This document shows, in pieces, positions 1 through 64,000 of a DNA stretch of 64,000 nt. The notes below the pieces were generated by a model. That model did no database searches and was not told the origin of the DNA. It saw only the letters and a list, made by a program, of their open reading frames with translations. Within the stretch, counting starts at the first letter, position 1; each line of letters opens with the position of its first letter. A program made the translations under genes and the position numbers. The DNA is taken from positions 1 through 64,000 of the forward strand of contig JASFQK010000005.1 in NCBI GenBank assembly GCA_050115495.1. Reading direction: 5' to 3'. This stretch comes from Phycisphaerae bacterium (GTDB lineage: Bacteria; Planctomycetota; Phycisphaerae; UBA1845; Fen-1342).

Positions 1-986
1 GCTGGAGTGGCGGCGGTGGATCCGGTGGCAGCATCTACGTGACGGCAGGCACGTTGGCTGGTTCCGGTGTGATCTCGGCGGACGGAGGAGTCGGCAGCGC
101 AGGTGCCGGCGGCGGCGGCGGCGGACGGATCGCTCTCTACTACGGCGTAAGTACTTTCGGCGGGTCGTTGTCGGCCTGCGGCGGCGAAGTCCTTTCTCAC
201 GATGGCGGAGCGGGGACGATATTCAGCAAGTCGCTCGCACAGTCGTGGGGGGATCTGCTCATCGACAACTGTGGAAGCACGGAAACTGCCACATTGACGC
301 CGATCACGTCGTTGGACACGTTGGATAGCTTGGTGGTTACCGGTGGCGCGGTCGCGGAGCTTCCAGTTACGTTAACGCTGAGCGACCTGCAGGTCGGAAC
401 AAGTGGACAGTTAACTCACCCCGCTGGGCAGGTAGCAGATCTGACGGTTCTTGGCGACGCGATGGTGGCGGACGGCGGGATGATCTGGGCCAGCATGAAC
501 TTGACGGTCGCTGGGCACCTGACGATCGACGCTGGCTGCGCCATCACGGCGGATGGGAAGGGTTATGGTCCAGCGAGTGGCCCTGGGGCCGGTGGCAGTG
601 TAACCAGCACGGGACACGGAGGGGGTGGCGGCTACGGCGGTACAGGCGGAGAGAGTTCTGCGGCTGGAGGCGGTACATATGGTTCGCCGCTGGCGCCGGT
701 GGACTTGGGCAGTGGCGGCGGCGATGGCTACGGGCGGAGCGGCGGGAGTGGCGGTGGTGCGCTTCGGTTGTCGGTGGATGGAACGCTGATGGTAGCAGGA
801 AGCCTGACCGCCGTGGGTGAGGACGGCGAATACCACGGTACGGGCTGGAGTGGCGGCGGTGGATCCGGTGGCAGCATCTACGTGACGGCAGGCACGTTGG
901 CTGGTTCCGGTGTGATCTCGGCGGACGGAGGAGTCGGCAGCGCAGGTGCCGGCGGCGGCGGCGGCGGACGAATCGCTCTCTACTAC
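1..986 (+). repeat. Near-identical intragenic direct repeat (1-143 vs 844-986; period 843 nt = 281 aa)
   Basis: Both copies read gctggagtggcggcggtggatccggtggcagcatctacgtgacggcaggcacgttggctggttcc...atcgctctctactac. Confidence 0.9.
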
Positions 987-3900
987 TTCGACGTATCGGG
1001 CTTCTCAGGGGACGTTCACGCGGACGGTGGCGACGGATACAACGATGGCGAACCCGGCACAGTGTATTACTACTGGAACGAAGAACCCCATGTCCTTGAG
1101 CACCGCCCGAACAGGTTGATCGAGCAACCGGTAGATCACATCGATGTCCGGTTCGATGAGCCGCTCAATGGCGCGACATTCACAGCAGACGACCTCGTCC
1201 TGGTCGATCCGAATGTGAGTACGTTTCCCGTATCTGACCCCATCCTCCTCGGTGGAAACTGGTGGCGGATCACGTTCGCACCGCAGTCCACTGAAGGCAC
1301 ATATCACCTGTATGTGGGGCCGCACATCGAGGATCTCACGGGTCTTGAGCTAAACCAAGATGGCGACCTCACAGGCGGGGAAGAGCCCGACGATGTGTAC
1401 GACGCCGATTTCACGGTCGTATTCGCCGAAGAACTGGTCGTCGGAGTCCAGTCGCCGGGCGCGTTCACCGAACCAGGGTATTCCAGGTACTACAAGTTCG
1501 ACGTGGACGCTGGCGCCGATATCGAGATTCAATTGGATGATCTCGACGACGAGGGCGAGAACGAGTTGTATGTCAGCTTCGAGCAGCTTCCGACGCGCCT
1601 CGAACATGACTTCCACTACACACTGGACCCGTCCGCCGATCAACAAGTGCGCATCCCAGGTACACGGGCGGGCACCTATTACGTATTGGCCTACGGTCGA
1701 GAGATTCCTGCTCCCGGGCCATCCGCGTTCACCATCGAGGCCGCCTGTCTACCGCTCGCAATCACCAGCGCGGATCCGAGCTACGGCTCTAACACCGAGC
1801 TGTGCTCGGCCACCGTGACGATCCGCGGAAGCGGCTTTAACCCTGCGGCGACTGTTGCGCTTCGTCGCGAGGGGCACGCCGATGTGCCCGCGACAAGTGT
1901 CTCCTGGATCGATACTGGCACCATCACCACCACCTTGTTCCTCCTGGGCCAAGAAAACGGTGAATGGAGCTTGGTAGTCAGCAACCCTGCCGCTGGCGAG
2001 GCAGCGGTGCCTTTCACCGTCTTGGAGGCTGTCCTACTTCAGCTCGACACCAGTCTGGTCCTGCCAAACGCGGTGGGCTACCACACTACCGCTACGATCT
2101 ATGTGGACTACACGAACGCTGGAAGCACCACCATTTCGGCACCGTTACTCGTGCTCACGGCCTCGCAGAACGGCAGGCAGGCAGCCTTGCTGACGCTTGA
2201 TAGTAGCCGTCTGGTCAGTGGCTTCTGGACGTCGGCAATCCCGGAGGGCTTTGCCAACTCCGTGCAGTTCAGGGCGTCTGGAGCCACACCCGGTGTCCTG
2301 CAGCCCGGCGAATCGGGCCGCGTGGCCGTCTACTATGCTGGTTGGCAGCAGCCTTGGGACTTCAGTTACCCGCCAATCAACTGGAGTCTCGGCGGTCTGG
2401 GCGATGACAATCCTGTGGCTGTCGACTGGGCCGCCTTGAAAGCCGACCTGCGGCCACCTTACATACGCGAGGACGCGTGGGACGCCGTTTGGGCCAATTT
2501 CACGAACCAGGTCGGTTCCACTTGGGGCGACTACGTGGCGAGCCTCAGCGAGAATGCTGTCTACCTTGGCGGGCTTGGCGAGCAGGTGACGGATATCGGG
2601 AAACTGCTCGCGTTTGAGCTTCTGCAGGCTGACGGCCTGAGCCCGCTACGCACGCTGGCCAGCGCGGTGGATGCGGCGGTCGAGGCGCCGGGCCTGCCCT
2701 TGGTCTTTTCGCGCTCGTTCGCCACGCCGATTTCACAGCGGTTCGAATTGGGAGCGCTGGGCCGTGGCTGGTCGCACAACTGGCAGTTTGCTCTCAGCGA
2801 GGCGGCTGACGGGACCGTGACGATTACCGGGCCGGGCGGCTCTCGCCGCACGCTTCAGCCGGACAGCCGTGACAGCAGCCACTACTTCACGCAGCCCGGC
2901 GACCATGCCACGCTCACGCCACTGGGTGGCGGTGTATTCTCGTTGCAGGAGCCCGGCGGGCTGCTGCGCGTATTCCGCGCTGACGGCAAACTGGATTACG
3001 TTGAGGACACCAACGGCAACCGCATCACCTGCGCGTACAGCGGTGGATTGCTCGCCAGCCTGACCCACTCCTCTGGTCAGTTCCTGCAACTGATCTACAA
3101 CGGGGCCGGACGTGTTGAGAGCGTCACCGACCACTTGAACCGCGCCACCACATTCACTTACGACGGCACGGACGAGCACTTGCTGACCGCAGATTACTAC
3201 GACGGTCGAACGACGACGTACGCCTATGATCTGTCAGTGGGCCCGAGCCAGCACGCCTTGATTGAGGCCACCAGTTCCTGCTGCGGCACCCGCTACTTCG
3301 ACTACGACGCGCAGGGTCGACTCGCGGTAACGCACCTTGAAAACGACGCCGAAGCCGTGACCTTCACCTATGACACCACCGGTAAGGTGACTGCGACGGA
3401 CGCTTGGGCCGCTGAGAGCGATTTCTACTTCGACTACCGTGGGTTGCTGCTGAAGACCGAGGATGCCTTGGACAACGCCGTTCAGATGGCGTTTGACAAC
3501 GACTACAACCTCGTGCGCCTGACTGATCCGGCCGGCAACTTCTACGAATACGCGTACGACAGCAAGGGCAATCTCACGCAGAGCACCGACCCGCTGGGAA
3601 ATGCGTCACACTTCACGTATGCACCTCCCTTCAACCGCTTGGCCTCCGTCACGGACGCGAACGAGAACGTGACCAGTTACAGCTACGCCACGGGCACAGG
3701 CAATCTGCAGTCGATCACGTACGCCGACGACAGCTTCGAGAGCTGGACCTACGATGCGTACGGCAACCCCGCGTGCTGGACCAACCGCCGCGGCAACGAT
3801 ACGCCCGGCGACCCCAACGACCACGTCATCTGCTACGACTATGATGCCGACGGTCGCCTCACGGGCAAGACCTATGCCGACGGCTCGCAAGCCGAATACG

Positions 3901-6653
3901 TCTACGATACGCGCGGCAACTTGACCGAGGCCCGGACGCTCGACCCGAATCAGGCCACGGTCGAAGAATCCGTCATGACCTATGACACCAATGACCGCCT
4001 CACGCACATCACGTACACCGGCGGCCAGTGGCTCTCCTTCACGTACGATGCCGCAGGCCGCCGGGCCACTAGCGAGGACCAGCTCGGCCACATTCTGAAC
4101 TACTTTTACGATTATGCCGGGCGGCTGGAGAGCATGACCGACGAACTCGATGCGCTGGTCGTCAGTTACGAGTACGACGCGGTAGGCCGCCTGGCCAGCA
4201 AGACGCTCGGCAACGGCATAGTCACGACCTACACGTACGACGACGCCGGTCAGCTACTGACGCTGACCAACAAGCTCGCGGACGAGACGCCGATCTCCTG
4301 GTTCGACTATACGTACGACAGCCGTGGCCGCCGCACCGAGATGGTCACGCATTACGGCACGTGGACCTACGATTACGACGACCAGGGCCAGTTGACGCAT
4401 GCCGAGCTGAGTTCAACCGACCCGGAGATACCCGATCAGGATCTTACCTACGTCTACGACGACGTGGGCAACCGCACTCAAACGACGGAAAACGGCGTTG
4501 TCACGGATTACACTCCCAACAACCTGAACCAGTATACTGCCGTCGGCGACACCAACTACGCCTTTGATTTCGACGGCAACCTGATCCAGGAAACCTCGCC
4601 CACGGGCACGACGACGTACACGTACAATGACGAGAACAAGCTCGTTGCCGTCAGCAACGGCACCGATACCTGGGAGTATGTGTACGACGCCTTGGCCAAC
4701 CGTGTGGTCACGACCGAAAACGGCACGACCACACGCTTTGTGATCGATCCAACAGGGATTGGTGACTTCGTGGGCGAATACGATGACGCAGGCAACCTCG
4801 CGGCGCGCTATGACTACGGCGTTGGCTTGCTGGCCCGCGCCGACGCTGCAGGTGCTGCTGCATACTACACCTTCGACACTATCGGCAGTGCCCACCAACT
4901 CGTAACCAGCGCCGGAGCCGTCGCCAACACTTATGCCTACGCGCCGTTCGGCTCACTGCTTCAACGGACTGAGAACATCCCCAGTCCTTTCCAGTTCATA
5001 GGGGAATTCGGAGTAACGAAAGAAGAGAACGGGCTAGACTTCATGCGGGCGAGGCTGTATCGCCCACATCTTGGGACGTTCCTTTCAGCAGATCCGCTGG
5101 GATTGGCAGCAGGGTCAGCGAACTTATATCTGTACTGCAAGAATAATCCAGTTTTACTGAGAGACCCTGCCGGCTTGGCGACTTGGTACAGGTCGGACGT
5201 AGTAACCAAATATGGGATCAAGATCATGGAGCGGTACGGTCCTCGGTACGGCTTGGAGATCATTAAGGATGTCTTGGCTTTCCCGGCGGGGCCAAGTACG
5301 CTTGGTTCGTATTTCTTTAAGCCACTGGTTGCTAGAATATTCGGAGGCATTGGCTTTGTCGTCAGCTTTCTGGTGTTTGACGTCCAACCATTGGGCGAAA
5401 CTGAGGAGGAGCTCAGGGAGCTCGACCCGGCGTATGGCTCTTCTGGTCCGCCACTCAGCGGGGGAACGTGGAATCCCCTATGGCGGCCACCCTCTTTGCC
5501 GGTTCCTCCTGCGCAACCTGGTGGCACCGGTAACAGTGGCACGTCCGGATCACGGGACCCGAACATAAAGACCGGCCCCGCTGGCTTTGGCGCGGCTAAC
5601 TTCGTTGCCGATGGCGAGACATTCTCTTACCGGATCGACTTCGAGAACGACGACACCGCGACAGCGCCGGCCCAGCAGGTTGTCATCAGCGACCCACTCA
5701 GCAGCGACCTGGTTTGGAGCACGTTCCGCGTGAGCGAGGTGGCCTTCGGCGATCAGCTCATTGAAGCGCCGCCTGATTCGCAGCTCGTGCAAGCGACCGT
5801 CCCAATGAGTTATCTGGACACAGCCTTCGAAGTGCAGCTTGAGGTGGGCATCCACGTCGACACGGGTGAGGTATACGCCACGTTCTATTCCATCGACCCG
5901 GATACCGGGTTACCGCCGCCCGTCGACATCGGTTTCCTGCCGCCCGAGGACGGAACGGGCCGTGGCATGGGATGTATCACTTTCGTAATAGACGCGAACC
6001 CCGGCCTGGCGACGGGCACGGAGATCCGCAACGTGGCCTGCACCCAGTTCGATGCCGGCGAGATCATCTGCACCAACCAAGTCGATCCGCATGACCCGGG
6101 CCAGGGTACCGACCCAGACATGGAAGCGCTCGCGACCATCGACGCCGACCCGCCGACCAGCAGCGTCGTTGATCTGCCCCCCGCCACGTACGGGACTCCG
6201 TTCACCGTGACATGGACCAGCGACGATGGGGAGGGCGCCGGCGTTGCCCAGTACGACGTGTATCTCTCGGTCGACGGCGGACCGTTCGGCCTGTGGATCA
6301 GCACCCCCGAAGACTCCGCCTCGTTGAACGGCCAGCGCGGACACAGCTACGCCTTCTACACCGTCGCGACGGATGGTGCGGGCAATGTCGAGGATGTGCT
6401 GGCTGAGGCGGATACGATGACGGTTGTCTGGCTGCGCGGCCCCGGCGACATCGACGGCGATGCCGATATCGACGCGGACGACTTCGCCGGCTTCGCCAAC
6501 TGCATGGCGGGTCCGTACAACCTCCCGACACCGACGTGGCCGGACGTCACCGAAGAGCATTGCCTCGACGCGTTCGATTTTGAGGATGACTACGACGTGG
6601 ATCTCAGCGATTTCGCCGAGTTCCAGCGGATCTTCAGCGGAAGCCAACCTTGA
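1..6653 (+). CDS. Giant secreted RHS/YD-repeat protein, 5'-truncated by the window: Gly-rich repeats, Ig/PPC-like domains, RHS core, C-terminal dockerin-like tail
   Basis: ORF of more than 2200 aa, open at the left edge. Many YD/YDxxGR repeats; RHS core 'PFQFIGEFG...GLDFMRARLY...FLSADPLG...NLYLYCKNNPVLLRDPAGL'; C-terminal 'GDIDGDADIDADDF...DYDVDLSDFAEFQRIF'. Confidence 0.9.
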   Translation, partial: WSGGGGSGGSIYVTAGTLAGSGVISADGGVGSAGAGGGGGGRIALYYGVSTFGGSLSACGGEVLSHDGGAGTIFSKSLAQSWGDLLIDNCGSTETATLTPITSLDTLDSLVVTGGAVAELPVTLTLSDLQVGTSGQLTHPAGQVADLTVLGDAMVADGGMIWASMNLTVAGHLTIDAGCAITADGKGYGPASGPGAGGSVTSTGHGGGGGYGGTGGESSAAGGGTYGSPLAPVDLGSGGGDGYGRSGGSGGGALRLSVDGTLMVAGSLTAVGEDGEYHGTGWSGGGGSGGSIYVTAGTLAGSGVISADGGVGSAGAGGGGGGRIALYYFDVSGFSGDVHADGGDGYNDGEPGTVYYYWNEEPHVLEHRPNRLIEQPVDHIDVRFDEPLNGATFTADDLVLVDPNVSTFPVSDPILLGGNWWRITFAPQSTEGTYHLYVGPHIEDLTGLELNQDGDLTGGEEPDDVYDADFTVVFAEELVVGVQSPGAFTEPGYSRYYKFDVDAGADIEIQLDDLDDEGENELYVSFEQLPTRLEHDFHYTLDPSADQQVRIPGTRAGTYYVLAYGREIPAPGPSAFTIEAACLPLAITSADPSYGSNTELCSATVTIRGSGFNPAATVALRREGHADVPATSVSWIDTGTITTTLFLLGQENGEWSLVVSNPAAGEAAVPFTVLEAVLLQLDTSLVLPNAVGYHTTATIYVDYTNAGSTTISAPLLVLTASQNGRQAALLTLDSSRLVSGFWTSAIPEGFANSVQFRASGATPGVLQPGESGRVAVYYAGWQQPWDFSYPPINWSLGGLGDDNPVAVDWAALKADLRPPYIREDAWDAVWANFTNQVGSTWGDYVASLSENAVYLGGLGEQVTDIGKLLAFELLQADGLSPLRTLASAVDAAVEAPGLPLVFSRSFATPISQRFELGALGRGWSHNWQFALSEAADGTVTITGPGGSRRTLQPDSRDSSHYFTQPGDHATLTPLGGGVFSLQEPGGLLRVFRADGKLDYVEDTNGNRITCAYSGGLLASLTHSSGQFLQLIYNGAGRVESVTDHLNRATTFTYDGTDEHLLTADYYDGRTTTYAYDLSVGPSQHALIEATSSCCGTRYFDYDAQGRLAVTHLENDAEAVTFTYDTTGKVTATDAWAAESDFYFDYRGLLLKTEDALDNAVQMAFDNDYNLVRLTDPAGNFYEYAYDSKGNLTQSTDPLGNASHFTYAPPFNRLASVTDANENVTSYSYATGTGNLQSITYADDSFESWTYDAYGNPACWTNRRGNDTPGDPNDHVICYDYDADGRLTGKTYADGSQAEYVYDTRGNLTEARTLDPNQATVEESVMTYDTNDRLTHITYTGGQWLSFTYDAAGRRATSEDQLGHILNYFYDYAGRLESMTDELDALVVSYEYDAVGRLASKTLGNGIVTTYTYDDAGQLLTLTNKLADETPISWFDYTYDSRGRRTEMVTHYGTWTYDYDDQGQLTHAELSSTDPEIPDQDLTYVYDDVGNRTQTTENGVVTDYTPNNLNQYTAVGDTNYAFDFDGNLIQETSPTGTTTYTYNDENKLVAVSNGTDTWEYVYDALANRVVTTENGTTTRFVIDPTGIGDFVGEYDDAGNLAARYDYGVGLLARADAAGAAAYYTFDTIGSAHQLVTSAGAVANTYAYAPFGSLLQRTENIPSPFQFIGEFGVTKEENGLDFMRARLYRPHLGTFLSADPLGLAAGSANLYLYCKNNPVLLRDPAGLATWYRSDVVTKYGIKIMERYGPRYGLEIIKDVLAFPAGPSTLGSYFFKPLVARIFGGIGFVVSFLVFDVQPLGETEEELRELDPAYGSSGPPLSGGTWNPLWRPPSLPVPPAQPGGTGNSGTSGSRDPNIKTGPAGFGAANFVADGETFSYRIDFENDDTATAPAQQVVISDPLSSDLVWSTFRVSEVAFGDQLIEAPPDSQLVQATVPMSYLDTAFEVQLEVGIHVDTGEVYATFYSIDPDTGLPPPVDIGFLPPEDGTGRGMGCITFVIDANPGLATGTEIRNVACTQFDAGEIICTNQVDPHDPGQGTDPDMEALATIDADPPTSSVVDLPPATYGTPFTVTWTSDDGEGAGVAQYDVYLSVDGGPFGLWISTPEDSASLNGQRGHSYAFYTVATDGAGNVEDVLAEADTMTVVWLRGPGDIDGDADIDADDFAGFANCMAGPYNLPTPTWPDVTEEHCLDAFDFEDDYDVDLSDFAEFQRIFSGSQP

Positions 6654-7560
6654 AGAGCCGGAAGCGTCACAACGTACGAGGGGCCGCGCTGGCAGGGCGC
6701 CCCTTGCACACTCCGGCGTAATTGGCGCCCGCTGACCCAGCCGGGAAGGCAGTCGAGCCGAAGTCGCCTCGCACGACGTCCAGCTCAACAGGCTGGCAGT
6801 CATCGATCCAGGACAACTGGAAATCTGGGGTCCCCCACGCGAGCTCCCCGGAATGCGCCGCCGAAGTTGAGCAGCATGCCGTGGTTCCATTCGCCACGAA
6901 ATGGACCCCCGCCCGGCGTACCGTCGCCAATCGCGGGAGCCGCCGAGCGAGGATGCAGACAGTGCTCAGCGCAGAGCGCCGGCCGAACCTTGGAACTTGC
7001 TACCACCGGGCGTCGGGGGTCATGAGCTGGCTGAGTAACACATCCGGCGTCAGTCAGCGGCGCATGGTGGCTCATGAAAACAGAAGCCATAGCGCAAGTA
7101 GTTATGTGTCAATGGCTTATGTCTGTTTCTCGGATCGAATAAGGCGTTGCCAGCGTGTGCCGTTTCTTCACACTGGCCAAGCCGGCACCAAGACGCCTGT
7201 TTACTGGGCTGAATGACCGTCGACGGCCTCCATGGCAAACCCAGCCCCATTCCAAGGCGCGGTATAAACAAACGCCCAGGGCTCCATCGCATGTCATTGT
7301 CTTGTAAGGAGTTGTGACATGGTCTCTCGCCGGAGGCCGGTGTTGCGACGGGACTCAACCCGGCAGCTTGCCACATCCAACCTGTTGACGGCTGCCTTAA
7401 GTTCGCACGCCGGGGCGCTTCGATGGCGAAGCCCGTTCTCAACCGTCCCCGCTTCTGACCACCCCAACGGAGTCTTGAGCCCCATGTTCGCGACTTCGCG
7501 ACGTGCGGTTACCGCTTTTCCTGATGCACGTCCGCGGCGTGGACGCCGCACTCCACCCCG

Positions 7561-7589
7561 TTGACACGCCCGAATCACAAAGGTAGCGT
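7561..7589 (+). promoter_or_regulatory. Sigma70-type promoter for the precursor peptide/radical SAM genes
   Basis: TTGACA-17 nt-TAGCGT, ending about 45 nt upstream of ATG 7633. Confidence 0.55.
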
Positions 7590-7632
7590 AGAGGGAGATC
7601 GAGCTGACGCGTCACAGCATGGGAGATGTATC

Positions 7633-7830
7633 ATGGATCCCCAGAACGAGCCGAAGGCGCCACCCGTCGAGGCGCAGCGCCCCCTTGGTGAACGATCCGA
7701 GTCCAGCGTTCGGCCCCTGAATTTCCGCGCTGACCAGCTGCAGCGGGCAGACCTTGAGCATGTCGCCCGTCAAACGAAGGCAGCTTCTGCAGATTGCGGA
7801 CTCTGCAAGCTCGTTGGCGGCGACGGCTAG
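7633..7830 (+). CDS. Putative RiPP precursor peptide (65 aa, C-terminal CGLC)
   Basis: GGGAGA RBS before ATG. Sequence MDPQNEPKAP...VRPLNFRADQLQRADLEHVARQTKAASADCGLCKLVGGDG. Lies directly upstream of a radical SAM/SPASM gene. Confidence 0.65.
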   Translation: MDPQNEPKAPPVEAQRPLGERSESSVRPLNFRADQLQRADLEHVARQTKAASADCGLCKLVGGDG

Positions 7831-7903
7831 GGCCTGCTCCCCGCGGATACCTGCGCGCGTCGTCACGCAGATCGCTGGAACACGTCAGCGGGAGAGCGAT
7901 GCG

Positions 7904-9199
7904 ATGCGCCTGATGCCAGTACCGCAGTCTTCCCTCATTCTCATTGAACATAAGCACGGTTACCGACTCTTCTGCAGTTCATCCGCTCTTCTGATGGACC
8001 TGTGCGCACGATCGTGGCAAGAGGCCTTTGCGACAGCTCAGCGACTTGCTGCAGATTGGCCGGCACCGGCAGATTTGCAGGAAGGCGATCAGCGGACGGT
8101 CTTCTTGACTGTGTGTCTTACATCCGAATGCAACCTGTCGTGTCAGTACTGCTACCTTCACGGGGCCTATCCCGATTGGCCCGTGCCGGATTCCCCCACC
8201 AGCTCCACATTCTCTGTCGAGCCGATTCTTGAGGAGATTCGCTCAATCCTCGATAGACGCCCACAGTGCTTCGAACTCAACTTCTTCGGCGGTGAACCTC
8301 TCCTGGCCCGCACAGCAATCAATGTGATAACACGCGCTGCACGGGAGCGTTCCAGAGAACTAGGCATACCCATACGTATTGGCGTCACCACGAACGGGAC
8401 CCTCGTCGATTCACCCTTCTTGGAGTGGTGTGCCGCCAACGATGTTACGCTCATGGTTTCTCTCGATTGTCCCCCGAATCTCCACGATCGTTTTCGAGCT
8501 CACGGGCATCCCGGCGCCGACTTCGCAAGCATTTCGGCCCGCCTTCGTGGCTTCGAGGCGAGGACTCATTTCGTCACAACGATTACGCACCAGACACCCA
8601 CTATCAGGAGTGCACTAGAGCCGCTCTTGAACCTCGGCGCGCAGCTGGTCTTCTTCAACCTCGTTCATACGCGCGACGCTGCTCTTGCCTTGCAGCCTCG
8701 CGATGCGAGGCGCTTCGTTGGCGAGTTGCAGGACGCGCAGGACTGGTACAGCTCTGTCTCATCCCGTCTAGGCAATCTCCGGCGCATCTGTGACCTGCTG
8801 TCCGGGCAACGAGCGAAGGAACATCCTTGCGCCGCCGGAAAGGACGGATACGCCATCGCGCCATCCGGTGACCGTTACTTCTGTCACAGCTGCGTGAATC
8901 AACCAGACTATGCGCTTGATTCCAGCCGCCGGCCTCGGTCGAGTTCTCTGCAAGTCCGCTTGCTTTCAACACGTCATGATCCCGCTTGCGAACGGTGTTG
9001 GGCTAGGCGACTTTGCGGCGGCGATTGCTGGCTGATTCGCTGGCATTACTCTCAGGCGGAAAGACGTACGCGATGCACGGCCATTCGCGCCATTGCACGT
9101 TTGGCTTTGTCTATCTATGAGCCCCAGGCAACCTTACAGCCGTCGCGGCTTGCGGTCCGAGGTGGCCCAGGCAACTTGTCTGAGTGGGATGCTCGATGA
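7904..9199 (+). CDS. Radical SAM/SPASM-domain peptide maturase
   Basis: CNLSCQYC (CxxxCxxC), FFGGEPLL, TTNGTL, SLD; SPASM cysteines CAAG...FCHSC...CERCWARRLCGGDC...C; GGAGAG RBS before ATG 7904. Confidence 0.9.
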   Translation: MRLMPVPQSSLILIEHKHGYRLFCSSSALLMDLCARSWQEAFATAQRLAADWPAPADLQEGDQRTVFLTVCLTSECNLSCQYCYLHGAYPDWPVPDSPTSSTFSVEPILEEIRSILDRRPQCFELNFFGGEPLLARTAINVITRAARERSRELGIPIRIGVTTNGTLVDSPFLEWCAANDVTLMVSLDCPPNLHDRFRAHGHPGADFASISARLRGFEARTHFVTTITHQTPTIRSALEPLLNLGAQLVFFNLVHTRDAALALQPRDARRFVGELQDAQDWYSSVSSRLGNLRRICDLLSGQRAKEHPCAAGKDGYAIAPSGDRYFCHSCVNQPDYALDSSRRPRSSSLQVRLLSTRHDPACERCWARRLCGGDCWLIRWHYSQAERRTRCTAIRAIARLALSIYEPQATLQPSRLAVRGGPGNLSEWDAR

Positions 9200-9318
9200 C
9201 AAGAGGGCACCACGAGTGGCTGCTACTATATCTACTTGCCGATCGAGGGAGTGGGCGGCGCGACGTTCGAAACGGTGCAGGTTGTCCGAGTATAGCCCCC
9301 CCTTGCGGAGATGACCAT

Positions 9319-10233
9319 GTGACTTCAAACAAAGCGCAGGTTCCAAAACTCAGCGTCCCCGCAGTCGGCGAGCCGATTACCTTCCGCAATTACGTTGTCG
9401 GGTTCTTTGACATCCTGGGACAGCGCGAGCACCTCAGCCGAATGGGGCCGATCCCATCGAATGAGGACGAGCGAAAGGCGTTCGAGCAGAGGGCGCGACA
9501 TACGGTTGGGGCAATCCATGCGATGAGGACCGTCTTCAACGCGTATTTTGCCAATTACATCCCCGCCGATCCACCTGGGTTCGTGAGCAAGTTGCCCACA
9601 GAGCAGCGCGAGCGCGTTCTTCGAGCGAGTGAGATCGAAGCTTATTTCCAGGGCTTCTCGGACACGCTGATCGTGTTCATGCCCGTGACCAATCGGCACG
9701 ATGCCTATCAATGGCGAGGACTTCATTCCTTGTTCGCCGCGTGCGCGACGCTCGTGCCAACCTTGCTTGGCGAGGAGGTGGCCCTGCGCGGAGCAGTCGA
9801 GTTGGGGGTGGGCGTTGAGTTTGTGGAGGGCGAGATCTACGGCCCCGTCCTGCAACGGACTTATGAGCTAGAAAGCAGGCTTGCCGGTTACCCCCGGATT
9901 GTTGTGGGTGACGCGCTCGTCGGGCATCTGGAGCGTTATGCGCTGCACCGGGGCGAGGCGGAGGTCGAAGGCATCAGCGGCGAGGCGTATGACCGACACT
10001 CAAAGTGGCTTGGCGTGGATGCCGACGGCGTGTCGATCGTTGATTATCTGGGGAAGTCGGCCCGAGAGATGCTCGGCGACTATACGAAGGACCGGATCAA
10101 AGACGCATACCACTTCATCTGTCGGGAAGAGAGACGATTCGAGCAGCGGCGCGATGAGAAACTCGTCGCTCGATACGCCCTCGCGAAGCGGTACTACGAA
10201 ACCAGGTGCTCAGACATTCTGGGTCTGCCGTGA
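9319..10233 (+). CDS. Stand-alone class III nucleotidyl cyclase-like protein
   Basis: Motifs GFFDILG, FSDT, LRGAVELG, IYGP...YELES...YPRIVV; GGAG RBS before GTG 9319. Confidence 0.65.
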   Translation: MTSNKAQVPKLSVPAVGEPITFRNYVVGFFDILGQREHLSRMGPIPSNEDERKAFEQRARHTVGAIHAMRTVFNAYFANYIPADPPGFVSKLPTEQRERVLRASEIEAYFQGFSDTLIVFMPVTNRHDAYQWRGLHSLFAACATLVPTLLGEEVALRGAVELGVGVEFVEGEIYGPVLQRTYELESRLAGYPRIVVGDALVGHLERYALHRGEAEVEGISGEAYDRHSKWLGVDADGVSIVDYLGKSAREMLGDYTKDRIKDAYHFICREERRFEQRRDEKLVARYALAKRYYETRCSDILGLP

Positions 10234-10649
10234 ACACGGAATCCGCAGCGACAAGTCGACGTGAGTATGGCTCGACAATCGGAAGAGGACGGCGAGCATT
10301 TCTCAGTTGCCTTGTAGGATTCCTGCCATCCGAGGTGGCTGTATGCCCCGTTTGCCTTTCTGCGTCAAGGACGCCCAGCCGGAGGAATCGAAAGTTGAGT
10401 ACGCGAGCTAACTTCCCGCACACTATCACGCTGCGCGCGCATCCCGCGTCAACGCCATGAGCCTGAGGCACAGCGTTCAGGTGGGTCGAAGCTCGCCGAG
10501 CCACACATGAGAGCTGTGGCAGAAGGGCGCCACGCAGCACGTGGTGCGGCTGCTGCGCACATGGGCCATGAAAACTCATGAAACACCGCACAGACCATGA
10601 GGACGGCCGACAGCTGTGCGAGTACTGCCAGAATCGGGTATCTTCCCAA

Positions 10650-12596
10650 ATGACGGACAGCGTTCTCGCTCAATTCGTCGAGGCCCGAAAAAGGGGTCGG
10701 TTAGCCTACTTGGTGGGCGCAGGAGTATCCCACGATCCGCCCGCTTGCTGTCCCCTCGCGGGCGAGCTGACCACACGGCTTGCTGACTACCTGTGGGACA
10801 ACAGTCAGATTGCGAGGCACCAGTGGCAAAGAGCCACGGTACGGCGGAGGTGCCGGCGCGTGCGATTCGAAAGAACAATGCAGATCGTCGCGGAGACCTC
10901 GGGTTCGCTTCGGATTTTGTGTCTGTTGCGGGGAGGGCGACCTAACCGCCTGCACGGTGCTCTTGCCCGCGCTCTGTCAGATCGCTGCCCTGTCGTAACC
11001 ACTAACTTCGACGAGCTTATCGAGCGTGCGTTCGGTGATCGTTCGAACCTCACTGTTCTGAGGACCTCAGATGACTTCCGGGCTTGGGGGCGAAAGAGCC
11101 CCAGGGGTGTGCTGGCAAAACTGCACGGATCGCTCGATGACACTAACTCACTCTGCGCTACCATGCGACAGGTCGGCGCTCTGGGGCTGGCGTTCATGTG
11201 GGACCCACCCCGTGGAGTGTTCTTAGACCGCGTTCGAACGGGGTGTCCCATGGTCGTTTTGGGCTACTCTGGATCTGACGATGCGGACATCCTGCCGCGT
11301 CTACGGATAACAAGTAGCCGTAAGCCTCTCCTGTGGGTGATCCACGGGGTTGAGCCGTTGCACGTCGCTACAGAGACTGAGACTGAGCGAGCGCGTCTCG
11401 CGCCTGGGTTGTCGGAACTCCTCAAAGAGTTGCAGGCAACCGTTATGATTGGTCCTACACGTGATGTGATCGCGTTGCTGGAGGGCAAGTCACCAGTGCC
11501 GTTGATCGCTGAGCGGTCGGTTCGGCCGCAACACATTGCCCGATTGACACGCGGCTGTTTGGGGAGACGATCGGCAGCGTATCTCGCAGATTACATTGTT
11601 GCACGACTATTCTATGAAAGTGGGTACCGAAGTGCTTCAAGGCACCTGTTTGCGGAGGTACGGAAGACAGCTGGAGAGCGGCATCCTGGGCTTCGCGTTC
11701 GATGTATGACAAGCGAGGCAACAGTTGCGGCGGACCTGGGTGACTGGCCCGCAGCCGCGAGACTACTCGACCGAGCGATGCCCGGCCTGAAACGATGGGC
11801 CGACCATCACTCATTCGCGAACGCCTGCATCAATAGGGCTCTCGTGTATCGGCATATGGACGAAACTGAGGAGGCGCAAAACCTACTTGAGAACACCATC
11901 CATGCCACGGCGGACAATCCGGCGTTCTTGCCTGAATGGGCAAGTGCCAACGCCAATCTCGCAGATATCGCCTTCGAAACGGAACAGCTCGACAAGGCGG
12001 CACAGCTGCTGAAGAAGGCGCGTCGCGGATTCAAGGTAGTTGGCGATCACGGCGGGCTTGCCAGGGTGTGCGGCACGCTCGGCAAGATCTGGTACGCGCG
12101 CGGCAAGCACGAGGACGCTGTCATTGCTCTCCAGATGGCGCTCTGGCATGCCAGGGTCTCGTGGGATGTGACTGGCGAAGCACGTCTGCTAAACAACCTG
12201 GGAACTATGCAGCGGGCGCTCAGCCTGCCCGACGCAGCAGAGGCTTCCTATCGACGAGCGAGCGAGCTTGGACGGCGCGTTGGGGATCCGGAGCCAGAAG
12301 TTGTGGCGGCCATGGGAATGGTCGCGGTTGACCTGGTGCGAGGGCAGTTACGGAAAGCTGGGAGAAGGGCGCGAAGCTGCCTGAAAGCCGCTGAACGGTT
12401 GGGCCTCAATCGGCTTGCCATGCAGACTCGCGGCAACCTAGCGTTGGCTCTCATCGCGTCTGGGGAGTACCGGAAGGCACTTCGCATGCTCCGTGTGATT
12501 GCGCCGTTCTTCGAAGCACATGGGCCCTCGGAGCAAGCAGCTTTCACCCTTAGAAATATCGGCGTGTGCCTCGGGGCCCTTGGGCGGACGGATTGA
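10650..12596 (+). CDS. SIR2-like (NADase-type) domain plus TPR repeats; reading frame continues past the TGA to 12695
   Basis: LVGAGVS, VVTTNFD, KLHGS and LGYSGSD sirtuin motifs, followed by TPR-like helices (NNLG, GNLA, RNIG). Alternative start at 10578. Confidence 0.85.
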   Translation: MTDSVLAQFVEARKRGRLAYLVGAGVSHDPPACCPLAGELTTRLADYLWDNSQIARHQWQRATVRRRCRRVRFERTMQIVAETSGSLRILCLLRGGRPNRLHGALARALSDRCPVVTTNFDELIERAFGDRSNLTVLRTSDDFRAWGRKSPRGVLAKLHGSLDDTNSLCATMRQVGALGLAFMWDPPRGVFLDRVRTGCPMVVLGYSGSDDADILPRLRITSSRKPLLWVIHGVEPLHVATETETERARLAPGLSELLKELQATVMIGPTRDVIALLEGKSPVPLIAERSVRPQHIARLTRGCLGRRSAAYLADYIVARLFYESGYRSASRHLFAEVRKTAGERHPGLRVRCMTSEATVAADLGDWPAAARLLDRAMPGLKRWADHHSFANACINRALVYRHMDETEEAQNLLENTIHATADNPAFLPEWASANANLADIAFETEQLDKAAQLLKKARRGFKVVGDHGGLARVCGTLGKIWYARGKHEDAVIALQMALWHARVSWDVTGEARLLNNLGTMQRALSLPDAAEASYRRASELGRRVGDPEPEVVAAMGMVAVDLVRGQLRKAGRRARSCLKAAERLGLNRLAMQTRGNLALALIASGEYRKALRMLRVIAPFFEAHGPSEQAAFTLRNIGVCLGALGRTD

Positions 12597-13080
12597 GCGG
12601 TCGCAATCCTACGTGAAGCGGCGCGGTGCTACAAGCAGTGTGGCCGTGTCGACGAAGCAAGGGAGGCGTTGGACTTGGCGAGCCGAGTCACCTAACGACG
12701 AAGCTCATTTCCCGCTCACAGGCTCGATCAGCCTCCCCAGTGGGACGATGCGAGTACGCCTCCCGAGCGAGCCTCCGAAGCATGCCCTTTGGAGGGCGGT
12801 GGGAAACCATGGGGACGTCGCAGCTCAGGCGAGCGTGAGATTGTGGCGAACAAGGATAGCACGCGGCACGACGGGGAACGGCCATCTCGGTGGTACGGAC
12901 CGAGGCACGCGAGCTCGACGACGTCCAGCCGTGCTGGCAGTCGGCGGCGATAACAACCCCGCCGCTCGCGTGGACGACCTCCCTCATCTCTCCAGGTATC
13001 ATCCCGCCCCCGCCTCTCTACACGCAGTCATTGCTCCCTGCCCTTGTGAAGGATGGAGTCACCCGGCTCGCCACATGTCT

Positions 13081-16000
13081 CTATCGCTTGATTCGCCCAA
13101 TGAACTCTGCTGCTGCAGAAGCATCTCGTAGCCCGAGCCACTCGGCAAGTCGTTCCAAAAAGCTGAGCCGACCCGGCGTGTCGGGTGTCGCGTCCTCTAT
13201 CTTAGCCAGAGGCAACCTTGCGAACGGGTTGCCATGGTAAGTGAGGAGGCTCCAGGATGGCCAGACTCGCCGAGATCGAGTCGCGGACTCTAAGAACCGT
13301 CGGACCTCGACGAGCGTTTGCCCCATACCTGCAGGAGAAGCGAATAACGGGGAATAAAGCGCCTCGCCGAACACACTGCCCATGGTGTCGAATACAGGCA
13401 GCGCGCTCGCAATCACCGCTCCCGCACCCTCGACCAATAGCTGCCACGCCAAGTCCTCTCGTTGGCCTCCGAAGTCGCGAGTGCGACCAGTTCGACATGA
13501 GTTGAGTACCAGCAGCGGCCTCTGTGGAAGCAGCCTCGAACATCCCAAGCGACTCTTGAGAATAGCGATCTCCCGACGACCGAAGAAAGTGTATGGACGT
13601 TCGTTGTTTCCTCCGTGCAGGACGAGCACTTCTTCGTTGTCGATAATCGCACCGTGTCCTGTGTAGTGAATAACGGAGGGTGACTGTCGGAGCAGCGGAC
13701 TGAGCGCCTTGGGTTGAGCGGCTTGCCCCAGCAAGGCGGTGCCGCTGGGCAGCAATCGGTAGCCGGTATCGCGGAGAGCAGAGGTGAGCTTGGTCGCTTC
13801 CTCCCTGGCGAACAATAGATGTTCCTGCGGATTCGTGGACGCGTTCCATGGGCACACGATGGCAGCAGTCGGGTCGCCGCTGCCGAACGCATCTCGCGTA
13901 ATTGCTTGAGTCGATGTGGCCGTCAATGGTCCCCAACGAGCCAGCGGACGTTGAAGCCCGAGCCAATCTTGCTCTCCGTCGCCGATTCGAAGTGCTTCCC
14001 ACGGGAAGGCGGCCCAGTAAGGGTCACCGCTGATCAGCACTTCATAACCGCTCGTGGGGCACAGCAACTCCTGCACTGGCTCGGGAAGGGTAGCCCAAGC
14101 CTCTGCGCCCAGTCGAGCAACTTCCTTGCGACGATGGTTGCTGGTTCGTTCATCCTCGCGATCGAAAACGGTGAGGATCTCATTGAACAGTTTACTACCT
14201 AGCTTGCTGAAACCGTCCGATCGAAAGGAGCAGAAGGCTCTCGAACGGCCTGGTGCAAGAAACGTCAACAGCATCTCTGAGTTCGCAAGGCCTTGCGGTA
14301 TCAGAAACGCGATGCGCTGCTCAACTCGGTCACCGGCCTCCCGAAGACCTTCGGCGGCCGCGTCGAGACTATCACCCGGAGCAATGCCAAGTGCCTGCAC
14401 TCGTCCTTCCCGCATAGCTGATAGGCACCGAAACACACCTCTCGAGTCGTCCTGTGCGGCCAGTTCGCTGGCGAATTGCCGATAGGCACCAGCTGCACGA
14501 CCTTTTGTCAGCCAACGAACGTCAGGGTCTTTCGAGCAATCCTCAGCAAGCTCCACCGCGTCCCTCGCCATCTTGTACGCCGTGTGAGAATCACCCAGCT
14601 TAGCCAAGAGGCCTGCAAAGTTATTCAGCGCTGCAGACAGATCGGCGCCATATACACACGGCTCCTTCCGCGCCTTCGGTTGCAGGAACTCGGTAGCCCG
14701 ATGCCACATTGATCTCGCATGCTCAAGCCGGCCCTCCCGTTCAAGAACCACCCCCAGATTGCTTAGGCTACCCGCGAGCTGAGCACAGTAGACGCCGGGC
14801 TCTTTTAAGCACAATCTCTCATAGTTTTTCACGGCACGAGTGAAGTACCGACTAGCTTGCTTCAAGTCGCCCTGCTTCAAGAACGCGAGACCGACATTAT
14901 GTAGCGTTGCAGTGTAATCCGGCTGACCAGAGCGACGGTCGTGGCGGACGTTGGCCATGCGAATGCGAAGGCTCTCACGCAGCACGTCTATAGCCTCGGT
15001 GTATCGCTCCTGCTCGATCAGAATAAGTCCTAGATTGTTACACACGCCTGCCCGGTAGGAATCCCGCGATTGCAGCGTCCGGCCTGAATGGGTACGCAGC
15101 ATCTCAAGACTTCGAACAAATGTCCGACGAGCCGCTTCGTGATCGCGCTGGTATCGTTGGACCTCGCCCAGGTTGTTGAGGGCGCCGGCTAGATCTCTCG
15201 CGTACAACTTGGAATCTCGATTCGCGAGCGTGCCATAAATCGATACGGCTTCATCGAGCAATTCGAATGCAGCCCAGGAGTCCCTCATCTCATGAAAGAG
15301 GTTTCCGAGGTTGAGAAGACTCATTGCTAGCTCTGGCAACTGAGTCAATTCGTCTTGCGTTGCAAGCTCGCGATTGATTGCTAGGGCCTCTTCGTACGCA
15401 GAGCGCGCAGCTTCTAGGTTCCTCGTCTCAAGTAAGACTATGCCCAGATTGTTGAGCGATGAGGCGAGAAAGCGGTGATGTTTCACAGGATCGCGCAACG
15501 AGAGGGAGCGAAAATGTTGTACGGCGCTCTCATGCGATTCCCGTGCGGCACCATACTCCTTCAACTGACGTAACACCTCGCCGCAGTTGCTGTGGGCCAG
15601 GGCCAGATAGCTCTCATACGAGAGCGCGTCACGATCGGCAACTTCCTGGTATAGCTCCACCGCGCGAGAAACGAGGTCGTATGCTTCGCGCCATGCCCGC
15701 ATCTTCATGGAGCGGACGCCTAGTGTGAGTACGAACGTCGCCTCGCATTCCGTGAATCCTTGCTCGTGGCTCAGGATCGCGGCGCGAGTGCACAGACTCA
15801 ACGTGATACGTGCTCCGTCTTCGTCGAGCATCTCAGGTGTGTCGGCCAGTTGAGCTGCTTTGCGCAGGCTGAGTAATTCGATCACAGCAGCCTCTGCTGT
15901 CCGTTCCTCGTCAAGCAGGTGCTTGGCTGCGGTGGTCCAGTCGCGGTACTCCCTTGGATCAATATCGACCCAAGAGAGCTGAAGGAACTGTTTTGCACTT

Positions 16001-16140
16001 GGGTCGGCGCAGGAGTTCGCCGCACTGTTGAGATGGTCTGGCTCGCCTGTGGCTATGAATGAACGAAGCTGGGTCACCCAGGAAGGGTCGCCCGAATCGT
16101 GCGGTCGTTCAACGGCAGATTTGCTGCTTTGTTCGCCCAC
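13081..16140 (-). CDS. TPR-repeat protein with C-terminal CHAT (caspase-like, HetF family) protease
   Basis: Repeated 'LAxSLNNLG' TPRs; CHAT motifs FPWEAL, IHYTGHG (catalytic His) and VLNSC (catalytic Cys). Confidence 0.9.
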   Translation of the reverse strand: MGEQSSKSAVERPHDSGDPSWVTQLRSFIATGEPDHLNSAANSCADPSAKQFLQLSWVDIDPREYRDWTTAAKHLLDEERTAEAAVIELLSLRKAAQLADTPEMLDEDGARITLSLCTRAAILSHEQGFTECEATFVLTLGVRSMKMRAWREAYDLVSRAVELYQEVADRDALSYESYLALAHSNCGEVLRQLKEYGAARESHESAVQHFRSLSLRDPVKHHRFLASSLNNLGIVLLETRNLEAARSAYEEALAINRELATQDELTQLPELAMSLLNLGNLFHEMRDSWAAFELLDEAVSIYGTLANRDSKLYARDLAGALNNLGEVQRYQRDHEAARRTFVRSLEMLRTHSGRTLQSRDSYRAGVCNNLGLILIEQERYTEAIDVLRESLRIRMANVRHDRRSGQPDYTATLHNVGLAFLKQGDLKQASRYFTRAVKNYERLCLKEPGVYCAQLAGSLSNLGVVLEREGRLEHARSMWHRATEFLQPKARKEPCVYGADLSAALNNFAGLLAKLGDSHTAYKMARDAVELAEDCSKDPDVRWLTKGRAAGAYRQFASELAAQDDSRGVFRCLSAMREGRVQALGIAPGDSLDAAAEGLREAGDRVEQRIAFLIPQGLANSEMLLTFLAPGRSRAFCSFRSDGFSKLGSKLFNEILTVFDREDERTSNHRRKEVARLGAEAWATLPEPVQELLCPTSGYEVLISGDPYWAAFPWEALRIGDGEQDWLGLQRPLARWGPLTATSTQAITRDAFGSGDPTAAIVCPWNASTNPQEHLLFAREEATKLTSALRDTGYRLLPSGTALLGQAAQPKALSPLLRQSPSVIHYTGHGAIIDNEEVLVLHGGNNERPYTFFGRREIAILKSRLGCSRLLPQRPLLVLNSCRTGRTRDFGGQREDLAWQLLVEGAGAVIASALPVFDTMGSVFGEALYSPLFASPAGMGQTLVEVRRFLESATRSRRVWPSWSLLTYHGNPFARLPLAKIEDATPDTPGRLSFLERLAEWLGLRDASAAAEFIGRIKR

Positions 16141-17013
16141 TTACGATCTTCGCTCATGCACCTCACGCCGTCGGATCCACCGCAGACCGCGTCGGTCTTC
16201 GATCAGGACCGAGAAACGCCTCGCAGCCAAAGAAACGGTCATTGCAGCATAATCCTACCCGAGTTGCTTCGTGCAGCCAGGCGCGCCCACCCGGTGTTCA
16301 GCAGAAACCGTCTTTGGTAGGCCCGTGGGGTAAACAGGGGTCTGCTTGAGGTTGCTCGCTAACTGCAGAGCCGGCAGGGAGTTATGACCTCAACCCTTGC
16401 TGGAAGACAACTTGCCTTGGAGGCCTCGGGAAGATGCGACCCCCTCCGCCATTTCAGCACCGCCCCTTTCGTCTTCCCTGCCGTCCGTGCGAGGTTTGGA
16501 GGGACGGGGGTCGCGAAACTGACGAGCGGATACCCCGCATCGCAAGGACCGACTGGCGCAAGCCCACGACGTGCAGCTCACAAGGCTGGGATTCGAGCAT
16601 GTTCATCGCTGTCCCGGTCACCGCCGCCGCGGCGGCGGTGGCCGGCCCCTCCGGACCCCTGAGACGGGCGCAGATGACGGTAGGTCTTCCTGGCTGGCAG
16701 TTGTTGTGGAAAGCCCGCGCAGAGATCACAACTTCCGCACGGCGGGTTGACGCAACGGGCCGCGTCGGCAAGGTGAACGACATGAACTTCGTGAGGGGCC
16801 AGCATTTCTGAGATCGATCACCGGGGCCGGACGTTGACTAGGCCGCAAAGGCCCCAGATTACCTAGTTTTACATCGTGGCCAGCTCGCGCGCCGCGTGGG
16901 CAGGGGACCCGTTCCCTCGGCTCAAGCCTCCGCACCAACAGTAGACGACGATCGCTCCGTGGTGGGGCTATGGCGCATCTGCGCAACAGGCTGACGCACA
17001 TAACGCCTGCGGG

Positions 17014-17150
17014 CTAGAACCTATCCCTGAACCGCCGATGGACCATGAACCACATTGCTCTGGCATCGATAATCACGGAGAAGACTGGCAGTTTCGTTCC
17101 GTCCATCGTCGCGTTCATGCGGGAGGACCCGGTAAAGGGATAGGTTCTAG
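17014..17150. mobile_element. MITE-like element (137 bp) with IS5-family-like ends
   Basis: Perfect 15-bp inverted repeat ctagaacctatccct / agggataggttctag with CTAG at both outer ends; no coding capacity. Confidence 0.7.
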
Positions 17151-17330
17151 GGGCTCAAGGCGGTTCGGGGCGGCTGGGACCGCGCCAGGTTGACGGTCCC
17201 CATCATGTCGGATTTCGCTTAGAGTACTTTGTGCGACCGTAGGAGCACCCACCACGGAGCTGGCGGTGCATCACGGAACGTTGATCAACCGCAGAAGGAT
17301 ACGATCAATGCCAGATCGGGAGCGCGCATC

Positions 17331-19442
17331 ATGGCAACGGACAATAGGCCTGTGCTTCTTTTCGCGATTGACCGCTGGGCTAGCGCTGCAGGCGGCATCC
17401 AGACAGTAAACCGCGAGCTGGCTAAGGCCATGGCTCGCAGGTATTCCGCATTCCGTTGCGTTTGTCTGGTGATTCATGCGTCGGAGGAGGAAACTAAGAC
17501 TGCTCGCCAGTGCGGCGTCGAATTGATCAAGTGCGGTGGGAGCGGCGATCAACTGTCCTCTCTTTCCCCCGAGCTCTTGCCTACGCTCAGTTCTGGCCAA
17601 GTCACGGCAGTGGTTGGGCACGGGAGGTTCTCGGGCCCGTTCGCCCAGGGACTTCGCGCGGCCCATTTTCCCGCAGCGAAGTACGTCTACTTCGTCCATT
17701 CCAGTCCTCTCGATACCGAGCACCTTAAGGAGTACCAACAGGACACGTACGTCCTGCAACGCGAGAAGAGGCTTGCCGAGGAACTCGCGTCGGCGGGCAA
17801 GGCGGACCTCGTGGCATGTGTCGGACCCCGCCTCTCGCGATATATGAGAGATGCCTTGATGTCGCGCGGGCGAAGCGACCGAGTCGTGCGGATTGACTGT
17901 GGTATTTCAAACGACAGTCGCGAATACCATCCCCCCGCACAGCCTACGCTGCTGTCGCTCGGGCGCACCGACAGCATTGGCGTGAAGGGCCTAGATTTGT
18001 TCGCCCTGGCTGCTGGCCACCTCCTTAAGAAGTGGCAGTCACACCCGGCAACTCGTGATCGGCCCCGCCCACGGTTTGTTGTCCGCGGAGCCAAAGACCA
18101 CCCTGAAGCGCTAGCCACCACCCTGCAGGAGATCGGGGCGCGTTTCTCGCCGGATCTGAAAATCATTGTCAGGCCGTATACGACAAGTGCTGCTGATCTG
18201 CAGGCGGATTTCACGCAAGCCAGCGCATTTGTAATGCCTTCACGTGAGGAGGGTTTCGGTTTGGTCGCGTGTGAAGCATTATCCTCAGGGGTACCGGTCA
18301 TAGTAAGCAGCGAAAGCGGTATCGCGGAGGTGATACGCGACTTGGCGAAGCAGCACTTCTTTGAGATCGGCCCGACCGTGCTCGATCTCTCGGGAGCGCC
18401 GGACGCCATCGCCGCAAGACTCGCGGGCGCAGTGTTGGCGATTCTCGAAGACGAGAGTCGGGCTGCACACAGAACTCATCTGTTACGACAGAAGCTCTTT
18501 CTCCCCTGCTCGTGGGACGCCGCCGCTGACACCTTGTTCGGAGCGTTATTTCCTTCTTCCGGTCATCCTTCAGAGTCGAAGCCGAGACAGAATGGAGGGC
18601 TCGCCGCGCGGGTTGCTGGCAGTAGCGCGGCCACCGATAGCCTGCAGGAGACGCCAGCAAGCGATCTGGAACAGCCGCCCCGCGCGGCGATACTCGTGAC
18701 GGATCCGCGCCTTCACTCGCATCTGCGGAAAGACCTGCGGAGCTTCAAGGAGTCGTGGTGCGGCATGCGCCGATACGACTTCGCTACCTTGCCTGAGGGC
18801 TCAACCGCCCGCGTGTCGCTCCTACTCGTTAGCGGCGCGGGAAACCTGGACTCCGCGGTCAAGACCACGCTCCTCCTGCGCGATCTCCAGCCTGAGCTAA
18901 TCCTGCTGCTTGGCTCTGCAAGTGGCCTCGAGGCCAGTGGCGTTGCTCTGGGCGATGTCATCATCGCGGGCTCTATTATCCACTATGAACCAGGACATGT
19001 TGACGCAGCTGAAATCTCGTCGAGATACAGTTTCGTCTACAAGACGCCACGTCTCCTCGAGGAAGTGGCGCGTAGTGTGGCTGCACGCCGCAGCCAGCCG
19101 CCGACCCAGCCATCCAAGAGCGCTGTTCAGTCTATGGTGCACTTGGGTGTTGTCGCTTCCGGCGACAAGGTGTTTCGAGCGCCGACGCAGCTGACCAACG
19201 AGCTGGGAACGTCCTTCGGCGTGTTGGGGTTTGAAACCGAGGCGGCAGGTGTCGCTGAGGCTGTTTCGCAGGCGGGCATACTCCTGGTATCGGTACACAG
19301 CGTTGACAGGCTGCTCGTGGAGGGCGGGGCGAGCGCCGACCCAAACGAGACTAACGCTACCAAGGCGTTAGAGATCGGATTGGCCATAGTTGATGGCGTG
19401 TTCCGCTCGCCGAGCCTGCGACGGCTGTTATCGCGACCATAG
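17331..19442 (+). CDS. GT4 (GT-B) glycosyltransferase fused to a purine nucleoside phosphorylase/MTA-SAH nucleosidase-like domain
   Basis: N-terminal 'WASAAGGIQTVNRELA', 'KGLD', 'VMPSREEGFGLVACEALSSGVPVIVS'; C-terminal 'GAGN', 'LGDVII', 'GVVASGDKV', 'FETEAAGV'. Confidence 0.85.
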   Translation: MATDNRPVLLFAIDRWASAAGGIQTVNRELAKAMARRYSAFRCVCLVIHASEEETKTARQCGVELIKCGGSGDQLSSLSPELLPTLSSGQVTAVVGHGRFSGPFAQGLRAAHFPAAKYVYFVHSSPLDTEHLKEYQQDTYVLQREKRLAEELASAGKADLVACVGPRLSRYMRDALMSRGRSDRVVRIDCGISNDSREYHPPAQPTLLSLGRTDSIGVKGLDLFALAAGHLLKKWQSHPATRDRPRPRFVVRGAKDHPEALATTLQEIGARFSPDLKIIVRPYTTSAADLQADFTQASAFVMPSREEGFGLVACEALSSGVPVIVSSESGIAEVIRDLAKQHFFEIGPTVLDLSGAPDAIAARLAGAVLAILEDESRAAHRTHLLRQKLFLPCSWDAAADTLFGALFPSSGHPSESKPRQNGGLAARVAGSSAATDSLQETPASDLEQPPRAAILVTDPRLHSHLRKDLRSFKESWCGMRRYDFATLPEGSTARVSLLLVSGAGNLDSAVKTTLLLRDLQPELILLLGSASGLEASGVALGDVIIAGSIIHYEPGHVDAAEISSRYSFVYKTPRLLEEVARSVAARRSQPPTQPSKSAVQSMVHLGVVASGDKVFRAPTQLTNELGTSFGVLGFETEAAGVAEAVSQAGILLVSVHSVDRLLVEGGASADPNETNATKALEIGLAIVDGVFRSPSLRRLLSRP

Positions 19443-19541
19443 GGTTGGCTACAGGCTCCGTTGTTTTTCGTCCGCATCGTCAGAAACACAGGTGTACGCC
19501 GCATGCTTACGGCAGTCGATTGGCTACAACGACGGGATGAG

Positions 19542-20825
19542 ATGTTCACCGACGTCTTCCGACGGCCGGCGGACATCCTCCACTCGCTGCAGTACGCGAA
19601 ACAGATCTCGCAACTGTACGATCAAGTCGTAGCGGATATCGGCCGCGCACTTGCAGGCGACGCAATGCATGGCTACTGCATTTGTGCGTTTGGCTCGCCG
19701 GCGAGGTTTGAGATGTTAGGGCAATCCGATCTCGACTGCTTGATCGTGAGGACCGACGATGTCGACGTGTCGTCCTTTCGAGATTCCTTTATCCTCGCCC
19801 TTCGCGAACGCGGATTCTCGAAGATCGACATTCCCGAATGGGGTGCCCTATCCGACTGTGAGGCATTCATGGCCACCGCAGTTACTGAAGGCAATCAGAT
19901 TGTCGAGGCGCGATACATAGCTGGCGACGCTACAGTCTGGCGCAAGCTCCTTGCACTCAAGCGACGGTATTGTACGCCGGAACGCTTCCGAGTGACGTTC
20001 CTGTTCCAGTACTATTACTTCCAGCAGTACTACGCACAGCGGGAGCGCGTCGGCCAGCGAAACCTCAAGTATGGCCATGGCGGCACGCGCGATTTTCTCT
20101 TTCCCACGTGGCTTGCTAATCTGCGCGATGGCTTTGCGGCGTGTCACGATCAGGAGTCACCGCACATCGTGACTTCGCTACAATCGCTTCGCAACCATGA
20201 CGATCTTTCGTGTGATGGGCTCGGGCCTGCCCTGGACGCTGTAAACGTCGTCGCCTTCCTCCGCAATGAACTGCTTCGTCATAGTGAGGGGACGTCCGAT
20301 TCAGGACTGACATACCTTCACACAGAAAGCGCGCACGCAATCGCGAGCCACTTGCCCCATCTGTACGGTTCACACGCTGAAGTGGTGACGCACGGCACCG
20401 CTGCCGCGAACCATGTTGCGGCACTTAAGCGTATCTGTCTGGCGGGCTTCATGCGTGACAGGGAGATCGAGCGACGGACGACGAGACAGGATCCAGCTGA
20501 TGAGCTAGGTGCCATCGCTCTCTCCTGGTCGCGTGACCTGTCGGGCTGTCCAGGCTCGCTTTTCACTAAGTTGTTGTCTGGCTCTCGATGGACAGTTCTT
20601 GCCTCATTGGCCTGTAATCACACTTGCCCGCCGGGTGCCCTCGATGACCTTGCGCGATTAGGGATGCGGAAGGGATACGAGTACATCCTGAAAGTTGTGG
20701 GGCGCAACCCCCGTACAGCCGACGCAACGCTCGAGCGCATTGCCGCATGTCAAGCAGAATGGAGATTCCGCGAACCGGCTGTCACACGACTGGAGCAAGG
20801 ATGGAGACGCGCAAACGAATTATGA
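19542..20825 (+). CDS. GlnD/GlnE-like Pol-beta nucleotidyltransferase with C-terminal helical (LRV-like) repeats
   Basis: 'FGSPARFEM...SDLD' and 'NLKYGHGGTRDF' motifs; C-terminal 'LACNHTCP...VGRNPRT'. Start uncertain (19503 or 19542). Confidence 0.75.
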   Translation: MFTDVFRRPADILHSLQYAKQISQLYDQVVADIGRALAGDAMHGYCICAFGSPARFEMLGQSDLDCLIVRTDDVDVSSFRDSFILALRERGFSKIDIPEWGALSDCEAFMATAVTEGNQIVEARYIAGDATVWRKLLALKRRYCTPERFRVTFLFQYYYFQQYYAQRERVGQRNLKYGHGGTRDFLFPTWLANLRDGFAACHDQESPHIVTSLQSLRNHDDLSCDGLGPALDAVNVVAFLRNELLRHSEGTSDSGLTYLHTESAHAIASHLPHLYGSHAEVVTHGTAAANHVAALKRICLAGFMRDREIERRTTRQDPADELGAIALSWSRDLSGCPGSLFTKLLSGSRWTVLASLACNHTCPPGALDDLARLGMRKGYEYILKVVGRNPRTADATLERIAACQAEWRFREPAVTRLEQGWRRANEL

Positions 20826-21676
20826 GGAGCGAGGCCGAAAGGCTTGTGCGTAAGCTCAGACCTCATCGTGTTTGCTTCGCGAGCAGCGGCCGCAACAACT
20901 GGGTCGCAATGTCCAAGGATGAGTGTATAAGCATCCCGCGCAACGGACTGAAAGTGGATTACAGTGTTCGAGTTGCCGCGATGCAATACTTGTCGCGGCA
21001 CAGTATTCCCACAACGCGGCTCGTGGACTACGGTGCAGTGGACGGAATTGAGTACGTGATTACGCGCCGCATTGCTGCCGCACCGCCGTGTGTTGTCCGT
21101 TGCTCGACGCCTGATAGTGAGTCCATGTTACATGCGTGCGGCGATGTGCTGCGGCGCATACACCTGCTTGATGCTTCTGGCTACGGAAGGCTCGACTCGT
21201 CGCTGTGCGGGCCACACAGGTCCTGGAAGGGCTTTGTGGAAGACTACTTTGTTTCATCCTTACGACGGCTAAGCAAGGACGCATGCTTGCGCACGAAGTT
21301 CGTTCGTACGCTGGAAGCCCGGTTCGGCGATATGCTACCGTTGATCGACGATGTACGAGTGGCGTTTCTGCATGGTGATTACCATTCGGGAAACGTCTTG
21401 TTCCAGGGGACAGAACTGAAAGCTGTCATCGACCTGGATATTGTAATGAGAGGAGACCCGCACTGGGATCTAGCGCACTTCGTGCGCACATGCAAGTGGG
21501 GGCACCGCGAAGCACGTGAGACGTTCTTGGATGCGTATGGCGAGCCAGTGGATGAGGCGCGGATGCGATTCTATGCCATGGTAATATGGACTAGGAAGAT
21601 TGCGTCCCAAGCAGAAAGCAGGCGCGAGGCGCTGGCGGAAAGCGTTCCCGAAATGGAGAGGATCGTGTTCGCATGA
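20822..21676 (+). CDS. APH-family (aminoglycoside phosphotransferase-like) kinase
   Basis: LHGDYHSGNVL, VIDLD, GDPHWDLA; ATGA overlap with the upstream gene. Confidence 0.85.
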   Translation: MRSEAERLVRKLRPHRVCFASSGRNNWVAMSKDECISIPRNGLKVDYSVRVAAMQYLSRHSIPTTRLVDYGAVDGIEYVITRRIAAAPPCVVRCSTPDSESMLHACGDVLRRIHLLDASGYGRLDSSLCGPHRSWKGFVEDYFVSSLRRLSKDACLRTKFVRTLEARFGDMLPLIDDVRVAFLHGDYHSGNVLFQGTELKAVIDLDIVMRGDPHWDLAHFVRTCKWGHREARETFLDAYGEPVDEARMRFYAMVIWTRKIASQAESRREALAESVPEMERIVFA

Positions 21677-22764
21677 TGTTGCACTTGGTTCGCCACCCGC
21701 AGAGCCTTGCGAATGTCCAAGGCATCAATGATCGTCTTGATGGCGACATCACGCGAATGGGCGTGTGGCAGGTGCATCGTACGGCCGCGAGACTTGCCGC
21801 CGAGCACTTTGAGAGGGTCTATACGAGCCCGGCCTTGCGGTGTCTGCGGCTTGCCACGGCTATCGGTAGTGCAACCGGTGCACCTGTGACAGTCGATCGT
21901 GACTTGAGGGAGAGAGACTACGGTAGCCTCACCGGAGAGCGTGGATGCGAACTGCTTCGGCTGGGGATCAACGGGCGCCCCGAGGGCGGCGAAAGCGTAG
22001 AGGACGTTTACAGGCGGGCTTCCTGTGTTTTGGATAGGCTGAGGGGCGACAATGTGCTCATCGTGTCGCATGGCCTGTTTTTGAAGATGCTCGTGTGTCG
22101 TGCCGTGGGCATGACCATGCGTTCAGCCGTGCGCTCTCTGAAATTCAGCAACTGTGCGATCAGCTTGTTGGATACTTCGGCTGGGATCGTGGAGTACCTC
22201 AACGATCGAGCGCACTTGGAACGCACGGCAAGCCGGATACATGTGTTTGGAGGCTGGGCGGCTGGCAAGACATCTGTGGCCAGGAATCTAGGAGAGCGGT
22301 TGGGGCTTCCGGTGTTCCATCTTGACAACATCAAGTACGCAGACGGGTTCCGGCGCGTCCGTCCCGTATCGCAGCGACTGGCCATGCTGGACGAGATAAC
22401 GTCCGGCACGGAGTGGATAACGGAGGGCGCATGGACAGATTACGCTGCTGCCGCCTTTGAGAGGGCAGACGTCATATTCTATGTTGAGAGTGGGTATCTA
22501 CGATCCCTTATGCTCGCAGCCAAGCGCGAGTTCTGCCGGAAGCGACCAGAAGGGGTGTCCTTTCTGAAGCTGGTGGCAGCACTGACCGCGTATCGTGTGG
22601 GGTCGGGAAAGGTGTCACGCAAAGCACATGAACACTACTTCTGCCAGAACAGTCACAAGGCATTGCGCATGGGCGCCGCGTCCACCAGCGCGATTGTCCA
22701 ACTGGCCCTGGCGTTCTGCAGGAGCCCAGCGGTATTCAATACACTTGATACCCCCGTGGTTTGA
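21673..22764 (+). CDS. Histidine phosphatase fused to a P-loop adenylate kinase-like domain
   Basis: LVRHPQS, SPALRC, ERDYG, PEGGES, VSHG; then GGWAAGKTS, HLD, WITEG; ATGA overlap with the upstream gene. Confidence 0.85.
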   Translation: MMLHLVRHPQSLANVQGINDRLDGDITRMGVWQVHRTAARLAAEHFERVYTSPALRCLRLATAIGSATGAPVTVDRDLRERDYGSLTGERGCELLRLGINGRPEGGESVEDVYRRASCVLDRLRGDNVLIVSHGLFLKMLVCRAVGMTMRSAVRSLKFSNCAISLLDTSAGIVEYLNDRAHLERTASRIHVFGGWAAGKTSVARNLGERLGLPVFHLDNIKYADGFRRVRPVSQRLAMLDEITSGTEWITEGAWTDYAAAAFERADVIFYVESGYLRSLMLAAKREFCRKRPEGVSFLKLVAALTAYRVGSGKVSRKAHEHYFCQNSHKALRMGAASTSAIVQLALAFCRSPAVFNTLDTPVV

Positions 22765-23040
22765 GGATGCATGAGGCTGTTGCGCGTACGCGATGCTGAC
22801 GACTCGGAGGTGCTGTTCACCGAGTAACACTGCAAGCAAGCCGTTATGCGGGTGTGGCGATCACGTTAGTAGAGTCCCTCCGCCTGTGTGGCACAGGTGT
22901 TTCGAATTCACTCAGTCCCGAGGTTGTCACTCTGCCCGGTCGAGTCGGTCAATAAGCGACTTACGGCGGTGGTGGCCGGGAGTCGTTCCTGGTCGAGGTT
23001 GCCCGTGGCCGGTATCGGCGTCAGCCAGGCCGGTTGCTCG

Positions 23041-23066
23041 GGTGGAGCGCGGGGATTTGAACCCTC
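23041..23066 (-). other. Degenerate tRNA/tmRNA 3'-end fragment (possible att relic)
   Basis: Minus strand reads gagggTTCAAATccccgcgctccacc: a T-loop plus an acceptor-like CTCCACC end. No complete cloverleaf. Confidence 0.45.
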
Positions 23067-23216
23067 GCGCCGCGCGAAACCCGCGCGGAAGACGTCCAGC
23101 TCTCCAGGCTGGCATTCATCACGGCTGTGTGACTCGCAGTAGGCAGTGTTCCATGCGCCTTCGCCCACTGCGCTCACCCCATTAGGCCGGGGGATGAATA
23201 TCCCTCGCCCGTCGCT

Positions 23217-24065
23217 TCATAGGTTGAGCCGATGGAAGTAGGCCGCCAGGACTTCGAAGGCCGCGTCCAGGTCGGCTGTCGATAGGTCTGCCTGTTCCGC
23301 AAGCGCGGGGAACTCTGACGCCCACGAGATTGGTGGGGCCGCTAACTCACTTGGAACCGGGTGAGCGTCGCGGCGCGTGAACGTCTCGCGAATAGCAACC
23401 GCAACGTTATCAGCGTCAAGCTCGCCGCGCTCGATTAGCAACAGCATGTCGACAATGTCCTTGACCCGCGTGTTCTCGCGGTCATCCCACGCATACGTGT
23501 AGGCGTGGAGCTTTTCGGCAAACTGCTGCGCCTTCGGGATGGCCAGCGCCCGTGCCGGCTCGATTCCAGCGAAACCAAGCAGGTCATCGCCGACGAGCAC
23601 TTCCGGCTCCTCGCCAACGTGGTCGCCGATCCCGACATCGACATGGAACCGACCGAAGACCTTGCCAACTAACAGGGCCTCCACGGGGAATCGTGCCCCG
23701 CCATCGGGAGCACCCGGCAGTTCGCGGCGAGGCGATCCGATCCGGAATTCCAGGTGGTCACCTAGGTCGAGAGCGGCTGCTTCCTGAAGCTGTTCGCGGA
23801 TCTGCGTCAGGCCGCTGCTTGTCGCCGCAGTCAGGTCCACATCACGCGTGGTGCGCGCCTTCGGCCGATACCGTAGCTCCATCGCAAAGCCGCCTTTCAG
23901 CACCCATGGCGGACTTGCCTTTGCGAACAGCCGTGCCAGCAACCGCTCGATCAGGAACTTGATCTGCATGTCCTGCACGGACAGTGCACGCTTCTTTGCG
24001 GCATTCTTCAGCCGCATCATCAGCGCTTGCTTGAACGCCTCCGGATTGTCGTACTGCTTACCCAT
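23217..24065 (-). CDS. abiEii: AbiEii/AbiGii-family nucleotidyltransferase toxin (type IV TA)
   Basis: WVLKGG, RTTRDVDL, AEKLHA, TRVKDIVD. Confidence 0.9.
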   Translation of the reverse strand: MGKQYDNPEAFKQALMMRLKNAAKKRALSVQDMQIKFLIERLLARLFAKASPPWVLKGGFAMELRYRPKARTTRDVDLTAATSSGLTQIREQLQEAAALDLGDHLEFRIGSPRRELPGAPDGGARFPVEALLVGKVFGRFHVDVGIGDHVGEEPEVLVGDDLLGFAGIEPARALAIPKAQQFAEKLHAYTYAWDDRENTRVKDIVDMLLLIERGELDADNVAVAIRETFTRRDAHPVPSELAAPPISWASEFPALAEQADLSTADLDAAFEVLAAYFHRLNL

Positions 24066-24673
24066 CACGACGGCTCTGCCACGAGTTTCGCCAGTCGTCC
24101 GTACGGGTCGGCCGCCTCCGCAGCCGCACGTAGCTTCGATCGCACAACGAGCCCGCGTTCGAGTGCATCGTGGAGCGCACGCTGCACCTGCTCAGTCGGC
24201 ACAGTGTCTTCTATCGCGACGTCGAGCAGTGTACGCAGCGGCGTCGTGACCCGAAACGAGCCCCAGGCCGTGCTGTCTTTCGTGGCAAGGTCGGCCTTGT
24301 GCAGCGTGCATTCCGGCGGCGCCTCACGCCGAAACGACCGAGGCACTGTCAGATGGATCTTGCCGGGCAGCATATCGCTGAGTTCGTGCAGGCTGAGGGC
24401 AGACTCGTGTGAGACGACCGCTTGCGGAACGTCATCTCGTCCGCGACTCCACAGCGTCAGCCGGATCAGGTCGTCATGCTCGCTTGGCGGGATCGTCGAG
24501 ATGCGATAGAGCCCACGTCCGACACGCTCGAAGTTGCCGCGGTTTACGTGGTACGTCAGGTGACTGAAGTCGTACCCCCCCTGCTCGGCCTGCCGGGCCG
24601 TGAAGTAGCCACCCTGCGTGGCGGCGACTGCGGTGAGCGTCCGCAGTGCTTTCTGGGTGCTCCGATACGCCAT
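24065..24673 (-). CDS. abiEi: AbiEi-family antitoxin/transcriptional regulator
   Basis: QGGYFTARQA, RVGRGLY, VSHESAL, VTTPLRTLLD; its stop overlaps the toxin start. Confidence 0.9.
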   Translation of the reverse strand: MAYRSTQKALRTLTAVAATQGGYFTARQAEQGGYDFSHLTYHVNRGNFERVGRGLYRISTIPPSEHDDLIRLTLWSRGRDDVPQAVVSHESALSLHELSDMLPGKIHLTVPRSFRREAPPECTLHKADLATKDSTAWGSFRVTTPLRTLLDVAIEDTVPTEQVQRALHDALERGLVVRSKLRAAAEAADPYGRLAKLVAEPS

Positions 24674-24679
24674 GCATAC

Positions 24680-24726
24680 ACCTTCAAATTATTTGAAGGT
24701 TTACGCCCGGATTGTCTTGGTGTCAA
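24680..24726 (-). promoter_or_regulatory. abiE promoter with palindromic operator
   Basis: Minus strand TTGACA-17 nt-TAAACC. Perfect inverted repeat accttcaaat-t-atttgaaggt (24680-24700) overlaps the -10/+1 region. Confidence 0.7.
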
Positions 24727-25060
24727 GGGCAGCACGAAGCCGGCGCGGAGATCATAGCACCCATTGGCTACGTCGCGCCGGTGAGAAGAAGGGTCGAAGC
24801 GCCACGCCCAGCCGGGATGGCTGGCCATCCTCCCCACCGCGCGACTGTCATCGAGAGGGATCGATCCCTACCTAGGCCTGTGCAGGCGACACGACACCAC
24901 CAGGACCGTCGGATAGACACTCTCCGTCGACAACAAATACCCGGGACGGCGGCGTGCACAACGATTCGCCCTTGATAATCCCCGTCAGCGGGCATCAGGT
25001 CACGCGTGCCTCGAAAGTCCAGCAACACACCGAGTACGCGCCGCCGCAGGTCAACGAGGC

Positions 25061-25942
25061 TTACATCATCGCAGGTCGGTCCACCCAGGAGCCGATCTTG
25101 CGCTGAAACATGTAATAGCGCGGCCGGTTTTCCCAATCGAGCGTCTCACACTGACGCACGGCGATTCCCACTTCGCCCTGGCACAATGCATACGCCGTCG
25201 CGGGGGGAATTGCGGTCGGCGTTAACGGCAGTAGAGCCGCCTCGGGGGAGATCAAACCGGCCACCACCATCGCCGCGAGTTGGTCGGGATGGTGATACTC
25301 GTGGCGGCCGCGAGCGACGATCGCCGCAAAGGCGTCTCCGAGCGCGCTCAGCAAGGTAACGTAAGCGGTCAGGACTGATGACCCGATTGCTGCCGAGGGC
25401 CGGATGTCACGCAACGTGCACCAGTGCTCCCAGACTTTTCCACCCTCCTCAGCACTGTCCGGCGATTCGTCGTACTCCTGTCGCGGATTGCGGTTGAACG
25501 CACCGTCGGGATCGACGACGCCCTGTGCTGAGATGCGCCCGGTCGAACTGCCCTCGACGAAGCCGAACAGCGTCGAGCCAGCGGTCAACTTCTCTCCCTC
25601 CACCGAGGCCAGCGCCAATGTTCGCGGTTCGCCGTCGGCTACGTGCGTAACGCTGGCGTAATAGCGGTCGCGCGCGGCGTCATGCGAGATCTCCAGCCAC
25701 AGTAGTCGTCCGTCGGTTGAGCGCCGCACGCCGGCGGCCGCGACCAAGTGACAGGAGACATGCCAGGCGCCGTGGTCAAAGTCCCCGGGATCGCCTGGGC
25801 CGAGCAGCTCCCCGTCGATCACGCTGCGATCCAGCCAGAGTTGTCGCAGCCGCTCTACGTTAGCGGTGTTGTTCACTAGGACGCCGTCCGCTGTTACCTC
25901 AAACCCCAGCGTCCCGCGCTTCCGCAAATTACTCTTGTCCAT
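25061..25942 (-). CDS. Hypothetical protein (His/Trp/Cys-rich motifs)
   Basis: Protein-like ORF of about 293 aa (FDHGAWHVSCHL, GGKVWEHWCTLRDIRP), co-oriented with its neighbours; no family recognised. Confidence 0.7.
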   Translation of the reverse strand: MDKSNLRKRGTLGFEVTADGVLVNNTANVERLRQLWLDRSVIDGELLGPGDPGDFDHGAWHVSCHLVAAAGVRRSTDGRLLWLEISHDAARDRYYASVTHVADGEPRTLALASVEGEKLTAGSTLFGFVEGSSTGRISAQGVVDPDGAFNRNPRQEYDESPDSAEEGGKVWEHWCTLRDIRPSAAIGSSVLTAYVTLLSALGDAFAAIVARGRHEYHHPDQLAAMVVAGLISPEAALLPLTPTAIPPATAYALCQGEVGIAVRQCETLDWENRPRYYMFQRKIGSWVDRPAMM

Positions 25943-26018
25943 TATCCGTACACCAGTTTCAATCGGCCAAGCGTCGCCGGCCGAACAAACTAACGGCCGC
26001 GTTGCCATTGTGTGGCAG

Positions 26019-26468
26019 TCATCTCGCCTTGCGTTCGTCTACTGATTCATCCTCCCAGACCACTGGGATGCCCTCCTCCTCGAACAGCTCCTCGATCAAC
26101 CTGAGTCGCTGTTCATCTCTCGGTCGCTTGGGGAAGACGATTCCCGGGCAGATTCCGTCCAGCGACTCCTGTGATTCGATGTAGCGCCACAGCTTACGAG
26201 CCTGACGTTTTACGTTGCGCCGCACCGCCGCCGGCGTCATCTTGTCCCAATCCGAATGCTTGATCTCAACGATGGCCCGAACTTCGCTACCTTCCTCGGA
26301 CACGAACACGTCCATGCGGCCCGCTTTGCCGCCTAGCTTTTTCGTCGTATTCTCGACTTCTATGTTCCCCTGGGCCGTAGCGCGCCAATCCGCCTGAACT
26401 TGGCGGTGGAACTCCTTTCCCGCCCGCAGTCGCTGAGGTTCTGGCTTGCTCTTTCTGGCCACTGCCAT
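26019..26468 (-). CDS. Small PD-(D/E)XK-like nuclease
   Basis: 'GKEFHRQVQ...GRMDVFV...IVEIK...RQARKLWRY'. Confidence 0.65.
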   Translation of the reverse strand: MAVARKSKPEPQRLRAGKEFHRQVQADWRATAQGNIEVENTTKKLGGKAGRMDVFVSEEGSEVRAIVEIKHSDWDKMTPAAVRRNVKRQARKLWRYIESQESLDGICPGIVFPKRPRDEQRLRLIEELFEEEGIPVVWEDESVDERKAR

Positions 26469-26542
26469 CTCCCGCCATTTCGCGCGTTCGGTGAGTCCGT
26501 TGGCCGTGCTCAACGGCCAATTTCGATTCGCAGGGGCGGCAA

Positions 26543-27280
26543 TCAGGGAATCGTCGCAACCAACTCACGCACGATCGCGCTATTCACCTCGGCAAAGCGA
26601 CCACCGCCACCGCTCTTGGCGCAGGCGGCGCCACGCACACAAACCACGTCTACGCCCGTGGCCCAAATTCCCGGCAGCTCATCCAATGTAATCGATCCGG
26701 CCACCCAGGCTTGCTTCTTCTTCCGATGCAACGCCTCGACCAGCTTTCCAATGTCGTTCAGACTGCAGTAATCCAGCAAGCCCCTGCCTATGAGCTTGTT
26801 GAACGTGTCGATGAGCAGACCGTCCGCTTTGCACTCCGACACCAAGTCGGGGCCGTGCTCAAATGGTTCGAACCAACGGGACATGTCATCATCGACGAAC
26901 ACAGCAGGGAAGCACTGTTTCCGCCGTGGCCCGAGCTTGCGTACCGTTCGCACGATGCTGTCGCCCAGATACGCGGCCGCCTCCGGCGACTGCTCGGCCA
27001 AGCCGAACTTGATCAAATCGGCGCCGGCGACTGCGACACCCAACGCCGCCTGGCAAGCGGACGCCCGCACAGCCTGAACTTCTCCGATGTTAGTGGACAC
27101 CGCGACCTTCGCTAGCTTCGCGCGATTCAGCCGTCCCCGGACAGAAGCGATATTCAGCGGATACGGCGTACCCAGCGCCGACGCCGGATACTCCACGTCC
27201 GCGATCCTCGCTCCTGCCTTCGCCGCCCGCAGCGCTTCCACGGGGCCGCGAACCGATACCAGCAATCGTTGCTTGGCCAT
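26543..27280 (-). CDS. MfnB-like (4-HFC-P synthase/DUF556) TIM-barrel aldolase
   Basis: LLVSVRGPVEA, GARIADV, ADLIKFGL, LLIDTFNK, AGSI, DVVCVRGAAC; GGAGG RBS. Confidence 0.8.
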   Translation of the reverse strand: MAKQRLLVSVRGPVEALRAAKAGARIADVEYPASALGTPYPLNIASVRGRLNRAKLAKVAVSTNIGEVQAVRASACQAALGVAVAGADLIKFGLAEQSPEAAAYLGDSIVRTVRKLGPRRKQCFPAVFVDDDMSRWFEPFEHGPDLVSECKADGLLIDTFNKLIGRGLLDYCSLNDIGKLVEALHRKKKQAWVAGSITLDELPGIWATGVDVVCVRGAACAKSGGGGRFAEVNSAIVRELVATIP

Positions 27281-27409
27281 ATTGTCCGTTACCTCCAGTC
27301 GATTTGCGCCTAGCGCTCCCTATCATTGTTCGCACTCACGTCTATTTGTGCTCATTCCGAACCGCGCCGACCACCATCGCGGAATGGAGTGATGATGGGC
27401 AGGCCCACG

Positions 27410-29068
27410 TCATCGGCTCTTCTTTCTGTGCGTCCTCTTCTTTGCGGTTGCTTTCATCTTGGTTGTGGCGGACGTCGACGCGCCGGTCAGGGGAATGTGG
27501 TAGATCTCGACGGCATAGTTCTCGGCGCGCAGCGCCTTACACTCGTCCATCAGGGTCATCTTGCTGAAGATCGGCAAGTCCTCGGGAATCGTCCTATGCG
27601 GCGCGTCCGCAATCGCGATCATCACTTTGTGGTTTTTGGCGGAAAAGCCGGCGCTGAACTCCTTCCAGAGCTTCTTCTTCAGCCACGCCGGGGGGAGCTT
27701 CGCCAGCAGGCCGTCGCGGAATTCCTGGTTGTTTCGCATGACCTGACCCGAATTCGACCCCTGCTTGGCATGGGCGCTCAGTTTCTGCGAGTCGTACCAG
27801 CGCTTGACGTGAATGAACATACCATCAACGGTCAGTAGATCGCACGGCTCAATGCTCCCGCTGGAGGGAGTCACCACCTCATTCTGATCTAGGCACACGA
27901 AGCCACTCCCTTTGGCCGCAGCCGCAGCATTGTTGTATTTCAACTCGGTGTTGTGTTCCTGCAGATCCCACGGCGGTAGAAACGACGGATCACGCCGCAC
28001 GTCCAGCTCCCTCACCTGGTACTCGATGCGCTCCTTGAAGTCCTGCGCCAACAGGAACCAGTCGCCGTCGGACAGGGCGTACGGCTTCTTTGCGTGCTCG
28101 GTCTCGAACGTCACCAGCTCAATCAGCTTATCCGAGAAAACTTCCTTTCCATGGGAATCAACTGCACGAACGACCGCCTCCAACGCTATCGGGGGTTTCG
28201 CGCCGTCTTTGGAGAGCGCGGTCGCGATCGATGCAACGTCGAAGTCGTCGCATTTCAACCACTCGCCCCCCGGCATGCGCACCTGCACACCGTCAATCCG
28301 CTCCCAGTCGTTGATGTTGCCGGTCAGAATGCCCAGCCGCGCCGGCTCATTTTGAATCGCTTTGTCGAGCTTTTTGATTAGTGCAGCGATGACGGCGGTG
28401 GCTTCAACCTTCACGAAGGGATCGTAGGCAGCGAAGCGCTGATTGCGCGTCTTCGTGTGATGGCTCAGAATCGTCTCGCAGACAGTCCCGAGATCTGCAA
28501 AGAGCAAATCGCCATCCACCGCCAGCGGCGTGGCCCCCGTGATCCGCTTGCCCAGCGTTTTGTCCGACGATGCACCGGTCAGCCGACGAATCCGGTCCCG
28601 ATTGGGGTTGAGCGTGAACTCGGCCAGATCACTCGCCATGGGCGACACGTTGCGTTTCTGCAGGGCTCTCGCGCCAATGCCCTTGGAATCAACCGCCTTG
28701 ATCTGCGATGGACTCAATATCCGTTCGGCAATCTCCCGCCCGTATTCCTTGACGATGTTCTCGCGGTTGAGCGCGTGATGGCCATGCCCGAACGCCACGG
28801 CGCAGTGCCGCCCCGATTTGGTCTTCACCACGACCACCAGTGAATTCGAGACGTTCCTGGGAGGTGGATCGATCGGGCAATGCCCGCGGACCGCGTCGTA
28901 CCAGCCCGGTTCGGTCTCGTAGTTCCGCTGCAGATAAGCCTGCGCTTCGAAGTCGATCCCAGACAGCGCGACGTATTGATACGAATCCGCGCCTTGCAAG
29001 CGGTTCGTAGAAATCGCATCGTCGAACGTCTTAACGTCGGTACTCAGCACGTAAATTGTGAATTTCAT
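27410..29068 (-). CDS. DUF6119/TIGR04141-like 'sporadically distributed' protein with C-terminal nuclease-like motif
   Basis: AVAFGHGHHAL, YALSDGDWF, ELKYN, IEPCDLL...FIHVKR...SAHAKQG, LPIFSKMTL. Confidence 0.75.
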   Translation of the reverse strand: MKFTIYVLSTDVKTFDDAISTNRLQGADSYQYVALSGIDFEAQAYLQRNYETEPGWYDAVRGHCPIDPPPRNVSNSLVVVVKTKSGRHCAVAFGHGHHALNRENIVKEYGREIAERILSPSQIKAVDSKGIGARALQKRNVSPMASDLAEFTLNPNRDRIRRLTGASSDKTLGKRITGATPLAVDGDLLFADLGTVCETILSHHTKTRNQRFAAYDPFVKVEATAVIAALIKKLDKAIQNEPARLGILTGNINDWERIDGVQVRMPGGEWLKCDDFDVASIATALSKDGAKPPIALEAVVRAVDSHGKEVFSDKLIELVTFETEHAKKPYALSDGDWFLLAQDFKERIEYQVRELDVRRDPSFLPPWDLQEHNTELKYNNAAAAAKGSGFVCLDQNEVVTPSSGSIEPCDLLTVDGMFIHVKRWYDSQKLSAHAKQGSNSGQVMRNNQEFRDGLLAKLPPAWLKKKLWKEFSAGFSAKNHKVMIAIADAPHRTIPEDLPIFSKMTLMDECKALRAENYAVEIYHIPLTGASTSATTKMKATAKKRTHRKKSR

Positions 29069-29587
29069 GGGACGGATCCTCAAAGCTAAGCTAGAATCGT
29101 ACGGTTCGAAAACGTCGACTGATCCTCGCCGCCGTCGATATGCATGACGATCCATTGGCACAAACGCGCTCTATGCTTGCTACACACTCCCTTCTTCTCA
29201 ATCACGCCCTATACATCGCGTTGCGCCCGACTTGACGGGGTCGCCCAGAAGGAGGTGTCGCAGATCTGCGCCGCACGGTCGATCATATGCTACGACCTCC
29301 ATTACTGAATACGCACAGGTGCTCTGGTTCCCATCGACGCCACGGAGGACGACAAAGGCCATGTGCTGGTAGCAACGGATGGCGTCAAGGACTCGCTGAT
29401 TGGCATGTCGATCCAATCGGATTGTCTCGGACACCGTGTTCTCATGGGCCTGCACGATGTAAAGAAGAGGATCGCCTGTGCCGACAATGCATCTCAAGAT
29501 TGGTGCCTACAACGAACCGAATAATAGCAGCACTCTGGAGTATTCGTAACCCACAGTTCGACAGAATCGTAACACGTCAACTTGGTC

Positions 29588-30244
29588 TCAACGGGAGAGC
29601 CTGACGTGCTCGTCCCGAAATGCCAGCCGACCGCATCGCTCTCTTAGATCATTCAACATGCGATGGTGACACACACCCAGGCGTTTCCCGCTGCCGCAAG
29701 GGCACGGCTTGCGATTGGCCTTCCGCTTTTGGAGCGACGTCAGCAGCACCATGCCCATGCACCGCTCATCCGTCGCGACGCCGAACAGCTCCCTCAGATC
29801 GTCGATAATTCCCTTGTTGCCATGGTCTAGATCACCGAACGGCAGCTTGCCGTGCTTTTCCAGGTACGAATACCCGTACAGGTACGGCACAACGCACATG
29901 TCCACGAATTCGATTAGCGTTGGGTTCGTGCCGACCGCCATGCGAAGACGAATCGTCGAGCCCAGGCAGAGCGCTTGATCGGTCAGCTTGTGGAACGTCC
30001 GCGGTATCCGCTTACGGCATTCCCACACGCGTGGCAGCTTGCGCGGAAACGTTGCAGGAATCTCGATTTCAACGGCGTACTCGTCGGTCAGCGTCTCCAG
30101 GCCGCGGGGGGCAGCGGTGAATGCGAGATCACCGGCGAGCGCCATCCCCGCGCCGTCGTAAGGCACCAACGCGAGGCCGCGGTACTTCGCGAGCAGCGCG
30201 TCCACGCCCCAGGCCTGGTAGTCCTGTTCGAAAGCCTCACGCAC
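29588..30244 (-). CDS. CBASS type II (short) E2/ubiquitin-conjugating-like protein with SEC-C zinc motif
   Basis: 'IPATFPRKLPRVWE...FHKL..QALCLG' E2 fold with catalytic Cys; CPCGSGKRLGVCH; overlaps the CD-NTase stop. Confidence 0.8.
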   Translation of the reverse strand: MREAFEQDYQAWGVDALLAKYRGLALVPYDGAGMALAGDLAFTAAPRGLETLTDEYAVEIEIPATFPRKLPRVWECRKRIPRTFHKLTDQALCLGSTIRLRMAVGTNPTLIEFVDMCVVPYLYGYSYLEKHGKLPFGDLDHGNKGIIDDLRELFGVATDERCMGMVLLTSLQKRKANRKPCPCGSGKRLGVCHHRMLNDLRERCGRLAFRDEHVRLSR

Positions 30245-31403
30245 TGTCGGACCAGGGTTGCGGCCCCGACTTCACCTGAATTCGCGGCGCGGCGCTCACG
30301 ACGGCCGCTGTCGGCGCGGCGCCGAAACGAATCAGGTCGTCCTCGTCGATCGAGACATCAAGAGACCGCCGGATGAGCTTGGTGAGGTCGTCCGCCCCCG
30401 CCGGCTCTGCCAGGCGCTCAATGTCCTGCCCGACACGTTTGTGCCACGTCCAGAAGTTCTGTTCAAGGCGCGAATCTGATTTCCACTTGTCCGCAAAATC
30501 CTCGTTCGGATTGACCGGATTGGCGATTCGCGGTTCCTGCCCACGAACCAGGCCAGGCATCGCCGCGATGATATCCTGCAGCGCCCCGTACAAATCCGCC
30601 TGACCGTGATATGCCCGCCCTGCAAGCGTGGTGATGATGATCGAGATGGGCTTGAGGTCCATCTGATCCTTGAACATCACGTCACGGTGCTGCTTGAGGA
30701 GTTGAACCGCGCGCTGCAGTATCGTCTTGCACTGGTGCGCCGGTACTTCCTGAATTGACGCGTACGCTCCCTGCTTGACCAGGCTCAGTGCGTGGCGCAT
30801 CTCGCCCTGGCGCATCCGCTTTTCGAACCACTGTGCGAAGCCCTCCGGGTTGCTCTGCGGCCAATCCGGACTGATCACCGAGTAGCCTGGGTGGGTGTTG
30901 TCCGTGATGGCAATGGCGCTTACCGCCTCATCCGGCGCGACGCCCTCCTTCAGCAGCGCTTCCTTGATCAGTTCCTCGTTTGGAATCGCCGGCAGAATGT
31001 CCATGTGGAAGCTGATGTCGTCGGCGTAATCGAGCCGCCAGCAACGCTTCTTCTCAGTTGGCCGCGCCTTCAGGTTGTTGCTGTGCGCGTATGCCTTCAC
31101 GTCATCGCCAATCAGGGCCTTCAGCCCCTGCTGCGTGGTGTCGCCCTTCGTTAGCAGGACATGGCAGACCAGATCCAGGTCGTACTCCTGGTCGGTGAAC
31201 ACCGGGCGCGTCGGCGTACCAAGCCGGAACGACCCCTGTGGAAACACGTCCGGATCCAGATTCGCGATTGGCGAGCCCTCGCGATGGAACCACCTGCCGA
31301 GCGACTTGTAGCGCTCGATGGCCCTTTCGTAGTGCGAAGGAGGAATATCGATCGAGTCCACCAGGTCTTCGAGCACCTGATTCATGAATGCAGCCTTGTC
31401 CAT
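30237..31403 (-). CDS. CBASS CD-NTase (cGAS/DncV-like cyclase)
   Basis: QGSFRLGT, EYDLDL, FHMDILPA, SNPEGFAQWF, PISIIITTL, NPVNPNEDFADKW, C-terminal PQPW; TAATG coupling to the SAVED gene. Confidence 0.92.
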   Translation of the reverse strand: MDKAAFMNQVLEDLVDSIDIPPSHYERAIERYKSLGRWFHREGSPIANLDPDVFPQGSFRLGTPTRPVFTDQEYDLDLVCHVLLTKGDTTQQGLKALIGDDVKAYAHSNNLKARPTEKKRCWRLDYADDISFHMDILPAIPNEELIKEALLKEGVAPDEAVSAIAITDNTHPGYSVISPDWPQSNPEGFAQWFEKRMRQGEMRHALSLVKQGAYASIQEVPAHQCKTILQRAVQLLKQHRDVMFKDQMDLKPISIIITTLAGRAYHGQADLYGALQDIIAAMPGLVRGQEPRIANPVNPNEDFADKWKSDSRLEQNFWTWHKRVGQDIERLAEPAGADDLTKLIRRSLDVSIDEDDLIRFGAAPTAAVVSAAPRIQVKSGPQPWSDSA

Positions 31404-32554
31404 TATTGTGTTTCTCCCGGTGGAACCTGAATCGTCGGCACAAAGCCGCCGAGTTCGTTTACTTGATCGTACACCTGCCACGGCAGGTCGGCCTTGGGCA
31501 TGCGCACGCGACCCAGCTCCACGCAGACCGAAACCGGCGCCGCCGGAAAGACGTGGAGCACCGCGTCCTGCCCGTGATGTTCCTTGATGCGGTCCAGCAG
31601 CGGTCGCGCCAGTCGACGAAAGCGCTGCAACTGCTCGCGTGAACGCAGCAAATCGTTGTTCGGCTGAGCGACCGTGAGGCGCCAAATCGCGACGTCGTTG
31701 CCCAGCACGGCCTTTATGCGATCGTCGGTAACCGTCGCGCTCAGCGCCAGGACCAGCGCGGGCGTTCCTGTTTTCTCCGGCGGTTCTTCGATTAGAAACT
31801 CAAGCCTGCCGTCGTCCTCTTCCCATTGCCAGCCCTTGGGCTCCTTCTTGAGCTGGAAGACGTCGACGTTGGGCAGGTCGGTCAACAGTGACCCGAGCAG
31901 CATGAGCAGCGGTTGCGGCGCCAACGCGAACACCGACAGGTGCTCGATCGCGCCCTCTGCCATCCGCTCACGCACGCGGCGGTCGAACATGGCAATCAAC
32001 TGCCGTGTCTGCAGTGCCCAGAAGTCCGCCGCGTTGTCCTTGAGCGAGCAGTTGTGCATCCCGAGTTCGATCGGCCGGTCCTCCGCCGGGTACCGGTCTG
32101 GAAACAGGTGCTGCTCGGTCGCCTTGCGCGAGAGGGGGGATTGATGGTCGCCGATGTTGGCGCCGTAGAGGACGACATGCGACTTGCGACTCGGATCGAC
32201 GCCGGTGACGCGTTCGATGCGCGTTTCGTGCTCGACCTTCATTTCCTGCAACAGCGCCACGGTGTAGCGGCCGCCGTCCTTTTCCTTGTCGATCGTGCGG
32301 TGACACGCCTGGCACACCAGCATTAAGTTAGCGAGGTCGTTGATTTCCTCCGGTTTCAAGGCCTCGTTGCCGCGCGCCCCGCCCGCACTGAACGCGTAGA
32401 TGTGCGCCTTCTCCGCGATGTTGACCGGCTCCTGAGTGACCGGCGATTTCCACAGGATCTGATTGCAGCCGCGGAATTCGCAATGCCCCGCGGCTTTGCC
32501 CCAGAGCAGGAGTTGCACTGGGTTAGGTATGTAGCGTGTGATCTCTTTGGGCAT
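31403..32554 (-). CDS. CBASS effector, HNH endonuclease-SAVED (Cap5-like)
   Basis: AGHCEFRGC, AHI, NLMLVCQACHRTID; SAVED motifs SVFALAPQPLL..LG and LHVFPAAPVS..VELGR. Confidence 0.9.
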   Translation of the reverse strand: MPKEITRYIPNPVQLLLWGKAAGHCEFRGCNQILWKSPVTQEPVNIAEKAHIYAFSAGGARGNEALKPEEINDLANLMLVCQACHRTIDKEKDGGRYTVALLQEMKVEHETRIERVTGVDPSRKSHVVLYGANIGDHQSPLSRKATEQHLFPDRYPAEDRPIELGMHNCSLKDNAADFWALQTRQLIAMFDRRVRERMAEGAIEHLSVFALAPQPLLMLLGSLLTDLPNVDVFQLKKEPKGWQWEEDDGRLEFLIEEPPEKTGTPALVLALSATVTDDRIKAVLGNDVAIWRLTVAQPNNDLLRSREQLQRFRRLARPLLDRIKEHHGQDAVLHVFPAAPVSVCVELGRVRMPKADLPWQVYDQVNELGGFVPTIQVPPGETQ

Positions 32555-32755
32555 CTCTCAAGCCCTCCACTGGCAGCCCGCCCCTGTCAACCGCAGGGAA
32601 TGACGTGGCAGGCCGGCCACACTCGCACTGTAGACCGCGGCCGACGACCGCTCCAATTCTTAGTGCCGAGCAGCCGAGTCCATTCGCCACTTTTTTTTGT
32701 TTTTCTCGACGCGGCAAATCGCCCTGGCTGCCCGGCAGTACAATGGAGCACAATC

Positions 32756-33397
32756 ATGGAGAACTCGGCGGCATCGGTACTGGCCCGGATGAAGGATGTG
32801 GACCTGCATTCGCTGGTCGAACGCCTCACTATCTATGCGCTCAGGAAAATGCGGAAGCTCCGTTGGCGGGGCATTCGGTACGCGCCGGGGAGGCGTGGGC
32901 TGACGGGGACACGCGGAAATGGACCCGAGGACCTAGTCAGCGATGTCGTACTCCGTGTTATCCAGGGAGAACGCGTCGGTTCATGCCAGGATCAGGCCGA
33001 ACTGGAGCGTTTCCTCCGCAGCGTTATCGACAGTCGCGTCAACCACCTTGTCTGCTCAATTGAAAACCGCTGCACGAATGAGGCGGTGGTTGAGGCCGCG
33101 GCGAAGGCGGATATGCCCAGTCTCGAATCACGGTTGCCGTCCCGCGGCGACGCGACACCGCTTGAGATCATCGTTGATCACGAGGACAAGAAGCGTTTTC
33201 GGGCCGTGGCTCGCAAGGCCGTGGAGGCGGACGCCACGCTCGCGCCGCTGCTTGAGTGTCTCCTGGCTGGCCTGTCACCTGCTGAAGCGGCCGAGTATAT
33301 GGCCGTCGATGTCACGGAGGTCTACGCTGCACGCAAGCGCCTCGATCGAGCTCTCAGCAAGGCCCTCGGCAAACTCGCACGGAGTCAGCCCCAATGA
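32756..33397 (+). CDS. ECF sigma factor-like protein
   Basis: Region 2-like 'PEDLVSDVVLRVIQG...FLRSVIDSRVNH' and region 4 HTH 'GLSPAEAAEYMAVDVTEVYAARKRLDR'; GGAG RBS. Confidence 0.7.
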   Translation: MENSAASVLARMKDVDLHSLVERLTIYALRKMRKLRWRGIRYAPGRRGLTGTRGNGPEDLVSDVVLRVIQGERVGSCQDQAELERFLRSVIDSRVNHLVCSIENRCTNEAVVEAAAKADMPSLESRLPSRGDATPLEIIVDHEDKKRFRAVARKAVEADATLAPLLECLLAGLSPAEAAEYMAVDVTEVYAARKRLDRALSKALGKLARSQPQ

Positions 33398-33831
33398 CCC
33401 CTTCTGAGGAACATGAGAATACGTCCTGGGATCCCGTGTTCGATTTCCTGGCCGACGAGGTTGACGAGATGAGCCAGGAGGAAGTGCGCGCCGAACTGCG
33501 CAGCTTTCGTATAAACGTCGAACCGACGGTCCACCAGATCAAACATGCCCTGCAGGTCACCGAAGCGCGTGAGGCGATGGAAAAGGCGCCCCTCCGCCGC
33601 GCACGGATCCTTGAGAAACTTCGCGACGCGGTGCTTCAGCCAATCGAGAATGCTCGCCGGGATATTCGTGCGTTCCTGCAATCGCAGCGTTTGTCCACAG
33701 TTCACCAAGTGTATTTCAACCGGCTCGAATCAGCCGCTTCGGAAGAGGATCTACGTTCTCTAGTGGAGGATCTTGCAGCCCTCGATTTGTTTGACGATGA
33801 GGACACGAATGGCAAGCAACAGGAGACCTAG
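33394..33831 (+). CDS. Acidic helical hypothetical protein (candidate anti-sigma factor/peptidase substrate)
   Basis: ATGA overlap with the sigma-like gene; overlaps the start of the peptidase gene. Function is inferred from position only. Confidence 0.65.
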   Translation: MTPSEEHENTSWDPVFDFLADEVDEMSQEEVRAELRSFRINVEPTVHQIKHALQVTEAREAMEKAPLRRARILEKLRDAVLQPIENARRDIRAFLQSQRLSTVHQVYFNRLESAASEEDLRSLVEDLAALDLFDDEDTNGKQQET

Positions 33832-34591
33832 TGCCATCCCATTCGCCAAGGCGGCCCAACTCTGGGAGACGTTTGATTGGAAACACCCAGACGCCCTCAA
33901 TCTCGATAATCTGGCGATGGCGCTTGGTGCATTGGTCTTGTATCGCCCGCTTCAATCAGCGGAAGCTCGACTTACGCGGAAAGGTGACCGCGGCATAATC
34001 CGAGTGCGAGACGATCTCGATCCTCCGACACGTCGCCGGTTTGGCGTCGCCCACGAGATTGGCCATTGGCAATTGCACCAATCCGTCTCTCAGCTCTTCG
34101 TGTGTACCGAAGCGGACATGGTCGCCGACTATCGTAATAGCCGTATCGAGGCCGAAGCGAATTCCTTTGCGTCCGCGCTGCTGATGCCGGCGCATCTGTT
34201 TGTTGAGCGAATCCGAAGTCACCGACCGACCTTTGATGAGCTGAAATCACTCGCTGCATATTTCGATACTTCTTTGACCGCCACAGCGATTCGGCGCGTG
34301 GATCTGTCCTCCGACTACTGTGCCCTCGTCGTGTCGCGCGCAGGCCGAGTGAAATGGTGGCGCGGAAGTGAAGACTTTGAGGACGCGTACTGGATTAACC
34401 CTGGTGGTGCGCTTCCACGACAGTCACCCGCCAGAGAGCTTACGGCGACACGTCGTACTTCCGGGCCAGTGCGCACACTGGCGGACGTGTGGGCGGATGA
34501 GCGACACGGGATGTACGCTCAGGAGTTTATCGAGGAATCTGCGTATTTCCCACGCTACGACTTCACCATGACACTAATCTCCCTGCCGTAG
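33809..34591 (+). CDS. ImmA/IrrE-family Zn metallopeptidase (CapP-like)
   Basis: RRRFGVAHEIGHW, EAEANSFASALLMP, FDTSLTATAIR. Confidence 0.9.
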   Translation: MASNRRPSAIPFAKAAQLWETFDWKHPDALNLDNLAMALGALVLYRPLQSAEARLTRKGDRGIIRVRDDLDPPTRRRFGVAHEIGHWQLHQSVSQLFVCTEADMVADYRNSRIEAEANSFASALLMPAHLFVERIRSHRPTFDELKSLAAYFDTSLTATAIRRVDLSSDYCALVVSRAGRVKWWRGSEDFEDAYWINPGGALPRQSPARELTATRRTSGPVRTLADVWADERHGMYAQEFIEESAYFPRYDFTMTLISLP

Positions 34592-35079
34592 GCCCCACCA
34601 AACCACGGGGTATATGCGAGAGTTCTGCGCCAGCTTCGGGAGACCGGCCCGTAGGCATCTTGTGGGGCGAGCGACAGTCAACCGTGGCCACTGTCCGCCG
34701 CGGTGATCGCCCGCGGTCTGCTCGCCGCCACGTAAACCTGCACAGCGCACTCAGGCCTCGGGTAACCCGTCCGCAAGCCATCGGTTTCGCCGCCTGACGA
34801 ACGATGCGCCGCACAAAGCTCCTTGCACCAGCATGGCTTACGCCGCACAAAGTCCAGCCGAGGAGCCCTCCAACTCGGGCATTACCGGCAGGTGGGAGCA
34901 GTAGCACAACATGGCACGATGGCTGGTCTGCCTAAGCCATCCTCATCGGGTCCCAAGGGCCTGCCGGCCTCACGGGGCGAGGACCCGACGACGACGGCTT
35001 CATACGGCAGACCAGGCACAAGCCAGCCGCTCCGAGGACGCAGCCTCCAGGTGCAACGGAAGCGGCCGGCACCAACCAC

Positions 35080-35108
35080 GTCACGGATCACGGTAACGCC
35101 GCCATAAC
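35080..35108 (+). promoter_or_regulatory. GTCAC-N18-CATAAC motif, copy 1 (upstream of type III CBASS)
   Basis: gtcac ggatcacggtaacgccgc cataac, followed by acttctcactaggtgga, similar to the sequence after copy 2. Confidence 0.6.
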
Positions 35109-35591
35109 ACTTCTCACTAGGTGGATCACGCTGACGCTCGCCGCAACGTCTGCAAAGGAAGCTCAATGAGGCCACTGAGGTCATCCGCCCGTGTGTAGGG
35201 TGGTTTCACTGTTTCCCCCGTGGCAGACGCCCTGCCCCGCTTCGCCGGCTAACTCCAGAACGCCGGCAATCGCTCCGAAGCAGACGGTCGGTCGCCCAGC
35301 CCTGGCCGCCGCGGAGGTTTGACCCCAGACTCCCAAGGCCCCGAGCCCACGATACCTCACCATGCAAGGCTCTCCGCAGCTTTGCCATTGTTAGAGTCAT
35401 GTTCGGGAATCGTGGGGACGAGTTCGGTGCCTCCTGCCAATCTGACAGCACCACCAAATCTAGTGGTCAAATGGGCAGGCGTGCACAATTCAGTCGCGAA
35501 ACCAAGTGCCTTGTAACCACTGTCCCTGCAATATGTTACGCCGTTTCTGCTGCGTCACATGAGTGGTACGCGCATTGCTTACGCTCAAGGC

Positions 35592-36578
35592 ATGAACGAG
35601 TCCAAAAACACCATTTCGCCCCCGATCTCCCAAGCCGACGTTCGTCGATTCGCGGAGGGCCGCGTCAACCTGCCACCCGAAGTGGCCAAACAACGTCGTG
35701 AACACGTTAGCGGATTTCGCGAGCGGCTGCAGAAGTGGATCAGAGAGAACCCGAATTGCGGACTCGTCAAGTCGTACCTTTCCGGCAGCCTCGCCAAGGG
35801 CACATCGCTCAGCGTGTCGAGCGACGTAGATATCGCGCTATATCTCAAACATGATGGCGAACGCAAGGTCGACCTGGATCTTGCCAACTGGATCGCCACG
35901 CGAATCCGAAAAGCATTTCCGCAAATGTCTCCGGACCAGATTGAACCCCAGGAGTACTCCGTTAAGGTGACTTTCAAGGGTGCCGGTGTGGACATTGACA
36001 TCGTGCCGGTCTTCTACGACGGCGATCCGGACGACAAGGGCTGGCTCGTCTCGAAAAGAACGGGACGCCTGATGATGACCAGCATCCCGATGCACCGCGC
36101 ATTCATTCGCAAACGTAAGGAAGCCCAACCACAACACTTCGCTCAGGTCGTCCGCTTAGCCAAGTGGTGGGCGGCCGAACAGAAGGGCGCGAACGCCGCC
36201 TTCCGACTGAAATCCTTTATCATCGAATTGATCTGCGCCCACCTCGCGGACAACGGGCACAGCTTCTCCGATTACCGCGAAAGCCTGGAAATTCTGTTCA
36301 ACTATGTTGTCGATACCGAACTGCGGGAGCGAATTGCCTTCGCCGATTACTACGACACCAGCAAGTCGCCCACGACGCTAACGCACCCGATTCAGATCTT
36401 CGACCCGGTCAATCCGGACAACAACACTGCCTCGCAATACACCGAAGAAAATCGTCGGCTGATCGTGACCGCGGCACAGGACGCCCTTGACGCCCTGAAC
36501 GAAGCTCACACTGCCGCTACCAAAGGGCATGCCGTCGAGATGTGGCGGATCGTGCTGGGCAATTCGTTCAGGGGATAG
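35592..36578 (+). CDS. cdnC: CBASS type III CD-NTase (CdnC-like)
   Basis: SGSLAKGT, SDVDIA, DIDIVPV, KSFIIEL, IFDPVNPDNN; first gene of a HORMA-TRIP13-NucC operon. Confidence 0.9.
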   Translation: MNESKNTISPPISQADVRRFAEGRVNLPPEVAKQRREHVSGFRERLQKWIRENPNCGLVKSYLSGSLAKGTSLSVSSDVDIALYLKHDGERKVDLDLANWIATRIRKAFPQMSPDQIEPQEYSVKVTFKGAGVDIDIVPVFYDGDPDDKGWLVSKRTGRLMMTSIPMHRAFIRKRKEAQPQHFAQVVRLAKWWAAEQKGANAAFRLKSFIIELICAHLADNGHSFSDYRESLEILFNYVVDTELRERIAFADYYDTSKSPTTLTHPIQIFDPVNPDNNTASQYTEENRRLIVTAAQDALDALNEAHTAATKGHAVEMWRIVLGNSFRG

Positions 36579-36581
36579 GGC

Positions 36582-37088
36582 ATGACAGCGACATTCACAA
36601 CAACCGAAACATGGTCCTGCACACACGCGCGCTACATTGCCGGCAAAGTTGGGGCCGATTTGCGGCAGATGCAGCAGGCATATGGTCAGCCGACCGATGA
36701 GCACCTTAGTGACCTCGTCGCCGAGTTGACCGCTTACTTGGCTGACGACTACCTCGACTACGTTGAATACGGGTTTCGCCGAGGGGACACGTGGGTCGTC
36801 GCCCACAAGTACACTGCTGGCGAACTCGGCGCTGCAGCCAACGACGACCGCTCAGGGCGTGTGAGACGGGGTGCGAATGTCAGCGGCGCTTACTGGTCCT
36901 CCTACCTTGTCAAGAACGGGCGCTGGTGGAGTCTGTCGCAAGCAGAGCGTGACCGTTATGAATCGCAGATCGCGATCAAACGAACGCCCGGAACCGATGC
37001 AACCCCGGCGTCCGGCGGCTGGGCCACGGAGAGGTCGTATGCGGCAGGTGGCGGAAGCATCAGCCGATCGGGATGTGGGCCAAACTGA
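36582..37088 (+). CDS. cap7: Bacterial HORMA-domain protein
   Basis: 'TTTETWSCTHARYIAGKVGADLRQM...YG.P...VEYGF' typical of HORMA1; operon context. Confidence 0.88.
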   Translation: MTATFTTTETWSCTHARYIAGKVGADLRQMQQAYGQPTDEHLSDLVAELTAYLADDYLDYVEYGFRRGDTWVVAHKYTAGELGAAANDDRSGRVRRGANVSGAYWSSYLVKNGRWWSLSQAERDRYESQIAIKRTPGTDATPASGGWATERSYAAGGGSISRSGCGPN

Positions 37089-38041
37089 TGAGCCATGCGG
37101 ATGTTTTTGAAGATGTTGTGCACCTGCCCAGTGCTCGCGTGCAGACGGAGTACGACCGCCTTGTCGGTCTCGACGAGTACAAGGAGCGGCTTGTTAAAGA
37201 AACGCTTCTGCTGCTTGACCCAGACCTGCTCAGCGAGTGGGACCGGAGATGCCACGGCGGCACACTTGCCGCAATCGACTACTTCCAGTCTCGCCCGCCG
37301 CTCTTCGTGCTTGCCGGCGATGTTGGCACGGGGAAGTCAGCGTTGGCACGCTCCTTTGGAAACGAGGTTGCCAAACGTGCGAGGGCCCCAATTCACCTCT
37401 ACGCCCTGAGCCTCAACGCGCGCGGAAGTGGCGCAGTAGGTGAAATGACACGGCTCATCTCCGGTGCGTTTCAACAGGCTCGCGGAGCCGTCGCAAACAC
37501 CCGAGGCGGCGGCAACAAAGCTGGGCGAGGCGTTATATTGCTCATCGACGAGGCCGATGCCCTCGCTCAATCACGGGAAGCGGCACAGATGCACCACGAG
37601 GATCGTGCCGGTGTGAATGCCCTCATTCGTGGCATTGATGAAATCGCCGCCGAGCGGCTCCCGATTGCAGTTATCATGTGCACGAATCGATTGGGCGCCA
37701 TTGATCCTGCCGTTCGCCGACGTGCCGCCGCAGTGTTCGAATTCCACCGTCCCAACCGTAGGCAGCGTGTTCACGTCCTGCGTGAAGCTCTTCGTGGGAG
37801 CGGCTTGGCGGAATCCGAGCTTGAGGCTCTCGCCGACGCCACCGGAAATAACCGGGAACGTGCTTATGGATACACATATTCGGATTTGACCCAGCGTCTC
37901 GTACCGAGCATCGTGCTCGACGCGTTTCCCGACCGCCCCATTGTCGGCTCCCGTGCGATTGACATCGCGCGGTCCACCGTGCCGACCCCGCCATTCGGCG
38001 TAGCTGGTGACGCAGACCGTGAGGAAAACCACCATGGCTAG
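37088..38041 (+). CDS. cap6: TRIP13/Pch2-like AAA+ ATPase
   Basis: GDVGTGKS, LLIDEADALAQSR, HHEDRAGVNALIRGID, DPAVRRRAA; TGATG coupling. Confidence 0.92.
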   Translation: MSHADVFEDVVHLPSARVQTEYDRLVGLDEYKERLVKETLLLLDPDLLSEWDRRCHGGTLAAIDYFQSRPPLFVLAGDVGTGKSALARSFGNEVAKRARAPIHLYALSLNARGSGAVGEMTRLISGAFQQARGAVANTRGGGNKAGRGVILLIDEADALAQSREAAQMHHEDRAGVNALIRGIDEIAAERLPIAVIMCTNRLGAIDPAVRRRAAAVFEFHRPNRRQRVHVLREALRGSGLAESELEALADATGNNRERAYGYTYSDLTQRLVPSIVLDAFPDRPIVGSRAIDIARSTVPTPPFGVAGDADREENHHG

Positions 38042-38795
38042 CCAGCAGAGAACAGTGGACATCAGGGAGCTTTTCCTGTCCCTGCAAAAGCAGATGCAGG
38101 CGCGACTGGAAACAAACCGTTGTCACATCACGCATCCCGGGTCCAAAGGCGATGCTACCGAGCAATGCTGGCGGGACATGCTCGGTGATTACCTTCCGCA
38201 CCGCTATCAGGTCGAAAAGGCCTTTGTAGTTGACTGCGAGGGTGGTTTGAGTGAGCAAATCGATGCTGTGATTATTGACCGTCAATACTCCCCGCCACTG
38301 TTCTGCCAAGATGGGGAGAAGTTCGTTCCGGCGGAGAGCGTATACGCCGCCTTTGAAATCAAACAGGAACTTACACGCGACTACATCCTCTATGCGGGAC
38401 AGAAGGTTGCTTCCGTGCGGCGACTTCGCCGCACATCGGCACAGATCACCCACGCGGGCGGCACTTTCAAGCCACGCTCGCCGTTTCCCATAATCGGCGG
38501 GATCGTAGCGCTCGCGAGTAGCTGGAACCCGCCACTCGACGGTCCATTCCGGAGCGCATTGTGCGAACTTGCGCGAGACGAACAACTCGATATCGGTTGC
38601 GTCCTGCAAGCGGGCGGCTTCGAGTGCTCCTGGGATGGCGGTGATTGCGAGGTGCGTGTCAGCGAGAGCGGCGACGCGCTGATCACTTTCTTCCTTCGGT
38701 TGCTTTCCAGACTGCAGGGCTTGGGCACTGTACCCGCAATGGACCTGGAGGAGTATGAGCGGGCACTCAGCCTGCGGGGACCAAAGGTAGAGTAG
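38034..38795 (+). CDS. nucC: NucC cyclic-oligoadenylate-activated endonuclease
   Basis: HPGSKGDATE, YLPHRYQV, SEQIDAVIIDRQYSP, PAESVYAAFEIKQ. Confidence 0.92.
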   Translation: MASQQRTVDIRELFLSLQKQMQARLETNRCHITHPGSKGDATEQCWRDMLGDYLPHRYQVEKAFVVDCEGGLSEQIDAVIIDRQYSPPLFCQDGEKFVPAESVYAAFEIKQELTRDYILYAGQKVASVRRLRRTSAQITHAGGTFKPRSPFPIIGGIVALASSWNPPLDGPFRSALCELARDEQLDIGCVLQAGGFECSWDGGDCEVRVSESGDALITFFLRLLSRLQGLGTVPAMDLEEYERALSLRGPKVE

Positions 38796-39034
38796 ACGCT
38801 TGGCTACACATCAAAGTCGCCGTGTGAGCAGAATGGCGAGGTAGCCGAGAAACACGCCGGTCGCGGCGTTGGGATGGGCAAGCGCGAGGCCGCCTAACAT
38901 CAGTATCAGAATCAAGCCAGCGTTCATGACCGTTCCTATGCCATATCTAGCGGAGAATGTCACGCGCCGGCGGTCGTCCCCGTCGGATCCCAGGGCTTGG
39001 CGGCCTGGGCTGGCGAGACCCCGAGGACGACGGC

Positions 39035-40579
39035 CTATACCGGCAGCGCAAGGCAGCCATCTGTCCGCGCAGATCGTCGCTCAGAGGTACGTGCAGCCCC
39101 CGACGGCGGCGGGCTCTCGTGTAGCTTGGGCTGTCGAGCGGAGCCGGACGGCACGCAGGCCTGCACATCGCGCTTGCCGAATGGCGGCGAAGTGTGGCAT
39201 GCTGATGCCATGGATACATCACTAGAACATTCAACAAACTCGATGGAGCGAGCAGCGTTCCACGTAGCGCTGGCCGAGAACGTCGATGCGGTCCTGGACG
39301 CGCTTGACTCGATGCGTGGCGAGGCGGAGCTTTGCGGCGAGCGCTGGGCGGCACAGTTCTTTGCCCGTGTTGCGGCCGTGTTGCGACAGTTCCGCGTGAG
39401 CTGGCCGTCCGGCCACGTCACGCACGAGGCTGCGCCTGCTACGATGGCTCGCACTCTCTCCAGACCCGGCGACGAGCACTGAGATGCAACCGCCTCGCGC
39501 TGGGCCTGGGCCAGCATCGCACCGGCGGCATCCTCGTCGCCCTGGGACACGTACGCCCACAGCCCCCGGCTCACAACCGCCACGAACAACCCGCACGGAT
39601 TACGGCGGCCGACGCGCAATGCGTGAACCGCCGCAGCGTAGAAACGCAGCCGATCAGCGGGTGTGTTCGCCAACAAGCCGGCCCGGACCACACGCCGGAA
39701 TCTACTCATCAGGCCGTCGGCGTCGCGCAGTTCCTGGAGCCGCATCGCTCGCAGGCTCGCACCTCGACCATCCCCAGACACCACGGCCCGTTTCTGGTTC
39801 TTCACGTCCGTAAGGAGTTTTCTTTTCTCTATGGAGGGTGACAATCCGGTGCTTCGCCGCACTCCGCGGGGTGGTGTTTCAGTGTCGTATGGTATGGCGT
39901 GCAGCTCGATCAATGCGCCCCAGCGGCGGCGCCAGGCGCAGTTATCCACAGAGCGTGTCACCCAACCCAGCGCGGCGAGTTCTGCGGCGGCGCGTTTCAC
40001 ACTCCGCTCGTGGAGTCCGAACGCCTCTGCGACGAACCGAATCGAGCACCGCCCTCGTGCGGAATAGGCCCCGCCCCGCTGCAGATAACAGCATCGGCAC
40101 GCCGTGCCCAGCAGGAACGCTGCCGATGCCGCGTTGCCGCGCCATGCCAGGTAACGCAGCACACGCCGTGGAACCGGCACGCGCCCGGCACGCCTCAGCC
40201 GCGCGAGCATCGGTTCCACATCGCTACCAGGCGTCTCGCAGTCGTTGACGCGCAACACGCCGTCGGCCTGGGCCAGCACGCCCACCGCCAGTAGTTCCCG
40301 CAGTACGGCGCGGATCTGCGTCGGACGCGCGCAGCCGACGAGTTGCTGAAGCTCGCCGACAATCTCCGCGGCGACGATACGATAAGGTCGATAAGTGCAA
40401 CCACGCCGTCGAAATGAACGCTCAGTCGCCTCACGACGCGCTGCAACCTCCTGCAATGCCAGAAACACACGCACCGCCAGCCACGAAAGCCCGCTGGAAC
40501 GATACGCCGTCCATACCCGACAGAACTGCTTGACCGGTAGCAGTTGGTAGCCCCCTGGGGGGCAATTCGATTCCGCCAT
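39035..40579 (-). CDS. Winged-HTH protein, putative replication initiator of the element
   Basis: GGAGG RBS; HTH 'SIRFVAEAFGLHERSVKRAAAELAALGWV'; divergent from parA; internal DnaA box. The C-terminal third may be spurious. Confidence 0.5.
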   Translation of the reverse strand: MAESNCPPGGYQLLPVKQFCRVWTAYRSSGLSWLAVRVFLALQEVAARREATERSFRRRGCTYRPYRIVAAEIVGELQQLVGCARPTQIRAVLRELLAVGVLAQADGVLRVNDCETPGSDVEPMLARLRRAGRVPVPRRVLRYLAWRGNAASAAFLLGTACRCCYLQRGGAYSARGRCSIRFVAEAFGLHERSVKRAAAELAALGWVTRSVDNCAWRRRWGALIELHAIPYDTETPPRGVRRSTGLSPSIEKRKLLTDVKNQKRAVVSGDGRGASLRAMRLQELRDADGLMSRFRRVVRAGLLANTPADRLRFYAAAVHALRVGRRNPCGLFVAVVSRGLWAYVSQGDEDAAGAMLAQAQREAVASQCSSPGLERVRAIVAGAASCVTWPDGQLTRNCRNTAATRAKNCAAQRSPQSSASPRIESSASRTASTFSASATWNAARSIEFVECSSDVSMASACHTSPPFGKRDVQACVPSGSARQPKLHESPPPSGAARTSERRSARTDGCLALPV

Positions 40580-40868
40580 AATCCTCCACGGTTATTAAGG
40601 GCTCGCAACAAGCGGAGCCGGCCGGCGCGGGAAGCCGCGCTTTGCCGGTTGACCTCAGCGGTGGATGTGATACGGTCGAATTTGATCATCGAATTGTCTC
40701 ACCATCCATCGAACCGCCAGCGTTACCGGCACGATCTGCCCTGATCGTACCGGGACGCGCCGGTCTTCCTGCTGTCCTGCCACAGGCGAGCCTGGTTTTC
40801 GAGTTTCAGCACTAGCATACGATGTGTACACGGTGGCGCAAGATGCAAAACTGCTGGCAACAACACAC

Positions 40869-40906
40869 GTATGCCGGCATGCGTGCGTTTATGCTTGCAT
40901 GCTTGC
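40869..40906. repeat. Short GCNT/ATGC-periodic repeats upstream of parA (candidate centromere/operator)
   Basis: gtat gccg gcat gcgt gcgt ttat gctt gcat gctt gc. Confidence 0.45.
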
Positions 40907-40929
40907 CCGAACTGTGGCACGTTTGCTTC

Positions 40930-41601
40930 ATGATCATCGCGTTTGTCAACCAGAAGGGAGGTGTGGGCAAAACCACGCTTGCCGTGCACTTCGCACTGTG
41001 GTGCGCCCAGCGCGGCCGGCGCGTGGCGCTCATTGATACCGATTGCCAGCAGACTGCGACGAAGTGGATACGGACCGCCGACCCCAGTATCACACTGCGG
41101 GCGCAATTCGAGGCTGACGCCGTGATCGAAGAGGCCGACCGACTGTCCGGTGCACACGACTTGGTTGTCGCCGACGGTCCAGCCAACCTAGCAGATTGTA
41201 CGCGTGCGTTGCTGCTGGTCGCCGATCGAGCAATAGTCCCGTGCGGTCCTACGCTCCCGGACCTGGAAGCGACCACCGCCACGTTACGGATCCTGGCCAA
41301 CGCCAGACGCGTGCGGAGTGACCGGCTTCCACAACCGTTGCTCGTGCTGGCCCGGCTACGCAGCCCACGATACCGGCTGAGCCGTGAGGCGCTCGCCGCC
41401 GCGCAGACACTGGCCGTCCCCGTGGCCCGCCGACCGCTACCGCTACGCGAAGCGATCGCCGACGCCCCCGGACAACGTTGCGCGGTATGGAGCCTGGGCT
41501 CAGCCGCCCGGGCTGCAGCCGACGAGATGCTGGCCCTGATGAAGGAGATTGACTGCCATGCCGAATGCCAGAAGGTCGGCGCTCGAACAACTGAGTGCTG
41601 A
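40930..41601 (+). CDS. parA: ParA-family partition ATPase (short, type Ib-like)
   Basis: [28 protein letters not shown]. Confidence 0.9.
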
Positions 41602-41905
41602 ACAACGCGAGTTCCTGAACGACGCCGACGGCCGCCGGGCGCCATCCGTAACATTGACGGCTGGCACGCAAATCCGGTCGGCCGAGGCGGCGCCGTGTCA
41701 CATCGGAGCGGCGCCGACCGTTGCCAATGTCCACGGCCAGTCGCTGCGCTCGGTTACGCTACGGCTAACGCCGGCCACCGCCGATGCCCTGCGCCGCGCA
41801 GCCGCACAGCGCGGCTTGCGCTACGAGCACCCCTTCACCCAGCAATCGATCGCCGAGGCGGCCATCCGTGCCTGGCTCGCGCGACAGGGCTACCCGCCTC
41901 AGTAA
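41558..41905 (+). CDS. Small ParA partner (ParG/ribbon-helix-helix-like)
   Basis: AAGGAG RBS; overlaps the parA end; C-terminal '[18 protein letters not shown]...[14 protein letters not shown]'. Confidence 0.65.
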
Positions 41906-41961
41906 TTCCGCACATCTGCAGTCGCAGCCTGCCGCTTGTGCATGCCCCAGCGACATTACAC

Positions 41962-41990
41962 GTCACACTCTCGCCCATAGCCCGCATAAC
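41962..41990 (+). promoter_or_regulatory. GTCAC-N18-CATAAC motif, copy 2
   Basis: gtcac actctcgcccatagcccg cataac, 60 nt upstream of ATG 42051. Confidence 0.65.
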
Positions 41991-42050
41991 ACTCTCACCA
42001 GGTTGGAGCCGCGCAGTCCCGCGCGAAAGTTTGAAAACAGGAGGTATATC

Positions 42051-42287
42051 ATGTCAAAATCCACCAAACCCCCCGTTCACGAAATCCGTTTCGGTTACGC
42101 AAAGGCCGTCATCTGGGAGAACGACACGAGCAACGGCACGCGCTACAACGTGACCGTCGCCCGGCTCTACAAAGACGATGGCGGTGAATGGAAGGAGACG
42201 TCCAGCTTCGGCCGCGACGACCTGCTCGCTTTGGCCAAGGCCCTGGACCACGCTCACACGTGGATTCACGCGCAGCGGGAAAGCTAA
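42051..42287 (+). CDS. 78-aa protein, possibly PC4/SpoVG-like nucleic-acid binder
   Basis: Strong AGGAGGT RBS; PVHEIRFG..KAVIWEN...YNVTVARLYKD..EWKETSSFGRDDLL. The fold is inferred. Confidence 0.75.
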   Translation: MSKSTKPPVHEIRFGYAKAVIWENDTSNGTRYNVTVARLYKDDGGEWKETSSFGRDDLLALAKALDHAHTWIHAQRES

Positions 42288-42384
42288 ACACCCGTCGCGT
42301 CTTGAGGTTGACTGCCCGCCGCGTCGGCGACGCAGCCGTCGAAGTTTGTCCTCGCGGGTCCGGCGCTCCACCTGGCCCACGAAT

Positions 42385-42413
42385 GTCACACTCCCAGCAC
42401 ATTCCCGCATAAC
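42385..42413 (+). promoter_or_regulatory. GTCAC-N18-CATAAC motif, copy 3
   Basis: gtcac actcccagcacattcccg cataac, upstream of the DUF932 gene. Confidence 0.65.
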
Positions 42414-42535
42414 TCTGGTAGGACAAACCATCAGCCCAGATCGGCCGGCATGGCGTTTTCGACTCATGAGAGACCGGTGGTGCAAAGCGGCCGTTGTGAA
42501 GGTTTGTCCAAACCCTATTTACGAAAGGAAACGTC

Positions 42536-43603
42536 ATGCAGAATCTTATGCGTGCAAGCAACGAGTTGTTTCGACGAACGCCTGATGAGCGATTTGGGTC
42601 GCTCATCGAACTCTGGCAGCATTGTCAGAACGAGAAGGAGCAGTCAGTCGAGCGATGGCATCCGCCGCAAGTCCTCGTCAGCCAACCAGCCGACAATCGG
42701 CTCACGCTGGCGATGGGCGAGGACGGATCCTTCGGGATGACCGACTGGAGTTTTTCGCAGTTGTGCAAGCTGGCAGACGTGAGCAAGGACACGCTCAACA
42801 AGCTAACGCCGGACACGGCCAGCCGTGTGCTTGGCGAGACACTGCCCAGCGGAACCAAGCCGTTTCAGGCCCTGACTACGGGGCAGACCGTGCGAGCGAT
42901 CCACCAGGCGAGTTACACTCGGCTCTACAACGCCGACTTGCTCACCATGGTTCGCGAGTTCGCGACGGACTTCGTTCCGCCGCAGAAAGCCGGCGACGGC
43001 AGCGTCAGCAGCGAAGCCGAAACCAACATCGATGGCGGGACCGGGCTGTATTGCGGCGAGCAGGACATGTTCTGCTTCCTGATCGATCCAACCGGCTGGA
43101 CGGAGATCGAAGGCGAGGCCTTCGCTCCGGGGTTCTTCCTGTGGAACTCCGAGGTCGGCAAGCGGTCGGTTGGCGTGCAGACGTTCTGGTTCCAGGCGGT
43201 TTGCCAGAATCACATCGTCTGGGATGCCGTCGAGGTTGTGGAATTCAGCCGCAAGCACACGGCCAACGTCCACGATTCGCTGCGCGAGATCCGCCGGCTG
43301 GTCGAGGGCCTGGTCGAGAAACGCGACCAACGCCGCGACGGGTTCGTGCGGGTCATCCGCAAGGCCATGGAGACGAAGCTCGGCGAAGACGCCGACGATG
43401 CAATGGACGTGCTCAACAAACGCGGGATCACCCGCAAGTTGGCCAAAGAGGCCGTCGAGGTTGCCCGGCAACAGGGTGGATTGACCATCTTTTCCGTTGT
43501 CGATGCCCTCACCCGTATCGCTGGGAAGCTCAAAAACGGCGGCGACCGCACGGAGGCCGACGCGAAGGCGTCTGCGCTTCTGGCCCTTGCCGCCACCGCC
43601 TGA
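42536..43603 (+). CDS. DUF932-like mobile-element protein
   Basis: RRTPDERF.SL, TDWSFSQLC, LYCGEQDMFCFL, GFFLWNSEVG, VCQNHIVW; AAAGGA RBS. Confidence 0.75.
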   Translation: MQNLMRASNELFRRTPDERFGSLIELWQHCQNEKEQSVERWHPPQVLVSQPADNRLTLAMGEDGSFGMTDWSFSQLCKLADVSKDTLNKLTPDTASRVLGETLPSGTKPFQALTTGQTVRAIHQASYTRLYNADLLTMVREFATDFVPPQKAGDGSVSSEAETNIDGGTGLYCGEQDMFCFLIDPTGWTEIEGEAFAPGFFLWNSEVGKRSVGVQTFWFQAVCQNHIVWDAVEVVEFSRKHTANVHDSLREIRRLVEGLVEKRDQRRDGFVRVIRKAMETKLGEDADDAMDVLNKRGITRKLAKEAVEVARQQGGLTIFSVVDALTRIAGKLKNGGDRTEADAKASALLALAATA

Positions 43604-43820
43604 TTCACAAGGTAGAGAAGGCCATGCACCACCGGGTCCTCTCACCATCCTCATGTGCGGAGAATCCGGGAAGAAAGTCCCAGCACAAATCGCCCGTGCC
43701 AGGCGAGTTCGGCGGTTCTCGCTTGATATTGGGTGAGCGCGCCGGTTACGATATAGCTTGCGGTCTCGCCAACGCGGTTGGGGCACGCACCTCGTTTCAA
43801 ATGGCCGGAGGACGTTCTCT

Positions 43821-46800
43821 ATGTGTTCTCTTCGTATCTTGGTCTGTGTGTGTAGCATCATCCTGGTTGGGATGGCCATCGAGGCTGCGGCTCAGGATTA
43901 CAGTTGTTCGTATGCCGGTGAGCTTGTTCTGGCGCCCGTTCACATCGAGGTTACGCAGGGAATCCAGCTTGCCGACAATACCGTCCCACTCCTAGCTAAT
44001 AGGGCCACGATGATCCGCGTCACCGTCGGCTGCGTCTGTATGCACGGCTGCCTTGCGGGCAAGGGATTTCCTTCGCAGGAAAGCAGCGGGGAGGCAGAAT
44101 GCAATATCTGCCCAACCGCTACTTGCGAGGTTACGGGAACGCTTTCTGTCTCCGAGCAGATCGGCTCTGATGCCTGGCGCGAGTATATCTCCGACACACC
44201 TCCGTTGAACGCTGATGCCACCGTCTACGTCTATCCGATCGACGACGAACATGACTATCTCAGCAACGACCCGATTTCGCCTGAAGTTTTTCCTGTCGAC
44301 GAATTCGACAATACTCTGAACTTTCTTATCCCGGCTGGGCAGCTTCGTGAAGGCCCCCAGGAGTTCACTGTGCGGTTGGAGCGGAGACAGTACTGCAGCC
44401 AAGACTACGTTTGCCCCGGAATCAACGCAGTCGAATTGACCGTTGAACCAGAGGTGCCACCGTTCCGCGTGTTCGAGAGGCGCGTTCAATGGATCGGTGC
44501 TGGGCACACCCAGAACCTTGACCACCTTGATAGTGGAGAGCGCTATCGGTTCGCTGATGCGATCATGCCAGCGCGGATTCAGCCGGTTGTGCTCAAGCGT
44601 GAGACCGAGACTCTCGGCAGCATAAGGGTGGGTTACAATACGCCAGGCGTTGACTACGACTTCTACGACGTTCGCGGGATGTCCAGCTTCCGACAGAGAC
44701 TGAAGGCAGAATCCGCCAAGCTGAAGGAATGGGGCGTCCAGCATGATGCGTACTTCGCTTGGATTACCACGGATGAGAGCATTAGTTATCGCTACCGCAG
44801 TTGGTGGGTAGCGAAGGTCAGGACATCTGCAGGAGTGTGTTTGAGAAAGCGATTCCACGACGTTGTCATTGGGTATGGACGAACATCTCAGGCTGATTAC
44901 AGCATCATCTTTGCGCACGAACTCGCTCATGGACTGTATGTTCTGTTCTGCCATCCCGGTGATTGCGATTCGGCGGACGATTGCCCCTCTGACTATTGCG
45001 ATCTTCCGGCGGATCTCGCTATCGGCTTTCCAGAAGGACACACCCTCATTCGACCAGGAATCGACGTGCGTGGTGGTCTCCCCAACCGTACCGGTCCGGG
45101 TATTCACACGCAGGGAACCTGGCAACACGTACGGCGATCGAGTCAGAAAGATTTCATGTGTGGAACATTGGATATTACTGGCGCTTTCAATACATGGGTG
45201 CATCACGAGACGTATAGCCGTTTGCTTGAACACTGTTTTCGTTCAGCTAGGAGATTGCGCACTGATCCGGTCCTTCTTATTCAGGGCTTCTTGTTCGAGG
45301 GGGAGACGACCATAGAGGATCTCGCGGCGATTCCACTGAGCGAAGGCACACCAACATCTGTCAGCCCAGATGGGGATGTTCTTCTCTTTGCCTACTCCGC
45401 TGCCACCCAACCCGAAACGCTGCTCTTTGAACGCCGTTACGAACTGGCACATTATGATACAGAGGCAACACAGTACCTGTCAGTCTTCATCGAAGCGACT
45501 TATGGCGGACTTTCGGTTGACCGCGTAGTGTTGGCTGCTCCAGACAAGGGCGTGGAGTATGGCAGCCTGTCACGATCTCCGAACGCCCCGATCATCACGT
45601 TTGACAGTATCCCACCCACAATCGACGAAGTGACGCCAATCAGCTGGACGGGGAGTGACGCCGATGGCGATTCATTGCTGTACTATCTGCGATACGAGTC
45701 TGATGCGCCGGGTGCTGCTTGTGTGCCCTTGGTGCTCGGAAGCACCATGACCAGCATCATGCTAGACCCTAACACCCTCCCGCGCAGTTCGACTGGCGGT
45801 GCGACGCTGCATCTGACTGCAACGGATGGCTTCAACGAAACAACAATCGCGGCGACTGGGTTAACGGTCGATGTTGCGCATGCCCCTAGTATCCAGATCC
45901 TCTCACCAGCCGATGGCTTTTCTATCTCACGGGGCGCGGTCTTCACGCTGGAAGCCTACACACATGATCTCGAAGACGGTGAACTTGATGACGCTAGCAT
46001 CATCTGGTCTTCCAACATCCACGGTGTGTTGGGCAGGGGGCGAACACTTCTGGAAAGCAGACTCGCCGTTGGTCACCACACGATAACCGCAACGGTACGT
46101 GACAGCGATGGCGCCACGGCGCAAGACAGCGTGAACATTGAGATCCACGCGGCTCCGCGGGCATTGGGCGACATTGACCGGGATGGCGAAGTCGATTGTG
46201 ACGATTGGTTGTACTTGAGCGATGAGGTTGATACCGGAGAGTCACGATGCCATTCGTGTGATCTCGACGGTGACTCGGTCGTTTCCACACTTGACCTTGA
46301 TGTTCTGCTCGGCTTGATGTTCGATTGTAACACGAACGGACGTCCGGATGTCTGTGACGTACAGGAAGGTGCCGGCACGGACAGCGACGCGAACGACATC
46401 CTCGACGAGTGCGAGGCTGACGCATCGACATGGTACGTCGACGACGATGCTCCGAACGATCCTGGCCCCGGTGACCCAAGCACAAGCGACCCTGACGAGG
46501 ACGGTTCCGAGTCGCACCCATTTGACTCAATCCAGGAGGCCATAGATGCTTCGGGCGACTACGACCGTGTCCTCGTTGCCGATGGCGTCTACACCGGCGA
46601 TGGCAATCGCGATATAAGCTTCCTCGGAAAACCCATCACTCTTCAATCCATCAACGGGCCGCAGGATTGCGTTGTTGATTGCCAAGGCTCAACCGAAGAA
46701 CCTCACCGAGGCTTTCGATTCCAGAACGGTGAGACGATGCTATCGATCCTGGACGGGCTCACCATCAGAAACGGATACTCAAATGGCCTTGGGGGAGGAG

Positions 46801-48107
46801 TGTCAATTGACAACAGTCATCCCACGATAAGGAACTGCATGATCAAGGAGAACTACGCGTACTCTGGTGGTGGAGGAATATCCTGCAACGGTAGTAGCCC
46901 CAGAATCTTGGATTGTGTGCTCTCGAATAACAGCTGCCGGTCGACCGCACGTGGAGGGGGATTCCTCAGCCAAGACAGCAGCCCTTTCCTGGCAAGATGC
47001 CAGATTGACAGCAACCAGGAGGGTGGTGTCTTCATCCGTGGTGGAAGTCCTTTTGTGACAGGTTGTTTCATTTGGGGAAACGGAGTGAGTTGGGAGGGTC
47101 TCACGGGTGCAGGGATTGGATGCACAGGCAGCGACACGATCATAACCGATTGTACCATTGTCGGCAATGTCTCTGAGTCCTTAAGCATTGATTCTACCGC
47201 AGGTGGACTGTGGTTTCAGCTTGATCGCTCCATAGTCAGGAACTGCGAGATTTTCGGCAACAACAATCTGTCTGGTGGCGGGCATGGAGGGGGAATCACT
47301 TGCGCTCATGGTAGCCCCAAACTGATCGAGAACTGTTCGGTCTTTGCGAACGCGGCACAATTCATCGGAGGAGGGATCTTCTGTACTTATCCATTACTGG
47401 ATCCATACTGGGGAGAATCAACACCGGTGATACGCAATTGTACCGTATATAGCAATATGGTTCTGTGTGTTCCTGGTGATTGCCCTCCTGCCGAGACTGA
47501 TGGGGCGGGAGGAGGGATTGCAGCAGCGTATGGTGCGAGTCCCAGTGTCGTGGGCTGCATTCTCTGGGGGAACTTCGCTACGCGTGGCTCACAGGTGTAT
47601 CTCGGTCGGGGACCATCGGAGTGGGGGCCGCTAGAGTCTGATGCCTTCATGACCCTGGCCTACTCGGACGTGCAAGGGGGACTGGGGGGGACGTTCAGCG
47701 ATGGCGGCAGCGTACTCACCTGGGGAGATGGCAACATTGATGCTGATCCCCTATTCCTCGATTCGGCTCAGTATGATTTTCGACTGGAAACTGGCTCACC
47801 GGCAATCGACGCAGGGGATCCGAACAGCGTGGCATTCTCATCGCGTGACCTGAGTGGCGGACCTCGCGTGCAGGGCGGTAGGGTTGACATGGGTGCATAC
47901 GAGTATCGGTTCTTCGATCTTGATGGAAACGGCGTTCTTGGTGCTACTGATCTTGCCCTTTTCGTGAGTTGCCTGAACGGCCCGGACAACTGGTTCCCAC
48001 CTTCGGGATGTGATCCTGCTGATTTCACACGATCGGACTTCGATGGTGACGGCGACGTTGATCTGCGTGATTTCGCGATGTTCCAGGTGACGTTCGGCGG
48101 TCCCTGA
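43821..48107 (+). CDS. Large secreted multidomain protein: HExxH metallopeptidase-like domain, Ig/PKD, dockerin-like, parallel beta-helix, C-terminal dockerin-like tail
   Basis: GGAGGA RBS; signal peptide; FAHELAHG; GGG-N beta-helix repeats; 'GNIDADPLF...SPAIDAG...VDMGAYE'; DFDGDGDVDLRDFAMFQ. Confidence 0.85.
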   Translation: MCSLRILVCVCSIILVGMAIEAAAQDYSCSYAGELVLAPVHIEVTQGIQLADNTVPLLANRATMIRVTVGCVCMHGCLAGKGFPSQESSGEAECNICPTATCEVTGTLSVSEQIGSDAWREYISDTPPLNADATVYVYPIDDEHDYLSNDPISPEVFPVDEFDNTLNFLIPAGQLREGPQEFTVRLERRQYCSQDYVCPGINAVELTVEPEVPPFRVFERRVQWIGAGHTQNLDHLDSGERYRFADAIMPARIQPVVLKRETETLGSIRVGYNTPGVDYDFYDVRGMSSFRQRLKAESAKLKEWGVQHDAYFAWITTDESISYRYRSWWVAKVRTSAGVCLRKRFHDVVIGYGRTSQADYSIIFAHELAHGLYVLFCHPGDCDSADDCPSDYCDLPADLAIGFPEGHTLIRPGIDVRGGLPNRTGPGIHTQGTWQHVRRSSQKDFMCGTLDITGAFNTWVHHETYSRLLEHCFRSARRLRTDPVLLIQGFLFEGETTIEDLAAIPLSEGTPTSVSPDGDVLLFAYSAATQPETLLFERRYELAHYDTEATQYLSVFIEATYGGLSVDRVVLAAPDKGVEYGSLSRSPNAPIITFDSIPPTIDEVTPISWTGSDADGDSLLYYLRYESDAPGAACVPLVLGSTMTSIMLDPNTLPRSSTGGATLHLTATDGFNETTIAATGLTVDVAHAPSIQILSPADGFSISRGAVFTLEAYTHDLEDGELDDASIIWSSNIHGVLGRGRTLLESRLAVGHHTITATVRDSDGATAQDSVNIEIHAAPRALGDIDRDGEVDCDDWLYLSDEVDTGESRCHSCDLDGDSVVSTLDLDVLLGLMFDCNTNGRPDVCDVQEGAGTDSDANDILDECEADASTWYVDDDAPNDPGPGDPSTSDPDEDGSESHPFDSIQEAIDASGDYDRVLVADGVYTGDGNRDISFLGKPITLQSINGPQDCVVDCQGSTEEPHRGFRFQNGETMLSILDGLTIRNGYSNGLGGGVSIDNSHPTIRNCMIKENYAYSGGGGISCNGSSPRILDCVLSNNSCRSTARGGGFLSQDSSPFLARCQIDSNQEGGVFIRGGSPFVTGCFIWGNGVSWEGLTGAGIGCTGSDTIITDCTIVGNVSESLSIDSTAGGLWFQLDRSIVRNCEIFGNNNLSGGGHGGGITCAHGSPKLIENCSVFANAAQFIGGGIFCTYPLLDPYWGESTPVIRNCTVYSNMVLCVPGDCPPAETDGAGGGIAAAYGASPSVVGCILWGNFATRGSQVYLGRGPSEWGPLESDAFMTLAYSDVQGGLGGTFSDGGSVLTWGDGNIDADPLFLDSAQYDFRLETGSPAIDAGDPNSVAFSSRDLSGGPRVQGGRVDMGAYEYRFFDLDGNGVLGATDLALFVSCLNGPDNWFPPSGCDPADFTRSDFDGDGDVDLRDFAMFQVTFGGP

Positions 48108-48144
48108 CGTGGCACCTGTCACGACCTCGTGACCACAGGTATTT

Positions 48145-48777
48145 TCAATCTGCAACATGCGGGAAAGCCAACTCAAACGGGCGATAGATCCGCCGCTTCA
48201 ACCGCAAGCATTCCAGAGGAACCGGCTCGAAACCAGCCTGTTTCCTCGCTCGATTCACCGCTCGATGCACGGTCAGGAGTTGTCGGCGAATGGGCGCGTA
48301 GGGTTCGTAGTGGAGCATCCGAAACTCGTTTTCCATGTGCTCAGCTGAACGCCGTGACCCGAGGTCCGTCAGGTAGATCTTGAGCCGGTTGTATGATGCC
48401 TGGGCGATGCGAACCGAGGCATGACCGTTCCGATGGCTGACGCTGTAACCACCGATCTTGAAGGGTGATCGCCGGATGTCGCGGATCATGTTGGCTTCTT
48501 CCTCGAAGAACCGGTGCTGACCGTGAGTGGCGATTAGAATGAACGTTCGGCCGTGCCTGAGGTAGTGCAGGTTTGCGAGGCCGGCTTTCTTTCGCCGGGC
48601 TCGCTCCCACTTGGAGATGTCGATGCCGTATTTCTCGATGAGCTTACGATCGACAGCCTCCGCGTCCTTGTCGAGCGGGATCCAGCCCGGCACGTAGAAC
48701 CAGTATCCGTGCGCCACGTAGGCAACGGCCAATTGCTGGATGAAACCCGGCAGCAGCACGGCTCGACAACGATACAT
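48145..48777 (-). CDS. Basic hypothetical protein
   Basis: AAGGAG RBS before ATG 48777; protein-like sequence GFIQQLA..YV.HGYWFYV, KLIEKYGI, RARRKKAGLAN, FILIATHG. Confidence 0.75.
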   Translation of the reverse strand: MYRCRAVLLPGFIQQLAVAYVAHGYWFYVPGWIPLDKDAEAVDRKLIEKYGIDISKWERARRKKAGLANLHYLRHGRTFILIATHGQHRFFEEEANMIRDIRRSPFKIGGYSVSHRNGHASVRIAQASYNRLKIYLTDLGSRRSAEHMENEFRMLHYEPYAPIRRQLLTVHRAVNRARKQAGFEPVPLECLRLKRRIYRPFELAFPHVAD

Positions 48778-48948
48778 CTCCTTTCCCATGTTTCTGATGA
48801 AAATGGTGAGGATTGTTTTCCGGCACAATCCTCAAAGCCGTTGAGCCGCATACAACCAAACGGGTGGCAACCCACGCGTCCGAGCACACGGCGGCGACGT
48901 CGTTCTCGACAGGATAGACTCCTCTCGACAACAGCCGCGCCTACGGTT

Positions 48949-48977
48949 GTTATGATGCACAATCCCGCAAGCGTGAC
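48949..48977 (-). promoter_or_regulatory. GTCAC-N18-CATAAC motif, copy 4
   Basis: Minus strand gtcac gcttgcgggattgtgcat cataac, pointing at the 48777 gene. Confidence 0.6.
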
Positions 48978-50553
48978 TCAGAAAAACAACGTCCAGCCGC
49001 CGAGATGCTCGGCCAGATCTCGCCACTGCGTCGAAAACCTCTACGCGAACCTTCCTGTCCCCGTAGCCAGTGCAACCATCTGCGACCCTATCTGCTTACA
49101 TGAAACCTCCATTCTGAGCCCGCGAATGGGCACGATCGAACTCGTTTCTTGAGTTGACCGTGCCCAATTCATAGCGGTTGCTCAAATGAAACCCTCGAAG
49201 AAAACCGCCGTGCGCATCGTGCACGTCCATCTTCGTCGCCGCTTCGTTGCCAGATGACATCCGCTCGCCAGAGCAAATCTCACCCGACCACGTCGCTCTC
49301 TTGCCAAAGAACCGGCCAGGGACCATCACAAACAAAGCTTGCTCTGCCCTGCCCTGGCCGGCACGCCATCGAGACGGGTTAAACCCGTCGCCGCTTTCGT
49401 CGTCGCATCCGTATCCGGCACCACCCGGACACGCGAACGACTCCGCCACTGCCTTGCAGCGGCTTCGCTCCACCGGCTCCAGCCGGCGGACTTCTACTGG
49501 CGGCACACTCCCACACTGCGGCATTTCAATCACCTGGCTGACCATCCGCGCCTCACGCGCGGAGCCAGGCACCGGGCACCACCCCGGCCGCCACAGTGCT
49601 TCCCGGATTAGTGCTGGTCTTCGCCCAATCGGTCACGTCGCTAGTGGGTGTTACCCCACGGGTCATCGTCGCACGTCTCAGGCTCCCGCCTGAGCGCAGT
49701 TTCCACGGGCAACCCGGCAAATCGCCGTGCTGCTTCGTGATTTCAGCAGGCCGAAACGAGAAGCACCCGCTTACCCATCGACAATGATCTTTCGCAGTTC
49801 GGCACCGTCTCCGACTGGATTCACTGGCAAGCCCTTGCGGGCCTTTCATGGTTGAGCTTTTCGCCGTCCGCCGTTTGAGCGGATCGCCGAACCCGGTCAC
49901 AGGTCCGGTCGCACGCGTCGCCGCGTCGCGAACTCCCCACGCCAGCCGAGGTTGAACGAGCCTGACGAGCTTTGCACCCGAATTGGTCCGCGCGCACGCG
50001 GACTATGGCCCGAACCCCCTGAACAGGATTCTCACCTGCTTTGACCAACACGGCCTGGCCGCCGACCGCTGCACGGTCGCCGGCCAGGTCTGTCTCCGTC
50101 GCCCCATTTCTGAAATGGAAAGAACATCGGATAGAACGCCGGGATTGCTCCTCGATTGGTGGTCGAGGCTTTAGTCCGACGAGCCTCCGTCGAACCGGAC
50201 AAGCCACTCTCATGGCATCCGGCTCTACGGGCCAACGCGTTGGCGGATGGTGAATTCCGCCGCCTTAGCCGAGGTGGTGAGCCCCGGTTTACCGGCCTGC
50301 GTCGCCCGTCTCGATGACGTCAGCCACGTTTTTCGTTACTGACGATTCGGGGGCCGAAGCCCCACGAGCCTAACGTAGCGTACTTGGAGATTTCCGTCAG
50401 CTACGTCGCGGAGCGGGCCGATCACGGTGCGCGATTCGGCGACGGGCACGTCAGAGGTTATGATGCCGCCTTGGCTGCCCAATGGCACGCTACTCGGGAC
50501 GGGATCCCGGCTCTGCGCGACCCCTGACCGAGCACTAGCTTGGATAGCGACAT

Positions 50554-51546
50554 ATGGCTCGCGAGCAGACAATACGAATCAACGGACACAACGTTGGCGT
50601 GCTCGACGTGTTCGTGATTGGCGGCAAGCGTCTGTTCGCCGTCGAGCGACTCAGCGGGATTCGTCCACGCTACAAGATCTTCGATCCGCGGGCCGGCGCG
50701 GCAGGCGACTATCGAGTGCTACAGATCCTACCGCATTCAGAACACGTGATGCAGTACGTCCACGTTCTGGCGCGCGTCTCCCAACACAACGGCAACTGCC
50801 CGACAATTCTCGATTTCGAGGCCCGCGATGGCCGCATCTTCGTGCTATTACAGTGGGTCGCAGGGCCGACACTCGGCCACTACCTGCGCCGCTCGCGTGA
50901 CCATCGTAACCCAGGGCTGAGCATCTACGAGGCCATTCGGTTGTTTCACGGGTTCGCCCACGGACTGACGCAGCTTAGCCATCGCAAGAACATTGTGCAC
51001 GGTGACCTACACCCCGAGAACCTCGTTATCTGCCGCGAGCCCAACCGGCTAGTCATGCTCGATTTTGGCAGCGCCTGGTTGGTCGAGCGATTGGCCCGCC
51101 GTCGACCGTCCGACGGCGTGCATCACGTCTATGCGGCCCCGGAACTGCTCACCAGTGAACGCCGCCTCGTGGACTTCCGGGCTGATCAGTTCTCCGCATC
51201 GGTCATCTACTACGAGATGCTCACTGGCCGCGTGCCCTATGAGGGCGTCGGCGGCCAGGCCGGGCTCGACGGGTTCGAGTCTTACCGCGAACTTGTCCCG
51301 CCGAGCGTGGCTTGCCCTGATCGCAAACTGCTCCCCGCACAGGTTTGGGAGAAGATTGACGCAGCGGCGATGCGCGGACTGGCGCTGGCCCCCAAGCAGC
51401 GGTTTCGCAATCGCCGCGAGTGGTTGGGGGCGCTGGGCGACGTGAAATACGCCCTGGAGAAGTCCGACCGTCTGGACGAGGAGGACGTCTTCCTGATCCG
51501 CATCATCCGCTGGTTGAACCGGTTGTTCCCGCAGCGAAGATCCTGA
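50554..51546 (+). CDS. Atypical Ser/Thr protein kinase
   Basis: IVHGDLHPENL, LDFGSA, YAAPE, DQFS, YEMLTGRVPY. Confidence 0.85.
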   Translation: MAREQTIRINGHNVGVLDVFVIGGKRLFAVERLSGIRPRYKIFDPRAGAAGDYRVLQILPHSEHVMQYVHVLARVSQHNGNCPTILDFEARDGRIFVLLQWVAGPTLGHYLRRSRDHRNPGLSIYEAIRLFHGFAHGLTQLSHRKNIVHGDLHPENLVICREPNRLVMLDFGSAWLVERLARRRPSDGVHHVYAAPELLTSERRLVDFRADQFSASVIYYEMLTGRVPYEGVGGQAGLDGFESYRELVPPSVACPDRKLLPAQVWEKIDAAAMRGLALAPKQRFRNRREWLGALGDVKYALEKSDRLDEEDVFLIRIIRWLNRLFPQRRS

Positions 51547-51579
51547 CACGCTGCGATATCATTCGTCGTCGTCGTAGTC

Positions 51580-52704
51580 CTAGTCGTCCCCATCGTCATA
51601 CAACCCTTTCTCATACGCCTTCTCGTGTGGCGGAATCCAACGAAACCGATCGCCACACTTGCTGTGGTATTTCCGCGAGTCCACGCCACTGATCGTATGC
51701 GGCTTGATTATCCGCCCGCGCTGCCGATGCTCGGTCTCACCGGGTCGATGGACGAACGGCTTGCCCAACTTGCAGTGTCGGCACATGCCCTGGTGATTCG
51801 GATAGGCAGGTGCAGCCTTGCGCTCCTGCCAACCACAGACCATCTGCCTGGCCATTGTCAGGCCGTTACGCAGAGGCGTCCAAGAGCCCGGTGAATCCAT
51901 TGCCACGGCGATACCTTCATAAGACCCATCACCAAACAGGACGATGCCATATGGGCTCTCTGCACCCTCACACTTCTCCAGCAGGTGGCAGTACGCCGCC
52001 ATGCGCGCATAGTGCTGCCGGTACAGCCTGCGCTGGTCTCCCCCCACGGACGTGCGCTTCCGAAACACCGGGATGCGCAGCGAGCCCCGGCGTAGGACGC
52101 GCCAAGGCCGCCCCGCGAGACGCCAGGGCTCAAACCGCAACGGCTCCTTGTAGACGATCGACTCGAAACCCGCCCGCCACAACGACCACCAGTTGACGGC
52201 CTGGTTTTCACGCTGCTCGGGATTGGGCTCCCTTGGCTCCGCTTTCTGTGCAAGATCCCGGATGGCGCCAAGCTCCTCAATCTGCCCACGGTGCGTTTCG
52301 ATAGAGCCCCACAGCCTTACGACGAGAATCATCGCAGTCAGCAACAGGCCGCCCAGCGGTATCATGGCGTAGAGCACACTCCAGGTAATCACGCCGATAA
52401 TGAGCGCCGACAACACCGCGATGATCCCAACAACCCGCAGTGCAGCCAGACGATTCTTCAGCGCTGCAAGCTCTGACTTGACCTGTTCGGTTAGCAAGTT
52501 GAGGGCACGCTCAATCGAGTGCATCTCCCAACGCGGAATGTAATCAAGGCGCGGTCCCCGATCCTCCGCTTCGACACCTTGGTCTTCGTCCTGCTCTTCG
52601 TAGGCCATCAGCCCTGCCCGGGGACAGAAGACGAATTCCGTGAGCACGTGAACGCCAATCCAGGGATCGTCCGAGCGAGCATCCAGTGGACTATTGCGCG
52701 CCAT
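51580..52704 (-). CDS. Cas4-like (Fe-S PD-(D/E)XK fold) protein with inserted transmembrane hairpin and degenerate active site
   Basis: LTEFVFCPR, LAGRPW, IPVFRK, HYARMAAYCHLLE, YGIVLF, CRHC...C; hydrophobic segment VVGIIAVLSALIIGVITWSVLYAMIPLGGLLLTAMILVV. Confidence 0.6.
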   Translation of the reverse strand: MARNSPLDARSDDPWIGVHVLTEFVFCPRAGLMAYEEQDEDQGVEAEDRGPRLDYIPRWEMHSIERALNLLTEQVKSELAALKNRLAALRVVGIIAVLSALIIGVITWSVLYAMIPLGGLLLTAMILVVRLWGSIETHRGQIEELGAIRDLAQKAEPREPNPEQRENQAVNWWSLWRAGFESIVYKEPLRFEPWRLAGRPWRVLRRGSLRIPVFRKRTSVGGDQRRLYRQHYARMAAYCHLLEKCEGAESPYGIVLFGDGSYEGIAVAMDSPGSWTPLRNGLTMARQMVCGWQERKAAPAYPNHQGMCRHCKLGKPFVHRPGETEHRQRGRIIKPHTISGVDSRKYHSKCGDRFRWIPPHEKAYEKGLYDDGDD

Positions 52705-52729
52705 ACACATCTCCCCACTTCATCGTTTC

Positions 52730-53797
52730 TCACCAGATTCTCAAAACCTTGAGCACGGCCCCTACACTCCCAGGTCGCTTGCTCGCCGGCTGAAGGCAGG
52801 ACTTAGCCACGCGTCGCACTTTAGCTGGAAGCCCCACTGCATCCAGCGTGCGGCTCGCGCTGCCAGGGTTCAAACGCGCGTCCCCAGAGGCTGCATGCGC
52901 CACGATCATGGCCCAACTAAACAGGTCACTGTTTTTCTGCGATTTGCCTCCGTACACTTCAGGGGCACGATAGGGATCGTCGGGCCATTCGTCCGTGGCG
53001 ACCGTAGGACTCCCGTCCAGTAGCTTGGCGAGCTCGAAGTCGGTCAGGATCGCTCCACTTTTCGTCAGAAAGATGAAGCGAGGCGACAGTTCGCGCCGAA
53101 TGACGTCGGCCTTGTGCAACGCCTCCAGCCCCAGCGCGACATCCACCATGAGCTGGCGCAGCTCATCGAGCGGTAACGGTCCGCGCTCAATTCGCCGATC
53201 GAGCCGTTCCCCCTCGATCCACTCATCCACGACCCACCAGCAGTGTTTCGTGGTTCCGTCCGGCATGACACCGTAGTTGCGAGCGATATTCAAGTGGGCA
53301 CCCACGCGATCGCATACCTCCGCGTGCCGTGCGACGAGATATCCCTGAAAGTCATACTGGTGCTTCGATGAAAGATGGCTGAGGTCGTAGAACTTGCCGC
53401 GGCCGACCCGGTTGCGAACGTGCCTGTGCTCCAGCTTCTGGACCCGCCACTGCAACCCATTCGGAGCCACCGTGTACGGCTCGGGCGGTCCGATGCAACG
53501 CCACTGGTTAATGACGGTCGAGCGACTCTCGGATTCACCCGCTCCCACCAAGTCAGCGATCGACAGAGGCTCGTCGAGTATGAGGTTCAGTTTCTCAACC
53601 AATAGCCGTACTGTTTTTGGACCGACCGGTTTGCCACTCTCCGCTGTCACAACCGTCGTCCGCGATATTTCGGGAATCGACTGCTTGTGCCCCAACGTCG
53701 CAAGATCATCCTGCGTCAGCCCCAGATCTACGCGGAGCTTCCGCAGTCGCGCAAGAACGTAAGAGGGACGCTGGTTGCAGACCCGCACAGTGTCCAT
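52730..53797 (-). CDS. XRE-type HTH fused to a kinase-like (probable pseudokinase) domain
   Basis: LRKLRVDLGLTQDDLA...ISRTTVVTAESG; VVDEWIEG, LHKADVIRRELSPRFI, TDFELAK, YRAPE. Confidence 0.8.
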   Translation of the reverse strand: MDTVRVCNQRPSYVLARLRKLRVDLGLTQDDLATLGHKQSIPEISRTTVVTAESGKPVGPKTVRLLVEKLNLILDEPLSIADLVGAGESESRSTVINQWRCIGPPEPYTVAPNGLQWRVQKLEHRHVRNRVGRGKFYDLSHLSSKHQYDFQGYLVARHAEVCDRVGAHLNIARNYGVMPDGTTKHCWWVVDEWIEGERLDRRIERGPLPLDELRQLMVDVALGLEALHKADVIRRELSPRFIFLTKSGAILTDFELAKLLDGSPTVATDEWPDDPYRAPEVYGGKSQKNSDLFSWAMIVAHAASGDARLNPGSASRTLDAVGLPAKVRRVAKSCLQPASKRPGSVGAVLKVLRIW

Positions 53798-54203
53798 CGG
53801 TTTATTGCCTTTCTGTGCGCACATAGAGCGCCCTTTTGCCGGTCATTGTACCGACTGTGCAGCACCATTATGCCAGAATCAATCCCATCAGCAAACACAT
53901 GTAGGAGCTAGAGGATGGTGGACCGTTGCCACGATACTCAGAACAGGCACACAAGCACGCTTGTGAATCGCTGCAAAGGCGGTTGGATCCCGGCGCCCCA
54001 ACGCACATCGCAAGATCATCGTGCCCAGTCGATCCGATTCCGACAATATCGCCCCGCGCCCCGCGCTGGCGGCGCGAATCCACTGGCCGGCAATCGCGCT
54101 CACTTGCGTCCTCATAGGCGGCGCGCACTCGGTTGCACGCGACCGCTGCCACTCGTTGCCTCGCTCAATCACGCTCTCAGGATGTCAGTCAGGAGTCTGA
54201 GTC

Positions 54204-54758
54204 ATGCTGATACCGTTTCAGTCACGCGCAAGGCGGCCCGCAGTACGTCCGGCCCGATGCAGTCATACGGCAGTGTGGATGCTGGTCGGCCTACTGAGCG
54301 TGTGGGTTATCATCACAGTGAAACTGCCGCCGCGTCTCATCACACTCAACGTATCACCGAGCATCGCTCCCGGCTTCTACATCGCAGTCAGGGCCAGCCC
54401 CGCGGTGGGCTCGTTCGTTGAGTTTCCACTACCGCAGGCATTCCGCGACACATTGCCCGGGTGCGCTGTATGCGCTCGCCAAGACGCGCTCATTCTGAAG
54501 CCAATCGCTGCCGGGCCGGGTGACCGCGTGGACACCACCGGCGCCCGACTGGTGATCAATGGCGTGCCGTTGGCACCGATCCGAACGCAGGATTCACAGG
54601 GTCACCCCGTTCCCGTTTGGAGGGCCAATCGTGTGCTCGGCGAGGACGAGTACTTCGCCTTCAGTGCGCGTGTTCCCAACAGCCTGGACTCGCGCTACTT
54701 CGGCCCAATTCAACGGAGTGACATCGTCGCGCTGCGAGCGCCGCTGGTTACCTGGTAA
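54204..54758 (+). CDS. traF: Conjugative S26 peptidase (pilin processing)
   Basis: NVSPSIAPGFY, LKPIAAGPGD, SLDSRYFGPI. Start uncertain. Confidence 0.88.
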   Translation: MLIPFQSRARRPAVRPARCSHTAVWMLVGLLSVWVIITVKLPPRLITLNVSPSIAPGFYIAVRASPAVGSFVEFPLPQAFRDTLPGCAVCARQDALILKPIAAGPGDRVDTTGARLVINGVPLAPIRTQDSQGHPVPVWRANRVLGEDEYFAFSARVPNSLDSRYFGPIQRSDIVALRAPLVTW

Positions 54759-54831
54759 CCGTGTTTGCCGCGTGGCACTGCAGAGACAACGAAGGATCGA
54801 ATTCATGAGCAAAACCATGTCCAAATCGGAA

Positions 54832-54880
54832 GGCAAGATAAAACGGCAGCCTCTCTGCCGCTCCATGTTTTTGTCCCGCC
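54832..54880. other. Candidate oriT
   Basis: Nested inverted repeats between traF and the relaxase; minus-strand TATCTTGC resembles the MOBP nick motif TATCCTGC. Confidence 0.4.
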
Positions 54881-54962
54881 GTGAGTTACCGGGAGGCACC
54901 CTCGGTCTTGAGACTCTTGTGCAGGCTAACCCGTTGTCACGGAGTTGATTGGAGAGACTCTC

Positions 54963-56981
54963 ATGTCTGCTCAGCCACACGATGACCTAGAGCCACGGCG
55001 AATCGGCCGCTCCACGCGAAGAGGCATGACGCCCGCGAAACGGGCTCATGTCGGCAGCGGCGGTGCGCTACGCGGCCGCGGAACGAGCAGTGCGGGTAGA
55101 CGTGGTTTTGGGGCGTCCAACGCACCCGCGCTTCCGCAACGCGTGGTCGTCAAGGTGCGCATCGTTCGCCACCGTTCGCCCGCCAAAGGGCGCGGTTCGT
55201 TACGGGCTCACCTCAGCTACCTCTCTCGCGAGGCCGTCACGCGCGACCCTGGAAGCGGCCGCTTCTACGATGCTGCCAGTAACGACCTAGACGCGAAGGT
55301 AGCAACGCGTCCTTGGCGTGACGATCGCCACCACTTTCGCATCATACTGAGCCCGGAAAACGCTCACCAGATACCTGACCTGAGCGCCTTCACGCGCGAG
55401 GTCATGCGCCGCGTGGAACGAGATCTCGGACCGCTCGAATGGATCGCCGTCAACCACCGCAATACCGACAATCCGCACACACACCAGCTCTACAGGGGAC
55501 GAGCACACAACGGTGCGGACCTCGTCATTTCCCGCGAGTACATCTCGCACGGAATCCGCGATCGAGCCGCCGACGTCGCAACCGAATGGCTTGGCGAGCG
55601 AACGCGCGAGCAAGCGCAGATGGCGCTGGCAACGGAGATTCTGGCCGAGCGGTACACCAGCCTCGACCGTGCGCTCGCGCGCTTCGCGAGTCGCAGCGGT
55701 AACGTGCTCACGATCACCCTCCAACAGGTAACGCTAGGGCGCTTTGCACTGACCACACGCGAGATGCTGGCCGGGCGACTGGAGTTCCTGACGCAGCTTG
55801 GCCTGGCCGAGCACGCCACCCGCAGACCAGGCCAGTCTCGCGGCCATGACCGCACATGGACGCTCGCCCCCGACTTCCAGCCCCGATTGCGCGAACTCGG
55901 CGAACGCAATGACATTGTCAAACAGCTCTACGGCACGCTCGGGCCGCGGGCCGCCCGCGTGGCACCGCAAATCCAGCGTTTGTCGATAACAGCCAATGAA
56001 GAAGGACCGCCGACAGCGTCGGTGCGCGGCCTGCTCATCGCCAAGGGCGCCATAGACGAAACCGGCGACACGCGTTTCGTCGTGGTTGAAGATCGTCACG
56101 GCACGCCGCACTACGCGCGCGTCTGGTCCGACCAAGCCATCGATGCGGCAGAGGTCGGTTGCGTCGTTGAGGCAGGGCGCAGCGCGCACCGGCGTCAGGC
56201 TCTGCTACAGGAAGTCATCTCAGTCGCACATGCTCACACGGACTCCTTGTACTCCACCGGCGCCCACCGACAGTGGCTTCGCGAACATCGCTCCGATTTG
56301 TCCGCTGAACGGATCGAGCACCGGTTGCGGAATTGCTCGAAAGTGGTCGCTGGCCTGGCACGCCAGCGTAATTCCGGCGTTACGCGCGCTGCAGACAACG
56401 CCGTGAAACTCGATGACGAATTGCTTCGGCGTTTCACGACGCGAGCCGCTCGTCATCTCGATGTGCGTGTGCTGGCGGCCAATTCGCTTGCAACGCAGAC
56501 CGTCGCCGAGGCCTACACCTGGCTCGATCGGCAAATCATCCGCGAACGACTCAAGGGCGGCCTACCCGACAATGACATTGCACGTTTGCCGGCGGTGCGT
56601 GACGCCATGGCGAAGCGCGCCGATTGGCTCATTATGCGCGGCTTCGCCGAGCGTGACCCGGAAGCGCCATACGGAAGCGCGGTTCGCTTTCACTATGGTG
56701 CTACAGAACAACTCAAGATGCTGGAACACCGCGAGTTCGCAAACCGCTGCAAGCAGCGTTTCGGCAAGAGCGTTTCCTTCCTGCGACCCCGCGACACCCT
56801 CAAGGGCGTGTACTGTGGAACGGCTTACCTTCACCGCGGCGTGTACGCGCTGGTCGCTACGAAACAACAGCTCTTCGCGGCCCCGGTTTCCCGTGAGCCC
56901 CGCATCGATCGCGGCCGATCAGTAACCGCCCGTGTCGTCGCGCGCAACCACACGAAATGGGACTTCGGATTGGATAGATGA
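54963..56981 (+). CDS. VirD2/RlxS-like (MOBP, DUF3363-type) relaxase
   Basis: QRVVVKVRIV, HLSYLSRE, DRHHFRIILSPE, HRNTDNPHTH, DLVISREYISHGIR, LRELGERNDI, TWLDRQ. Confidence 0.9.
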   Translation: MSAQPHDDLEPRRIGRSTRRGMTPAKRAHVGSGGALRGRGTSSAGRRGFGASNAPALPQRVVVKVRIVRHRSPAKGRGSLRAHLSYLSREAVTRDPGSGRFYDAASNDLDAKVATRPWRDDRHHFRIILSPENAHQIPDLSAFTREVMRRVERDLGPLEWIAVNHRNTDNPHTHQLYRGRAHNGADLVISREYISHGIRDRAADVATEWLGERTREQAQMALATEILAERYTSLDRALARFASRSGNVLTITLQQVTLGRFALTTREMLAGRLEFLTQLGLAEHATRRPGQSRGHDRTWTLAPDFQPRLRELGERNDIVKQLYGTLGPRAARVAPQIQRLSITANEEGPPTASVRGLLIAKGAIDETGDTRFVVVEDRHGTPHYARVWSDQAIDAAEVGCVVEAGRSAHRRQALLQEVISVAHAHTDSLYSTGAHRQWLREHRSDLSAERIEHRLRNCSKVVAGLARQRNSGVTRAADNAVKLDDELLRRFTTRAARHLDVRVLAANSLATQTVAEAYTWLDRQIIRERLKGGLPDNDIARLPAVRDAMAKRADWLIMRGFAERDPEAPYGSAVRFHYGATEQLKMLEHREFANRCKQRFGKSVSFLRPRDTLKGVYCGTAYLHRGVYALVATKQQLFAAPVSREPRIDRGRSVTARVVARNHTKWDFGLDR

Positions 56982-58864
56982 TCATGAGACATGTCACAGC
57001 ATTTGCCATCATCTCGGCGGCCCTGGCCATAGGCATCGCCATCGCAACGCACTGCACCGCGCGGCGTTTGGGCAACCACAGCCTCGGTCATCGCGTCACG
57101 CTGGCAGGCGCGACGTTTTATCCCCCGTGGGACTTCTTCATCTGGCAGGCCAGGTGGGGCGCGGCCAAGCCGGCGGTCTTTCGCGACGCGCGCGCCATCA
57201 TCGCCGCCCATGGAGCAGGCGGCGTGCTACTCGTCGCGTTGCTCAGAGGACGCGCACCGGTCGTTCGGCCGATTGGCGCCGGTCAGTGGGCCACGCTCCG
57301 CTCAGTTCGACGTGCCGGCCTGCTCACCGGCAGTGGAACCGTTGTGGGACGTTACCGCGGGCGTCTGCTCACATACGCCGGTCCCGAACACCAACTCGTG
57401 GTCGGTGCTAGCCGCTCCGGAAAAGGCGTTGGTCATGTGATCCCCACACTACTCACCTGGCCTGAAAGCGCGGTGGTCCATGACATCAAAGGTGAGCTTT
57501 GGAAGATCACCGCCGGCTTCAGGGCGCGATTCTCGCACTGCCTCTTCTTCGACCCAACGCGACTCGATAGCGCCCGCTACAACCCACTGCTCGAAGTTCG
57601 TAAAGGGCAGAACGAGATTCGCGATGCGCAGAACATTGCGGAAATGCTGGTAAACCCGGACGGCTCCAAGGAGCAACTCGACGTCTGGGATCAGCACGCT
57701 TCGCAGCTCCTGGTCGCGCTGATCCTGCACGTGCTGTACACCGAGCCTGACGACCGCAAGCACCTCGGCGTCGTCCGCGAGCGTCTGCTCGACCTAAACA
57801 ACACATTCAAGGACATGATCGAGCTACCACACCGGCGCCATCCGTCCACTGGAATACCGGAACCGCACGCCGAAATCGCCCGTGTGGCCAAGGAACTTAT
57901 GCACCAGGCGCCACGATTCGCCGCAGGCGTGCGCGCCACAGCCGCCGGATATCTAGCCCTATTCGCCGACGAAACTGTCTGCCGCAACGTCGCGGTATCC
58001 GACTTTGCAGTCGCTGACCTCGTCTGCACCGAGCGCCCCGTGACGCTTTACATCCAACCGCCGCCATCCGACCTGCCCCGGTTGCGTCCGCTCACGCGGC
58101 TGATTTTCAACCAAATCTGGCGTGCCTTGCTCGACAAGCTCGACACTGACAATCGCGGGCGTCAGAAGCGGCATCGGCTCCTCGCGGAACTCGACGAGCT
58201 GGCAACCATGGGGCGAATGGAGTTCTTCTCGGTCAACCTGCGGCAGATGGCGGGCTACGGCATTAAGGCCCACATGGTCGTGCAGTCGTTCAACGACCTG
58301 ATCGAACGCTATGGTCCGCACCAGTCGATCATCGACAACTGCCATGTGATCACGGTCTTTGCGTGTGCTGACACAGTTACGCAACAACGTGTCAGCCAGA
58401 TGACCGGCGTGGCCGTGGAGTATCGCAGCAGCTACGGTCACCGGCGTCTGCCCTGGATTGCCGTTGACTCCATCCAGCAGGGCGAACAGGTACGTCCTCT
58501 GTTGCAGCCCGGCGACGTACGTTCGCTCCCCGGTGACGAACAACTTGTCTTCGTCACCGGTCACCCGCCGATTCGGGCGAAGAAGGTTCGGTACTACGCC
58601 GAGCGGGAATTCCGGCGGCGTGTGCTCCCACCGCCGGACCAGTCTGCCGGAGTTGACTCCCCGCGCGCTGCTGACCTCCATCCGGAGCACGGCGTACCGC
58701 AGGACTGGCTTGGCGAACGCGCGAAGGGACAACGTATCCCCAGCGACGAGATCTTCGATTCCAGCCAGCTCGACGACGAGGAGTGGATGCCACCGGGCGC
58801 GGTAGGTCTGACCGAGCAGCCCGGCTCTGACATGACAGGACACCAGGATCAGTACGCGCTATGA
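56978..58864 (+). CDS. traG: Type IV coupling protein TraG/VirD4
   Basis: SRSGKGVGHVIPTLLTW, DIKGE, YNPLLEV, LDEL, MAGYGIK. Confidence 0.93.
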   Translation: MIMRHVTAFAIISAALAIGIAIATHCTARRLGNHSLGHRVTLAGATFYPPWDFFIWQARWGAAKPAVFRDARAIIAAHGAGGVLLVALLRGRAPVVRPIGAGQWATLRSVRRAGLLTGSGTVVGRYRGRLLTYAGPEHQLVVGASRSGKGVGHVIPTLLTWPESAVVHDIKGELWKITAGFRARFSHCLFFDPTRLDSARYNPLLEVRKGQNEIRDAQNIAEMLVNPDGSKEQLDVWDQHASQLLVALILHVLYTEPDDRKHLGVVRERLLDLNNTFKDMIELPHRRHPSTGIPEPHAEIARVAKELMHQAPRFAAGVRATAAGYLALFADETVCRNVAVSDFAVADLVCTERPVTLYIQPPPSDLPRLRPLTRLIFNQIWRALLDKLDTDNRGRQKRHRLLAELDELATMGRMEFFSVNLRQMAGYGIKAHMVVQSFNDLIERYGPHQSIIDNCHVITVFACADTVTQQRVSQMTGVAVEYRSSYGHRRLPWIAVDSIQQGEQVRPLLQPGDVRSLPGDEQLVFVTGHPPIRAKKVRYYAEREFRRRVLPPPDQSAGVDSPRAADLHPEHGVPQDWLGERAKGQRIPSDEIFDSSQLDDEEWMPPGAVGLTEQPGSDMTGHQDQYAL

Positions 58865-59292
58865 GCAATATCCATCGGAAAATCCAGATGACCGTGCGGC
58901 TTGAACCGGAAGTGTTCCGCGCAGCGCGCGAGTTTGAGCGTCGCACCGGCACGCCGCGCTCGGTCCTTGTGGCCGAGGCCGCCAAACAAGTGCTGCTGCC
59001 CCCGCCGCATGAGTCGCCTGAAACGCGCATGGAGAATCTCTCCAGACGCGTACTGACGCGTCTGAACGGACTTGAGCACACCATTGGAACCGAACTTCAA
59101 ATCATCAAGGAGCTACTCGCGCTCGGCATGCGGGCCTATTTCAATCACACGCCCACCATCCCCGATTCGGAGCGTGAGACGGCATCACTTAGCGGCCGGG
59201 CACGTTTTGCCCGACTCGTCGGCCTGCTCAACCAGAACCTTCAGGATGGCGCGTCCATCCTCAATGACACGGAGCCACACGATGCAACCTGA
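58861..59292 (+). CDS. CopG/RHH-like protein between traG and trbB
   Basis: MTVRLEPE...RSVLVAEA; 'SGRARFARLV'; this position is typical of Tn4371-type tra regions. Confidence 0.75.
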   Translation: MSNIHRKIQMTVRLEPEVFRAAREFERRTGTPRSVLVAEAAKQVLLPPPHESPETRMENLSRRVLTRLNGLEHTIGTELQIIKELLALGMRAYFNHTPTIPDSERETASLSGRARFARLVGLLNQNLQDGASILNDTEPHDAT

Positions 59293-60283
59293 ACAGACTT
59301 CCACCACTACAACCGCTAGCGACGGACGCCGGCAGACGGCGCACGCCCGTCGCCTGGCGAGTATGACCCATGCTCTAGGAGCGGAGATCACAGAGGCCCT
59401 GCGCGACCCGGACGTCACGGACATCCATCTGAACGCGGACGGAGTCCTGCGCAGTGTGGGGCATGGCGCCGGCTGCAAAATCCTCGGTCAGCTTTCATCG
59501 GAACGCGCTGAATCAGTCATTCGTCTGCTGGCTTCGCATATGGGTGCTGAAGTCACTCCGGAATGTCCGACCGTATCCGGCGTGCTACCCGGAACGATCG
59601 CTCGGTTTCAAGGGGTGGTTCCTCCGGTATCGGAGCGACCCATCTTTGCCATCCGAAAGCACGCCCAGGTCATCTACACACTGGACGACCTAGTTCGTGA
59701 CGGAGTTCTCTCGAATGTCGGCGCTAGCGCAATTCGTTCCGCCGTTGTGCAACGCGAGAATCTACTCATCGTTGGGGGTACCGGATCGGGCAAGACGACA
59801 GTAGCAAACTCCATTTTGGCCGAGCCCGCCTTCTGTCAGGACCGCGTCGTGCTAATCGAGGACACGCGTGAACTGCAATGCGCCGCCGCCGATTGTGTCG
59901 AGTTGGTTGCGGCGCCGACACTCGAAACCGTCACGATGGACGAACTCGTCCGCACCACGCTACGTCTTTTCCCAGGCCGCATCGTCATTGGCGAGGTGCG
60001 CGGCCCCGAAGCGCTATCCATGATCAAGGCCTGGGGCACCGGTCATCCCGGCGGCCTATGCACGTTGCACGCCAACGGACCGCGTGACGCACTCTACCGG
60101 CTTGAAGACCTAATCGGTGAAGTAGCAGTGAGCATTCCGCGCCGCACGATCGCCAACGCCGTGGGACTCATCGTCTTCATCGAGCGTGGGCAGTTCAACG
60201 CTGCCGGACGCCGGGTTACCGGCATGACTCGGCCATCTCTCGACGAGGAGGGGAACTACGACTTCGAGGATATCGATCTGTGA
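59282..60283 (+). CDS. trbB: P-type conjugative ATPase TrbB (VirB11)
   Basis: GGTGSGKTT, IEDTRELQC, RIVIGEVRGPEA, WGTGHPGG..TLHAN. Confidence 0.93.
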   Translation: MQPEQTSTTTTASDGRRQTAHARRLASMTHALGAEITEALRDPDVTDIHLNADGVLRSVGHGAGCKILGQLSSERAESVIRLLASHMGAEVTPECPTVSGVLPGTIARFQGVVPPVSERPIFAIRKHAQVIYTLDDLVRDGVLSNVGASAIRSAVVQRENLLIVGGTGSGKTTVANSILAEPAFCQDRVVLIEDTRELQCAAADCVELVAAPTLETVTMDELVRTTLRLFPGRIVIGEVRGPEALSMIKAWGTGHPGGLCTLHANGPRDALYRLEDLIGEVAVSIPRRTIANAVGLIVFIERGQFNAAGRRVTGMTRPSLDEEGNYDFEDIDL

Positions 60284-60330
60284 ACCAGCACACATCCAGA
60301 CAAGGTCCATCGCTCATCGGAGGAAGTCAG

Positions 60331-60660
60331 ATGCCTGAATCGAGGGTCTGTTATCGTCGTCCGTTGGTGGCCGCTGCGGTAGTTCTCGCCACGATCTCGC
60401 TTGCCACGCCGGCGCACGCTACCACAAGCGGCGATCTACCGTGGGAGGAACCACTCCAACGTCTTGCCGACAGCTTCGCCGGCCCGGTCACCCAGGCCGT
60501 CCTTATTCTGGCAATCGTCGCGTTGGGCTTTGCCCTGGCTTTCTCCGAGGGTCCCATCCTCCGTCGAGTGCTGGGCGTGATACTCGGCTGCGCCATCGCT
60601 GCCACGGCAACCAGTTTTGCACTCTCGTTCTTTGGTTTCAGCAGTGGAGCTACGTTTTAG
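60331..60660 (+). CDS. trbC: TrbC/VirB2 pilin
   Basis: Signal peptide ending AHA; LPWEEPL...GPV; two hydrophobic helices; GGAGG RBS. Confidence 0.9.
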   Translation: MPESRVCYRRPLVAAAVVLATISLATPAHATTSGDLPWEEPLQRLADSFAGPVTQAVLILAIVALGFALAFSEGPILRRVLGVILGCAIAATATSFALSFFGFSSGATF

Positions 60661-60662
60661 CC

Positions 60663-60932
60663 ATGGCCAACCCAAAACACATCGACGGCTACGAGGCGCC
60701 CCTGTACGTCGCACTCACGCAGCCACCGCTCTTCGGCGGCGTACCGCGCGAATTCGGCATTCTGACGCTGGTGCTCACGCTAGTCGTAGCGGTCGGGTTG
60801 CGAATGTGGTGGCTCGGCTTGCCGGCTGGGCTCGCTTTGCACGGCGTGTCCGTCGCAATGACCCGCCGCGACCCGTATTGGCTGCTCGTCTTTCGTGCCC
60901 ACTTGAAACAACCCACGTTCCTGGATTGGTGA
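60663..60932 (+). CDS. trbD: TrbD/VirB3
   Basis: GYEAPLYVALTQP.LFGGVPRE...RRDP. Confidence 0.88.
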   Translation: MANPKHIDGYEAPLYVALTQPPLFGGVPREFGILTLVLTLVVAVGLRMWWLGLPAGLALHGVSVAMTRRDPYWLLVFRAHLKQPTFLDW

Positions 60933-60936
60933 CGCC

Positions 60937-63390
60937 ATGTGGAATCTTCGCGAATACCGCCATCGCGCCCAGCGTCTTTCCGATCACCTGCCGTGGGCAG
61001 CGTTGATCGACCGCGGCGTGATCCTCAACAAAGATGGCAGCTTCCAGACAACGATCCGCTTCCGAGGTCCGGATGTGGACAGCGCCACGCCTGATGAGTT
61101 AATGGCGCTCCGCGCGCGGATGAATAACGTCCTGCGCCGCCTGCCGTCGAACTTCTGCGTACAGGTTGACGCGACGCGACGTCCCGCACCGTTGTTGTCG
61201 CCAGGCGAGTTTCCCAACGCCATCGCGCAGCGCATTGAGACCGAGCGTCAGCAAACGCTTTGTTTGTCCCCGGCGTTCGAGTCCGTTCAGCACTTCACAC
61301 TGACGTATCTGCCATTGGCCGATCATGTCCGGCGTGCCGCGGACTTCCTCATGAGCGAACCCGAGCGAACGCACGACCGCGGCGCGTCCTTCTACCGCGA
61401 CCAATTGCAGGCGTTTGAGCGTCGCGTCGCCCAGGTGATCAACGTTCTGACAACGTTCATGCCTGAAGTTCGCCGCCTCGATGACGACGAGACGCTCAGC
61501 TACCTACACGACTGCGTTTCCGAACGTCAGCTTTCCGTCAAGACGCCGCATGTTCCATGTTACCTGGACGAGTTCCTGACCGATACGCCGCTGATCGGCG
61601 GCCTTAGTCCGCGTCTGGGTCGCAACTACCTCAAAGTCGTGTCCGTGCGAGCATACATCAACAAGACCACACCCTGTCTGCTCGACGCGCTCAACGAATT
61701 GCCGGTGGCGTGTCGTTGGTGTGCCCGCTACCTACCGATGGACAAGGACGTTGCCGACGCCGAACTCAAACGACTTCGCCGCCACTGGTATGCCCGGCGC
61801 AAGGGCGTTGTCACGCTCATCAAGGAGTTTATCACTAAGGAAGAGAGCGCGCTGACCGACACGGATAGTCTCAACAAGGTCCAGGACGTGTCCGATGCGC
61901 TCGACGCACTTGGCGCTGACTGCTGCTCGTTCGGCCATTTCACGTTGACAATTACGACCTGGGATCCGGACGAGCACTCCGCTGAGGAGAAGGCACAAGT
62001 AATCCAGCGTGTCTGCGATAGCGCGGGACTAGTTTCGCGGATTGAAGACTTCAATGCAGTTCAAGCTTGGCTCGGCAGCCTGCCGGGACACGCCTACGCC
62101 GACGTGCGCCGCCCCATTCTGTCATCGCTGAATCTCTGCGACCTGATTCCGACTTCGAGCGTATGGTCCGGTGAAGTGCGGAACGCGCATCTCGACGGTC
62201 CGCCGCTGGCTGTCGTACATACCACTGGCTCGACACCTTTCCGACTCAATCTGCATCACGGCGATGTCGGCCACACGCTCGTTGCGGGGCCAACCGGCAG
62301 CGGCAAATCCACGCTGCTCAACTTCATCGCCCAGCAGTCGCTACGCTACCCGGGCGCCCAGGTCTACCTTTTCGACAAGGGACGCAGTTGCCTACCCATG
62401 ACGCTGGCGATGCGCGGCGATTTCTACGACCTCACCGCTGACGCCGCGACAGTCAGTTTCCAGCCGCTGGCCGCACTTGATCGCGAGGGCGAGCTCACGT
62501 GGGCTCACGGTTGGCTCATCGACATACTGCTGCGCGAGGGCGTGGAGGTCAGTCCCACACTCAAGGGTGAACTCTGGTCAACCCTTACCAACCTCGCAAG
62601 CATGCCGGTCGCCCACCGCACACTCACAACGCTGCTGGAACTGCTGCAAAGCACCACGATGCGTCAGGCCCTGCACAGCTATACGTTGGACGGACCACAC
62701 GGTCACCTGCTCGACGCGGACCACGACGCACTTTGCGACGGCAGTTGGCAAGCCTTCGAGATGGAAGCGCTAATGCACAGCCCGGCGCTTGTGCCGGTAT
62801 TGCTCTACCTGTTCCATCGTCTGGAACAGCGTTTCGCCGCACCGTTCACCGATCCGGAGGGCAAGACACAGAAGCCGCGTCCAACGTTCATGTTCCTGGA
62901 TGAGGCCTGGTTGTTCCTGGCCAATTCGACCTTTGCGACCAAAATCCGGGAATGGCTCAAGACGCTGCGCAAGAAGAATGTGGCGGTTCTCTTCGCGACA
63001 CAAAGCCTGGCAGACATCGCTGAGTCGTCGATTGCGACCGCCATTATCGAGAGTTGTCCGACGCGAATCTTCCTGCCCAACCCTTCGGCGTTTGAGCAGA
63101 ACACGCGCACCCTCTACGAGTCATTCGGTCTCAACGAGCGGCAAATCGCCATCCTGCAGAGTGCCGTCCAGAAGCAGGACTACTACTACCAGAGTCCGTC
63201 CGGCAATCGGCTCTTCCAGCTTGGTCTAGGCCCGGTCGCCCTCGCCCTCTGCGGCGGCGGCTCGCCCAAGGTGCAGGCCGCCATTCCCAGCCTGATCGAA
63301 CGATACGGAACTGATGGTATGGCCGAAGCCTATCTGCAAGAGCTTGGCGGCCTCACCGCCATCAACCGAGGAGACACGCAAGATGAATAA
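60937..63390 (+). CDS. trbE: TrbE/VirB4 ATPase
   Basis: LPWAAL, NKDGSFQ, GPTGSGKS, FDKGRS, LDEAW, REWLKTLRKKN, ATQS. Confidence 0.95.
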   Translation: MWNLREYRHRAQRLSDHLPWAALIDRGVILNKDGSFQTTIRFRGPDVDSATPDELMALRARMNNVLRRLPSNFCVQVDATRRPAPLLSPGEFPNAIAQRIETERQQTLCLSPAFESVQHFTLTYLPLADHVRRAADFLMSEPERTHDRGASFYRDQLQAFERRVAQVINVLTTFMPEVRRLDDDETLSYLHDCVSERQLSVKTPHVPCYLDEFLTDTPLIGGLSPRLGRNYLKVVSVRAYINKTTPCLLDALNELPVACRWCARYLPMDKDVADAELKRLRRHWYARRKGVVTLIKEFITKEESALTDTDSLNKVQDVSDALDALGADCCSFGHFTLTITTWDPDEHSAEEKAQVIQRVCDSAGLVSRIEDFNAVQAWLGSLPGHAYADVRRPILSSLNLCDLIPTSSVWSGEVRNAHLDGPPLAVVHTTGSTPFRLNLHHGDVGHTLVAGPTGSGKSTLLNFIAQQSLRYPGAQVYLFDKGRSCLPMTLAMRGDFYDLTADAATVSFQPLAALDREGELTWAHGWLIDILLREGVEVSPTLKGELWSTLTNLASMPVAHRTLTTLLELLQSTTMRQALHSYTLDGPHGHLLDADHDALCDGSWQAFEMEALMHSPALVPVLLYLFHRLEQRFAAPFTDPEGKTQKPRPTFMFLDEAWLFLANSTFATKIREWLKTLRKKNVAVLFATQSLADIAESSIATAIIESCPTRIFLPNPSAFEQNTRTLYESFGLNERQIAILQSAVQKQDYYYQSPSGNRLFQLGLGPVALALCGGGSPKVQAAIPSLIERYGTDGMAEAYLQELGGLTAINRGDTQDE

Positions 63391-64000
63391 ACGAACCTCG
63401 ACGAATACAGCTCGTCGCGCGAGGCTCACCATCGCCCTCGTCAGCTTGGTGCTACTAATGCCGACTGGCAGCGCATTGGCGTTCTTCGGCGGCTTCGGCG
63501 GGATCGTCTTCGATCCTTCGAACTTCGTAGAAAACGTTCGCCAGGCGCTCGCGCTGCTGGAGACTATCGATCGCGCCAGCACGCAGATTCGCCAGCAACA
63601 ACGCATGCTCGCCGACTTGCCGGTCACCGTGGCGAACGCGCTCTCCGACGCGGGCGATGCGCTCCACGACACGCTTGCCGCCGGAGAATCCAGCCCCGAT
63701 ATCGGCGTGCAACTAGACGCTCGGTATCCGATTGACACGCCTGGTGACACACCGGCGTGGCTGGACGGGGTGCAGCCTCTCTGGACCGAGGCACAACGCG
63801 ACGCACTACTGCACGAACGTGAGGTCTACAGCATGGTGTACGACCAAGCTACGCCCTCAGCGGAACGGCTAGCGCAACTGATCGAAGCGTCCAACGGCGT
63901 TCACGCCGCCAGCAACGAGTTGCCCGGAGTCATGGCCGTTGCACAAGCGCACCACGAATTGCTGGCCGCGTGCTCAGGTGAAGTGGACAAGCTCATCGCA
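63383..64000 (+). CDS. trbJ: TrbJ-like protein (3'-truncated by the window)
   Basis: GAGGAG RBS; signal peptide; 'IVFDPSNFVENV...QIRQQQRML'; follows trbE. Confidence 0.75.
   Translation, partial: MNKRTSTNTARRARLTIALVSLVLLMPTGSALAFFGGFGGIVFDPSNFVENVRQALALLETIDRASTQIRQQQRMLADLPVTVANALSDAGDALHDTLAAGESSPDIGVQLDARYPIDTPGDTPAWLDGVQPLWTEAQRDALLHEREVYSMVYDQATPSAERLAQLIEASNGVHAASNELPGVMAVAQAHHELLAACSGEVDKLIA

Follow-up and report, generated by a model that had tools for sequence, protein, structure and literature searches.

Defence controllers that sense single-stranded DNA (ssDNA) have been described, and CapW, CapH/CapP and also CapK/CapS, as presented in Calloji et al. (2026; 10.64898/2026.05.16.725639), all act by lifting repression. 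In CapH the cleavage site lies between F82 and R83, in the first helix of a two-helix C-terminal domain, and the mutation R83A blocks cleavage. It has also been reported that 24 of 408 CBASS systems carry capH and capP together with a predicted sigma70 factor (Lau et al. 2022; 10.1101/2022.04.27.489752). The parts of that report's main text covered here hold no test of the sigma-linked form, and the wider literature covered, which included few subscription papers, yielded no study of a CapP-gated, sigma-linked form.

The 24 systems are probably the same form as the gene triad analysed here, or a sister form of it. The association of a sigma-like gene, a small partner and a peptidase, put forward in the original prediction, is real as a linkage, but it had already been recorded for CBASS by Lau et al. 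(2022).

The triad and its gene products

The window (the whole stretch of 64,000 nucleotides that was analysed) carries three overlapping genes on the plus strand, located where they had been predicted: gene 1 for a sigma-like protein (32756..33397, 213 aa), gene 2 for its partner protein (33394..33831, 145 aa) and gene 3 for CapP, an M78/IrrE zinc peptidase (33809..34591, 260 aa). The sigma and partner genes overlap by ATGA, and the partner and capP genes by 23 nt, with the ATG at 33809 chosen as the capP start to match that of the closest homologue. The closest homologues were named Planctomycetes and Phycisphaerales, so that the host is probably a Planctomycete. The predicted position of the triad, divergent from a type II CBASS and upstream of a type III CBASS, was borne out by Pfam/PADLOC-type gene assignments on both sides. 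On the minus strand, the divergent CBASS starts with an HNH-SAVED effector gene (31403..32554), the first gene of the likely target operon, followed by a CD-NTase (30237..31403) and an E2 with a SEC-C motif (29588..30244). Because this E2 stands alone, with neither E1 nor JAB seen beside it, the operon was assigned to the short type II form. The same short form was also observed opposite the triads of loci L001, L027 and L032 and of Cereibacter sphaeroides plasmid pDE, with the effector exchanged between loci (patatin or HNH-SAVED). The type III CBASS (CD-NTase, HORMA, TRIP13 and NucC; 35559..38795) lies about 1 kb to the right of the triad on the same plus strand. No credible ORF and no CapH remnant were found in the roughly 1 kb between capP and this operon (34592-35558), and a search for a sigma70 consensus promoter in 32500-35700 found none.

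Further genes of the island were observed on both sides. On the minus strand it continues over 23217-29161 with an AbiEi/AbiEii toxin-antitoxin pair, a DUF6119 (TIGR04141) protein, a gene resembling 4-HFC-P synthase and two ORFs of 315 and 164 aa without annotation. To the right of the type III CBASS, the interval 39035-43603 encodes an HTH-bearing 514-aa protein, a ParA-like protein and a DUF932 gene; DUF932 together with an integrase likewise flanks the triad of locus L049, and this parallel suggests that the island is carried by a Planctomycete integrative element.

As a single sequence, the gene 1 product gave no match in a Pfam scan, and its match to TIGR02937 was sub-threshold (E 2e-4). 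The profile of its family, however, matched SigH (E 2.3e-5) and a set of 21 host ECF sequences (hhalign 94.9%). In searches with the AlphaFold model, the top Foldseek rows were sigma factors, and a second fold search, likewise headed by sigma factors, gave a Z of 10.2 on sigma4. The model contains sigma2 and sigma4 but no sigma3, with a long, low-confidence linker at residues 108-140. Family profile and structural model thus agree with the predicted ECF-like sigma, and on both grounds the protein is taken as a real but divergent ECF-fold sigma factor. In region 2.2, which shows partial degeneration, A/S-E stands at the core-binding position that is 'Q/E' in ECFs; therefore, polymerase binding is not assured.

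The gene 3 product was recognized as Peptidase_M78, and matches to PADLOC capP (E 5e-58 over residues 27-259) and to the Thauera CapP structure 7T5T (E 7e-16) uphold its predicted identity and show the CapP layout, in which HTH and GAF parts accompany the HExxH peptidase. The active site consists of H82, E83, H86 and E114 (zinc ligands and catalytic glutamate). The cysteine switch (C99 and D103) and the ssDNA-groove residues R75, W183 and Y250 correspond to Thauera C113, D117, R89, W197 and Y265, and the W280-equivalent has no counterpart in the window CapP; the E. coli numbering of Calloji et al. (2026) was transferred by offset. Among 27 triad peptidases, H82, H86, D103, E114 and W183 are kept in all, and E83 and C99 in 26. 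Judged from these residues, the window CapP is likely to be activated by ssDNA. In one locus from Pontibacter (L066:5326-7046), umuD and a Y-family polymerase come after the triad, and the switch cysteine of its CapP is replaced by D. In the CapP tree the 27 triad peptidases split from three XRE-linked ones with a support of 0.92, three outgroups being too few to claim a single origin. The genome encodes three M78 peptidases, of which the other two have an XRE domain next to them or fused on, unlike the window CapP. The nearest XRE HTH (PF01381) lies at C5:53582, about 19 kb from the triad, which, together with a partner devoid of HTH, agrees with the predicted lack of an XRE repressor at the triad.

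The partner is the acidic protein that had been predicted (145 aa, pI 4.65). It is all-helical and soluble, contains no hydrophobic or transmembrane segment, and has no HTH in its structural model; Pfam scans likewise found none in 122 family members. The family comprises 386 representatives at 50% identity (E up to 0.001), and its strongest conservation is C-terminal, with the consensus YFRKLE...DLxSLLEDL. Fold searches returned nothing beyond generic helices and three-helix bundles of small size: no clear solved fold, and no clear match to the known anti-sigma folds ASD and ZAS. The two C-terminal helices (102-113 and 117-139) are weakly CapH-like. The PADLOC capH model, which may itself include sigma-linked partners, was weakly matched by 34 of the 122 homologues (best E 5.5e-5; the next family had 5 matches); none of the 40 closest homologues matched it, and 15 of 40 distant ones examined did, with all alignments reaching the C-terminal end of both proteins. 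Of two CapH proteins compared directly with the partner, one gave a marginal result and the other a null result, the Thauera CapH not being significant. At the CapH cut position, 48 of the 122 partners have the dipeptide FR, and the window partner has FN, with N instead of R after F108. This similarity weakly suggests some relatedness between the partner and CapH, also in the region that CapP cuts. By analogy with CapH, F108|N109 in the first of the two C-terminal helices is a candidate cut, and the partner is probably a CapP substrate, for which the evidence is suggestive. Two natural fusions were also found, one joining the sigma-like protein to the partner and one joining the partner to CapP, each of them a singleton cluster that could be a frameshift. 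In locus L001 (5891-6409), the partner frame crosses a run of N and its end is uncertain.

Linkage of the triad and its twin promoter

In 35 metagenome loci found via the sigma, the partner was the next gene in 32, the exceptions being one locus at a contig edge and two distant sigmas; CapP came third in 23 of the 24 loci with room for it. Since gene order was kept across many loci, the triad arrangement was confirmed as real and not due to chance. The survey of neighbourhoods also agreed with the expected link with defence: after exclusion of the window and removal of four near-duplicates, scanning of the upstream genes showed, as a raw count, a defence operon in divergent orientation opposite 14 of 18 related loci, of four kinds (3 CBASS, 3 Bil, 7 other ubiquitin-like operons and 1 Pycsar, with nothing recognised in the other 4). 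Two triads (L025:5127-5678 and L035:9066-9815) face small genes that matched neither Pfam nor PADLOC and that are, by position, candidate new defence genes.

The distribution is patchy, with the triad found in none of 6 genomes of the genus and 2 of 71 of the family, and with two strong matches in a phylum sample of 400 genomes. Nine selected plasmid regions, reached via CapP, held seven homologous triads (98% for the partner profile and 99% for the sigma) and two classical CapH/CapP pairs; direct tblastn of the window sigma and partner against plasmids gave no match. For example, plasmid pDE of C. sphaeroides 2.4.1 carries a homologous triad, RS22335/RS22330/RS22325, opposite a CBASS with cyclase, E2 and HNH-SAVED genes. 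The triad is thus a portable module that travels as a unit.

The regions upstream of the triads share the motif GG(A/C)AAA-N14-CGGCA, which occurs on either strand in a back-to-back arrangement. In 28 upstream regions it gave 51 matches, 4 of which were judged spurious, against a shuffle mean of about 2, and both arms were present in 22 of the 28; these triad loci are also the ones that supplied the motif. Spacing within each arm is fixed at 14, and the distance between the arms varies from about 7 to 24 nt. In the window, the defence-facing arm (32664..32688, minus strand) reads GGCGAA (32688-32683), 14 nt and CGGCA (32668-32664), and the sigma-facing arm (32713..32744, plus strand) reads GGCAAA (32713-32718), 14 nt and CGGCA (32733-32737), followed by TACAAT (32739-32744). 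With a matrix built without the window, the two arms scored 20.0 and 16.1 bits of 20.4 and ranked first and third in the 64 kb, and they formed the only divergent motif pair in the 5.97 Mb genome. A relaxed pattern run over 401 genomes gave four matches, namely two triads and two unrelated places, and missed one triad genome; the two matches at no triad (G330 and G178) were treated as chance. Viral contigs yielded no twin pattern, and the motif was absent from the gaps of the two classical CapH/CapP pairs.

The motif spacing fits the -35 and -10 elements of the general ECF promoter layout and would put the start some 9-10 nt downstream. Seven cultured carriers with distant sigmas retain a mirror pair, whose best match covers 10-11 of 11 letters where shuffles mostly reach 8-9. 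Their upstream hexamers are different ones, such as TCCGAG or TCTGAA, which would be expected of an element that the sigma reads. The sigma may therefore recognise the motif before its own gene. A TAnnnT element 8 nt behind CGGCA occurs in 15 of 23 sigma-facing arms against 1 of 24 defence-facing arms, and in the window the housekeeping-type -10 (TACAAT) is on the sigma-facing arm only. With no housekeeping -10 on the defence arm, there is therefore no housekeeping promoter there to repress.

Proposed switch and competing explanations

The model that we favour, to which we assign a probability of about 0.6, is that ssDNA-activated CapP cleaves the partner, acting as an anti-sigma factor, so that the sigma is freed and fires the divergent CBASS. 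Onto the observed gene content, residues, linkage and motif, it would add binding, cleavage and a direction of control, forming a portable, self-contained transcription switch. Under this scheme, the sigma-facing arm would carry a promoter of housekeeping type that yields coupled basal amounts of sigma, partner and CapP, and the partner would bind the sigma and hold it off RNA polymerase. ssDNA from damage or infection would then open the cysteine switch, as demonstrated for other CapPs, whose residues are conserved here. By analogy and from the weak CapH homology, CapP would cut the partner near F108|N109 and free the sigma, perhaps after further degradation of the cut partner. The sigma would fire both arms of the twin motif, hence its own operon as well as the divergent CBASS, and newly made partner could turn the switch off again. 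The ECF geometry of the twin promoter and the CapH-like end of the partner lend added support to positive control. Counting against the model are the partner's lack of likeness to any known anti-sigma fold, the weakness of the CapH link in the window clade, the N that the window partner has after F108 in view of the block by R83A in CapH, the degenerate sigma without a Pfam sigma match, the fact that each fusion is a singleton, and, for the motif, its origin in the triad loci together with the stray matches and the missed genome of the relaxed pattern.

The opposite sign of control also has to be weighed. The partner, alone or with the sigma-like protein, could repress at the inverted motif until CapP cleavage relieves it, the sigma-like protein then being a DNA-binding module instead of an initiation factor. 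The twin motif does read as an inverted repeat, the partner has a CapH-like C-terminus (such genes being listed as capH by Lau et al. 2022), and the sigma is degenerate. However, an acidic partner family in which neither the model nor the Pfam scans revealed an HTH is a poor fit to a repressor, the fixed spacing within the arms and variable distance between them suit two promoters and not one dimer site, and the defence arm has no housekeeping -10; we thus consider repression unlikely. It is less likely again that the partner is a co-activator or chaperone which the sigma needs, or that CapP cuts the sigma itself, with the protease as an off-switch or timer. The sigma-like+partner fusion and the long linker of the sigma model would fit such roles, but the characterised CapP/IrrE/ImmA enzymes all activate genes by cutting a negative regulator, and the CapH-like end sits in the partner. 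The lowest chance is given to the freed sigma being mainly an effector that sequesters RNA polymerase and arrests growth, with firing of the local promoter secondary: release of CalpS causes growth arrest in E. coli (10.1101/2024.05.08.593097), yet a conserved promoter pair aimed at exchangeable defence cargo points to targeted transcription.

Control of both CBASS operons by the triad was not supported: no copy of the promoter precedes the type III CBASS (the best score in 34592-35620 was 1.6 bits, against 16-20), and no second CBASS was found downstream of the triad in the related loci scanned. A strong, single half-site at 38021 was considered as a NucC promoter and rejected, because it overlaps the NucC start. 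The type III CBASS is therefore probably not a direct target, and the setting between two CBASS operons is a local one. The module might still drive this operon by read-through across the 1 kb gap, the two being on the same strand with no plus-strand terminator-like site called in 34592-35558; but given the missing motif copy and downstream genes that vary freely among relatives, including opposite-strand and housekeeping genes, we regard read-through as improbable.

Beyond this locus, the ssDNA-gated release of a sigma factor by CapP could be generalized. The triad may represent a widespread branch of CapH/CapP in which an anti-sigma domain replaced the DNA-binding domain of the repressor and the cleavable C-terminus was kept, giving an ssDNA-gated sigma cascade with a private twin promoter that can serve any defence operon, and in which the promoter co-varies with the sigma clade (Planctomycetota, Alphaproteobacteria and Bacteroidota). 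This extension is tentative, and we place it slightly below an even chance.

Relation to described systems

The triad is a real, uncharacterised system, to which this analysis adds the logic of its promoter, a candidate cut site like that of CapH and the carrier C. sphaeroides 2.4.1, in which a natively carried homologous triad makes the model directly testable. If the model is true, the partner would define a new soluble anti-sigma family (the 386 representatives above) with a defined promoter, the switch would account for the silence that toxic operons (CBASS, Bil and Pycsar) keep in a new host, and it would offer an orthogonal DNA-damage-inducible expression part.

In its proposed logic the triad resembles CalpL-CalpT-CalpS (10.1101/2024.05.08.593097) and Csx29-Csx30-CASP-sigma (PMC10028731), anti-phage systems in which a protease cuts a soluble anti-sigma factor and frees an ECF-like sigma. 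Those systems, as described in the parts of the two reports covered, use Lon or CHAT proteases, are triggered by cA4 or target RNA and belong to type III CRISPR loci, whereas the triad has an M78 metallopeptidase in place of a Lon-SAVED or CHAT protease, a predicted ssDNA trigger, no CRISPR link and exchangeable cargo. The DdvA-DdvS system of Myxococcus xanthus (PMC11506125) is similar in that an ECF sigma/anti-sigma pair controls CBASS operons. However, DdvA is a transmembrane, zinc-binding anti-sigma factor cut by RseP, and the triad partner has no such hydrophobic segment and its protease gene is adjacent. With CapH/CapP the triad shares the peptidase family with its cysteine switch and ssDNA groove, the location upstream of a divergently oriented defence operon, and the weakly CapH-like C-terminus of the partner. 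It differs from what is described of CapH/CapP in that its partner has no XRE HTH, in that a dedicated sigma and a twin ECF-type promoter stand in place of an operator, and in that its output would be activation. If this is true, the sigma-release form would be the positive-control counterpart to the ssDNA-sensing controllers that act by derepression.
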